DNA of 61,681 nt, filler included, from Rhabdomonas costata (lineage: Eukaryota): the NCBI GenBank assembly GCA_019059605.1. It is 19 parts of 19 records of this genome, joined end to end, with 100 filler letters (N's around TTAATTAATTAA, not from the genome) between each part and the next. Parts side by side here need not be neighbours in the genome. Positions count along the whole stretch, not along the records: positions 35,741 to 38,888 come from JAHMHO010001292.1; 18 more parts are not named here. One strand, 5' to 3'. Position 1 is the first letter of the stretch. The number at the start of each line of letters is the position of its first letter. The notes under the pieces are model-generated. The model had not been told where the DNA came from, searched no databases, and was given only the letters and a program-made list of their open reading frames with translations. The translations under genes and the position numbers were made by a program. Shown here piece after piece: positions 1 to 61,681 of this stretch.

Positions 1-1500
1 GTTGTTGTGAGGACCCCGACCCAGTGCCTAAACACTGACACACATACGCACACACTCTCTCTTTCAGTCTTTTCTTTCTCTTTCTCTCTCTCTCTCATCC
101 TCGCCTATCTAACCGCCCACCTCAACCACAGCTCCAGCTCCAGCTCCAACATACTCTCATATTTTTGGTGTGTGACATTTTTACACATCCTGTCTTCGAG
201 ACATGCACAATGATAGCGTGTACTCTTTTTTTTTGAGTGCGTGTATGTGGGTGGGGATTTTTCACAACAGGTTTGCTCTTCTCTTACATAGTGATACTTC
301 TCCTCTCTTGCGGTTTACCACCGCTGCATATTTTTTCACCTTTCCTGCGAGACGACCTTTTCAGCCCCCCCCCCCATTTTCGAGCCGTTGTGTCGTCTCC
401 AAAACATTCTTGCTCACCTTCTGTGCACCCTTCCTCTCCTCCTCCTCAATCGGAGGGTTCCGCATTCTCCCGGCCTAAGCACGCGGCAACTCTCTACCTT
501 CGAGCATTTGCTCTCAATTTTCCCCCTCAACAAGGCAGCGAAAGCGGATGTGTTCCGACGGTGACTCCGTGCGTTCCATGTATGCCGCAAACCACCCTCA
601 CTCCCCTAGTTCCCATTTTCCTTGCACGCGCCGCACTTCCGCTGAGGTTTTTTCCGCTGTGTGCTTTTGGTTTCCACCGCGCGGGCTGCACATGTTCGGA
701 TGAAAGCAGATGCCATTACTTAGATGGAGAGGGAAAGAAACAAGCTCTTCAAAGACCGTCACCTCCCCAGAACAACGGAGCGTCTGTGCGACCCATTCTT
801 GTGTTCGCTACGTTTCCTCACAATGCGGTGTTTTGTTAAAGAATGTCAAGTGCTTCTCCTTTTTTGGGATATAAGAGGGTCGATGGCCATATGTGCGTGC
901 CAATTCACCTTTTCCTGGCCGGGCGTTCTCAACCTGCACCTCCACCTGCAGCTCCGGTGTCGCTCTGCTGGACATCGCATTGCAGACAGAGGGGCTGACT
1001 CTTGAGGAGAAGCACAACCTGCTGCAACGGAAGTTCCTCCTTCTCAGTATACGCGCCTTGGGGTGTCAGTTGTGGGGGGTACATTTTATTTGGGATGTGA
1101 TTGTTTGGCCAAAGAGCGACGCCCACGTGTCGCGTATTTTAGATATCGAAATGCTTTTATTATGTCTAAAACTGAAAACAATCCCTCAGAATTTTCCGGT
1201 CTGTTCCCTGTCACATTGGAATTTCTGGTTCTTGGTTCCTAATAAAGCTTTGAGGATATCCTTTTACACCTAGAATGGTGCACGTTCCAGCAGATGTGTG
1301 TGATTTTTGGTTGAAGTGCAGCAGGCATTGGGAAAGTCGCAGGTTGGCCCGGTGTGGGGCGTCCATGTTCCAATATTTGGGAACTGCTGTCATAATCTTC
1401 ATTTGAGTAGCGCCTCTGAGATGTAAGTGTGCTCAGGTTAGGTGTGTATGGCAGTCCTCTGCAGCTGTGGGTTCGTCCTCCTATGTTGGGTGGCTCTCAG

Positions 1501-2700
1501 GTCGAAATCTTGTGGGCGACGTCGGCAATGACAGTGAGACGGCAGTCCCGCAGTCGGCTGCTTACCACACCCCTGTCCTTGACGTCCTCAAGTGTGCCCC
1601 ACCTCCACCCTCGACCTTTCACTCCTACTGTAGAAAAACACTACCGTAAGCGTGTTTTGTTGTTTCGGAACTAAGGGTGACCACAACCGCTGCCAGAAAG
1701 GCAAGAAAGGACGTCAAGGGGAATCGTCCCCCCGGAAATGTGAAAGAAAGCCGATTTTCTTTTCCATTACCCGATGAAAACAACTGTGAGCGGCGGTCAT
1801 CGCACGTAGAGGCGTTGCGACACAGGGAGAGGGTCGGGCTCGGTAGGGTTGGCCTTTCCTGACTGTGGTTGCAGTGGGCTTGACTCCTGCGAGGGGCTAT
1901 CCTGTGCAGCCCACTCTGACGCGGCAGCGGACCTCCCTAGCACCACCAGCAGCAGCAGCAGCAGTAGTAGCAGTAGCAGTAACAGTAGTAGCGGAGTCCC
2001 GATGCCGCCTCCTGCCATGGAGCCCATGCTGAGTCCAAGTCGGGCGCGCCTTCACTCCATGGTGCAGGTGTGCCGGCCTCTGTCTGTGTCAGTGCTTGTC
2101 GTAACACTTTTTCTTGCGGCACCTGTCCACCTCCACATACTTTTTACTCTGAGGCTCGTCCAGTAGGTGCTGCAGATTGCAAAGCAGTGGCTGGAATTAA
2201 CGAGTGAACAAGTCAGGGATTCATCCCCTCGTCTGTCCTCACAGAAGTATGAAATACATGTTACAAAAAGGTCTTTTGAACCATTTTCAACACCAGTATT
2301 GGGGTTATTTGGGAGGTGGGGTTAGTTGCAAATTGTAAGCTTTAACGTACAAGGACTGAAATTCTCACGGAAGGAGTTCATCAAAAATCAGAATATTCAA
2401 AATACAAACAAACAACATTAACCATTCATCTGTGTCTGAAGCCACATCAAGCCATCATCACATTACTCCATGAACGAGATTTTTGTTTGGACGAATTGCC
2501 TGCCAGAGACTGCCACGGAAAGGCGGCGGAAGGCTCCCTTGTTTTGTTGATGCACAGTTCGGTAGTAGCAGCATCCGCCGCTTCGATGGCCACTTGAGTC
2601 CTTCACGGCCTTTGGCGAAGGAGAATCTGCCCACACCCCCCTCGGGACCCTACCATCGCCGCTCCCCCAGCTCTCCAGTGGATAACGGGAGAGTGGTCGT
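1501..2700 (+). CDS. Partial hypothetical Ser/Pro-rich protein (candidate exons 1501-1591, 1847-2067, 2167-2211, 2507-~2700)
   Basis: Four AG/GT-bounded segments join in frame (VEILWATS...R|LAFPDCGC...poly-Ser...HSMVQ|VLQIAKQWLELTSEQ|RLPRKGG...). No recognisable domain. Confidence 0.35.
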
Positions 2701-3153
2701 GGTGTGTGTGTTCTTCTCGCAAGAATGTCATCAATGATTAGGCGAAGCAAGCTGGCCTGTGCCATTTTACCGGCAAATAACAATGATAATAATTGATTGC
2801 ACTTTATGCTTATATTTGCATAGTATCTCTTTCTTCTTCACTGTGGATCGAACTGCTCAGAACCGGTGGTAGTGGGTGCCACACTGCAATGAATCACAGG
2901 CGTCGCTTCTTCCAGTGTTCGTTTTGGTTGACACCACTCACTTCGTTGTCGTATGACAATGTTTGGACACGAAGCGGTTGTAGGGTTTCCAGGCGCCGCA
3001 ACCCAGTGGGGGCATCGGGGGTGAGCAGCGGCAGTCCTCCCTCAGCCCCTCGGACCTGCTGGAGGCGGGACGCACCCCCACCCCTCCGGAGATGCAGGTG
3101 CTATTGTCGACGGATTCCGAGGACGCTGCCTCGGCTCCGCATTCCCAACCAAC

Positions 3154-3253
3154 NNNNNNNNNNNNNNNNNNNNNNNNNNNNNNNNNNNNNNNNNNNNTTA
3201 ATTAATTAANNNNNNNNNNNNNNNNNNNNNNNNNNNNNNNNNNNNNNNNNNNN
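3154..3253. other. Artificial contig linker (44 N + TTAATTAATTAA six-frame stop + 44 N), first of 18
   Basis: Identical 100-nt linkers start at 3154, 6407, 9657, 12908, 16159, 19411, 22653, 25901, 29151, 32399, 35641, 38889, 42138, 45385, 48630, 51876, 55120 and 58443. The intervening contigs are all about 3.14-3.22 kb, consistent with a size-sorted concatenation. Confidence 0.98.
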
Positions 3254-3690
3254 TTTCGTGGTTGCGGTTTCGTGCACTCCCACTCCTCTGCGCCTCTGCT
3301 CTTCCCTCTGCTACATTATTCCCAATTCTTTCTCTCTCTGCTTCTCTGCTTCTCTGCTTCTCTGAATCGTGAACCATTGGACAATGAACGTCGTTGGCTT
3401 TCTTTCATGGTATACCAGATGTACCAAGTAGGTAGTGGTGATATTACTATTACTAGTGCTGAACGTAATGAAGGTCAAAGTCTCGAAGTCCTGGGGTTTG
3501 GTCAAGTTAGTGCGAAGGAATAAAGAACAATAAACGTTTTGAAATTCTGAAAACGTTCCAAAACGCCCTGTTTTTTGTTTTAAAACGTTTTTTGTTCAAC
3601 CTGTGTCACAATGTGGTCGAAGAATACCTTTCAAAGGACGTCTCAGCCTCACCCTCACCCTCAGACCGCTGCCACCATTACACCGCACAG

Positions 3691-6322
3691 ACCCAGTGGC
3701 GATTACTTACTGCGAGCGCTTTGTGGAGTTCCTGAACGACCTGCTGTCCCAGCTTCCGACCCGTCGGTTCTTCCGGGCCTACCTGGAAGACTGCCACACC
3801 TACGTGGAGTGTCTCCTCTCCCAGCTGTATCGCATGCCTGAGGAGGGCAGGTACGCCTTCCAGCGGCCATCCCCTATTTGGTCCACAGGTGCCAGGGAAG
3901 GTTTTTGGCCAAAAACAACACTATTTTTAAGGGCCCAGGCTCCCTGGTAGGGTTAAGTTTGTTAAATGCCCCCCCTTTTATTGCAACGCTAGAAAGAAGA
4001 TTTTTATAGCGATGCTATATATTTTGAAAAATTCAAAAAATTTACAGTGGTGCCTTAAAAGTTTTTCAAAATCGAAAATTGTTATAGCGATGATATAAAA
4101 ATTTCCATTTTTATCACGACGCTAAAGAATTCTTTTCACACATTTTCGGCGACGCTGTGAACTGTTGGGTCGAGTAAATTTTTTGCTTGTCCGAGAGGTC
4201 TTGAGCCCAAGATCCAAGCTGCTAGTGCGCTGCAGTCTCCGAAAAGGGTCCCCGAGGTGAGTTTATTTGGTCTCACAGGGGCGGTTCACTTGTTTTGGCA
4301 GCACTTTTCTTTTGCAGTGCTAAGTATTTTTCGCTATAAAATTTTGCACATTTTTATGGCACAAATTATCTTAATCATTTGTTTTTTTTGGAATTTTCTA
4401 TAGCGTCGCATCAGATTTTTATAGCGGTGCTATTTATAGCGATCACTGATTTTTATTGCATCGCTATAGAATAAGTTTTAAGGGGAATTTTTTATTTCAC
4501 CGCTATAGGGGGTGCCGCTAAAAAAACAAGTTCCCCTGGTGCGGTGTGGGAGTGGGGGGCGGGTCTGTGAAAGGGTTTTAAGTACATCTTCGATGAATTG
4601 GAATTATCAGCAAAAATTACCGACGATAGCGTTTGCTAGCGCACGCTCGGGAGATGGGAGGAGCAAATGCAATCGAACTAGACCCGTTGGTCGAGCTCGG
4701 TAGCATGTGCAATTGGACCACTAACATTGGCTCGGTAGCAGTTGGGGTAGCATTTGGTGCATTTCACGGTTCAATCCCACTCTATTTTCCGGCTGGACCA
4801 TAGCGTCCCAGGGAACCCCATATGAGGGGGCGGTCTGTGTGGTTCCGCTGGGAGCCGTGGGTGCAAGCTAAGCACACAACACCCAAGTTTCTTCGGTCGC
4901 CGCAGTTCAGGACAATGTTTATGGCTGAAAACGAGTTCTGAGCTCTTTGACGCATCACAGCGTCCCAGACGGCGTGAAACCTCACTGGGAACTGGAGCAG
5001 TGCTGTGTGAACGCCAAGAGCGGGGAATGATAGAGTTTTGTATGAACTCTTGTTTCCAATTGTTGGTGTGCAACATGAATCCTTTCCTATGCAGCTCTGA
5101 GGGGGCATGTCGTGTGCAGCATGACGATTTCCTCTTCCAAAAACCAGGATGTTTCGGGACCTCCTCGGCATCACGAGGTTCTATCTGGGCTTCGAAATTG
5201 ACGATTTCAGCGGAGAAGCGTTGGACAATAACCAGATCAAGCAGATTCACACCCGAAAGTTGATCGTGTTCCAGGTTTGTTGCGCGCTCGCATGGGCTCA
5301 TCCATTCGTAAACTTTTTGTTGTTGCCCAGGCGGCTGTTGATGCCACACACGACCTGAGACCTTCCGTTATCTTCATCTGCGCCTGCTTTGTGAACCTCT
5401 CTTTGCCCTCACTGAGGAGTGAGATGAATTTACCCGAAATAAATCCCTCTCGCAGGTTGTTCAGTTTTTTATTTGTGTTCGTGTGCTCTTTGGACGACCC
5501 AAAATTCAAGCTGCCTCACCTAAATTATTAGCTGTTGTCTTTTCACTAACCCCTGAGGTGCCTCTTCCCTGTCAACTGTTGTGTTATGTCTGTCGTGTTT
5601 GCCCAATTTTTCAGTTTCATCTACGTTTGGTCGACTGCTGCATTTTATGGTGAAACTTGTTTCGCTTTTCCTTTCGAACCTGTTTTCTTGGTGCTTTGCG
5701 TGCAATCCCTGACTCACGGGCACCTGAACTGTTGCGATTGCTTTGTGCGACAGCAAAGAAAAAAGTAACGGAAAAAAGCAAAGGGGGCAAGTTGGGGGCA
5801 CAGTCTTTCGCTATCCCCTTTGGCAAAGCCAACCCTCTTTTACACCGCTCAGAGGGTGTGCTGGAAGTTCTTCCGTGACGCGCTGCGGGACCTGGCGATG
5901 TGCAACCTGGGGCTCCTGGAGGTGCGCAAAGCCTTGAGGCCGTACCTCGAAAGGCAGCCCCCGGCTCTGCTGAGGGAGCTGTGCGGTCGATTGGCCCTTC
6001 TGGGGCCGGCGCCCCACCAGAGCGCCACCAAGGCATCGCCATCCATCCCCACTATACATCCTTGGTGGAAAGGTTGGAAAGCAGCAGCTTATAAACTCCC
6101 CGGTTTCTACTTTCGTCGGGCGGACATTGTATTTTTGTAAAATTTATGGTGGCTGAGGGTGGGCGACAGAGCCGGCAACCCGGTGCACCTGCCTCTCCTT
6201 TGCTTTGGACTTAGAGCGAGGAGCAGCGGCTGGACTTCTTGCTCGAGGTGCTGCTGCTTCATCACGAGAAGCGAGTCTCGCAGTTGGATGCCATAAACGC
6301 GCTGCCGCTGTACCCGAACGAG
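3691..6322 (+). CDS. AQR: Intron-binding spliceosomal helicase Aquarius, N-terminal region, partial (exons 3691-3850, 5148-5274, 5853-6032, 6215-6322)
   Basis: The spliced peptide YCERFVEFLNDLLSQLPTRRFF...RFYLGFEIDDFSGEAL...FLLEVLLLHHEKRVSQLDAINALPLYPNE matches Aquarius N-terminal motifs (YCERF..LPTRR, FY.GFEI, HE.R.SQ...N..PLYP.E). Phases are consistent; intron 3 has a GC donor at 6033. Confidence 0.93.
3892..4539. mobile_element. Putative non-autonomous DNA transposon (MITE-like) in Aquarius intron 1
   Basis: AT-rich block with imperfect terminal inverted repeats (ccagggaaggttttt ... aaaaacaagttcccctgg) and about 9-10 degenerate copies of a TATAGCGnCGCTATA palindrome clustered toward both ends. 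No target-site duplication could be identified. Confidence 0.45.
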
Positions 6323-7000
6323 GTGCGAAATTTTCGAGTCCCCCATCCCTTGCGCTCTTCTCTTCCAGCTCTGTGCATCCCCCACCACTCAAACTCACCC
6401 AACACANNNNNNNNNNNNNNNNNNNNNNNNNNNNNNNNNNNNNNNNNNNNTTAATTAATTAANNNNNNNNNNNNNNNNNNNNNNNNNNNNNNNNNNNNNN
6501 NNNNNNGTTGTGGTTTCCAAAACGGAAGTGCCGAAACCACCAGAAGCTTGCCCAAGCTCAAGCATGCATGAGCCATCTTCTCATTTTGACGTGGTCAAGC
6601 GACAACTTTGAGATGTGCATCGTTTTGCATGTGTTTGCCAATACCACGTTAAGAGTTAGAGTTGGAAGCGGTGCAAAAGAGCGATTCGGACAGGGGGACA
6701 GGGCACGGGGGTTACGGATAGTAAAAAAAAAGTCTCATATCGTAAACCATGTCAGCGTACTTGCGTTTGTGGGTTTGAAGCTATTGAGTTCAGTTCATCT
6801 TTTGTGGATTACCGATGTTTCCAGATGTGCAGGTGACCATAGCTTTAGGTTTTCTTCTCATGGTGGACATGACACGGGCTATACCTATTAGAGTGGTTGG
6901 AGCAAATCCAGCGCTGATTGTATCGCAATGGATCACCAGAGTAGAGGGAGAGAGGGAGGGCGAATTGAGGAGAGGAGAAGAGGTGGGGAGGTAGAGAGAC

Positions 7001-9379
7001 CCGCTAGCTCCAGGGCCAGCATGGTGTTGGAGGAGCGGCTGCCCTTGAAGCAGATCACTGTCACTGGGGTGTCCAGATTGTCCACCGCGTGAGCCCGGAG
7101 CTCAGCCCGGATGTCCTCCGCGGGGGCGAAGGTGGAGGCCCCGCTCTCGGAGGTGCGCAGGAAGCGGTACCACTCCGACCACACCGCGCCAGGCCACCGA
7201 CCCTGAAGGGCACCCCCCGCTCAACATATCAGCTCAGACGCACCGGCACTACACTTTCTGCCCAAATGAGGCATTGCTCAGGGATTCCAATTCATTCATA
7301 TTTCTTTTTCGTATTTTCGGCATCGCTCCAGGATTTTCGTTTTTCTCACTGCCACTCCACGGCGCATCCGAGTATATGCACAGAGTCCTCAAAAGTGGTC
7401 AGTGCTGGGGTACCCAGACCTTGAGGAGACCTTTGTCTAACTGCGGGTTTCCAACAGGTTCAATTGCAGGGCTTTGCCGAAGGAGGCCTGGGGTCTTTTG
7501 CATACACAGCAGGCTTCCCGAAAGGGCTTCTGCGTATTTTGCTTGCTTTTGTCTTTCTGTTTTTGTATTTTGCCCAAAAATCTCATTCGTATCTTCTTTT
7601 CGTATTGTCAGGTTCACAAAAATATGGGGACTCTTTTCTGAGCACAGTGAATGGTTTTTACACCCGTGCTGAATCTGTGCTTCAGTGACAGCACAAGACG
7701 CGCCGTTGTTTCGTTGGTTTGTTCTGACCCACCGAACCACCGCGGCTCCCCCTTTGTGCGGGGGAGCCATTTTGCGGGGTAGTGATGTGCTTTCGAAGAC
7801 GAAAACCAGGGCTTTCGACCTCATTCCCCACCATCTATTGTCTCCTTTCTTTTCCTATGCTTTGGCTGACTGCTGTGAACAATCCCGAAACATATTCCTC
7901 TTTAGCAGGCTACTTTTTGCAAATTAGCACTAGAGGTGGTTGTGTCGTTTTGTCTCTGCCACTTGTGCGCGTGTGGTGGTAGAACTCTCTGCTGCCCTTT
8001 TCGGGGCGAAGTCGATGCCGTCCTTGTCGTACGGCGAGCTGGTTGTGCCCAGCCACTCCGCGCGGTCCCGCACGTCCAGCAGCAGGTGCTGGGCCGGGCT
8101 GAGCTTGCCGGTCTGGTAGCCCTGCACGAGGGCCAGGACGTCCTCCCGGGTGGCCATCAGCTCAGGCACCACGCGGGGCGTGAACTGGCACCGCGGGCGC
8201 GACGAGGGCTGCACCCCACCACCACCACCTCCCCACTCAAAGCAACCAAAAAGTTCATCTAGCAGTATCATTTTCTTGAATCCCGAAACCACGGCAATAA
8301 TTTGAGCCCAAACTCAACCCTTGAACGCGAGGCACTGCTCCGACTGTTCCAACACTGGTCACGGAGCAGCATAGTCCTGGTCATAACGAGCCGTCAGAAC
8401 ACCGCTCATTGACCACAGCTTCTCACGTATGTTATGTGGGCACCTACGAGAGGACTTTTGGAGCAGGTGGCACCCACATCCACACGCAGGGCATGCACCT
8501 CCTTGCTGAGGGGAAACTGCAGGCGAGTCCAGGCCTCCAGGGCGCCGTTCAGCACACTGACCTCCCGCACACCCAGGTAGCGCAGCAGAAAGCGCCCGCG
8601 GCAGCTTTGGCCAAACCCCACCTTGAGGCCCTGCTCGTACACCACCACGCGGTTCCCAACCTCCACCCCAACCTCGCCCAGCTTCGCCGCAAAGTGCTCC
8701 TCAAGGGCCTTACGGGACCCACCCACACACTATATCCTCCCTCGCAAGGCTTTCGCTTTTTTCTTAAAAATTAAAATCAAGAGCAACAGCTCTTCAGCGC
8801 TTGTCTATGCACAGTGTCAGTGCGCAAACACCCCAACCCGCCAGAGTTGTGCTTGAACAGGCACAATGATACATTTCCCCTCCCGCTCTTAAGCGAAGCC
8901 ATCACAATAAAAGGAGACCGAAACCAGCAGCCAGCAGAATTCGCATCAGAAGTTAGTCGCCAGTCACCCGAGAGCCCTTCCCCGCCTCAGCTAAAGACCC
9001 CCGCTCTCAGCTGAAGAAAAGCGCGGTGCCCGAAAGGGAACCGGTTTTTAGAGAAAGAAGAAATACCAAAGTAAGTGAAGGGGGACATATTATAGGAGTT
9101 CGGCGATGAGATGAGGAATAAAATGAAACTAAAAACCAGAGACAGCCTTGTTGTCTGACAACCCTCGGGAATTTCGTTCCGTCTCGACTTTTCTTTGGCT
9201 CGCTCCCTCGCCCGAGGCACCAAATTGCTCCACACACATGGTGTGCAGCAGACCTTCAGGCCCGCTTCGGTGGTCGTTGCGAGGTATGTAAAGATGTCGT
9301 GGACATTCACGGCGCCAGGGATGTGCCCCTCCGCGTAGTCTGTGGGGCTGCGGCTGTCCACAACCACGAGGTTGCTGTC
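7001..9379 (-). CDS. Tandem-domain rhodanese/sulfurtransferase, bacterial type, partial (exons 9379-9254, 8708-8499, 8208-7996, 7202-7001)
   Basis: VVVDSRSPTDYAEGHIPGAVNV, VLNGALEAW, LLDVRDRAEW, GRWPGAVW and the active-site loop ICFKGSRSS. Exons join in phase 0; GC donor at 7995. Confidence 0.9.
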
Positions 9380-10008
9380 CTGCACATACACATAAGTCCG
9401 TCGGCTGTCGTGTGATACGTTGGTGTGGAAGGCGTCAAAATGAGGCGACGGGTCATCCTCAATTCGGTCGTCATTATGGTGCATGTGAACCAAACTCGAT
9501 CCGCTTGTATTGCACACTCACCTTGTATTGCAGGCACAGCCGATGAACGATGATGCATCATCACCACAGTCGCCCGAGAACTAATCAGGAAAGGGATTGC
9601 ATTTGCAACAAGATGGACGAAAAATCTTCGGAAGAGCAACAAACGAGTCGAGCCAANNNNNNNNNNNNNNNNNNNNNNNNNNNNNNNNNNNNNNNNNNNN
9701 TTAATTAATTAANNNNNNNNNNNNNNNNNNNNNNNNNNNNNNNNNNNNNNNNNNNNCTTTTGATTTCGTGCGGGGGTGGTTTTGCCACTTCATCGTGCTC
9801 AGATCGATGTACCATCTCCTACGTTTGGAATTAAAACCCATCTGTATATATGATTACTCCCTGTACAATGGAGTCCGACTGAAGACGTTTGGTTTTGTAT
9901 GTCTGTTCAGGCCGATCCATCAACATCCTTGGTCAAGAGAAACTACGCCGCATTTCTTATTCGGCTCCATATGCGCATCTGAGTTTCCACGCCTGCATTT
10001 GTTTCAAG

Positions 10009-11178
10009 GCGGTTGAGATAACTGTAGGGGCAGAGAGTGGCCTGACCCTTCCTGGGCTGCTGCAGTATTATCTTGTGCTGGAAGAACGGGAGAAAATTCC
10101 CCAGCTGCTGAGAATTCTGGAAACCCAGCCCTTCCTGCGCTGCGTTGTGTTCTGCCGAGCCCCGGCAACCTGTGTGGCCCTGGCCAGCACTATAAAGCAG
10201 CAGCAACCCTCTGTTGCGGCCTTCACGGAGATGGAGGAGGACCGTGTGCGGCACTTCCGGAGAATCTGCGGCCCCGAGGCATCCTCGGTGGTTGTCACGA
10301 CAAACATCCTGGCTCGAGGTCTGCAGCTGCAGTGCTGTGACCTGGTGGTGCAGTACGACCTGGCGGAGACCCCGGAGACCTACCTTCACAGGGCGAGTGT
10401 CGTTTTGTGATCCCCCCCCCTCCCGAGCTCTGTTGTGCACGGCTCCGTTATAATAGCCAAAACGTACCATATATTAGGTTGCTGTGAGAATGTGCTTCTC
10501 AGTGCCCCCGCGCACTTTGCGGTTTCTGCCTTGCCCACTCCATTCTAACCCAATTCTCCTTCGCAACTATTCCCGCCCCACAAATAATCCTTCGCGCGCT
10601 TATTTTCCATCGTTTCTTGCTTACTGTGTCTGTGTCTGCGACTACCACGCCTCCTGCACTCTTACTGATGTGATGATGATGATGAGAAGTTTCTACGAAC
10701 GTGCGTTTTGTCAGAACTTGTTTGTCCGACGTTGTTCTGCTTTTTCAGCCTATTGTAATTGCCTTTGAAGCGCTCAGAAATGCTCATACAGTGGAAATTG
10801 GTTTCTTGCAATTGTCTCCTCGTCTTTCAGGTGGGGCGATGTGGTCGGTTCGGGTCGAAAGGGTTGTGCATCGCGTTCGTGTCCAGCCAGGAGAATGTCA
10901 ATGTGATGAAGCAGGTTTGCTGGCAAGCCTCATGGTTTCCAACTGCTCTGCTTGCCCATCCAAATTATGGACTGTGACATTGTTCATGCTTTGGATTGTT
11001 TCACATTTCCCTTCGTTTGGGTGGCTTTTGCAACGGTGACTAGGCACCCTCTCTCACGGTTCAAAGAGGCACTTCAGAAACGAACGATTTTCTGCTGCAC
11101 GTCTGCTTGAATAGGTTCGAACCCGATTTTCGGCAGACCTGCAAAAATACACTGCCCCAGTACCACGAAGCGCCTACA
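10009..11178 (+). CDS. DEAD-box RNA helicase C-terminal domain, divergent UAP56/DDX39-like, partial (exons 10009-10392, 10831-10914, 11115-~11178)
   Basis: LTLPGLLQYY, CVVFC (motif IV), TTNILARG (motif V) and YLHR|VGRCGRFGSKGLCIAFVS (motif VI spanning a GC-AG intron). The GRFG.KG.I.FVS tail resembles UAP56/eIF4A. Confidence 0.8.
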
Positions 11179-13027
11179 GTATGCCCTTTTTAGCTATTGC
11201 GTTATTTGGGTTGTTTTTTCTGTGCCAATCCCACATCCCTTTGTTTCATGGGCCTTTCTTTGTTATCATCAGGTTACATCATGGGCGGGGGTGAATTTGC
11301 GTGTTGCAGCTCAAAGTTATCCCTTCACGTTGAATCTGTCTGGGCTAAATTTGGAGCCGGGTTCGCTTCGCTGAGGGATTCATGATCATATTGCCCTTTA
11401 TCTCGCCCCACTCCAAGGATGATGCGCTCTGCCGCGCCGTCACTGGGGAGCAGTGCTTTTATTTTTGCGCTTTTCATTTAACACAGCTTTGTTCCTCATC
11501 TTTTTGTGCTCTTCAGCCTGAATACAGCCCGAAGGTCGCAGTACTGTGCAGCCCGTGCAGCAGGTGTTTTGGCCGGTGGTGCTTGCAATGGCTGAAAAGA
11601 GGCTATCTCGTCGTATCACTACTGTGTCGTTTGTAACGTTTTTCACGTTCGACATGACGTTGTGGACATGACGTCTTCTTTGAAGTATTCTAAATGTTTT
11701 TGCTCATCGTGCGCTCGACGTTGTTGCTTTGCCACCAAGGAGAAAGGGGGCTTCATCCCTCAGAAATGCCCATTGGGTTAATGGGCACTCGACTCTTCCC
11801 GCGGAATTTCGAGATCGAGATGCGCTTTTGCACAAATTGCGTTTTATCATCCTCAGTTCCGGTTTATGAAAAACTCGATCCTTTTACCCGGCGTTGTATG
11901 GAACCTCATCGCAGTAGTGTGGGGTTGTTTTTGAGAGAGCGGAGACAAACGCTGTGCTGCCTTCCCGTTTACTATGGAATCGTTTGTATGAATAGTAGTG
12001 GCGCAGCATATGTGTGAAACCGAACCCTAAACTTGGAGGCGGTTCCCTTAATTTTCAAATACATCTTCCTCCAACGTCTCCCGAGAAAGATAATCAGACC
12101 GGTAACCTTCACACAGTCCGGCAACACGCAAGCACGAATTCTTCCCTTTGGTATTCAGTGTGCATAATCTGTTTTCGTTTGGAACATGCCTGTGGTTTAC
12201 GTGACTTCGGAAATTCCGGTGAAGGTGAAGGCTGTGGAGGCCGTTGCAGTGCCCTCTGGCTACACCGTTAAGGGTCTTTCCGTCGCGTCAGGCGTGACCA
12301 TTGCTCTGGCGTTACTGGCCCCTCTCTTTTCTGTGTGCTAACTTGGACCTGGAATTATTGTGCGTATTGTTTCATAGCTTCTCAACGGTCTAGATGGGAA
12401 CTCGGCCATTTTGACAGTCCGGCCGCTTGGTCGCTTTGGCAGCGCGATCAAGAGCTTTGCTTTGCACGACTCTCTCTGCGGACAGTAAGATAGATAAAAA
12501 TTTCCATTCTATTTCTTTTTTTTTACTTTTCAATGGTCATATTTTGAGCTTTATTGTTTATATGTCTACGAGACGCTTGAAATGGTATTGTTATACCTGC
12601 TAGGTTGTCCTCCCCCTGTGAAATCTAGTCTACAACCCAGAAGAAAGTTGCTAATGGACCTCAGCCGGATATTGTTACTGTTTGTAGCTCCCACACGCAC
12701 TTGACAGTTGTGGTGCGCATGTCCCCGAGTTGAGGTTCTTGGGTCTGCGATGATGACCCGGGTTCGCACCACCCTCTTCGCGCGTATGCCGTGAACTTGA
12801 CAGTATATGGAGGTGGGGCGCAGGAACTTAAAAGTAGTGCGTGTACAAGCACACGGATTCTTGAACGTTACCGTCCCGAACTGAGGCAAAACCCCCCACC
12901 AACAACCNNNNNNNNNNNNNNNNNNNNNNNNNNNNNNNNNNNNNNNNNNNNTTAATTAATTAANNNNNNNNNNNNNNNNNNNNNNNNNNNNNNNNNNNNN
13001 NNNNNNNTGTTGGGGGGGGTGCTGCAG

Positions 13028-16000
13028 GCCGGTGGGCCTGCCGGCGCGGAGAAGCTTGTGCGCCGCGAGCTGTGCCAGGTGATCACTCTGGGCACAGTCA
13101 CGGACCTGGAGATGCTCGCCGATCACCGCCCGAATTACCTTCTGGCGATTGTGGAGGAGCCCGAGGGGGGAGCCGCCGCACCCCACTTCGGGGTCTCCCT
13201 TCCGCCCCCATCCTGACTCACGGCGTCTCCCTGTGCCTGCTTTTTTTTGGTTCGGCCGCACCGCTTCCCTCATCACCGATGGTTAAGAATTGAACATCGA
13301 CATGCATTAACGGCCTCCTCTTTCCCCTCCCTCTCTCCCCCTCCTCTTCGACTAGTCCTTGAGGTGACTTCAGTGGGTTTTGGTTGCTACTGGACCTTAG
13401 CGGGTGGCAACTTTCACAATGCGCAATCCATTGGGGATGCACCACCTCCTTCTTGACTGCAAGCTATGTCCCGAGGGACTCTCGCGCTGGGTCGTGTGGG
13501 CGCCAGTGAGGTTTCCAGAGGACGTCCGGAACATCGGAGAAGGAGGGTGGTGAAAAACGGCCACGGAGGGGTGGAGTGCGGATCAAAACCCCGCCAAACC
13601 TTGAAACGAACAGATGCACGGTGCAAGTTATGTGTGTCATCAATTTGGTTTCCTCCAACGGCATGAAAACAGAGACTTTTTCGTTTTGCAGTTCGGGCTC
13701 TCTGGGGTGCCAGGGTTGCTTCCGGCATGGAGGGCTTCAAGAGGGCCCGTGTGGTATATTTTTCCCTGGTTAGGTCTGCTTTGTGGACACCGCAAGGGCG
13801 GAGTTCCACCTGGGCCGAGCTCAGGACTCCCCCTCCCACACCGCGCTGATCACTCTGCTGCACCGCACAAAGCCCAAGGTGTCTCCGGTCCGCGGTCCCC
13901 TCACCCCACCACCCGCTCCACTCTGCCACAGTGCAAACCGCACTTTTGAGCAATGAACATGACAGAAAAAAAGGGGGGGGGTATTGTTTTGTGAGGTGAG
14001 TGAAGCGGGTTCGGTTTTTGATTTCGGACAAAGAGAAGATGAAAGAATGGATGAAACCAGGAGTGAATAAGATGGAAACAGAAAAGATGTCTCTTCCACA
14101 CATGTACGCCTGGTGTTTGCACGATGGACCCTAATGGCATGTTGGGAGCTGTGGGTTGCATTATGGTGTTATAGTATTTCGCTTGCACAGGGTGCAATTG
14201 AGTATGCATCTATGTGGGTATATGTGGCAATGGGTGGTTGGGTGGTGAAAATCCCCCCAAAATATTTGTCTGTAGGAGCTGCTGCTGCTTCGCGGAGCGT
14301 TGAGCAAGGAGGTTCTTGGGGTGGTCCGCCGAGAGCTACCCGGGGGCGTGCTGGCCACTCCCGTGGAGCCCGCCGAGGATTTCTCCAGCGCCGCCGCCGT
14401 GCGCGCTGTGCTGGACTCGGGGCGGTACTTCCCCGTGGGGCAGGCCCACCCAACTGCCCTGCTGTCCTGCCGGGCCTACGACTCGGTACGATAGATACCT
14501 GATGTTCTCTTTTTATTCCTTAGCTGGCAGGCGCAGGGAATCCGCACCAATGTGAGATTTTTGTGCGAGGTTTTTGTGGGACCCATAATTCCAAGGTTAC
14601 AGAATGGTGGGGTGGCGGTGTACGTGCTGCTTCTGGAAAGGGGGTGCGGTTGGAAGGCGCCAATGTGTTGCTGTGGAAGAAAGGCGTTGTGAGGGGCCGA
14701 GGGTCACCATCATCACTGCCCTGCGCCCGTGAGAGTGGGGTAGATCGGTTGGTCGGCGACTTCAGGTGGGTTTCCTTTGGTCACCTGTGGGATTTGCTTC
14801 TCAGTGTGCGGTGTTTGATGCAACTTTTTGTGTTATGTTCGTATTTGCTTTGCTCACCTGTCTGTTGGTGGCTGCGATGGCTGGAAGGATGCGCTGGGCA
14901 GTGTCTCTGGCTGTACGATTGCCTTGAGGTGGCTTACAGTGACATCTGGAGGAGAAATCACCCCCCCTCCCCGATGCACATCTTTCACTGGTGCAGCATC
15001 CCATTTGTTTGGGGTTGAAGCGCGTGGGAGTGCGGCTCCCCGTCTGTGGCGTGTGCCCCCTCTTGGCAGGTCATGCTGGCGGTAGGTGCGGTGCTGTCCT
15101 ACTTGGGCCGGCTGAAGTTGGACCACGAGCTGGTGCCCATGGGGAACTTCGTGGAGTACAGCCCGGAGGCCGACGCCACCGCGGGACGGGCGCTGATCAT
15201 GGACGGCCTCACCCTGGCAAACTTGGAGGCAGCCTGTGACCCCTTCCCCTCAGCCCCCACGAGAGAGGCTGCACAGGCTGCAGAGGCTCTTATGCCATAA
15301 TCTGCTCATTACAATTTTTCGGGTTGAGAGGGCGAAGCACGATCTGCGCTTCCTCCTTTTTTGTAGCTGTTTTCAATGGTTTCTGCGTGAGGAATGCATG
15401 ACATCTTTATTGCCAGGTGTCCATGAGTATTTTACCCCATATGAATTTGCTCTAATTTGTAATATTCATCCACTTTGAGCTTGTTTTGTGGGCACTTTTG
15501 ATGCATGCTAGTAGTGGCATCAGCATGTTCAATACCCTGAAGCAGGATCGCACGTTCTTAGGGTCGTCAGGGACCCAGGCCACTCCCCACTTTCACGGCT
15601 TTTGGGCGGCTTCGCTTTGCTTTGCTTTAGTGTGCTTCTTCACGCTTGCGTGTGTCCTGTGTCGGGTGTGCGCTCAGGTTCTTGAGAACTCCCGGGACCA
15701 CAGTGCTGAAGGTGTGCCTCCAATGCTCTTTACGCAACGCCCCTTTCCTCCAGACCTCATTGAAGAGTCACCGTTCGGTCTCATCACTCGACATGATTGC
15801 CATCTGGTGTCGAACCTTTCCGCATGGCTGGGTTGACAGACGACCTGGACGGGCAACTCCGCTTTCAGATCAACCCAACAACCCCACGGCGAGTTCGTGT
15901 TTTTTTTGTCTGCTGTAGATTCCAATTGGAAAAAAAACAAGGCTCTCTGCTCGCTGAGCTGAACCGCTGCGTCACTCCGTTTGGGAAGAGGCTGCTGAAG

Positions 16001-16117
16001 GTGTGGCTGTGCAATCCCTTGCGGGACATCTCCGAGATCCACAACCGGCTTTCCGCAGTGGAGGTCTTCATGGCCAGCCGCGAGGTCTGCAGCCCCACCA
16101 CCACCACACTCAAGCAC
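13028..16117 (+). CDS. MSH6: DNA mismatch repair protein MSH6, partial (exons 13028-13192, 13774-13878, 14276-14485, 15070-15228, 15678-15711, 15942-~16117)
   Basis: VRRELCQVITLGT, NYLLAIVE, FG|VCFVDT, MDGLTLANLE|VLEN, GSLLAELNRCVTPFGKRLLKVWLCNPL...RLSAVE. These cover MutS domains I-III with MSH6-type motifs, and all junctions are in frame. Confidence 0.9.
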
Positions 16118-16500
16118 GTCTCGAGGCTTTCCTCTTTTCTTTTAAAGCACCCCCAAAANNNNNNNNNNNNNNNNNNNNNNNNNNNNNNNNNNNNNNNNNN
16201 NNTTAATTAATTAANNNNNNNNNNNNNNNNNNNNNNNNNNNNNNNNNNNNNNNNNNNNCCACTGTGGGGCCCTCAGCACGGTGCTTGTGATGGGTTGGGT
16301 GATTTTTCGCCTTGTTTATCGCCTCGATTTGAATTACTGTTCCAGTTTGTGTCGAAAGGGGCCATCAGATTCGGGTGACTTTTTCTGGGGTGTCGTTTAA
16401 TAATTGCTGATTTTTCTTTGCGCTGGTTTCCCAAGCATGGATTTTTTTTTTGGAAGCTGCACGATATGTCTTCGGTCATTGCTTGTCATTTTCGTCATAG

Positions 16501-18197
16501 GTGGGGCGAACGAGGCGGCACTGAGGATGCTTGAGCAGATTGGCTCGATTGACCGGATCCCGATGTACCTGGCGAAGTATGGTTGTGAATTACTAATATT
16601 GCGGATTCTTTCGTCCAATGAATTGTGAATTGATCTATCCCATTCAGATTCGATAATTTTTTCTTGAGCGATTTTGTATTGTCGTGTTTCTCCACATAGG
16701 GCCAAGGACAAGAACGACCCCTTCCGGCTGATGGGCTTTGGCCACCGAGTGTACAAGAACTTCGACCCCCGAGGGAAGATCATCAAGGAGGTGTGTCCGT
16801 GGCACTCACACTTTGGTTCGACTGTTACGTAGCGAGCGGTCTGGTCTTTGGTGGGAGGGGGGGGGCGTAAAACGATATGAGGCTGTTATACAGTATAACA
16901 GTGTTATGCGGTCATGGGGCAGTTTACGATAAACGATTTATGGCCATGCCGTTATCTTTCACGTTGGTCAGCATTGGTGGTAGGAACTTATTCCATGCTG
17001 GGCTTTAGCCAACAAAAAGGATGGGATTTGTTTAGGGGCGGAAGCCAGCCCGCGGCCGAAGCGGGCGGCTGAGGCGGGGAAGTTGTCAATTAGACCGGAC
17101 CCCGTAGCGAGTGTTCGATGCATGTGCGTTTTTCATAACATGGTCGTTGTTTTGTCTGTGCGTATTGGATGGGAATCAGTGTTTAGTGCGTCCACTTATT
17201 TCCAGTTGGTGGTGGGAAATGGGTTGCTCAGGTTTGCCACGAGGTGCTGGAGCATCTGGGGAAGAAGAACGAGCCCCTGTTTCAGCTCGCAATGGAGCTG
17301 GAGCGGATCGCGCTGGAGGCATGTGAAATTGTGTTTCGGCTTTTGCTATAATTGGTGCGTACCTGGTGAGTTATCTTGCCTGATTCTTTCTTTCTGCTGT
17401 TTTCAGGACGATTACTTTGTTGCCCGGAAGCTCTACCCCAACATCGACTTCTACTCCGGCATCCTGCTTCACGGTATGAGGAGCTGTCAGTTGTGGGTGT
17501 TGGTATTGCCAACAAGTCGGTCAGTGTGGCTGTGGATGTGCAGTATTGTCCTTTCTTTTGTCGCCTGCGTGCTTTTCTTTAGGTTGTAATGGTATCAATG
17601 CAAGAAAGTTGCGATGCATTTTTGTGTGGGTGGTGGTGGTGGTGTGTTAAACAGTCAAACCTTTCAACGCTGTTTAGCCATTTAACGGCTCACACTCCCA
17701 AACGAATCGCACCGCTTACTCAAGGATGCCTTGAGGTGAGGGCTATTGCCTTTACTTCGTTGATTTTACCATTCTCGTTTGTTTCCTTTTGTTTTTACAG
17801 CGATGGGGATCCCCGTCAAGTATGCCCCTCCTACTTGACTTTTGTTTTCATGATTCATGGCGATAGTCTCCTGTGCATCTTTATTCTGTGTTCTCAGCAT
17901 GTTTACGGTGATCTTCGCGATGTCGCGGTGTGTCGGCTGGGTCGCCCAATGGAAGGAGATGGTGGAGTCTCCGGAGTGGAAGCTCAGCAGGCCCCGCCAG
18001 GTTTGCGGGCCGCTCACATTTCTCCCGCCCCCACTTTGCTTCTTCCCGCTCACACTTTCTGTGTTTTTTCACTTTTTCGACCTTGATTTCAGATCTACAC
18101 TGGGGCGGTTAAGCGGAACTACGTCCCTCTGCGCGACCGTTTGGCGGACACGGTGGACGAGAAGGTCATGGTCCCGAAGAGCCCGATGGTGGACTGA
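16501..18197 (+). CDS. gltA: Citrate synthase, proteobacterial type II (GltA-like), C-terminal part (exons 16501-16576, 16700-16790, 17232-17318, 17407-17473, 17801-17819, 17898-18000, 18093-18197)
   Basis: [60 protein letters not shown] and RPRQIYTG, ending in TGA at 18195-18197. Includes a 19-nt exon and one GC-AG intron. Confidence 0.96.
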
Positions 18198-18582
18198 GCA
18201 TGACGGGCCGCACCAGCCGACCGTTGAGTCGCTGAGTAGCGTAGTAATTTGCTTTCTTGTGCGAAAACACATAGTAGGTCCGTCACCAGCTGTCCCTGCT
18301 TTCTGCTCAAGGCTGTAGCGGTAAATCGCCCATTTTCCACTGCGAGATAATGTTTGAGCTATCTATTCACCTTGTCCTCATAAGAGCACTTGCTCTTCCG
18401 ACTTTTTGCTGCAGCTTGTTCTGCTGGGAAAATGTGCTTGCTTGCATCCTCGTTTGTTTTTGGCTTCGATACCAATGTGTTGTTGGCTTCACGAACCAGG
18501 GTCACACTCATATCACGACGGCGCGGGTTTTTGGTGCGATTCGTTCCAGACCTGTTTTGCAAACAGAAAGAACCCAGAAACG

Positions 18583-18609
18583 ATTGGGATTGGGATTGGG
18601 ATTGGGATT
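18583..18609 (+). repeat. (GATTGG)n microsatellite
   Basis: About 4 tandem copies of GATTGG. Confidence 0.85.
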
Positions 18610-21600
18610 TTTTTGAATTACAAGAAAATGCAGGTGCATGATTTGTAGTTGGAAGTGGGGCGTTTGCCCCTCTGCAAGAGGCAACAGCAAATCGGAAAAT
18701 ATAGTTGGATGATAGACGAGATCCTCGCTTAAGTAACGGCGTCCACCGACGATGGAGTGAATGGCTTTTGCCGCTCGTGTTATGACAGGGATGAAGCAGA
18801 ATAGATAATGAGGAAGCAAGAAAATGGATGTTGTACGTGGCAGATGATGTGGAAAATGTGTAAGTGTGTGTGGTAATGACCAGAGGAGCAGATTACATGT
18901 GCCATTACAAGCATTTCCTCTGCTTGATACATCCCTCGGGAGAGTAAACCTCTGCACCACGGAGGAGCTGAATTTGCATAACACCGAAAAACGTAAAGCA
19001 AGCTTTCGTTGACCAGGGTTCGTTCAGCATCGCACCGAGAGAAGAAATCCTCCACCCAGAAGTTCCAAATTCAATTTCAATTACACACTTTCAGTTATCC
19101 ATATCAGCAGATTCGGGCTTAGCTTTATTGATTGGCGCATTGGGCATCCCGCTTCTGGCAAAGCAAGCCCTAGCTGAAAAGGTGAATGTGTCAAACCCCC
19201 TTGGCCTTTGTGTATCTGAGTTTGGATGCCCTTTCCTTCCCAAAAATTTCCCAAAAATGTGTGGAGCTCCAAGAATAATGGTTAAATCGTACGCTGTAGA
19301 CAGCTACACGAGTAACTTCGAAATGGGGTGGTCCTGTACACCGTGTACCGTCTTTTGTCAGGCATCCTTTTCTTTTAGCTCAAATAAAATGACCACCGAT
19401 AGCTTTACACNNNNNNNNNNNNNNNNNNNNNNNNNNNNNNNNNNNNNNNNNNNNTTAATTAATTAANNNNNNNNNNNNNNNNNNNNNNNNNNNNNNNNNN
19501 NNNNNNNNNNACTTTGTTCCCACACTATCAATCGCACTGAATGTCCAGCGTCAGAGTCTTCCACATAGAACAGCCGTACAAAAGAAAGATGAGGACTTTT
19601 GTGCAATATTCAAGGCACCTGTAGAAGAGTATGGGCCCGTCCTGCTCCTTTGGTGACCCATTTTTACGCCTCCGGCTCCAAAGGCTAAAGGCAGTGCTTC
19701 AAGATTTTGGGAAGCAAAACACGAGGGGGACAGAATAAGATTGCCACGGTTTATTTCCAGTGTGTGCAGAGCCCAGCCCAGGGAAGCGTAAGAATCTCAG
19801 AAAATGGGGAAAGAAAAGAAGGGCAAGCGAGTGTCAACCTGACTCTCAGGGGTACCTGAAAGGTGAAAGAAATCAAAATCAGCACAAACCTGCTAAATCC
19901 GTAACCTATTTAGAGGGACGCACGCATACGTACAACAACTTGGAGGATCGATTCCAAAACGCGGGACAGAAAAGACACCGCGATGCTGGAGCGAAGCCAC
20001 CATCCCTTTCGGAGGCCACCCAAAAACCAACGCATCAATTCATGTGTTCATTCTCCTCACCCCAAAAACAATGACGACTTTATTTCAGGTGCATAATTCC
20101 TGCACGCGTATATCCACCTACGGTGCATTTGGGTGCGAGCTGGTCAAGCGTCTACCCCACACGTTCTAGCTTCCAACAATCATGAACTCATCGGATAAAT
20201 GGACAGATGAGGCGGAGGACCTTTCATCCGGTACACGATGCACAGTTTTACATTCTCTCAGGAACTGCTCACAGAATGCCTGGCGCACTCTCCAGTACCA
20301 GCATTCTCCAAAACAATTCACGCTAGGGCATGCCACAAGGTGCACGAAATAATACCATTTGTCCACGATCGTGTGCGCAAGAGCGTGTTCACACAAAAAT
20401 GCCAAATCACACATGCACAAAACAGACCCAAACATACCACAGATAGCTCCTCGGTTATCACAGAATATCCGCAGCAGCGGATTCGGGGTGCCTGTAACCA
20501 TGATAGAAGACGAAAGGCAGCCATGCACTCCGTCCAAACTTCTAGGGGGGGGGGTCCAGCTCTGCTTATCGACTCCTTGCAGTTGCATCGAGAGCCCGCG
20601 TGGTATGGGATGAGGTAAGCGGACGCTTCCATTGCAAAACCAGAAAAACTAAATTCACGGCTCACGTGCTCAAGCTTGTGGCTATGCGTCTGTGCTCTGG
20701 CGTGAGTAACAGCACACTCACTGACCATTTTCCACCGGATGAGACCTGTTCCTCGCCTGGCTTCGATGGACGAAGGAGACAGCTGGGACGCCGGTACACC
20801 TTTTAACACCCCCAGCCCCCAAAGTGCCGCAAACCGCTCTTTGGTTGTTAGTTTTTAACTCGGTGATTGGTACCTGTGCGGGTGGTTGTGACGGCAGAGC
20901 CCGAGCCCGAGCACATGTTCAAGGGAAGGGCCCCCGATGGGGACGCCGCAACGGGACACACGACCAGCATCGGGGAGACTTGAATGGCGGAGTCCAACCC
21001 TGTCACGGGTAAAAGGGTGAAGGTCAAGGATAAAGGTCAGGGGACATGTCTTGCCAAGCAATTCCTCTGAGAAAGAAGGAACATGTCTTCTGAGGCATTC
21101 TGCGGGGGAGGGCTTCATGAAGGGAAGGATGGAGCTTTGGTGCAACTACCCAACCCGACTCGCTGTGAATCACCCCACAGCGAGGGTTCAGCAGGGTTAT
21201 TGCTGATGCCCACCGCAATTACAAGAGCACAGTAAAAAGCCACGCAGAATCATCGTATCTTTTCCAGAGCAAAGCCGGGTTGATCTGGGTATGGCAATCC
21301 GAACAAGAATATAACGAAAAAGCTTTCCCATTGCTCGAAACCGCATCACACAACACTTTCGTTCACGCGCTGGCATTCCTGTCAACTAGCACGGAAAGGA
21401 AGCAGGCGAGCGAGAACCACATAGAGGGCAAAAGCAACTGACAGCACACAGTACACGCGGCAACACACAGAGCAAAGGACCTATACCGCTTCGACGGCGG
21501 CGCCACCACAGAACCCCAAGAGTCCCCAGCACGGCGACCGCGGAAACGCCCACCGCGATACCGACGGCAATGGGGATAACCGAAGCAGCAGCAGAGCTCG

Positions 21601-24600
21601 ACCCGTCTGTATTTGCGCCACCCCGTCAATCGCAATATCGACGTGGTGGAAAAGGGAAACTGCAACCGCCACAAACTTTTACAGGGCTGCAGTGACGGAC
21701 TCTCTGTAGCGGTCGCCAGAAACACTGCTATTTACTGTGGGGGGGGGGGGTGCAATTTCATTTAAAGACGCTCCAAACCTAAAATTCACGACCCCACAAC
21801 CGTTCAAATCCAAAAATCCTGGTGTTGCATTGAAAATTTTTTGAACGTTAAAGCGTCCCAGGTTGAACTCTCTCTGGTCCAGCGATGCGGAGCCCGCGGT
21901 TGGACGGAGCGGTGACTTTGAGCCCTGTGGTTGTGTCGGTCATTGGCTCTGCGGAGACCCTTTTGGGGGAGGGCAGTGCCTCCGCCCCCGTTCCCCCTTC
22001 GATTTCTAGTGACGATTCCGAAGGAAGAACGCGGCTTCCTTTCGTTGTCGTTGTTGTTCTTTCTAATTCCAGTCATGATGGTCATTGTGATTTTCTGGGA
22101 CCCACTTTTCACCGCCACCACTCGGTGATGCAGCCCGCCGAAGGGCGGGTTTCAAACGCTTGGCTGACATTGGATTGAACTCTTTTGGAATTGGACTTTT
22201 TTGTCCCCGACAAAATCAGTCGCACGCAGGCACACTGTGCGAAAGCACAAGAGTACTTTGGGATCGGGAAAACACAGTGAGATGAAGCAGGGGGGAAAGG
22301 GAAAAAAGGGGGAGAGCTTGAGGAATGAGAGAGGAGCGGCTGAGGCAAACAGGTGGGCGAGGTGGTTGCGGGTGGGCGATTTTGAGAGGACAGGGTGGTG
22401 GTGGTGGTGGTGATACTGATATTGTGAGGGAATGGAGTACGAGTATGAATACAGGTTGGGCCTGGGTGCGTTGTCGATGCGTCCAGAGTGGAAACAAGAG
22501 TCTGCTATAAATTGGTACGTTTGCGAAGAGGGCCCAATGGAAGTTGGAGGCGGAGGGGAGTGGTAACGGTTACCACTGGTAACCGTGGCATGTGGCAACA
22601 AAAAAAACACAAAACAGAAGAACAGAAGAAACTTTTGCAAAATTAACTTGGTNNNNNNNNNNNNNNNNNNNNNNNNNNNNNNNNNNNNNNNNNNNNTTAA
22701 TTAATTAANNNNNNNNNNNNNNNNNNNNNNNNNNNNNNNNNNNNNNNNNNNNGGTTGGGGGGGGCTGGAGACATGTTTGCGAACAGTTTCTGTGCTGCTT
22801 ATTTTCCAATTAAGAGAGATGGATTTCATCCAAGTTTCTTCCGCTGTGGCGGTACCGGCGATGCGTACTCACCAATACTGCTGTCGTATCTTTTACGACT
22901 CTTCAGAAGGCGCATTGCTCGTCACCGTTCAAGCCAGAGACACTCGCGGCGCACCGTTCTGCAGTGTACGAGAGCAGTGCCGCGGCCAAGGTATGCGCGT
23001 ATATGGTCGTTTCACCTGTCCTGCATTTCCCCTTCTTGGTGTCAATTTGCTGCATTTTCTAACTGCGCAGGAAGTACAGAAAGCAGGTGGCTGTTGCGCG
23101 GCCAGCGATATTCCAGGTTGTGCTTCATGGCCTCCTCCAAGGCGTCCGCGCGGGCCAGCAGAGAAAGGTATTGATTTTTTTGTGGAACGGCTCAGAGATT
23201 TTTGCTTACTCCCCAATGCCGGTATCGCGTGTATTTTGGAAGGTAAAAGTGTTCGCCTGGATGAGAGGACTCCATTGAAAACCTTTGGCTTAAAATGTTT
23301 ATAAAGAGGTCTGTGTACCTTCTCCCACCAGATCTTCTTACATCGGGCGTCAGTGTAAATAGCGCGTCCCATCTCATCATCAGAATTTTTCAAACGAGTA
23401 AAAAACGTGTGCCCATGCACATATCTTGCCCACCTCGGTTCCAATCCAGCCCAGGCAAAGCACAAGTGCAGCACGCACGGACAATACAGATACCGGGTAT
23501 ACATTACATACCCAGTCCGGGTATACATGGTATGTGGACATATATATACATGGAATCCACTCCTCTAAGCCTGCAACCTCTGGAAGTTAAACTGCTGACT
23601 TTTCGGAAACCTTCTGAATTATCAGTGAACATTGGCATCATCAGAGCTGGAGCTTTTTCCTCGCCGGGCTTGTCTGTTCACTCACGACCTCGGGGCATCT
23701 GGTTCTGCCTACAGACTCTCCGAAGAGCTCACGAAGCGGAGGTCTTCTGTTGCCTCGGCTCAGCGTCGCCCATGCCCACAGCATCGTCTCCCTGCCTTCC
23801 CGCGAAGGCTTTGGTTGGGAAATGCCGTGACCTCACCTTGCAAAAGCCAAGCGACCCGGCAAAGTGGTGATTTTTCCTCTGCTATCTCTGTCTGTTCTGC
23901 TTTTCTTGGGTGTTGTGAAAGCCGTCTGAGAAAAAGGAGCCTGTCTCTCAAATCTCTCCCTTTCTATCTCTCCCCTTTGCCTTTCCCTTCACCATTGTCT
24001 CTCATTTTCTTCCGTGTTTCTTCCAGCTCCTTCCACTTTCCAGTCTTCCTCCACCGACCTGCACCAGTGAGCAGGAAAAAGGGTGTGTGTGTTGCAGTTC
24101 CCACTTTCAGCGGTTCATCTTTTAGACGTGCTCTTGTTGTTCTGGTAAATTACCATATATCTTGGTGCACTGCCCAATTTTGTCCTTAGTCACAGAAGAC
24201 ACCCCCACCCCAACCCCCACACACCGCCGGGCCCGCTCCTTTCTCTATCGATGGTGAGCGTCCATGTCTCTGTTGTACTAACGACGTTTTCCTGGTGTGC
24301 GTGTGCAAGCGACGCGGACAACGGCGCAGTCGCCTTTTCCTTCGTCTGGATGGAGCCATTTTGGATCTGATCTTGGGTTTTGGTTGATTTTGATCTGATC
24401 TTGTATGGAGACATCTGCGTTCGATGCGAGCATTGAGCTGGAAGCATTCCTTGTTCACTTTTCTTTGGTAACGGGTCTTTACTTTCTACTTTCTTTTGTC
24501 GGTGTCGTTCTTCTTGGTCACAAAATTTGGTTTCGATCCCCCTCTCCTCCGTGTCCGTGGCGGTCTCAGCTGCACTGCAAATCGCTGCCCTGGGATGATT

Positions 24601-25272
24601 GTGTCTTTAGCACGCTTTGTCCCCTGGCGGAAGAGAGGCTGTGGTCTGTGATTGAAACGCGCATGAATAAAGGAAACGCGACGACGTTTGGTGCCCTCCA
24701 ATCCAGTGTGGATTTAGATATTTGGCAAAGTTGGAAAATGGATGGTTTGTCCCCCGACACACATGCCCACCTGCTTGACTGAACTTGACTGATGAGAGGA
24801 GAAATTAATATGCAGTTATTGCCCCCTCCCCCCATCCACTAATTGATAACTGACGCAATCCAACTGTCGGCACGGGCACGTTATTTCACTCGCCCAACCA
24901 AGACATAGTCAACGATTGTCGCTTACCCAGTTTTTCTGCAGCCGTGGCTGCATAGGGAAAGATCTTCAAGACAGCAAAACCCAGTCTGAGCGGGTAGAAG
25001 GTTCATTTTTCAGGTGCGTCGTGAAAAGCGAGACCACGGAAGCAGTGCAGCATTCGAGTACAAAATCAACACTTCTTATCTGCGGTGTCCGTCCCTTTCG
25101 CAAGCTTTATGGATCATTCTTCATTGATGCATTTTATTATTTTGAGCAAGTCCTTTCTCTAACGCCTACTCAGCTTGCGGCAGTTGCGGTTCATACTGAC
25201 AATACCGATGAAACTTACTGCTTTCTCACAGAGTGCTTTATTGGTTATGGTTTTTTCTGTCTTTTTCCAGTG

Positions 25273-25900
25273 ATGTTGCTCAGTTTGCATTGGCCGATTA
25301 CACAACTTTTCTTGGCATTCATGGTTGCCTTGTGCCCGCGTTGGGCTCACGGTGTGGAACCATCGAACCCCGCTTCATCTTCTGCGGCACTGGCCGCCTC
25401 GCTGCTGATGGTTGGCTTCCATGGATCCACCATGACTCCTGAGCTGAGGGTTCTCATCGCGGAAGGCGTCGGTGGGGTCCTGCTCTTCCCCCGTAACATT
25501 GAAAGTCCTGCGCAGCTGTTTCGGCTTACCAGTGACTTGAAGCGGGCAGCGGGAAAGCGGCCCTTGATAATTGCCATCAACCATGAAGGGGGCCGAGTTC
25601 AGCACCTGTGGGTGGCTAAAGGGGATTTGCCACGGGACCCCTTCACCAGGATTCCCAGCATGAAACAGGTGGGAATCTGGAACTCTTCTGCCATCGCTGC
25701 CCAAATCGGCCGTGTAATGGTTGTCTGTGCTTTGGATTTTTCGCTCATTTTTGTTTGAACACACTGCTTTATGGCTTCGATGCTCCACACATTTTACTCT
25801 GTTATATTGTTTATATTTATCAAGGGGACTGAACTGCGAGCGATGAACATTGACATGAATCTCGCTCCTGTGCTGGATGTCAACACCAACCCGTCCAATC
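25273..25900 (+). CDS. Glycoside hydrolase family 3 beta-N-acetylhexosaminidase (NagZ-like) with probable signal peptide, 5' part (exons 25273-25719, 25825->25900)
   Basis: LLMVGFHG, GVGGVLLFPRNIESPAQL, PLIIAINHEGGRVQ and GTELRAMNIDMNLAPVLDVNTNPSN, preceded by a hydrophobic N-terminus. Confidence 0.9.
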
Positions 25901-27119
25901 NNNNNNNNNNNNNNNNNNNNNNNNNNNNNNNNNNNNNNNNNNNNTTAATTAATTAANNNNNNNNNNNNNNNNNNNNNNNNNNNNNNNNNNNNNNNNNNNN
26001 CTCATTCCAGGACAATTGCATTTAAGTTGTAGATTACTTGTGCGGTGGTTCCATGTCTTCTTCCCAAGCTACATTCTCAGTGTCTGTGCATTTATTGTGG
26101 ATTTTTGTCTCCTACAGGCGAAGCTAGCTGTGGCGGGCCCTGAAACCTTCCGGTGATGGCCGACGTATAGTGCCAATGATCCCAGTGGGTTTCTCGGTCT
26201 TTTTGCAGCCACCTAATCCAGTGGTGGGCATTTGTAGAAGATGTGTGCACTTCGTTTGGTTTTATTCATTAACTTAGTTCTTTTTTATGTGCCTTGAAGA
26301 AAGGCCAGCTGGATTTTTCAGGTCTGTTTGGAAGACATGAGCTGTGCATGTTTTGTATGAGGGGGGGGGGGTGAGTTCACTTTGTGTGTTCCCTTTTTCT
26401 GAGGGACAGGGATCATGAAGCACTTCTTTTGCGTTCCTGTTTACGTGACGAAATGGCTCCCACCGAGAGCATATGTAATTTTGTTTTCGCTTTCTGGACC
26501 TGGAGAAGCCGTCCACAAATGTGTTTGCTTTTTCTTTCTTTGCTTTCTCTTGACAGATACCTCTCTCGATACCTTGTCACAGGATGGAGCCATGTGACAG
26601 TGGACTTTACGCCATTCTTTCGATTCCCCAAACAATCGCCTGGATTCTTTCACTAAGCAAACATGTGATTTCAAGGTTGTGTTTTATTTGCTGAATAACT
26701 GCATTCAATTTGGCATTTTCCCGTCGTGACGTCACTTCAAACCTTCTGTGGGTTCTTAATTGTTGAATTGCTCTCTTGCGACCTGCTTCTTAACTTGCTT
26801 CAACTTGCTTTGATCATCCTCCTTTTGGAGGGGGAGGACGGGGATAGGGTGGACTCTGCAATATCCTGTAACGCATGTTTCGATTTCAATCGCCACTCTT
26901 TCGTGACGCAACAATAACGCCTCTCCCCTGGCATCCATCGTGGGCATGCGCGTGTGTTTCACGGAGCGATGTTCTACAAACGCTAAATTCCTGTTGTTCG
27001 GACGAAAAGGGTCCCATTGCAACTGATTTTAAATGACGGCTGATACCAAAAAGCGTGGACCTTCTGCTTCGCACTTCTGTTTCGTGAAGGTAATCTTGGC
27101 TTTTGGGTTCAAAAACAGA

Positions 27120-28083
27120 ATGGAAGCCTTTGACGCTCATTTTCATATCATCGACGACAGGTTTCCCCTGGTCCCGAACAACGGCTACCTACCCCCAAGT
27201 TTCACCGTGCAAGACTACCTGCAAGAGCTGCGAACGAAGTTTTCCACTACCCTTCAGGTCCAAGGTGGCGCTGTGGTCTCGGGCTCCTTCCAGATGTATG
27301 ACCAAAGCTACCTCTGCAATGCCCTGCAGAAACTGGGCAAAGGCTTCGTTGGTGTNNNNNNNNNNNNNNNNNNNNNNNNNNNNNNNNNNNNNNNNNNNNN
27401 NNNNNNNNNNNNNNNNNNNNNNNNNNNNNNNNNNNNNNNNNNNNNNNNNNNNNNNNNNNNNNNNNNNNNNNNNNNNNNNNNNNNNNNNNNNNNNNNNNNN
27501 NNNNNNNNNNNNNNNNNNNNNNNNNNNNNNNNNNNNNNNNNNNNNNNNNNNNNNNNNNNNNNNNNNNNNNNNNNNNNNNNNNNNNNNNNNNNNNNNNNNN
27601 NNNNNNNNNNNNNNNNNNNNNNNNNNNNNNNNNNNNNNNNNNNNNNNNNNNNNNNNNNNNNNNNNNNNNNNNNNNNNNNNNNNNNNNNNNNNNNNNNNNN
27701 NNNNNNNNNNNNNNNNNNNNNNNNNNNNNNNNNNNNNNNNNNNNNNNNNNNNNNNNNNNNNNNNNNNNNNNNTTGGGCTCTCTAAAGAGACCTTCCCACT
27801 GCTGTGCGACCTCTACAGAGACAGGCCGGGCCAGGTCTTCGTCAAGGCCACGGGTTTCATGCGGACCAACTTTACCGAGCCCGAGCTAGAGAATGCTCTG
27901 GGAACCCTGGCCAGCATCGACCCCAACCGGATCGTCTTTGGCACTGACCTGCCCTCGACTCGCGCCAAGTGGCCCTTCTCTGAGATCGATATTCAGCTAT
28001 TGAAGCGTGCCTTCCGACAAAACTCTGACACTCTTCGTAAAATAATGCTAAGCAATGCTCAGCGTCTGTACAGGCTTCTCTGA
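27120..28083 (+). CDS. Amidohydrolase_2 family protein (2-pyrone-4,6-dicarboxylate lactonase-like), bacterial type, with an internal assembly gap at 27356-27772
   Basis: FDAHFHIID metal-binding motif, GGAVVSGSFQ..DQSYL, GLSKE, VKATGF and VFGTDLPSTRA. ATG at 27120 and TGA ending at 28083; no intron in the sequenced parts. Confidence 0.88.
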
Positions 28084-29492
28084 ATCAGTCGTAGCCCCCC
28101 TACTGCTTGATGAGTACCTTTCGTTTCGCGAGGTACATCATATTGCCCTTACCTCCTTGCAAAGTTGTATCAAAAGCCATCATTTGGACTTACAGGGCTG
28201 GGGATAGAAAAAAAATGTTGCAAACCATGTCATCACAACAGCCTCTTATACATTCGAAGCTCCAAAGGTGTGATCACTTTTTGTGGGAGATGAAGTGTTT
28301 TGGTGCTGGCGGCTTTAGCTGTACGTTTCAGCTTCTCAGTTTTGACTGGCACTCGCATATACTGAACTTCCTCACTGCTTATCTATTAGTGTCCCATGGA
28401 AATGTCTACAAAGCTTGGCGCCATGAAGGCGGGGGGGGGCCGATATTTTCTTGTTGTCACTTGAGTTGCCTTTGTTGCCTTTGCTTGATTTGATTGGTTT
28501 GAATGGGAGGACGGGGGGACGAAACTGACCAAGTCCAAGCCCGATCTGGTGGTCATGTTCGCCTCTACCCCCTTCCCGCAAATTCAAAAGGAAACATTTC
28601 GGCAACACAAAAGGAAACATTTCACCACTCCCTTGTCGGTGGCACGCAAAATACAAGCCGCTTGGGGCTGTGAGCAGTCCCTTGGGTCTGCGTGTCCGCA
28701 GCTCCTTGTGTCTGTTCCTCCAGGAGGGGGGGGGGGGTATGCATAATTTCTCGTGTTTTCTGCCACGCTTGGGTCGTGGGCTTCAAGGTGACGTGGTGTT
28801 GCTCTTTGGACTTTTCTGCAAAGCTCTATTGTTATTTTGTTTTTGGGTTACTCTTGCTTTGAGTGGGCTCGCCTTCCCACCTCCACTGATCGACTGCACC
28901 TCGGTCCGCAAAGTACGAATGACCCTGGTTCGGTGCGCTCTGTGGAGATCGGCGCTTCCCGCTCTCCAAGGGAAGTTTCTGAGCCGCCGGTCCATGTACA
29001 CGGCGAAGATGTTCTCCGTCCTGGTTTGCACGCCCTCTCGTTTCCTTTGCTTGGCACGAATGCAGACTAAGGATTCATAGTTGGGGACCTTTCTCTCTGG
29101 TCTTTTTCTACACAGGACACACCTTCGGTCTATCTGGCCTTCTCTCCCGTNNNNNNNNNNNNNNNNNNNNNNNNNNNNNNNNNNNNNNNNNNNNTTAATT
29201 AATTAANNNNNNNNNNNNNNNNNNNNNNNNNNNNNNNNNNNNNNNNNNNNCTCGTTGGTATCCCAAAGCACCTCAACTTCGCCCTTGATCTCTTTTCAAG
29301 CCATGTTATTACATTTTTGGTCTGAATTTTGGTATTCAGGAGCTTTCCAGGGGAGAAACTGGTGTTTGGTGTGCACATAGATCGCTCCATCCTTCTTAAT
29401 TCATTTTCGAGTCGCCGAATAAAAGTGTCCACCGCGATATTTCACCTGATGCCGACTTCTTGGCACCCCACCCCACTCCCCTGGCGCCGCAG

Positions 29493-29678
29493 GATCGCAT
29501 CCTTCCTCCGTGGCTGTACGATAGCCTTCCGGTGGTGAGGGCGGACCTTGCGCGGCTTCGACCGGCCCACCTCTTGCAGGCCTGGGATGAAATGTCCCAC
29601 ACCCAGTTCAACGTGGGCCGGCTGTGGATGCCTTGGTGGATGACTTTCATCCTTCGGGAATGCCTGGCAGTGCCGTAG
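29493..29678 (+). CDS. Terminal exon of a putative exostosin-like glycosyltransferase
   Basis: AG acceptor, then LYDSLPVV...LLQAWDEM..TQFNVGRLWMPWWMTFI and a TAG stop. This resembles the C-terminus (ly..LPv...L...yW..I) of algal/bacterial exostosin-like proteins as recalled. Confidence 0.45.
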   Translation, partial: DRILPPWLYDSLPVVRADLARLRPAHLLQAWDEMSHTQFNVGRLWMPWWMTFILRECLAVP

Positions 29679-30833
29679 GGCCGCTGGCAATCTCCATCCA
29701 TTCATCCGACCGGCCGGCCGGCTGGGAGGATGGCAGCAAGACGCAACTTGTGGATCTTTTCTTTTGTGTGTTCGCGTGTTTGTGTTTGTGTTTGTTTTCC
29801 ACTCTGCGGATCGGCATTACACGTCGTGTGGCGCCGACAGAAAGTTATCGGAACGAACAGTTTGAAGGGAGTTATATCTGTGCCTGCATCAGCTGAAGAT
29901 CGGTTGGAGATCGCCTCTTCTCGCCACTGCTTCAGTGTATCCAGTGATTTCTCGTCCTGACTGCAGAGGGAATGTGGTGCGTTCCGCATGTTCTTTTTTA
30001 CCCCCCCCCCTCCTCCACTCAGTGCATATTGCAAGAAAGCAAAATGCCGCACGCTGGACGGCCCTTCCACCTCAACCTGCTCGCAAGATGCGCAACGAAC
30101 CTCACTGACAACTCTTTTAGCGCTGTGGCGGTGAGTTGGCAAGCCTCCCTTCCTGTTAAGATGGGAGGTATGTTTTATATGCATCCGTGCATGACAATAC
30201 AATTTACCTCCGAAACTCACAGTTTAGCGTGCTACGAGTTTCCAAGTGTAAATTCGCATCAGGGGTTTTTACATTCTCTCTGGCTTTGCTAAGACTGAAG
30301 TACATGGGTTCTGATGGCGCAACGTTCCGTATATATATTGCGTGGTCACTTTTTTTTAGCAAACTCAAAAATTTAGGCCGACCTAGCGCTTGGGAATGTG
30401 GTCCAGGGAATCCTCCCCTCGCAAAAAAAACGCCAGTAGTGGTAACAAAAAAGGTGGCACAGGGTCACACAAAAGTGAAGGCTTTCTGAAATCCTTCTGA
30501 TTCGCCAAATAAAATCGTCACCGCGATATTGCTTCGTTTTCTTTTCACAACGGAGAAGAAAGAAATGTTGGTGGCACACCGGCGCAGGAGGAGTCGAACG
30601 GTGTGCAAGCTATGGTTCGTTTTCTTGTCGGCAAGCTTGCCACAAGTGTTTATTTTGCGAGGTGCTCAACCGCACCCACCCCTTTCCAAACATCTGGCCG
30701 AAAAAGAATAAGGTCAGCGCGTGGGCTTCCAAGTGCCCAAATGGCCTTTCCAGTCTGTGCAAAGGCAAACAGGCCTGGCATACTTATCGCGATGCCCTAC
30801 TCATGAAAGATGTTCCCTAGGTAGCACTGGAAT

Positions 30834-32398
30834 ATGATGTTGATCATGCTTTGTTTCCTCATGGCAGTTGCTGAGCTGATGCCTTATTCTAATGCCGCAC
30901 TCCATTGGGGTGTTATTGTTCTGGTGTTGTGCGTTCTGGGAGCTGCCCAGGAAGCACCAATCCGAGTCCCGAAGAAGCGAACTCATCCCGCCGTTTCCTC
31001 TTTCCCCGTCCCTCGGATAGCAAGAAGTGCTCTTCGCCACGTGCACATTCCGCGGTTCAGCCCGAACCGCTATCGATGGAGACCAATGTCCAGGCGTTCG
31101 TATGCCGATGAGACCCGCCGTGCAGTATCGTTGCCCTCCGAGCAGCAGCTGTATGCCCGGCTGCCCCGAGAGCCGGGCCTGCGCACCCTGGTGCACTGGC
31201 TGGAGAACCTGTGGTGCTACCCCTTGCTGCAGGTGCAGAATCCGACGTGCCGAAGGATGGAGTGGGAGGCGGACTCGAGGCCGCTGTGCCTGCGGCCGGA
31301 GCACCTCAAGCTTCCGGACAAGTGGGTCAGCTTTGAGGCATGCGTCTTGAAGTGTTGCTTTGCTTCCGCTTTGTTTGTATTTTGCTAAAACTACCACAGC
31401 TCCTGTGTTTGTCTGTGCGTGTGTGCCTTCAGTACTGACAGTTGGACTGTCAATCGCCTCAGTGATGGTGCTCGCCCTTTGCGTGGAGCTTAGTCCGCGA
31501 TGCTTGGAATGGAGGTCCACAGAATGAGGCAATTCCTTTTGGAGGCGTAGTTGGCACCCGATCAACCAGAATAATTCCGAAGACACACGTCGAACGGCTA
31601 CTGTGCGCGGACATGAGCGCACATCTCATGGGGTTAGAACGTGCCCCCCCCCCCACTGCTGGGGGGAATCGAAAGTGAGGAGGCGGCCAACCTGGCTTTT
31701 TAATTGACAGTACCGTTGTGGGTGTCACAGGAGTTCCTGAAGGCCCAGCTGGTGTACCCCAACCCGTTCCCTGCGCCCATGCAGACCAAAGGCTTTCCCT
31801 TCATCGACGGAGACTCCTTCAAGTACCTGGGAAACCATATCTGGGAGACTTTCTCCCACATGAGGTCACATAATGCTTTGTGCAATGCTTCAAGTCTTTA
31901 AAGTCATTTCTAATGAGCCACCCGGCAACAGCGGCTCGCAGACAGATCCAAAGCAAGGAACATTCACCAGACCCCACCGGGACGAAAACCGAGAGAGCGT
32001 CCGGTTGTCACTGTACGCCGGATGTTGGATATTAATGCTGAGGTGAGAGGTGGTGGAGACTGCTGTTTCTGTGCGCGTGCGTCAACTGCTTCTCAGAATG
32101 CAAGAGTGGCGCGAGAATTCTCCCTACATGAAGGATTCCTTCGACCCCTCCAAAATGAGTAACCGCTCGCTGATTTTCTGGAGTATGGGCAACTTTGACA
32201 ACGACCGCCGCGGTGGCAAGTCCGATTACGACTTCTTGATGGAGGCACTGCGGAAGGGCAAGATCCGCTCCCACTTCTTCCTGATTCACCACCGCGAGAA
32301 CAACCCAAAGTTTCTCATGGAGCTTCTGGACCACCCTCTGCTGCTGAAGCTCTTCGCGGTGGATGTCCCTGTTCACGTCAGGCACCCCAAGTTGGTGC
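30834..32398 (+). CDS. Putative type II membrane exostosin-like glycosyltransferase, 5' part (exons ~30834-31325, 31731-31864, 32097->32398)
   Basis: N-terminal hydrophobic anchor, in-frame GT-AG junctions, and PFIDGDSF and HPKLV motifs resembling that family. Start codon uncertain. Confidence 0.5.
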
Positions 32399-32553
32399 NN
32401 NNNNNNNNNNNNNNNNNNNNNNNNNNNNNNNNNNNNNNNNNNTTAATTAATTAANNNNNNNNNNNNNNNNNNNNNNNNNNNNNNNNNNNNNNNNNNNNGT
32501 TGGGTGTGTTGGGCGATGGGAAATGGGGGAGGGCGATCGATTTATCAAAGGAC

Positions 32554-34488
32554 CTGCGAGTCTGAGGGGGGCAGCACACTGGCGGGCTGCCTGCAGATGA
32601 TCATCGAAGCGTTCACGAACACCACGCTCCCCTCGTTCACGCTGCCCGAGACCACCACGGTGTCGTCCCACTCAATCCGGCACCGCAGGTAGGTCTGCGG
32701 GGGGGGGGTGCGGAGCAATGAACACACTTCCCACAATCTGCACATATACAATTTCGGCGCACAATGCTGCTTGCCTCTTCGCTTGCTCTGCAACACTCGT
32801 GAGCTGTGCAGCCGTGCACAGATACCGTGTTCTGGAAGCCCTGGCCGAACAGAGAGAGCCAGGTACCCCCCCACATGGGGCCCCGGTTGGGCACCACGCT
32901 ATCGATGTTCGGTGCTGGGGCACGCAGCAAGCGCTCCCCATTATCAGTTGCATGCCCGAACACTACGACTTCGATCTGGTGCCCGTCACAGGTGTCATCA
33001 CTGCCCTAAAGCAGAGAAGGGACAGCACAAAAAGTGTGGTGGTTGTTTTCTTTTCAATTTCAGCCCTGATCAAAATCAAGTGCGGCTTTTATCAGGCGAT
33101 GAAAATGCCTTTAGTGGACGAATCAGGTTTTCATTGCAATTCAATTGGGTTAAGGTCAACCACGGTGACCTTTTTTTTCTTTTTCGACTGTAATGGAAGG
33201 ATTGTATCTTGAACATTAGGTTACAATGGCGAATCCATCTTGCTGGGGAGCGTGCAAGGTCAAAAAGTCAGAAGCATAAAACTATAAGGTTATCACACTC
33301 TCCGGCGCAGACAACGGCAGCACAGCTAAGGTCACCGGCACATCTGGAAGACTTCCCTATATCTCAGAAAAGGTGACCTGAACTGAGAAGCCTCGGATGC
33401 CAAGAAGAGATAGTTTACAACAGCGGCACCAATTTGGTACCAATCTGTCCAACTCTCAGTTTCAGGCACATCATTGACTGCCCGGGGTGAAGGACTGATT
33501 CAAACACTAATATTTCCATAGGGCTGTTGAAGAAGATAGGGGTATTTAAGCCAAATGTGTGTGCGCGCCCCGTAGTCCTCAGCAGTGAGCATCAACAACC
33601 CGACATTTCGAAGATCACCATTCCCGCTCGTGAAGGCCATCGTACAAATGCTACGGTATTCATCATAAAAGCGTTGGCACGACCATAAATGTTTCTGCGA
33701 TATCCCCTCTCACACACGCTATCCGTACTAACATCACAAACACTAAGTTAACACCCTAAAGTGGCTTTTTTGCCCTCCCTGCCCAGCCATGTCCGGTGTG
33801 ACCCCAGACCAGACCTATTTCCTCGAGTTGTGGCAAACCCACAGACTCTTCAGCCTTTCCCATGTCCGAACGTTTTTTTCCCATTTGTTGGTCGCCAGTT
33901 CTCTCCTCTGAACGTGCCATATCTCCTCCGAAGTCAGTTCCTTCCATTTTATCAAGCCGCTCTTTCTTCCTGGAACCCCCCCTCCCTCTCTTTGTTCTTT
34001 GTCTGATGTCTGCTGTTTGCTGGTTGAGGTTTGCACGTGGACCTTGCAGAGAGTTAAATGGCCCAACATCCCCAAATGATGGGCCCAGATGATTTTCCTT
34101 CATTATTGTGAAGGTCCCTTTCCCCTCCCATAACAGTCACACAGTGTTATTTTTGGGTCGTTACGCAAAAAAAAAACTGGCGGCAAACATATTCAGAACC
34201 GGAACCGATGAAATCAGTTGACAATTGTATGAAAATGACAAACCAGCAGGATCCTTGCCAGAAGCTTCCCCCCCCACACACACACACCTCCGGGGCTCGA
34301 CAAATCAGGGTGCTCTTGTCCACAAACTCCGCAGGGACCACGGAGTAACCCGCCGCAGAGTAGAACTGGCACGCCAAGTCGATGGAAGGGTAGAAGCCCT
34401 CCCCGATGATGGTGACGTTGGTCCCTCCTCGGGTATCCGCAATGGAGGGATTGAAGCCCGACACCGCGAACAGCAGTAACGGCACAAG
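32554..34488 (-). CDS. IPT/TIG repeat-containing protein, partial (exons 34488-34288, 33005-32826, 32694-32554; possible extra exon 34984-34848)
   Basis: Two IPT/TIG signatures: FNPSIADTRGGTNVTIIGEGF...FVDKSTLICRAP and IDSVVPNRGPMWGGTWLSLFGQGF...FVNASMIICRQP. Confidence 0.8.
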
Positions 34489-36135
34489 CTGAGGATAAAA
34501 ACGCGCACCAGAGAGCCCAGTAAATTTGCGGCTCACGCGCACGAGTATTTGCCGGTGGGCCTCTTGTATTGGGGGGGGGGGCGTTAAACGTTTAAAACTG
34601 GTAAGCGGTGGTCAATTTTACCCCTTTGTTAATTTATATCCATCTTGGGAACGGGAAAAACGCAGTTGTTACGGTAGAATGAACCCGCAATGGGGGGGAC
34701 CAAGTACAAAGGAAACAAAAAAACTAATTGCCAGGCCCAAGAAGGATGCAAGAAAGATCCAAGAAGGATGAATCGGCGCAACAAAGGAGGGCAGGCAAAA
34801 AGACTGAGTTCCTGGAACAAGTGGGCTTGTAAGTTGCGGCTTTGTGCCTCAGAGTGGAGGCAGCAGGGTGCAGCAGTGGATGCGTTTGAGCGGGCCCTCG
34901 CCCAACGAGCTCGAGAGGTGGCCTGGAGCCGGAACCTGCTCCCAACCCCGGGGCACCTCTGCACCGGCTCCCAGCGTGGGCACCCTGCGGCGCAGGTTAG
35001 AGCCTTCGCCGCTCAACAACATTTCTGTCGGGGGTTTTTGTGGTGGGGCGAAGCGGAAAGTTTGGGGTGTAACTTCTTGATTCTTGATTCGGGGAACCAA
35101 AGTGTGAATGGTTGTGTATGGTGGTATTGCGGTAGTTTTGGCCAGACGGCCGTGGGCGTGGCTTTTCCTTTTCTGAAACCCCCAAAATACTTTTTTTTTT
35201 GGAAAATTGAAGTTGACCTCGAGTCCAAGCCCTCTACGAATCTGGATTCTACTGGTACTGGGCTGCGGTTCAGCTTCTTTCTCTTCAGTGTTTTCTTCAT
35301 GCCTGTAGGACGGCCTTCGAGCTGAAGTTCCAGAGCCGTGCTTTTGGACGGGGTGTTCTCTTGAAGGTGCTCTTACCCCCCCCCCCCATGCACACACCCT
35401 AACCTTTACTCTGTGTTGCTTCCCTGGTTTGGCAAGCTCTCATTGCGGGTGTGTTCCAAAACGCCACCCAAGTTTGCTGCTGCTGCCCGGATCATATAAG
35501 ATGACGATACGTTTTTCGCAGATGCCGTGAGTGCGTGTGCTGGTGTGTAAGCGCTGTTCTATCCCCAATGCTTCGCAACAGCACAGAAGCAAAGTTTGCT
35601 ACAAAGATTCAACGGATTTCCGTTGAATCTTTGTACCAAANNNNNNNNNNNNNNNNNNNNNNNNNNNNNNNNNNNNNNNNNNNNTTAATTAATTAANNNN
35701 NNNNNNNNNNNNNNNNNNNNNNNNNNNNNNNNNNNNNNNNGATTCTCCTTCTTCTTCCTCGTGATCGAGGGGGGTAGAAAAACAGTATACATAACTCATT
35801 TTCTTGAAATTCATGCATATGGGGAAGTTGACATAGTATCCTAACTCCCTATGTGCCCGAAACGTGCCCTAAAAATAACATCTCCAAAAACAAGTTGCGT
35901 CTTTTAGCTGTGCTAAACGGAGCACGTCAAACCCTCCAACTCATCCATCCGCTCCGATGGTCTCCGCACCTAAAAAAAACCTCGTCCTATTTGTCTTCCA
36001 AAACCCACCAACGACAAGTGCAAAAATCTGCAAAGGCAGAAAAAACGTTTCGCAGCGCTAAACAACAAACCCCCCAAAACACCACAATTGTCCCGAGGAA
36101 GAGAAAACCAAAACACTATTAACACACACCCAGAC

Positions 36136-38887
36136 CTCAAGGAGCTGCGCAGCGAGCTCCAGCTCTGCCCGGGAGTCCTTCTTCAGAAGCTCCTGCAGGA
36201 CCTTCCCCAGTCTGGCAGGAAAAAAGCCGATCCTACTCGACGGGTAGAGAGATCTTTGGTTGCAATAATCCTAAAGTTTCATAAAATATCTGAAAACGGT
36301 GCTAAGTGTTGCAGATTCAAATATGTTTCGGCATCATTCATTAGGGCATGTGCGTGTGGGATGGCTGCCATATTTTGGGACATCCTGTCCACTTCGGAGA
36401 CCCCAAAGCGCATGCGGGAGATCAGCCGGTCGAATTGCAACGCAAATGCTTTTCGTTGCACTCGCAGTGAAGCAGAGCGTGGCACCAGTTGGCTGAAGCG
36501 GGTCAGAAAGGGCGAATCATGTTGAGCAGCGAGAGCTGCACTGGGCTTTGACGGAGTTGCATCTTCATCGAATACACCGTTTTCGTGCGTTTGAGAATTG
36601 GCATTGCTCTGAGCGGAGCTTTCTAGCCGATGTTAACTGAAAGTTACCTCTTAAGGCTAACAAAGCTACCATAGGTAACGGTTTTCAATGGTAGCGATGC
36701 GTACTTGCCGAAAAGACGAGAGCTCAGTTATCTTCTGAAAAAATTTCGCTTATGATCGGGGTTTTGGGTAGGTGCAAGCACCCCCCTATCGCATATGGTC
36801 ACTGCAAAAAAGGTAGAATATCGGATACTCAAAGGAGCACACGTGGAGGAGGTTCCAAGAATCCGACAGGCCTCTTGCAGGAGCTCCTTCCGCCCAAAGC
36901 GGTTCACGGGGCGGCTGAAGCCCGAGCCCAGAAACGCCACACAGTTCCCCCGCGCGATCTCATCCAACAGTGCACTGTGCTTCCGCACCTCATGCTCCGT
37001 ATCGAAGCACGGGATGGGGTACCGCAGCACTAGCCGCGCATCCACGGCGTTGCCTAGGAAGGTACGCGGCGACCAAAGACCGATGGCGTCGAACGGAGTA
37101 CATTGATAAATAAAGTGTGCACTAAAACTGACCAGTCTGCTCGGCGTGTTTTAATCCAACAAACTGTGCAATTGGAAGGCGGGAGTGGGGAGCTCGGCTC
37201 CCAATATCCCCCAGGATGCAATAAATCCCCCAGACTCGCCTGTGTCGCATTATTTCCCCCGATATCTTAATCTTAGGATTATTTTTGGGGTGTTCTGTAA
37301 AGCGGACGTTTTTGCATTTCCTGCGATATTTCTCATCCACTTACACTTCGTTGCAAGCAAATCCAACAAATAAAGGCACAGCAAGAGTAACAGGGCGCAA
37401 CCACCGTCAGTAAAAAACCTCGCAGGTTGCATTTCTTTGCTGCTCGTTTAGGGAGCGCTGTTCGACCATGAGCACCCTTTAGTGCTCGAGGATAAAGGAG
37501 AGGAGTGAGAGGCAAACAGGCATCCCACATGACCTATTCTGCTATGCCTCCGCATCACCATTTCGACAAACGTCAAGGTAAACTCCTGCCCGTTCACCTT
37601 CACGTCGCGACAGGCCAGGCCCTTCCGGTACGCCTGCTCAATCTCATACGACTCTGCAGCGTCGAACGGCTGATCGGGGTGCTCCGGAAGCACAGCCGTC
37701 TGATCACTCACCCAGTGGATCACCGCAAGTTGTAGCTCGTCGTAGAATTCTTTGTAGGGATTGTAAGAGCCAGCCGGCACGGAAGGAATGTCGTCAGGAC
37801 ATTGCTGGGGATGCAGGAAACTTGAGCTCCCAATCACCGGTGCGCCAGCGGGTGGAACAGCCGTTCTCTTCTTCGGAGTGGAGAGGACAACCAGCCGCCC
37901 TTTGGTACAGGTGTACAGTGTGGGCATGCCGGACGTCCTGGATGGAATGAACAGATGCCCCAACACACCTTCCTCTCGTCTGTAAACGTCATCAGCTTCG
38001 TCTTGAGTTGCCTTTTCTATAAAAAGCTCGCCAGCTGCTGCACGGGTAGGAAAGCCAGCAGCAAACGTAATCACTTTCATCCATTGATGCTCTTTCACTG
38101 CCTCCTGAAATAGTTTACGGACGGTGTATGACCACACAGCCAATAGTTGCCCGGGATCTTTGACATCACTGTCACCGTCGAGTTCTATGACAACAGTCTG
38201 CAGCCATTTAAATTCGTCAGTCTTGAAAGGAGCAAGAATCCCTTTGACCCACTCCTCCACCACAAGTTGCTGCATCCCTTTGGACCCAGGTTCCAACAAA
38301 GCTCCCAATTCCTTAAGACACACTGTCTGCACGTACAAGGTTCGGAAAAAGCTCAGGCGACGGCGCATAGCATGGTTATCAGGCGTGACTTTGGAGGAAA
38401 GACAGATCAACAAAACACTGAGAAGGCGCCGCTCGGGAGGTTTGCTCTTCGAAATGCAATCCCGTAGAGTCTCATGCAGCTTCCTAATTTCTGGATCGCA
38501 TTTCTCGCTTTGGGGATCGAAGACATCGTTGTCTTTGAGAGATTCGGCTGCCGGAAGCCCGAGTTTGGGAGCCGTGACGGTAAGGCAGGCTGGAGGCAGC
38601 AAGGACTTGCTGACATCTTCGGAGGAAACTGTCACCGCTTCCAGAGAAAAGATTATCACATCAAACCACGATGGCTTCTCGTCGTAGCAGGAGTGAAGGA
38701 AGGCATCCACTAGGAGGGACACACCCAGCAGCTTTTCAGACTCGCCCACCCCAGCCTCGATAACAATAGCGTTCAGAAAGGCCAGCGGCTTGCAGTGGGC
38801 GTCGGTTCCGATGTACTCCCGCAGGGCGGGCTGAAGATATTTGCTCAGCTCGGATGTCAGTTTCCAATCGTCACCATGAACATGTCT
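36136..38887 (-). CDS. Multidomain protein with a WWE domain followed by a SIR2-like domain, partial (exons 38887-37534, 37053-~36872, ~36211-36136)
   Basis: The ORF is open from the contig edge for about 450 codons. A WWE-like segment (W...PFDAAESYEIEQAYRKG...VNGQEFTLTFVEMVM..SRIG|NAVDARLVLR) splices in phase 1 to LLDEIARGNCVAFLGSGFS...ELLQE; a later exon encodes ELELAAQLLE. Confidence 0.65.
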
Positions 38888-39397
38888 TNNNNNNNNNNNN
38901 NNNNNNNNNNNNNNNNNNNNNNNNNNNNNNNNTTAATTAATTAANNNNNNNNNNNNNNNNNNNNNNNNNNNNNNNNNNNNNNNNNNNNAAGCTGCCAATG
39001 GGCGTGGGTTGGTATGGACCTGAGGGTAAAGGGACTGCACCGCAGGAGATGCACTTTAGACAGAAACGAGCCCGCGGACTTGTTTCGTCTTAGCCCTCCC
39101 AGAATCCTTTCAGTGGGTGATCGTCCTCGGTACGTCAGATAATTGATGGGGAAGGGAGCAAGCCGATCCTTGAATGAGCGCCGGCTCCCATCCTCTTTCT
39201 GTCGTGCTGCTACATCCGTTGCGTTAAGTGGGTAATGGGTTTACGGTAGCTGCGTGCGGGTTTTAGAAAGCTGCGGGGTGGCTCCCTATATGCGGTCCTT
39301 TACCTGTGATGGTTTTATTTACTCGGCTTTTTGGTAAGGACCCCAAATGTGTGTGCCTCTCTGAAATCTTCTCTCAAATCCCCCGCCCCCACCTCAG

Positions 39398-41496
39398 GCC
39401 AGCTGCACCGTCAACACGTACTGGGTGTCCGAGGAGCTGGCTTGCCTGCCCTGCCCCACGGGAACTTTCAACACGGCCTAGGGACTAGAGGAGTGCTTCC
39501 CCGTGCCGCCCTCGTCCTCTACTGGGCTGACTCTCCCGCTCGTCGCGGGCCTCGGTGGGGGCTGCCTTCTGGTGGTACGTGCCTCTGCCACGCACAAACG
39601 CCGTGCTGCTCGTTTTAAGTTGGCTGAGGTAGGGTGCAGTGTCGGCCTGTGCCTTTGAATGAAGCCCTTCAATTGCACATGAATTCTTACTCATTATTTC
39701 GTGGTGCTGTTGGTGGTGCTTGGTGGTGGTGGTGCCGTGCTTGTAACTTTGACATCTAAGTGCCGCATCTGCCGACTCTTAACTGCCGCATCCCGAGCGT
39801 GATACTGGGAAGGTCAGTTGGGTCTCGTCGCGCTCCTTTCCCATAGTTTGAGAAAAGCAAAAGATTCATGCCAGCAGGACGGAGGGGTGAGGGGCAGGCT
39901 GGATTCTGGTGTGCCCGTGGTTTGTCTCCGTATGTCCAGGTTTTTCTGGTCGCCTCCTCCGCACTGTACCTTCGGAGGCAGGCGGCTGAGCGCCGGGTGC
40001 TGGCCATGGCGCCCACGGGAACTATAGCCATTGTGTTCACGGACATCCAGGTGAATTCCCCGCACCCCATCGCCCCCCTTTCGCAGGTCGCGGGTTGTGC
40101 CTTCCACTTTCATTGACCGGTGGTGTTGCCGTGCTGTTGGTCTGCTTACCGGCCACCGGACTCGTTTTTTTTCAGAATCAGAATGATGTCAAGAATACCC
40201 AAGAAAGCAGGATGCACGCTAGCGCGTCCCGGCAGCATGCCTGGGCGGGTATCCCAAATTGCGACACAAGCGAATGGCAATACAGGCTGTTCCCGCCGCG
40301 TTTTCTCCATATACGGAGCTGCATCGACAATTGTTGTCACCCAACTATTGCCAGTCTTGTTTCTTGTTTCGCATGCTCTCTGCTCCTGGGATCCTCCCGA
40401 TCAAAGGGGTCGACGCAACTGTGGGACCAGCACCCCGAAGAGATGTCCGCGGCCCTGGAGCTCCACAACCGGGCGATCCGGGAGGAACTGGCAACTTTCG
40501 GGGGCTACGAGGTGAAGACCATCGGAGACAGTTTCATGGCATGCCCGCTTCGCTTCACATCACGCACGGATGCGGGCACTGCGTCGCGAAGCGTTTAATC
40601 GAAGGAAGATGTCACTACACTGCGAAAGAATGAGCGATATGAGGCAGATGGTGAATTTTTGAAAGGAATCCCGAATTGTCTTTCAGGTTGTGAAGAGATG
40701 AACGTATCACCACAGAACAAGGGTAACCTCTCTGCCCCCTTTTTTTTTCGCCCTGTTCGCTTCCATTTTATCGCCAGGGTACTCTTCTCTCTCACTCCAT
40801 TTTCCACGATGTATATACCGTTGATGTCCTCATTCTCCATTTCGCAGATTGCCTTCCCCAATGCGCTGGACGCCGTCGCGTGCTGTGTGAATATTCAGCT
40901 CAGCCTTCTGACCCTGGAGTGGCCCGACGCAATTCTCCAAACTGAGACCGGGCTGGCCATCACCAATGAGGACGGCACACTTCTGTGGAGAGGTCTTTTC
41001 CCCCATGCCGCTGATGATACATCTCTCTGACCCATGGCTGTACTATTCTTTTCGTGACTTGCACGAGGTTCCCTCCTTTTGGAAACAAAGTTGTCCCACG
41101 CTTACAGCGAGATGTACTCTCAAACACATGTGTGATAATTCAGTGTCACATGCTCTTGAGACCTCCATTCTTGTCTGGCATTGCACAGTCGCCCCTTTTC
41201 TTCTAGTGGCACAGCTGGTCTCACCGCTGACGTGGTTTTGTTGTTGCTGCGATGTTTTTTTACTTTCAGGACTTCGGGTGCGGATGGGGGTGCAAGTCGG
41301 GGAGCCCGAGGTAGTGGTGGACCACTCCACGAGCCGGGTGGACTACTTTGGCCCCATGGTGAACCAGGCGGCGCGGGTGGAGTCCCGGGCGCATGGCGGG
41401 GAGATCTGCCTGACCCAGGAAGTGATGAACATGATCGGACGGGCTAGATACACCGACGACTGGGTCATCACGGCTCTGGGGGAGCAGTCCTTCAAG
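39398..41496 (+). CDS. Receptor-type class III adenylate cyclase, partial, with one in-frame TAG at 39479-39481 (exons 39398-39574, 39940-40050, 40407-40538, 40848-40992, 41270-41496)
   Basis: Cys-rich CLPCPTGTF motif, a transmembrane helix, IVFTDIQ|GSTQLW, GYEVKTIGDSFM|IAF, GLRVRMG and DYFGPMVNQAARVES. The substrate-specifying Lys/Asp and both metal-binding Asp residues are present. Confidence 0.93.
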
Positions 41497-43489
41497 GTGT
41501 ACCCCTGTTTCTTCAAGTTTTTGTCTGAAGGAGCATCTCTGTGGAATTCGGTCAGAAACAACACCCCCAGCAGTGCCGGAACAATGGAAAACCGGCACAC
41601 AATGGGCCATTGCCTCACTTTTCGTCCACCACTACTGAAACCTTGCCCCTGCATTTTTGTTTGGGGTGCAGAGCAAAGTCCGGCGAATAACCATACCATT
41701 CAGCACCGTTCAACGTTCTGTTTGGCATTGTCATGCAAGTTTAGAGGTGTATGCCATGGCATGAAAGGATCGTAGTCCTGCAGTCTTACAGTGAGTGCAG
41801 TTGCTCACACAGTTGCACACACACAGGCACACACACACACACACTGGGATTCCAGGCGCCGCTTCATGGAGATGGATGCGCCTGGAGAAGGCCATATCGC
41901 CGGGGGGTGGGGGGCAAAGATTGTGGCCCTTAATGTGGCTGCGTCTCTGTGGAGTGGGATGGGGTGGAGCCCTCCCCTACACACACACACACACACACAC
42001 CCTGAACTTGCCATGATGAAGACGCACCCCGACCTCAACCTGCGCAGCACGAAAGGAGAGCGAAGCCAGTACGTGAGGAATCGCTGCAGTCGGGAAATCG
42101 AGGACTCGGAGAGGCGGAACAGGAAGAAAAAGAAGAANNNNNNNNNNNNNNNNNNNNNNNNNNNNNNNNNNNNNNNNNNNNTTAATTAATTAANNNNNNN
42201 NNNNNNNNNNNNNNNNNNNNNNNNNNNNNNNNNNNNNGTAAGTCTTTATCACAGCGCGCCATTGCAATCCGATGGGGTCGTTTCTGTTATTTTTTCTTTT
42301 TTCTTGCTCATTTCAGATTTGTGTATTTTCAAAAGTGCTGGTTCACAGAGGCGCTGCCGTTATCCAACATGGCCTTTGACAGGTGTGAGCACTTTCCGAT
42401 GCTTTCTCATTAACGTCATGCTCTGTTATTGTCCCTCGTTTTTACGTGTTGTTCGCCCATCACGTCCAGTTCCTGTTAACATTTCTGTCCCTTCTTTTTC
42501 TTTTATTATGCTTGTAATTGCTTTGTATCGTTTTGTTTTGGCCTTGCTATTCCGTTTTGTGCTACTGGGTCTGAACTAAAGCCAATTTTCCTTGCTTTTA
42601 CATTTTGCGTTTGTGTACATTAAGCCCCGGCGGATCCCATAAACCACCACTTCATGCGCGGCCATTTTTGTACGGAACACCGTCAGTCATCTTGACTACC
42701 AAAGGGCCCCGCACGAGGTCCAACGCACACTTCTTGCATGACCACAACTTTTTTCAGGAGAAGCGGCGGACGGTGAAACCACCTCTTGGCGGCTCTTTTT
42801 TTGTTTTATATCACGTAGATCATTTCCACAGCGCGGCGCGACAACAAAATGGTAGGGATCTTAATGGCGATGGAGTGGCAAAATAACAGCGCCAGATTAG
42901 GACCTTTGTGTGTGCTGACTGCTCTCCCTTGCCATCCACTCTGGATTGGCCTAGCTCTGCTGCAAGGTATATGGGAACATTGTGAGTGATAAACCAGGAA
43001 CCATGACCTTAAAACGTGGTTAAATCAATGCTTCGGATGGACTCCTGCTCCGAAGGCGCGGTTTTATCCAGGGAAATCAATTTATGCGTTGAACTTGTGG
43101 AGCAAATGCCGGCGATATCTGCAACTGTTTGTTGCCGAAGAACCTGTAATGATAATTGGATTGACTGCTGACTTTGATCAGGTCCTGGCAGGGAAAGGTC
43201 GCACAGAAAAACGTCCTGAATTGCACGCGCATTAGCGCTGCCATTTCTTCGGTGGCGTGGGAAGCGGTCAGATTGGTCTGGTTTTACTGCGCTTGGGAGG
43301 CGCGGTACTATGTAGACACACTCATTTTTTGACGGTCGCAAGGAGGGATGGACGCAACCCAGTGGAGGACATCCATATATCAAGAATACCACTTAATTGT
43401 GGCCCTCGTCTTCACTCGGTCTCCCAACATACAAATGACGATGAGGCGTATCGAAAAGGACGCAAGAATACAAGAAAGCACCTTGGAAG

Positions 43490-44050
43490 GAACATGAGCG
43501 CAGCGAATGTGACGACATAGTGAACATGAGGCATGAACGTAGTGAATGACGAGTGTTAACCAGTAACGTGATCGAAAGAAAGAGGAGGGGCGAAGCGACG
43601 ACCCAACGTAGAGTAACAGTAGAAACATGAACGACCTGAGGCAGTGAATGTGACGATCCAGTGAACATGAACATGAGCAAGAGTAGCGAGTGATAGTGAA
43701 TGTGAACTGATAACGTGATCAAAAGAAAGTGGAGGAACAGGAGAGAACGTAGTGAGCGAGTGTGACGACTGAATGAAGGATGGAACATGAGGCATGAACG
43801 AAGTGAATGCCAAGTGTGACCGAACCAACTAGTGAACATGAACAGGAGGCTGAAGTCCGAGTGTGAATGTGAACCGCATAACAAGTGAAGATGGAGGAAC
43901 ATGAACAGGAGGAGGAACGAGTGACAACGAGTGTGAATGTGACGACCAACATAAAGAAAAAGAAACAGGAGGGAACATGAGTTCAACGAATGTGACCGAG
44001 TGTTACCAGAGGAACAGGAGAGACATTGCGTAGCAAGGAGCGAGTGTGAC
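43490..44050. repeat. Degenerate mosaic repeat / low-complexity array
   Basis: Recurring words gtgaacatga, gtgaatgtga and gagtgtgac, with longer shared blocks (gaacatgaggcatgaacg twice; taacgtgatc.aaagaaag twice). Confidence 0.75.
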
Positions 44051-45099
44051 GTCTTAACTCATGGCGCCGTCTTAACTTAGGGAGGAGATGTCCCTGAGGG
44101 GCCCTCTCCCTTTCACCCCATTACTCACCAAGAGAGTGAGGACGTACCAAGCTGCTGATGCGGTGATGTTGGTGTAGCAGTACAGCACAAGGACTGACAC
44201 ACGGGTTGTGGTGATGATCTGACACCCTATCACGACCACCAACGCTACCACCACCAATATAAAGGTGTAGCACATGACGCGTACACCACTACTAATACTG
44301 CAACACCCCCATTGATGATGACATACAGGCAACGTGTCCTACATCGAAGCAAATTTATAGGGTAGTGCATGTTTGATTTGTGTGAGGGAGTGGATTGCAC
44401 CCGACTCTACGGGATCAGTCAGTGTCTTAGCTGGGATGCACGCACCCCCTTCCAGTCGTAATGCGGACAAAAAGAGGTACGCGCAAAGAACCAGCACCGA
44501 CGTGACAGCAGAAATCCCGGCTAAGGTTAGCTGGACGACAGGATCGCATCAACTGGTAAATGGCCTCTCATTTTACGAGGGCATGACGTGGTTCTACACA
44601 CCCCACCTTCTCCGCGCCCCCACCCCAGGATCACAATGCACCAAGCTCAAGCAACGTCGATATCACAGAGACTACGCAAAACCATAGCATATGATCCACC
44701 CGATTGCCACCCTCCCCTTCCAAACGTCTTTCCCGGTGTTCACCCACAGCTAATGACAGATTCCCACATGGCTATCCAGTTCCACAAACACTCCCCAGGG
44801 ACAAACCCACCAATATAGCGGGCCCTTCATGCAAATCCCAACGTTAACGTCACCATCCTTTTCTTTGGCGTAAGAGATTGGAACTCCGACCGAGAACCGT
44901 GAACGTAACCCCTGGACACAACAACAGAGACAAAACCCAGTACATGCAACGATTGGTGGAAGTAAGCGAAACCGAAGAAATGGTTGAGCAAGAACGGGAA
45001 ACCACATTACCGAGGAAATCCAACGTACGGAAATTCACCGCCACAAGCGCGAAAGTCCCAACGTAGTATCACCATCCTTGTGCACCTTAACCCTTACGC

Positions 45100-45384
45100 A
45101 TGAACCCGGGTCGCAAACCCGAACCCGAACCCGAGACCGAAGCCGAACCCGGCCTACTAAATACGGCCACCTGGTTTGGAATAGGCGTTCAACCATGGGC
45201 ATTGTCAATTATATCCCCTGGGGCATAAGCACAAAGGTCCATTCCAGAACCTGGACTCCAACCGCCGCAACCCCCGACACCGAAGACAGAAAGAAGACAC
45301 CCGAACCCCAGAAGACGAAAACCAAAGACCCAAACCCCGAAGACCGAAAACCAAAACCCGAAGACGAAAACCAAACACCGAAAG
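45100..45384. repeat. Degenerate (GAACCC/GAAGAC)-rich simple repeat at contig end
   Basis: Recurring aacccg, ccgaagac and aaaacc units. Confidence 0.65.
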
Positions 45385-45833
45385 NNNNNNNNNNNNNNNN
45401 NNNNNNNNNNNNNNNNNNNNNNNNNNNNTTAATTAATTAANNNNNNNNNNNNNNNNNNNNNNNNNNNNNNNNNNNNNNNNNNNNGTTTTTTAGCCGGCAC
45501 TGTGGGTCTGAGCAGAATTGTGTCCTGCTCGCCAGTGCTTCCTTCCTTTGTGGTCTCTCGTCAATCCAAAAGGGTGTGATTTTTCAACAAAGTGGGGTGA
45601 AGTGTCATTTAAGAATGAGACCTCTGGCCTGATGACACACGAGAAGCCCTTTCTCTTGCGCGGTTTGTGCCTTGAACGAATTCCACTTTTTTCAGCCTGT
45701 AAAGAACAGCGCTTATATTGTGCTGTCACCTATTTATTATCCTTTCCGCTTTTGGGAAAGCTCCCTCCCGTACAGTTGTAAATCCCACCACCACCACCAC
45801 CACGCACACCCACTTACCCACTCTTTTTTTCAG

Positions 45834-48303
45834 GTTATTCACCGCAAGGATCTTCCTCGGATCTATACCATGTTCACCCCCACACTGTACACCAGCCGCG
45901 GGCAGGCCGCGCCGGACTTGCCCGCGCAGTACACCCCCACCGAGACAATGGTCTCCGCGGCGGACGTTCACGCCGAGGAGCTGAAGAAGAAGGCACTTCC
46001 CTGCACAGACACAACCGTTTGGCCCGCATCCATCCACACTTTTGTACCAAATGGAGCATCACCCACCGCACGGAGGCGCTGTCCTGCGCGCCCTAAAATG
46101 AAACTGTCCTACTCGGCGATTTGCACCCAGCAATGGTAATTGCCGATTGCCCACAAAACGATTCAAAGGTGTTGCAACCCGCCCATCCCTCCTGAAAGAA
46201 AGGCGTTCAGTTGTCTCAGGTGCACGCTCCTCCGTGTGTTACGCCGCCCTTTTTTTTAGCGGACATAGGCGAAAGTTGGGTTGGAAAGGTACTCCATCTC
46301 TTTCTGTCTTGTTCTGTAGGAGAGCGATGTGCTTGTTCGGGGGATCCCCCTGCTTGCCTTCAACCGCACCCGAGATGAGGTCATCGTGGAGATTCTCAGC
46401 GCACCTCAGCGGTGTGTGAATGTTTGTATTTGTGGGTCGATGAAGCCGGCATGCACGCATTTAGTTTGTTTTCGGCGGCAGGGGTGGATCATCGGCTCTG
46501 CGCTCACTGGAGCAATAATCTGATTTATCCTCCACCTCCCCCAACTTGGGAACTTTCACAGTCAATGGGTTCCTTTTTGGCGTGAGCCCTGCTTTCTTGG
46601 GCGGCTACTCCCGACTGTCATGAGAGCGATTTGGAATCCGAAGGGTCCTCGCCGCCGCAACCGTTAGTGTTTTAGCACTTCAAGGCAATGTGCTCTACAA
46701 CACAGCATTCATGCCTGATCGTAAAGTTCATGATGCCAGAAGTATCACGGCTGTTTTGGCTGTGGATGTCATGTGAACAACAACTCACCACCTTTCCGAG
46801 CTTCATTCTGCTTTATACATCGTTTTATCGCAGTGTGCTCCCAAAGTTAGTCCACACTGCTCGCCCATTTGCCTTCCCCTCTGTTCTCTCGATTGGGTTA
46901 GCGTGGATGCATTTCTGTTCCCCTCTGCTAAGAAAAGGGCCCGATCCGCGTATAATTGAATTGGAGAGGGGGGGGGCATTGCAGCCGGGTGGACAACATC
47001 GTGACCCAGCTCGACGAGGCCGTGTCGCGGCTGCAGATCGCCACCCGAGTCTCCACCGCTCTCCGCAGCGGGTGCGTTCCCTTCGGATCCCCATCATTAT
47101 CCTCCCACGGGAACCTCCCATTGTGAAAAGAAAACTTGAACACAGCGTTAGCGCCAAATCTAGTCTTATCAGATGTTACACATTGCGGTGGTTTGGACGC
47201 TATTGCACTGGGCCGAACCTCATCCCTTTCATCTTAAATCTCAAGCAGCTCATCTCTGAGCCCTCTCCCACCCCCCTTACCCTCCAGCGACGGAGGCAGC
47301 TTTTTTGGGTATCGCGTTGCTCTGCACCTCGCTGCGGGAACGGGGCAATTTTAATTCTCAAACCCCACAGGTGATCATCAGACGGTTGGCTTTAGGAAAG
47401 GAATGTGACTACGTAACACCTTTACCTCTTTACCACTTGCGAGACCTTTTCCCAGACCTGAGTAGATGTCACTGATAACTGGTCACCATTGTTTCCATTT
47501 CCATTGGCGCTTCACTGCTCGCAATTTCCTCAGGATATTATTTAGTATTGTCAGGACACTCTTGAAACTGTCATCTGAAGAAATGCATGACGTTTGCCAG
47601 TCCACGTACCCCAGTCGCTCGTTCCCGCAGCCGCCGGCCATCCTCATGTTTGACCAATCGCGTCATTTTGGGTCACCGCTGTCCATCCTTTGTCTTCTCC
47701 CTCTCCAGCCACGATTTGTTTGGGGGTTTGTGTTCAGCCCACCCATCCACCCTTCCGCAACTAAGCGACCGCTACAGTTTGTTATATCCGTTGCAAATAT
47801 AACCCATGGGTCACCGTACTCTATTCCAGTACAAAAGTTCGCGAATGATCCTATCGAAAAAGCTGGAAGGTGCCCGGGATGAGGGGGGGAGGCAGGTCGG
47901 GTGAGACTTAAACAACGTCGGATGAGAATATTCGCGAGCTTTCATTTGTTACGACAGGGGACTCCGGTGTTTGCCGTCCCGACGGTATGCCCTTATGTTC
48001 TTTTTGATAGATTCCGCCGGACGCGGGCGTCTTACTGGGCGGCTCTGGGGCTGACCTTCACCGCGTGCCCGATGGTTCTCGGGGGAACCTTCTACTTTGG
48101 CCTGCCCTTGACGACGATTGCCGGTATCTCCTTTTGATCTCCTTTTATTCTCAATTTTCCCTGGAAGCACCTGAAGCACCCGGCGGCTTGGTCGACTTGC
48201 AGGGGCCTTTCTGAGCACCCTGGCGGTGTGCGCGGGGCTGACCTACACCACCCGGCTGTCTGTGCAGCGGTACAAGCCCGATGCTCTGGCCACTCTGGAC
48301 CGG
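45834..48303 (+). CDS. EHD/sarcalumenin-like dynamin-superfamily GTPase, post-G-domain region with two hydrophobic helices, partial (exons 45834-45992, 46320-46411, 46985-47071, 48011-48123, 48203-48303)
   Basis: Five exons join in frame. VIHRKDLPRIYTMF, FNRTRDEVIVEILSAPQRRVDNIVTQL resembles the end of the EHD G-domain and its helical region. The P-loop is not in the contig. Confidence 0.55.
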
Positions 48304-48831
48304 GTACCTACTTTGCTCGCTGGTTTCGTTCTGATACCCCAGCACTTTTGTCGTAGTAACCTACGTCTTGAAGTCACTCCTGCAAGCTTTTCGAAACCCG
48401 AAGGGACATCTCAAACGGTCACACTATGTCCCTCATTGAACCAACCACCTGCCGCGTTATGTTGACTGGCAAGTTTCTTTGTATGGAGGGTTAGCTTCCC
48501 AGATAAAGCTGCGAGAAAACCTTAGGGTAATCCCCACAGCTGTTGGAGCTCTGATCAGTAGTAAAAGCTGTAATGGCAATGGCAAGTCCTTTTTCTTGTT
48601 TTCTACTCATCATGAGGGACAACCCACAANNNNNNNNNNNNNNNNNNNNNNNNNNNNNNNNNNNNNNNNNNNNTTAATTAATTAANNNNNNNNNNNNNNN
48701 NNNNNNNNNNNNNNNNNNNNNNNNNNNNNTTACAAGGCTGTTCGAAATCAAACAAAATGAGCAACTCGCTTCCTGTCAAGCCAAATACTATCACTCTTGC
48801 ACGCATATACATTGACTTGTTGATCTTCCAG

Positions 48832-51800
48832 GACTCCGCGGCGAGGCTGCAGAGGGAGCTCGAGGCCAGCCGGGTGGAGATGGCCGCCAAAGAGGCGGAG
48901 CTGAGCAGGGTCCTCGCCCTTGAAGCGGTGGGGGCTGCTGCTCCCCCCTCTCTTCTCCACACATGACACCATCGTTTCGACAATACTGGCAAAGTGTACA
49001 TCCTTCACTTATCGTAATGTGAACTGAGAGAGTTTTTAACCCCGTCAATTTTGGTCAGACCGAAAAAAAACGAAGGGCGAGAATGTTTTTTTTCTAACAA
49101 TTCAGTTACGTTGCATGATGCCAGACATTACTTGCCAGAAATTCGGCCTCCATTGTCCACAGGGGTAATGCTCGCCATTGTAACGATGGTGCATACAGTC
49201 TACCAGTAAACACAGGTCAGCGTATATCTGAATTTTCAGCGCCTGGCTTACGGTAATTTATTGTTATGTGAATGTATTTATATTGTAGGCTAAATTTAAA
49301 CTAAATTTAAACTGCTAGTTTTGGGGGACGTGTGTTGTGTTTCACCTGTTGCAGGCTGTATTTTTACTGTGTGTGTGTTTTATTCTGGTGTAACTTTTTT
49401 TTTCGTTTTCTGGAACGGGACTCTGTCCTTGAAAGTTTGTTTCCATCTCTGAAAATGATTTGAGATTTTGTGGGTGAGTCTGTTTTCAGAGTTCCAGAGC
49501 TGAGTTTTCCGATCATCGGCATCGCAGGATGCCGCGAAGGACCAGCGGCACAAATTCTGAAAAGGGTTCAATCAGAAATGTCACATACTAAATTCTCCCT
49601 TTCGTGGTGATTTATCAATACACTCTCTCTTGAACACGCATTTACTTTCAGAGCTTCCAGGACTCCGCGGCGAGGCTGGAGAGAGAGCTCGAGGCCAGTC
49701 GGGCGGATTTGACCGTCAAAGATGCGGGGCTGAGCAGGGCTCTCGCCCGAAATGCGGTGCCCCCCTATCCCTTCCCCTTTTCCACTCCCGTCAGTTCACA
49801 CCGCATCATCGTGTTCACACCATACGCCTTACCATTCAACACAATATATATATTTCAGCTTAGCCCTTGAAAATGAGCAGCTGCGCGACAAATACCAGGG
49901 ACCCGCAGGGCAGAAGGGAGGGTACCCCATGTGGAACGTTGGAAGGTGTGCCGGTACCCCACTGCGTCATTTGTTTCAGCGGTACCTGTAGCGAACACCC
50001 GTATGGACAACAGCGCGTGCGGCCGTCCACAGTGGTCACCAGCAATCAATCAGGCAACATCCGCTCTGCGCCCGACACACACTCACACACACGTTTGCCG
50101 TTCAGAACTCCCGGGAGTCCGCGTCGAGGCTGCTGAGCGACCTCGAGACCAACCCGATGGAGCTGGCACAGCAAAAGAATGCCAGCTGGGCGAGCAAAAG
50201 AGTGGTCGGTGCCCGCTGTCCTCCCTCCCTGTGGGCTTTGTTTCTCCTCCGTTGAATGGGGCAGCTTTCCCCGTTGTCCCTGTTGCTGTGTCCACTTAAA
50301 TATATGACACCGGTAAAAAGAGGGTTGTGACTTCAGCCTAACAAGGCGGTGAAGCCAAGCTTTTCTCCCAACGTTCGGCCAGAAAAAACGAGGTCTCCCA
50401 TTGTTTTAGCATGACCTGGGAGGACGTGTGAAGGAGGCTAAAGAGTTTAAGAGGTGAATTCACCACCGGAACTAACATCGTTTATAATTACGGCATCTGG
50501 AAGCCCACCAAGGGCAAGTTCCGGTTCATCACAAGGTCAGGCCCGAGACCCCGAGACGCTGCCAGCAAGCCGGCTTTTCTCTTTCAACCCCGTCCGAAGA
50601 AAGGGAAGTGTGTCTGTGTGGGTGGTTGGTGGAGTTTGCAGGCTATGATCCCATGTGCTGCGGGGGGGGGAGGCGGAGCTGAAGCAAGCCCTCGCCGGCC
50701 GACCGGTCGCCCACCCCGCCCCATCCTCACGGATTCTCGGATTTTTATTCTTCTGTGTTGAGGTCATCTGCCTTTCCAGTTTTTCTGCGCCTTGGTATGG
50801 CGTGTTGAAGGAGTTTTTCCTCAAAGTAACATGTAGCCTCGAATTCCCTCTCAGCTTTGTGAGGTTGTCTTGCGTTTGAAGCGCTGTGTGCTGAATGGAT
50901 GGTCTTGTATGCCATTCGGCTGCAGGATGGGCGGGAACCGTCCACTTTTTCCGGCTGTTTTGTTTTTGGTTTGGGCACAGGAGGAAGAGCTCCACGGCGG
51001 CGTGCTAATTCCCACGTTTCCTTTGATTAAGCGCCCGAGTGATCGTCGTGTGAGAGGGGGGGATGGAACGAACAGAGAGTAATTCCTCTGCGGGGTGGTA
51101 TAGAGTTCTGAGGACTCCACGGATCCCGCGCGAGGTTGCAGAGGGAGCTGGTGGCCAGTCAGGCGGAGCTGGTGAGGCAGCGAGAAGCCTGGGCTGCGCG
51201 GGAGGCGGAGCTGAAGGAGACCCTCGCTGGCCAGGCGGTCTGCCAATGCATCCCCTCCTTCTGCATTCCTCTCCGACCTTTGCACCGTGGATGTAGTGCC
51301 GGAAGATTCTACCCATACCTAGCTGAAGTGTGTGGTCGTGTGCGGAGGTAATTCCTTGGCCCGCGTCCCTCTTTTCCTTCGCACCCTACCACACATATAG
51401 ACCCAAACTAAGGCACTAATGCATTAAAACACAAACTAACCTCCTGTAGTGATTTCCAACTACAAACTACGAAGCGTTGTCATTGTTAAGATGTGCAAGG
51501 ATAAGTTCAGTTGGACTGGTATCTCTTCTTCAGGAGGAGCCTTCCGGTGCCCACACGGTGATGGCTGCGCTGCGGGAACGAATCTCCGCACAGCTTGAGA
51601 CCACTGCGGGTCGGACTCATGCCCCAAACCCGACTGCCCTGAGCAGTGTAGCGCTTCCTGGAACTGATGATGCTTACCGACAGGAAAGGAGAGACGCAAT
51701 AAAGCCAAAAGAGTCATGTGCCTCAGCGGCCGTTGATTCTATACCAGATGCTTTGTGCGAGGGAGGACCGGAGTGGGAAGAACTCGAGCGACAGGCTGAA

Positions 51801-51875
51801 TTGCCTGTTGTAGTTCCATCAACGTCTGTGGGTTCCTCCCAGTACACATCTCCGCTTCGCCTCATCAAACAAACC
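48832..51875 (+). CDS. Coiled-coil protein built from duplicated exons, partial
   Basis: Homologous AG/GT-bounded segments at 48832-48927 (DSAARLQRELEASR...), 49661-49756 (DSAARLERELEASR...), 50107-50205 and ~51104-51237, plus a candidate exon from 51534. Confidence 0.55.
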
Positions 51876-53476
51876 NNNNNNNNNNNNNNNNNNNNNNNNN
51901 NNNNNNNNNNNNNNNNNNNTTAATTAATTAANNNNNNNNNNNNNNNNNNNNNNNNNNNNNNNNNNNNNNNNNNNNGTGGGTTGGGGGGGGCATCATAGTA
52001 CGTCTGACTTCCGCAGCAGCATACACTTTGCACGGCGGAAGCGTGATTTGAATTTTTTTTGTAAAGCAAAGCCCCCTAAAGATCGTACTGATCCATCATT
52101 TTTACTTTTTATGGTGAGTTACTTCACGTCTAGGCATCGGTACCTCTCCCAAAGTTCTGATTTCTGTGCCAGCATAAAGCTGTTCCGCAATGCACTTGTC
52201 CTTCCACTGAAGCAGGTCAACTGGCCGCGTCATGAATCGCAATTGAACCAGGACAGCTCCCAGAAAAAACAGAAAAACAGAAAAACAGAAAAAGAACGAG
52301 GGAAAAGAAACAAGAAGAGGGTCTCATCCTTTTTCCAACTTATCTTTCATAATTTACTGCCCCCTCCCCCAATGTCATGCCAAGAACATGGCAAAGGCAT
52401 GACAAGAAGATGGGTCATTATTGCACTCTGCCGCAGTACCATGAGTTCATTTAATCGTGGTGCCCGCATGACCAATGCGACATCCAGAAGGGTTGCGTGA
52501 AGGAGTGCGGGCAACCTGAAAAGTCACCAAGGAATGACTCCTGGGGCGCCCCGATGGCCTGCAAACCACACAGCAGAAGAACAAGGTCCAAGAGATGATG
52601 TGGGGCAGTGGGGGACTCTTTTTCCAAAAGAATACCCCCTTCATGGACCGCTGCCTCACATCTGGGACCCCCAACGTGATCAAAAGCTGCTTAGACTTCT
52701 GCCGGAACCCCACGAGGAATAGCTTCACGAATGAAAGCATAACCCCAGCAGCATCCACAAGCAGACACCACTGCATTTCCGCTCGGTCTTCCTCGTCTCG
52801 GTCTTGTCTGCCCGTCCCAACCTCCTGTCGCAAACTTCGCGAAAAGACACGGGGGAGATGCGTAAGTGAATGAAAAAGCAGACCTCGTTCGTTCACTAAA
52901 ATACTTCCAAGTTCCTTTTATACGTGCGAACAAGGAACCCGAAAGAAATCGAAAATTCTTTCGTTGGGCTTTGGGTTTTGAGGAATGGAAACATACTTCG
53001 TGGAAGGCATCTCCCGCAATGCGGCTGTGGGACCCGACCCGCCGAGGGAGGAAGAACGCGGGTCAGCGTGGGGCGGGGAGAAAGAGAACCCCGACATGGC
53101 GGGGCGGAGCTGAGGACCCCATGAAGGGAACCCGCTGATCATCGTGGAGAAGGGAGCGCTTGCCGCGTTCGGAGTCGCGCTGTTGCGCGAGCAAAAGCAG
53201 ACAGACGGAAAATCGTTCTCTCTTCACAGTTTTTGTGTGCATGCAAGGAAGTGCGCGCCTGCACTACATGGACAGAAGACCTGAATTGTGCTGACGCTTC
53301 GGCATTCGTACAACTATGGCGCACGAGCGTACCTTGGCATCAGAAACGGCATTCTGCAGGGGCACACCGCGGGATCCTCGCAGAACAAAACGCAAACAAA
53401 AAGCAATACCACCTGAAAAAGGAGGCCGATGACCAAATGAGGTGGCTTCCCCAAACGAAACGAAACAAAACAGACG

Positions 53477-53592
53477 CACTTCCCAAAGTCGAAGCAAAGC
53501 GTACAGAGTCGGCCCTGGCAACCCGTCAACTGACCACTTCCCAAAGTCGAAGCAAAGCGTACAGAGTCGGCCCTGGCAACCCGTCAACTGAC
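53477..53592. repeat. Perfect 58-bp tandem duplication
   Basis: cacttcccaaagtcgaagc...cccgtcaactgac occurs at 53477-53534 and 53535-53592. Confidence 0.95.
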
Positions 53593-53849
53593 CTCAACGG
53601 GTTGCATAAAACTGTGGCGTTCCTTTTGAACTCCAGTGGAAGACTTTGCAGGGAGCTTCAGCGTTCTTCACCGTTCAGCACGGCCCCCAGCAAGCGCAAC
53701 ACATTATCACTTAATGCTCCAAACCCCGCGAGCACATCTGAATATGAATCTTGATCTGCCCAAGTGCTCGCAAGAAAAGTTTGACAGTACCAAGTTGACT
53801 AAACGCTGGAAGCACTGCAAAAGCAAATAAGTGTCACAGTATTCGGTCA

Positions 53850-54635
53850 TCAGCTGCTTGAGGAACCCGCTCTTTTCCTCTTCTTTTTCTTAGCTCCTCC
53901 ATCGGCCACGACAGGTTCTTCAGCGGGTTTGGGCTGGACCTTCGAAACAGGTGCAGGCTCCGTACCATTCGCCTTCGCCACCTTCTTCTTGGGAGTCTCA
54001 GTCTGAAAACCGCAGCCGAAAAGTGCAAAACCTTTCATCTTCACTTCAGCTGACAATAAATGATTGTATTTACCGCTGAAACAAGGAAGAATCCCGTGTG
54101 CTAAGTTGAATTCGTGGGGAATACCACCCACCTACCCAACACTCACAAACGTTCAAAAGCGCCCGTTTGCTGAAAACGGTTACTGACACCCTAATTCTGT
54201 GGGCACGAGGAATCACAGATTGGAGGCTGCACCCTGTTCACAATTCTCTCACAAAAACATCAAATGCTAACTGACAATCAGAGCCAACTGAGGTAGTTTG
54301 TGCACACCTTGTGCACACCCCCAATCCCAAACAAGTCTGAATTGATATCACTGCATGCAAGGTACAATCCAACAGCGCCTTAACCGAAAATCATGGCATG
54401 CGCTATCGGCTGTCAGATTAAGAGCGGTGTCCGAAATTCCATTTACCCCTTTGAACTTCATTTGACTCCATTCAAACTGCAAATAGGGCACCGCTTAAAG
54501 AGGGGGGCCGTTGGTCCCTCGAGCGAAAAGAACCTCAGGCTCCAGTTCTGACTCTTGCTCTGGGAGATCGTCATCGACCTCGTAGTATCCCGAGATGTGC
54601 ACTGGAATGGGTGATCCTTCAGTGAGGAAGCTAAC
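53850..54635 (-). CDS. Nucleoplasmin-like (NPL) domain histone chaperone, last two exons (54635-54534, 54002-53850)
   Basis: VSFLTEGSPIPVHISGYY followed by an acidic tract and a basic NLS-like tail (KKKKRKR), ending in TGA. Typical of the end of an NPL domain. Confidence 0.7.
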
Positions 54636-55233
54636 CTGGAACAGGCAACAGACAGTGAGTCGGTACCTGGAAGTGCTCTAGGACCTCAGACTGTCAACTC
54701 TGCAAGAACCTAGGCTGCGGTCGAATTCACATCCTTTCTTTAGTTCCCGCTTTTCCTTCTTCTTCTCCGTCATTTTCTTTCGCATACATAAACATGAAAC
54801 GCCCGAGTCACCCAATCCCAAAATGAGGCTCCCAAAGATTGCTGGGTGGTGCGCCTTAAGTGTCACCCAGCAAATGACCATATTGAAGATTCAGCAGGTT
54901 TCGTTGTGGGGTATAATGGGATTTCACTTTCGAGGATCCAGCAGAGTTTGGGTGGCTGATGGGGTTGTTGCAGTTGGTGTCCCCACAAAGGTAGTGCAAC
55001 TGGAAATACGTGGAACCTGGTGGAAATATATACTGGATTCGCCACGACGTCACGTGCGTTATTCACTCATTGGTTCACACTGGGAACGAAGCAAAAAAAG
55101 AAGCGACCTCACTTTCGGGNNNNNNNNNNNNNNNNNNNNNNNNNNNNNNNNNNNNNNNNNNNNTTAATTAATTAANNNNNNNNNNNNNNNNNNNNNNNNN
55201 NNNNNNNNNNNNNNNNNNNTGGGCTTCCTGAGG

Positions 55234-55274
55234 TGTGGTGGTGGTGGTGGTGGTGGTGTGAGTGAGTGAGTGTG

Positions 55275-55310
<36 letters not shown>
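55234..55310. repeat. Compound microsatellite (GGT)n-(GTGA)n-(GT)n
   Basis: Directly visible simple repeats. Confidence 0.9.
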
Positions 55311-55314
<4 letters not shown>

Positions 55315-55481
55315 CAGTATCCCTAACCAATGGGGGAAGAAGAAGGGCCGGCAACACCCCCTCTACGCAGGGTCAGAGAGGGACGCCTACTGTCCATTTA
55401 GGTTCGCAACCACCCGCTGGGAAATTGTGTTCTTCCCTCTCTCTCTCTCTCTCTTTCTCTTTCGTTCTCACATTCACTCAG

Positions 55482-57748
55482 GTGGAAGCTCACCTCGGCC
55501 ACGGCAGACACCAAGGTGATCGTCTTCGTCAGCAGCTGTGACACAGTGGAGTTCTTATACTGCCTGTTCTCGCGCGCCACTCTTCCAAAGACAGGTCTCT
55601 TCCTCTCCCTAAAGTATAGTACATATTGTTCACCACAACCAGCGGCAACGCTGATCTGCGCTTGTATTTCTCGTCACGTGACGTCTACGTTCTCTCGAAA
55701 GGCGCACGCGAAGCGAGAGCTGATAGGCAAAAGGGTCATCGGCCAACACCCAAAGCTGCACGCAACAACAACAGGCGAAGTGTCATCTGCGGGTGGTTTC
55801 AATCCCCAGATCACCCATCTTACAACATGCCAGATCTGTATCACAGACTAGCCTGGGTTTCGGTGGTGTTGGAGTTATATACTGCAATCCTCACCCTCCG
55901 CCGTCTGCATCCCCCCTCCCCTAAGCAGACATTTTGCGCTGCCCAAACCCTTTATTCTTTTTTCTCTATTCTTTGTTCCCTATATATTTTATTCCTTGGG
56001 GTGCACCAGGACACTGCGCTTAAAGTCAGTCCAACTGGCCACACCCTCTCCAAAACACTTGATAGCAGCTCTCCGTTCTCCCCACAACATCTACTTATCG
56101 TCACCGCCTCAGCCGCTCTCTTTATGCTTTTCTCAGCACAAAGTCTGGAGGAGACCCCCGCCAAAAAGCGGCGGCAGCGCGGACTCTCGGAAGAGGTGAG
56201 GCGGCGGAAGAAGCGCAGGCTGGCGGTGAACCGCGCGATTGAGGACCAGACTCGCCTCCACAGCGATGAAGACGAGGACGACGGAGAGCCGCAGGTTTGT
56301 TCTGTTTCATGCCCTTGACCTCACTAACGGGCGCCCGACCGCCTGCTCGCTTGTGCAAAAATGCGTCGCCTGTATTGCCTTGTAGACCCTGCCACACCCA
56401 GAACGTATTTCAGGGCGTGTCTTCTCCTTCGGCCATCCCTATCAAGCTTTCGTGCCTTAACCGCTTTTCAGCAGTACCTATTGATGTACTCAGCGCTCAA
56501 TATTTAGCTGTGGCTGCTGTGGCGATAGTTCGGTAGATCACACACCAAAAGTCGTTCTATATGTTTTGATACGTTAAGCAGGTGGTTTCCCCTTTGGCTC
56601 GCTTACTGTTGCGTCTTTGGCTATGCAGGGAAACTTTCACAAGGTGGACATGTCTGGCACTGGGGAGGAAAGCGGGCGGGTACCCCTGCTGAGCTTCGAC
56701 CTCTTCAAGATGCACGGCAATGTCCCCCATGCCGACCGAATGGCAGTCTTTGCGGCGTTTTCGAAGTGCAGCAGGGTCCTGTTTCCTGTTTTATTGCTCA
56801 GCGCCATTCCACACCGTTCATAGGTTCAACCTGACCAACGTGGCAACCTGGTCGGCGACATTGCTGCTATTCAATTAGATTCCCTTCTCACCATTTTCGC
56901 TCTGTGGAGTATGGACCCCACACACAGTCATGATCTGGTGACTCAGATCCATATGAAAAGAAAAAGGCCACAGCATTGATGAGGGAAAGCCCAAATGAAG
57001 CACTTTCCCTTCGAGACTACACCCTGCTCACGTCGAAGTTTGGGGCCTGCCATATGGTGTGCCGTTTTGTTCTTGTGCTTCGCTTTGCGTAGGGTGTGCT
57101 GTTCGCCACGGATGTTGCTGCTCGAGGGTATTCGTGTTTTCTTGCTTGGTGAAATGGGCGGGTTTTTTGTACATAGGTGGGTGCCGTTGATACTCTTCTG
57201 CTGGGCTGGCGAAAGAAACGGCACCAGATTTAAAAAGCAAGAGCCGCCAACGGGCACGGGTGGGTACTGGCCTGAGCGTGCAAAGACCAGTCACGCAGTG
57301 TGTCAGGAGGGCCGTTGCTCTTTGAAAAGACCCTGGCCTGCCCTGTTAACAAAGGCATTTCGTTTCGACAGGAGTAGTAGTTTCTCGCAGCGCGCAAGGG
57401 GTCTTCTGAACACACACGGGACACGGGACACGGTGATTTGAGTTTTTTTTGGTGATCAGAATACGCAGAGGTTGAAGACAGTATAACTTTGGCTTGCTTA
57501 ATGTGCACACCCTCGATTGAAAGTGCAGCTTTTCTTGCGTACCCAGTTTGATTTGCCCGTGCGCCCCCACCCCCACATGCTCACAGGCTGGATCTTCCCA
57601 ATGTGAACTGGATTGTGCAGTACGACAGCGCTGGGGAGGAGCGAAGTTTCATCCACCGAATCGGTCGCACTGCTCGAATCGGCCGCGCAGGCGACGCCCT
57701 GCTGTTCCTGCTGCCCCACGAGGAGGGCTACCTGGAGCTCTTACGGAA
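55482..57748 (+). CDS. DBP7: DEAD-box RNA helicase DBP7/DDX31, helicase C-terminal domain, partial (exons 55482-55594, 56137-56294, 56629-56775, 57093-57127, 57587-57748)
   Basis: [49 protein letters not shown] and HRIGRTARIGRAGDALLFLLPHEEGY. Confidence 0.88.
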
Positions 57749-58965
57749 GTTTGTCTGTTTGCGTGCGTGCTGGGACCCTCTCGCCGTGTGCGTGGGCATG
57801 CCTACGCATTGAACAACGTGTTTGTTTCTCACAGATTTATCAGGTTTTTTGGACATAGTGTGGCCTGTGGCGTCTTACACTCATTTTTTCATTTTTCGTC
57901 TGGATGTGTTGGTGCACTTCAAGAGAAACCGATTTGAACAACTTGTTTCTTTAGGGGGGGGGATGCGGAGGGTGGAGGGATGAGTATTGTGGTATGTCAT
58001 ATCAAAATGGACGAAACAGAGGCTAGCCTGGGATACTGATCTCGCGTGATTTCAAGTTGTGCTGGAGTAATGGAATACAAGTGCTGAGTTGCGACTCGGT
58101 AATATTATCGTTGATCGTGTTCATGGACCCCTGTAGAGGTAAAGGAGGCGGCCTTTTTGGAGTGTGATGGGAGTCTCGTCCAAAGGATGCATTGATTTTT
58201 ACGCCTGTCATTTTCTTGGCGTCTTGGCCGGGTTACATTGTGCTTTGAATGCTAGAATCGCTTTTCTTTTAGTTGTAGTTGGATTCAAACCGGTGGTGAA
58301 CTGCACAGGTATGGGCTTCAACTTCGTCAGCTGAGCTTGGACGTGGTGTGTTACGAGATCTCTAGGTTCACCGGCAGGTGTGCATGGAGCAGCATAATGT
58401 TTTGAGTGCACTTAGATCATTCGTCTGGATCTCCATTCCTACNNNNNNNNNNNNNNNNNNNNNNNNNNNNNNNNNNNNNNNNNNNNTTAATTAATTAANN
58501 NNNNNNNNNNNNNNNNNNNNNNNNNNNNNNNNNNNNNNNNNNAGGGTCCCAAGGTGCCCTCCGACTGGCGGATTCGTGGTGACGAAGCCTGTGGTTTGGG
58601 ACGTGGTGAAGAATTGCTACAGGGTCAAACAAACAGCCTGGATGCAATCAATTACACGGAGTTCAACGCGCGCGCGCGCGCCCACACACACACACACATT
58701 ATCGTTTTGCAGGCATCTTTGGACTAGAAACCGGAAATGTTTTGGCACCCTGTTTTTGATGACTGATTATGAGGGTGCTTGACGTATATCCGTGTTGGCT
58801 GCTCAGCGTCCATGTCCGCACCGTTGCAAGCAGTGTTGGGTGCGTGAAAACATGCTCGCATCTTGGGATTTGATGGTGATGAGGGCAGCCCCATGAGCCA
58901 TGCTGTTTCGTGCAGTTGGATCTGCAGATGGGATTCCCCATCGGTTATTCTCCTTCCCGCAACAG

Positions 58966-61432
58966 GTGCATTGAAGTTTTACCGGAGCAGCCTGTCTGAG
59001 TTCGAGCGCAGCGAGGTACTGGACTATCCCCACGTCTACTTCTTGGGCGCGGGTACCGGAAAGGTGCAGGCCTCCCTCTCTGATACGAAGCAGAATTACG
59101 GTGTGCTGGTGTGCGTGCTGGTGCGTGCTGGTGCGTGCTGTGTGCGGTGTGGCGAATGCACGGGAAACATCAGAGCAGTAGAGGATGGCTCGCACACACA
59201 GACGTGGCGAGGAGGCATATTTGCGGTGTAGTTGAGACAAAGCCGGGTGCCTGTATACCAGTCAGATGCAACCCAAAAACGTGACAGGTCTCGAGAAACG
59301 CGGCATGCGTTTCAGCTTCGCTTGGGTTTCACGTCCGTCTTGAAAAAGGTCGTCATGACGGGCTATCCCGAGCGACCCAACAATATATAACAACTGCATC
59401 TTTCCCCCCGCAGCAGCGGTGGGCTTTTTCGGCGCACACATAGGGGTTGCAGCACAGCGTCCAACGTTAACGGCTCTTTCGGGCCTGTCGCTCGAGACAT
59501 CCAGGGACCACCTCGGCGCGTTTTTCTTCCTTCACGGGTTTTGGTTTTGCTAAGGGTACGACGACGAGCGTGGGGACTACCGTGTGGTGCTGCATGACCA
59601 CATTGCATACCGCTACGAGGTTCTCACCGTCCTGGGTATGCCTGGTCGGGGGTGGGCTGTCCATGTTTTTTCAATTCGTGTGACCCTGATCTTGCTCTTC
59701 TTCGTCGCTACGGTTGCGTAACGTGAGGAAGTCCTCCCAGTGGGCTGTTTTCGAGTTGTCGGGCGTCCACAAAGGGGGGCCAATGGTGAGGACCTCAAGG
59801 TCTTCGTAGTTGTTAAAGCGAGCACTATTTCGTGTGAGTATTTCTCACATTCCCGCTCTTCCCCGCCGATGTACCCATCAATCTCACCGCACCTTTACCT
59901 CGCCGACCCAGATTGCGCCTGGGTTGCTACACACCCTGGGCCTGATGTGTGGTTTTCTCTATCTGTGCACGTGCTCTCGTGCAGGTCAGGGGTCGTTTGG
60001 GCAGGTGTTGAAGGCCCTGGACTGCCGCACGGGCCGCGCCGTGGCGCTGAAGGTGATCCGCAACCGCAAGCGCTTCCACCTCCAGGCCCTTGTGGAGGTG
60101 AAAGTCCTGGAGACCCTCCGACAGCACGTACACTCCCTTCCGTGTGCTGTGTGGTTGCGTGCTGTGTGTATTGTGAACTGTTCGAAAATGAGAATATTTA
60201 GAGAAGTAAAATAGGGTTGAAAAATGGAAACCAAACTAAGATGATCCCTTTTACTCTGCAATTGCATTGATGTTTCCCATGTTTTTATCATTGGAGTGGA
60301 GTAAAATTCTCACTTTTAATGTGAAGCGGGCCATATAAACGAACTTTCGTGGCCGTCCGCAATGAGCACACACACACACATGCAGACATACAGTCACAAA
60401 CGAAACCCTCTCTTAAAGGACCCGCTGGATTGCTTTGGTGTGGTGCGGATGGTGGACTACTTTTACTTCCGCAACCACCTGTGCATTACCTTTGAGCTGC
60501 TCAGCCTGAATCTCTACGAGCTCACTCAGCGTACCCATTTCGCGGGCTTTTCTCTGCCCTTAGTCCGCAGGTCTTTCCCTCTCCCCCCCCCCCCCCACGG
60601 TAAAATCTGAAACCCCAAATGTTAAACCGGGAATATCCGAGTGTCGTCATCGGACCCCTCCGAAAGAAATGAGCGTTTTCCAAGCTGAGCGATGGAGGGT
60701 GGATGCGGATGAGTCTGGATCAGGAACTAATGGAAGGTCGGTGGTAGAACGTGCACTTTTGAAATTCATGAAAGGGGAAATTGGACAGGGAAGAATTACA
60801 AAGAGTGCAAGTTCTGAGGAGGAATTCGGCAGCTGATGCTTCCGCCTCTTTTTTCCATGCTCTTAAATAGGACGCATTCCACATTGCGCCTCACTTCGCC
60901 TTATTTTCGCCCCACAAACGCAAGGTTTCTTTTTCGGTGTATGTGTGTGTGGGGTCCAGTGAAGAAACCACCTTTTCCGAGTTTAACATTTCCGGTTTCA
61001 CGGGATCCCCCCCCGCCTCCCGCCCATTACATTGCTCTCATTACACCGAGAGCTCTTGGCTTTTTTCTTTCTGTTTGTCCTGAGTACGTGTGTCCGAATA
61101 GGTTTGCGGTTCAGCTGTTGACGGCGCTGAAGTTTTTCCACCGCCAGGGGGTGATCCACTGCGACATGAAGCCAGGTGCGCTGCGTGCGTCCGCCCCTCG
61201 ACGAACCTCAAGAGTCACAACTGAAGAACAACTGAACAACTGAACAACTGAAGAAGTAGATGCGAACCAACATGGACATGTCTTCTGAACACTGGAGTTG
61301 TCATTGATGTTGTTGCCCGACGAATCATTCAGTTTGGCTTTGCTCGTGGCTGGGGCGTTACTTTCTCGTTCTTTTTTCCGGCAGAGAATATTTTGCTGAA
61401 GACACCATGGAAGACGGCAGTGAAAGTCATTG
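58966..61432 (+). CDS. DYRK family kinase (class 2, DYRK2/4-like), partial (exons 58966-59100, 59555-59635, 59985-60127, 60419-60570, 61102-61175, 61385-61432)
   Basis: NAPA-like [19 protein letters not shown] box GYDDERGDY...[49 protein letters not shown] and HCDMKPENILL. Confidence 0.95.
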
Positions 61433-61681
61433 GTGTGTGGGTGTGGGTGTGCGGATGCACGCTGGCGGGCGTGTGCGTGTTTGTTATTCTGTTATTCCGG
61501 GGTTTCAGCAGGGATTGCCCTGGGTTTGATCGGTTTGCTTCACCCAAATCGTTCGAAAGGCGGGGCTTTGAGTGGATTGAAGGTCAACGGAACTGCTTGG
61601 CTCAGTTATATCGTGACCCAAGCGCGGCCTGACCCTAATACTAACCCTACCCCGACCCGAACACCGAGCCACAACACAACC

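Follow-up and report, generated by a model that had tools for sequence, protein, structure and literature searches.

A gene of Rhabdomonas costata joins a WWE module in frame to the beginning of a bacterial-type SIR2 domain, and comparison with related euglenid proteins confirms this fusion as real and conserved. We think it probable that the SIR2 domain of this protein family consumes NAD+, with the upstream WWE module as a sensor of an ADP-ribose ligand, and that the copy described here is a diverged paralogue whose capacity for NAD+ cleavage is doubtful.

The window, i.e., the whole stretch of 61,681 nucleotides that was analysed, consists of 19 pieces of about 3.15 kb that are unrelated to one another and are separated by spacers of N letters and TTAATTAATTAA. 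The gene of interest lies entirely within piece 12, on the minus strand, and is truncated at both ends of the piece (Table 1). Since the pieces are unrelated, sequence outside positions 35741 and 38888 is not part of the WWE–SIR2 gene. Judged by similarity to its relatives, the gene in piece 12 belongs to a family that encodes giant multidomain proteins, and the piece contains its middle part.

Table 1. Features of the WWE–SIR2 gene fragment (positions along the window)
Feature	Positions	Strand	Details
Piece 12	35741..38888	.	3148 nt; N44-TTAATTAATTAA-N44 spacer on each side
Exon 1	37534..38887	-	5' end open at the piece edge; 451 codons; translation designated P0001
Partial upstream module copy	38639..38851	-	P0001 residues 13-83; found with an HMM of the downstream copy, i-E 6.2e-6
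Complete module copy	38036..38440	-	P0001 residues 150-284
WWE module, exon 1 part	37544..37786	-	family-profile match, P0001 residues 368-448
Intron 1	37054..37533	-	480 nt; GT..AG; phase 1; pyrimidine tract
Exon 2	36843..37053	-	last WWE strand (to ~37016), conserved linker, SIR2 first strand, loop and helix
NAD-pocket loop GSGFSRPVNRFGRKELL	36878..36928	-	family pattern GAGFxxPAxxPxWxxLL; in the window A->S, A->V, P->F, W->R
Intron 2	36212..36842	-	631 nt; GT..AG; phase 2; pyrimidine tract; modelled in this analysis
Exon 3	36136..36211	-	helix ending ...ELELAAQLLE, then GT
Intron 3, start	35741..36135	-	GT at 36135-36134; extends to the piece edge

The original prediction described a very long exon of about 1.35 kb ending in a WWE-like module, its in-frame phase-1 junction 37534/37053 with a SIR2-like exon, and a later exon encoding ELELAAQLLE. 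All three elements were recovered. The first exon is open from 38887 to the GT donor after 37534, which gives 1354 nt with zero stops, and residues 945–1357 of the R. costata protein P0003 match it at 38875..37547 (tblastn, E 9e-26). An AG acceptor stands before 37053, and the join keeps the frame. Across the junction the fragment is collinear with P0003, P0007, P0008, P0012, P0013 and P0010, and the splice is supported by this homology. The product of exon 2 contains ...LLDEIARGNCVAFLGSGFSRPVNRFGRKELLQE... and matches residues 1365–1422 of P0003 at 50% identity (tblastn, E 2.8e-11), as well as the products of four further genes. The end of this exon had been placed at ...ELLQE, and here we replaced the model: a donor nine codons further on gives a gap-free alignment with P0003 and P0008, and exon 2 most likely runs to this GT donor after 36843 and is spliced to the AG acceptor before 36211. 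The third exon ends at 36136 and carries an AAQ motif, the A and Q of which are invariant in all 15 relatives. No further exon was recognised in 35741..36135 by tblastn or with the family profile. The resulting three-exon model comprises 547 codons without a stop.

The family profile (designated A2) is an HMM built from the 15 relatives, the window sequence being excluded. It was searched against all 1838 stop-to-stop open reading frames in the window that are 20 aa or longer. Matches were limited to three frames and are mutually collinear: exon 1 (E 2.9e-8, profile positions 13–74), exon 2 (E 1.1e-16, positions 76–135) and exon 3 (E 0.081, positions 148–170); the E-value of the next-best frame is 1.9. 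When compared with the PDB, the same profile meets structures of ThsA, the best being 7uxt (E 7e-21) and 6lhx (E 1e-18), and the alignment starts at the GAGxS..SW..LL loop encoded by exon 2. The matches to exons 1 and 2, together with the match of the same profile to ThsA, mean that the fusion is real and conserved. The reading frame of exon 2 is homologous to the start of the SIR2 Rossmann fold (first strand and loop), as judged from A2 itself, from its alignment with ThsA and from the PADLOC LmuA-SIR2 model, which spans residues 1387–1667 of P0003, the entire SIR2 domain with its N-terminal loop. The family also matches the PADLOC ThsA model. The description of the domain as a bacterial-style SIR2-like one is borne out by these matches.

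Searched exhaustively with HMMER, 1.84 billion cluster representatives yielded four matches at E<=0.001. Two are genuine, P0003 (E 1.4e-18) and P0004 (E 1.1e-11), both from R. costata; P0005 and P0006 were dismissed as internally repetitive proteins that match in 8–9 short stretches. P0003 combines a WWE domain (25.2 bits) with SIR2_2 (63.7 bits), and a WWE domain paired with a complete SIR2_2 is also present in P0007 (Euglena longa), P0010 and P0011 (Petalomonas) and P0013 (SIR2_2 66.7 bits). A search for proteins with both domains, proposed along with the original prediction, has therefore found them in Rhabdomonas, Euglena longa and Petalomonas. In the euglenid relatives about 30 residues separate WWE from a complete downstream SIR2_2 with TTNY and HG, and the linker is gap-free in eight of nine aligned relatives. 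SIR2_2 matches at 48–88 bits were obtained for seven relatives and for 12 of the 13 shorter matches scanned. The species-named relatives are all euglenids and come from transcriptome assemblies; several species share the fusion, and so does P0012, a gene called on a genomic contig of 532 kb. The architecture was not found in the papers covered by a full-text literature search, which agrees with the earlier remark that it was not recognised from characterised proteins.

Members of the family are giant proteins of about 1100–2960 aa with a common order of parts: a module of ~135 aa in one or two copies, WWE, a short conserved linker, and a SIR2 domain of the ThsA/LmuA type (SIR2_2). The ~135-aa module precedes WWE in all relatives, is duplicated also in P0003 and P0008, and has no sequence match in Pfam, NCBIfam, PADLOC or the PDB. 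A tree of the module–WWE–linker region with seven rows (the window model, P0003, P0004, P0007, P0008, P0010 and P0033) is unresolved, with none of its four inner branches well supported; it groups the window model with P0004 at 86/88, under a long-branch warning.

Several other searches gave negative results. A word-index search yielded no relative longer than P0001 among 8000 candidates, and PDB searches with single sequences (exon 1, exon 2, the WWE stretch) gave nothing meaningful. The NCBIfam scan gave only noise, and the PADLOC scan of P0001 no match. A match of P0003 residues 1516–1535 to 32759..32700 (tblastn, E 0.013) was rejected as chance: it lies on another piece, in a Cys-rich frame without a match to the family HMM. 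The piece with this frame also carries an IPT/TIG exon.

The WWE domain is named after its conserved Trp, Trp and Glu. In the window the Pfam WWE profile (PF02825), another search proposed at the outset, matches P0001 residues 407–448 (37544–37669) with 21.8 bits and E 2.4e-4, a marginal excess over the gathering cut-off of 21.1 bits; a second scan gave 22.0 bits, the match covering positions 14–57 of the 67 in the profile. In eight of nine relatives the R.V.RYP end of the module aligns with the beginning of the exon 2 product, and the splice thus completes the domain. In the window copy the first Trp is retained (HW), as is the Glu, within IEQAY. The copy departs from the family at three places: Ser replaces the second Trp of W.W (W in 7/9 relatives), Phe replaces a Tyr, and Met stands in place of the Gln in MVQR (Q in 7/9).

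The SIR2 part has changed too. The loop of the window copy reads GSGFSRPVNRFGR, and GAGxS...P.W is not intact in it. The changes are A174S, A180V, P183F and W185R, at positions where the family residue is conserved in 15/15, 14/15, 14/15 and 15/15 relatives, respectively. Divergence of the G.P.W that follows GxGxS had been noted at the outset, and it takes the form of Pro to Phe and Trp to Arg. Of the 14 columns in which no more than one of the 15 relatives differs, the window copy keeps ten, and all four departures are in this NAD-pocket loop. The two lost invariant residues, Ala and Trp, align to A32 and W43 of SeThsA, the protein of structure 7UXT; these residues are reported to line the NAD pocket and to contact carba-NAD+.

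As already remarked in the original prediction, only the N-terminus of the SIR2 domain is present: the family profile meets ThsA from the GAGxS loop on, the catalytic core (TTNY, HG) of the window copy falls beyond the 3.1 kb piece, and none of the other pieces of the window contains the remainder of the domain. The proposed search with SIR2_2 (PF13289) finds nothing in the window at E<=10 and gives the above matches in the relatives. The window lacks a match because the Pfam model starts near TTNY, beyond the piece edge. In the relatives the model begins at or just before TTNY (e.g., in P0013 it covers residues 298–446, profile positions 3–140), and T300, T301, N302, H349 and G350 are invariant in 15/15 of them.

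The window copy, with a loop that lacks the invariant Ala and Trp and a WWE module that lacks three family-typical residues, would thus be a diverged paralogue, doubtful as an NAD+-cleaving enzyme. A stronger version of this reading is possible, and we hold it at well under even chances: the copy may be a paralogue without activity (a pseudoenzyme or scaffold, or else a gene in recent decay) that keeps the WWE–SIR2 shape and has lost the binding and cleavage of NAD+ and perhaps the WWE ligand as well. The confinement of all four departures to the NAD-pocket loop, two of them at residues invariant in the family, would fit such a loss, as would the altered WWE residues and the lack of an ortholog of the window copy among the 1.84 billion representatives and in metagenome contigs (76 pattern matches to P0001, zero confirmed by tblastn). 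However, the three exons are open across all 547 codons, the ten conserved columns, the linker and the AAQ helix are retained, and Ser in place of Ala preserves the main-chain contact made by A32. The catalytic residues are off the piece and so speak neither way. The original prediction of a sensor–effector protein has held in part: the WWE–SIR2 fusion stands by homology, whereas an active effector in this copy is doubtful, the visible part of its NAD pocket being degenerate.

The WWE domains of the relatives reach the Pfam cut-off in six of nine cases: P0003 (25.2 bits), P0004 (21.1), P0007 (22.3), P0010 (23.6), P0011 (23.8) and P0013 (34.6). P0012, with 20.2 bits, is just under it, and P0008 and P0009 have no Pfam WWE match at E<=0.1. 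Not all WWE domains bind iso-ADP-ribose. We also considered, as a rather unlikely reading, that the module does not bind ADP-ribose and is structural or serves protein interaction, and that SIR2 is controlled from elsewhere in the giant protein, for example by the ankyrin repeats, the modules without a database match or the C-terminal domain. The marginal scores of most members (20.2 to 25.2 bits), the two relatives without a match and the weak match of A2 to the RNF146 WWE (E 0.11) argue for it. Against it, P0013 scores at E 2.5e-8 over a near-complete model (positions 2–66 of 67), A2 matches the Deltex WWE (2a90) at E 1.3e-3, and the pattern W.W, PY, S..IE.AY..G, MVQR..R.V.R is kept in the family.

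The reading that we prefer, ligand-gated NAD+ cleavage by the family, is drawn by analogy with known systems. That the SIR2 domain consumes NAD+ we infer from the invariance of the catalytic Asn of TTNY and the His of HG. The WWE directly upstream would sense an ADP-ribose-containing ligand and gate SIR2, a role modelled on SLOG in ThsA and on WWE for the RING of RNF146. ThsA of type I Thoeris (SIR2-SLOG; 7uxt, 6lhx, 8bto) provides the best PDB relatives of the family SIR2 (E 7e-21 to 4e-17) and shares with it the GAGxS..W..LL loop, TTNY, HG and GFSFTD. It is an SIR2 NADase fused to a domain for an ADP-ribose-derived ligand, and we liken the family to it, with WWE as the candidate sensor. 3'cADPR is reported to switch on the NADase of ThsA via SLOG. 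ThsA, however, is a bacterial protein of ~480 aa with a C-terminal SLOG that senses 3'cADPR from a TIR partner, whereas the candidate sensor of the family is an N-terminal WWE inside a giant eukaryotic protein. No member has a TIR, SLOG or Macro family by Pfam, and the ThsA matches in the PDB and PADLOC are confined to the SIR2 part. The family is not a member of Thoeris, and its resemblance to that system is at most an analogy. In RNF146, a WWE-RING E3 ligase, binding of PAR to WWE is described as allosterically activating the adjoining catalytic domain (PMC8883491); the effector there is a ubiquitin ligase, while the candidate effector here is SIR2.

LmuA-SIR2 of Lamassu (PDLC03856) is the top defence model for six of the seven members scanned (52.8–84.4 bits), and in P0007 it is outscored by the ThsA model. 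Lamassu is a prokaryotic operon with the SMC-like LmuB, and none of that is seen in the family. DSR2 is matched by A2 at E 3e-12. FAM118A/FAM118B are nearest in the ESM Atlas (cluster score 0.90), whereas the PDB profile match (FAM118B, E 3.8e-6) indicates a much weaker sequence relation than that to ThsA. They are single-domain proteins of about 350 aa without WWE, described as vertebrate-specific, and are presented as SIR2_2 proteins of eukaryotes that process NAD to a modest extent and form filaments (PMC12700824). A preprint on SIRim clades describes homologues of antiphage SIR2 across eukaryotes, often fused to immune-type domains, with the ADP-ribose-binding Macro domain in one clade (10.1101/2024.09.18.613514). 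WWE, Euglen and Discoba are absent from its main text, and its supplementary tables may list euglenids.

A further alternative, the least likely of those considered, is that the family writes and reads ADP-ribosylation and does not deplete NAD+: SIR2 would modify a target, WWE would read the mark, and the N-terminal domain might erase it. Macrodomain-linked sirtuins are indeed described as protein ADP-ribosyltransferases (PMC12700824), and the ESM Atlas puts residues 200–600 of P0003 near clusters that are partly MavL or MavL-like ADP-ribosylhydrolases (score 0.92, MavL on 32% of members; score 0.86, MavL-like on 97%), but the nearest relatives of the family SIR2 are NADases (ThsA, LmuA-SIR2, KomC and DSR2), and the MavL lead is confirmed neither by Pfam nor by a five-sequence N-terminal profile, which finds no MavL in the PDB (best match a lectin, E 0.019).

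We offer more tentatively an extended form of the preferred reading, ligand-gated NAD+ cleavage. The family could be a euglenid counterpart of Thoeris logic made from other parts, in which WWE senses a signal derived from ADP-ribose (PAR, iso-ADP-ribose or some small messenger of nucleotide type) and, through a rigid linker of 30 residues, makes the ThsA-type SIR2 destroy NAD+. The giant protein may bear an ADP-ribosylhydrolase-like N-terminus, and the window copy might then be a non-catalytic regulator or a decoy.

Known SIR2_2 NADases act as effectors under the control of a fused sensor, which is SLOG or Macro in Thoeris and, in DSR2, a domain that binds the tail tube. Their eukaryotic homologues, FAM118 and SIRim, have been linked to immunity only recently, and to our knowledge almost nothing is known of such signalling in Euglenozoa. 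The copy in the window is incomplete and apparently degenerate, so the value of the finding rests in the family and less in the locus. A conserved WWE–SIR2 fusion would add a new type of sensor for SIR2_2 NADases and would tie a eukaryotic reader module for poly- or mono-ADP-ribose directly to the destruction of NAD+. It also poses a concrete question that can be tested, namely, whether an ADP-ribose ligand switches on SIR2.

The gene fragment lies on the minus strand of piece 12 (35741-38888) of the window and is truncated by the piece edges. At the end of its long first exon, residues 407-448 score 21.8 bits for Pfam WWE, the cut-off being 21.1 (22.0 bits in a second scan), as the original prediction had it. 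The proposed 37534/37053 splice, with AG as the acceptor before 37053, is a phase 1 join that keeps the frame, and it is supported by homology. Exon 2 encodes ...LLDEIARGNCVAFLGSGFSRPVNRFGRKELLQE..., and a later exon ends as predicted, with ELELAAQLLE at 36136 and GT directly after it. The predicted end of exon 2 was moved: this exon most likely extends by nine codons, as far as a GT after 36843, and this donor would be joined to an AG acceptor before 36211. In this model the alignment to two relatives is gapless. The three-exon model has 547 codons, no stops and two GT..AG introns of 480 and 631 nt. Intron 2 also contains a 117-codon open frame (36282-36632, minus strand), which is probably due to chance since it matched neither Pfam nor the family HMM. 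The plus-strand ORFs of piece 12 of at least 70 aa gave no Pfam match.

As a non-circular control, an HMM was built from an alignment of 15 relatives (A2) that excluded the window sequence, and all 1838 window ORFs of at least 20 aa were searched with it. Only three matched, and in profile order: the exon 1 ORF at profile positions 13-74 (E 2.9e-8), the exon 2 ORF at 76-135 (E 1.1e-16) and the exon 3 ORF at 148-170 (E 0.081); the next-best ORF had E 1.9. The remainder of the SIR2 domain was absent from every other piece in this search. In tblastn, exon 2 was matched not only by P0003 (see the table) but also by the relatives P0007, P0008, P0009 and P0010/P0011. A tblastn match of P0003 residues 1516-1535 to the Cys-rich ORF of piece 11 was rejected as chance.

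The relatives were obtained by an exhaustive HMMER search of 1.84 billion cluster representatives with exon 1, which matched four proteins at E<=0.001. Two of them are from the euglenid Rhabdomonas costata: P0003 (1858 aa, E 1.4e-18) and P0004 (1440 aa, E 1.1e-11). The others, P0005 and P0006, are repetitive proteins that match in many short stretches and were dismissed. P0003 carries WWE (25.2 bits, residues 1319-1365) and then SIR2_2 (63.7 bits, residues 1545-1661). A search with this part added five long proteins, namely P0007 of Euglena longa, P0008 of Rhabdomonas, P0009, and P0010 and P0011, two isoforms from Petalomonas. It also added 21 shorter proteins, including P0013 (521 aa; WWE 34.6 bits, E 2.5e-8; SIR2_2 66.7 bits) and P0012 (783 aa, its gene predicted on a 532 kb contig; WWE 20.2 bits, SIR2_2 69.2 bits). 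The combination proposed for the window is found beyond it, with WWE followed by SIR2_2 according to Pfam in P0003, P0007, P0010/P0011 and P0013. Among the nine relatives with sequence across this region, Pfam WWE reaches the cut-off in six, falls just under it in one and is not matched in two. P0004 stops about 20 residues past its WWE and lacks a SIR2 domain; either its transcript is truncated or this WWE-only form is natural.

Compared with all PDB sequences, the A2 profile matched ThsA, the Thoeris SIR2-SLOG NADase (7uxt, which is SeThsA, 7e-21; 6lhx 1e-18; 8bto 4e-17), the NADase KomC (3.6e-16), DSR2 (3e-12) and FAM118B (3.8e-6). Its N-terminal part matched the WWE domains of Deltex (2a90, 1.3e-3) and of the WWE-RING ubiquitin ligase RNF146 (0.11). 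The best defense-system matches of the family are the PADLOC models LmuA-SIR2 and ThsA. Since the ThsA alignments start at FxGAGxS...SW..LL, the exon 2 motif, originally read as a SIR2-like start, corresponds to the first strand and loop of the SIR2 fold. Pfam found no SIR2_2 (PF13289) in the window sequence because that model begins only near TTNY. All 15 relatives carry HG and the TTN of TTNY unchanged. The family almost certainly has a conserved architecture of WWE, a short gap-free linker and a ThsA-type SIR2 domain, and its catalytic residues are intact.

Every relative also has a module of 135 residues before WWE (150-284 in P0001, the exon 1 translation), which had no match in Pfam, NCBIfam, PADLOC or PDB sequences. 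Another copy lies further upstream in P0003 (i-E 2.7e-11), in P0008 (7.3e-5) and in the window (residues 13-83, 6.2e-6), where it is clipped by the piece edge. Full-length relatives additionally carry ankyrin repeats and, at the N-terminus, a conserved region some 600 residues long. Its part at about 330-580 of P0003 (about 250 aa) is strongly conserved, with 46 invariant columns among five sequences (P0003, P0004, P0007, P0008 and P0010). ESM Atlas puts the N-terminal region close to clusters in which MavL-type ADP-ribosylhydrolase families are partly represented; for the 250-aa part it also gives a link to a cluster of which half comes from giant viruses. The MavL-type identity was confirmed neither by Pfam nor by a profile of five sequences compared with PDB, so it is only a lead.

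The window copy differs from its relatives. The window model covers 14 columns with conservation in 14 or all of the 15 relatives, and the copy retains ten of these; the four changes (Ala to Ser in GAG, Ala to Val, Pro to Phe, Trp to Arg) all fall in the loop after the first SIR2 strand. Counting backwards from this Trp in the A2-PDB alignment equates the changed Ala and Trp with A32 and W43 in SeThsA. The SeThsA preprint lists both among the residues forming the nicotinamide-riboside pocket; the main chain of A32 also contacts the pyrophosphate, and W43 flips, letting the substrate in. The best identity of the window copy to any relative is 34%, and no closer one was found in the 1.84 billion cluster representatives or in metagenome contigs. 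In its WWE, W.W has Ser in place of its second Trp (Trp in 7/9 relatives), PY has Phe instead of Tyr, and MVQR has Met instead of Gln (Gln in 7/9), a position resembling a ligand-contacting Gln of RNF146. The changes in the NAD-pocket loop and in WWE mark the window copy as a diverged paralogue. Its catalytic competence is doubtful, and we consider it somewhat unlikely that it is inactive or decaying.

The 61,681 bases do not form a single locus: they are made up of 19 unrelated pieces, each 3139-3223 nt long, and no feature should be read across spacers. The 18 spacers are identical (44 N, TTAATTAATTAA, 44 N), and the linker has stop codons in all six frames. The only similarity between pieces is one 61-nt match of pieces 3 and 11. 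The finding is confined to piece 12, and the flanking sequence belongs to other loci. G/T-rich runs stand at the start of many pieces (GGTTGGGGGGGG..., GTGGGTTGGGGGGGG...; e.g., 13008-13025, 22753-22770, 51976-51995) and C/A-rich runs at the end of many (...CCCCCCACCAACAACC, ...CACCCCCAAAA; e.g., 12880-12907, 16130-16158), as if the assembly broke at inverted copies of one simple repeat. Piece 9 has an internal gap of 417 N (27356-27772), unlike the 44-N spacer halves. The three Aquarius-matching ORFs of piece 2 are exons of a spliceosomal helicase gene. The MutS, helicase, rhodanese and citrate synthase fragments represent housekeeping genes on pieces other than 12.

Features of the window and tblastn matches of P0003
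Feature	Positions	Strand	Details
Exon 1	38887 (piece edge) to 37534	minus	Open frame, 451 codons; GT donor after 37534
P0003 945-1357	38875..37547		tblastn, E 9e-26
P0003 1365-1422	37036..36863		tblastn, 50% identity, E 2.8e-11
P0003 1430-1454	36210..36136		tblastn, weak; collinear, gapless
Aquarius (intron-binding protein) N-terminal domain	3543-3947, 5125-5355, 5769-6137	plus	Piece 2; profile 220-272, 270-316, 313-373
Rhodanese, gene fragment	8990-9517	minus	
Helicase C-terminal domain, gene fragment	9883-10407	plus	
MutS domain III, gene fragment	15797-16156	plus	
Citrate synthase C-terminus, gene fragment	17854-18315	plus	
Cys-rich ORF	32640-33005	minus	Piece 11; no Pfam match
IPT/TIG domain exon	34150-34611	minus	Piece 11; 25.4 bits
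Class III adenylate/guanylate cyclase catalytic domain, two exons	39990-40595, 40912-41772	plus	Piece 13
Spacers, examples	3154-3253, 35641-35740, 38889-38988		

By analogy, the SIR2 domain of the family would consume NAD+, and WWE would gate it upon binding a ligand that contains ADP-ribose. The chances of such a ligand-gated NADase are, at best, about even. There are two precedents: in ThsA, 3'cADPR turns on the SIR2 NADase by way of the SLOG domain, and in RNF146, binding of PAR by WWE allosterically switches on the RING domain (PMC8883491). It is unlikely that the WWE-like module does not bind ADP-ribose, and quite improbable that the family is a writer-reader module of ADP-ribosylation. 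Eukaryotic SIR2_2/SIRim proteins have been published: FAM118A/B are described as making filaments and processing NAD (PMC12700824), and a EukProt survey reports five SIRim clades among eukaryotes, in which the fusions are to NACHT/TPR or Macro (preprint 10.1101/2024.09.18.613514), the main text of which does not contain 'WWE', 'Euglen' or 'Discoba'. No WWE-SIR2 fusion turned up in full-text literature searches, whose hits were limited to reviews and to mentions in reference lists. SIR2 NADases fused to a ligand sensor are already known as a kind, and WWE would be new as the fused partner.
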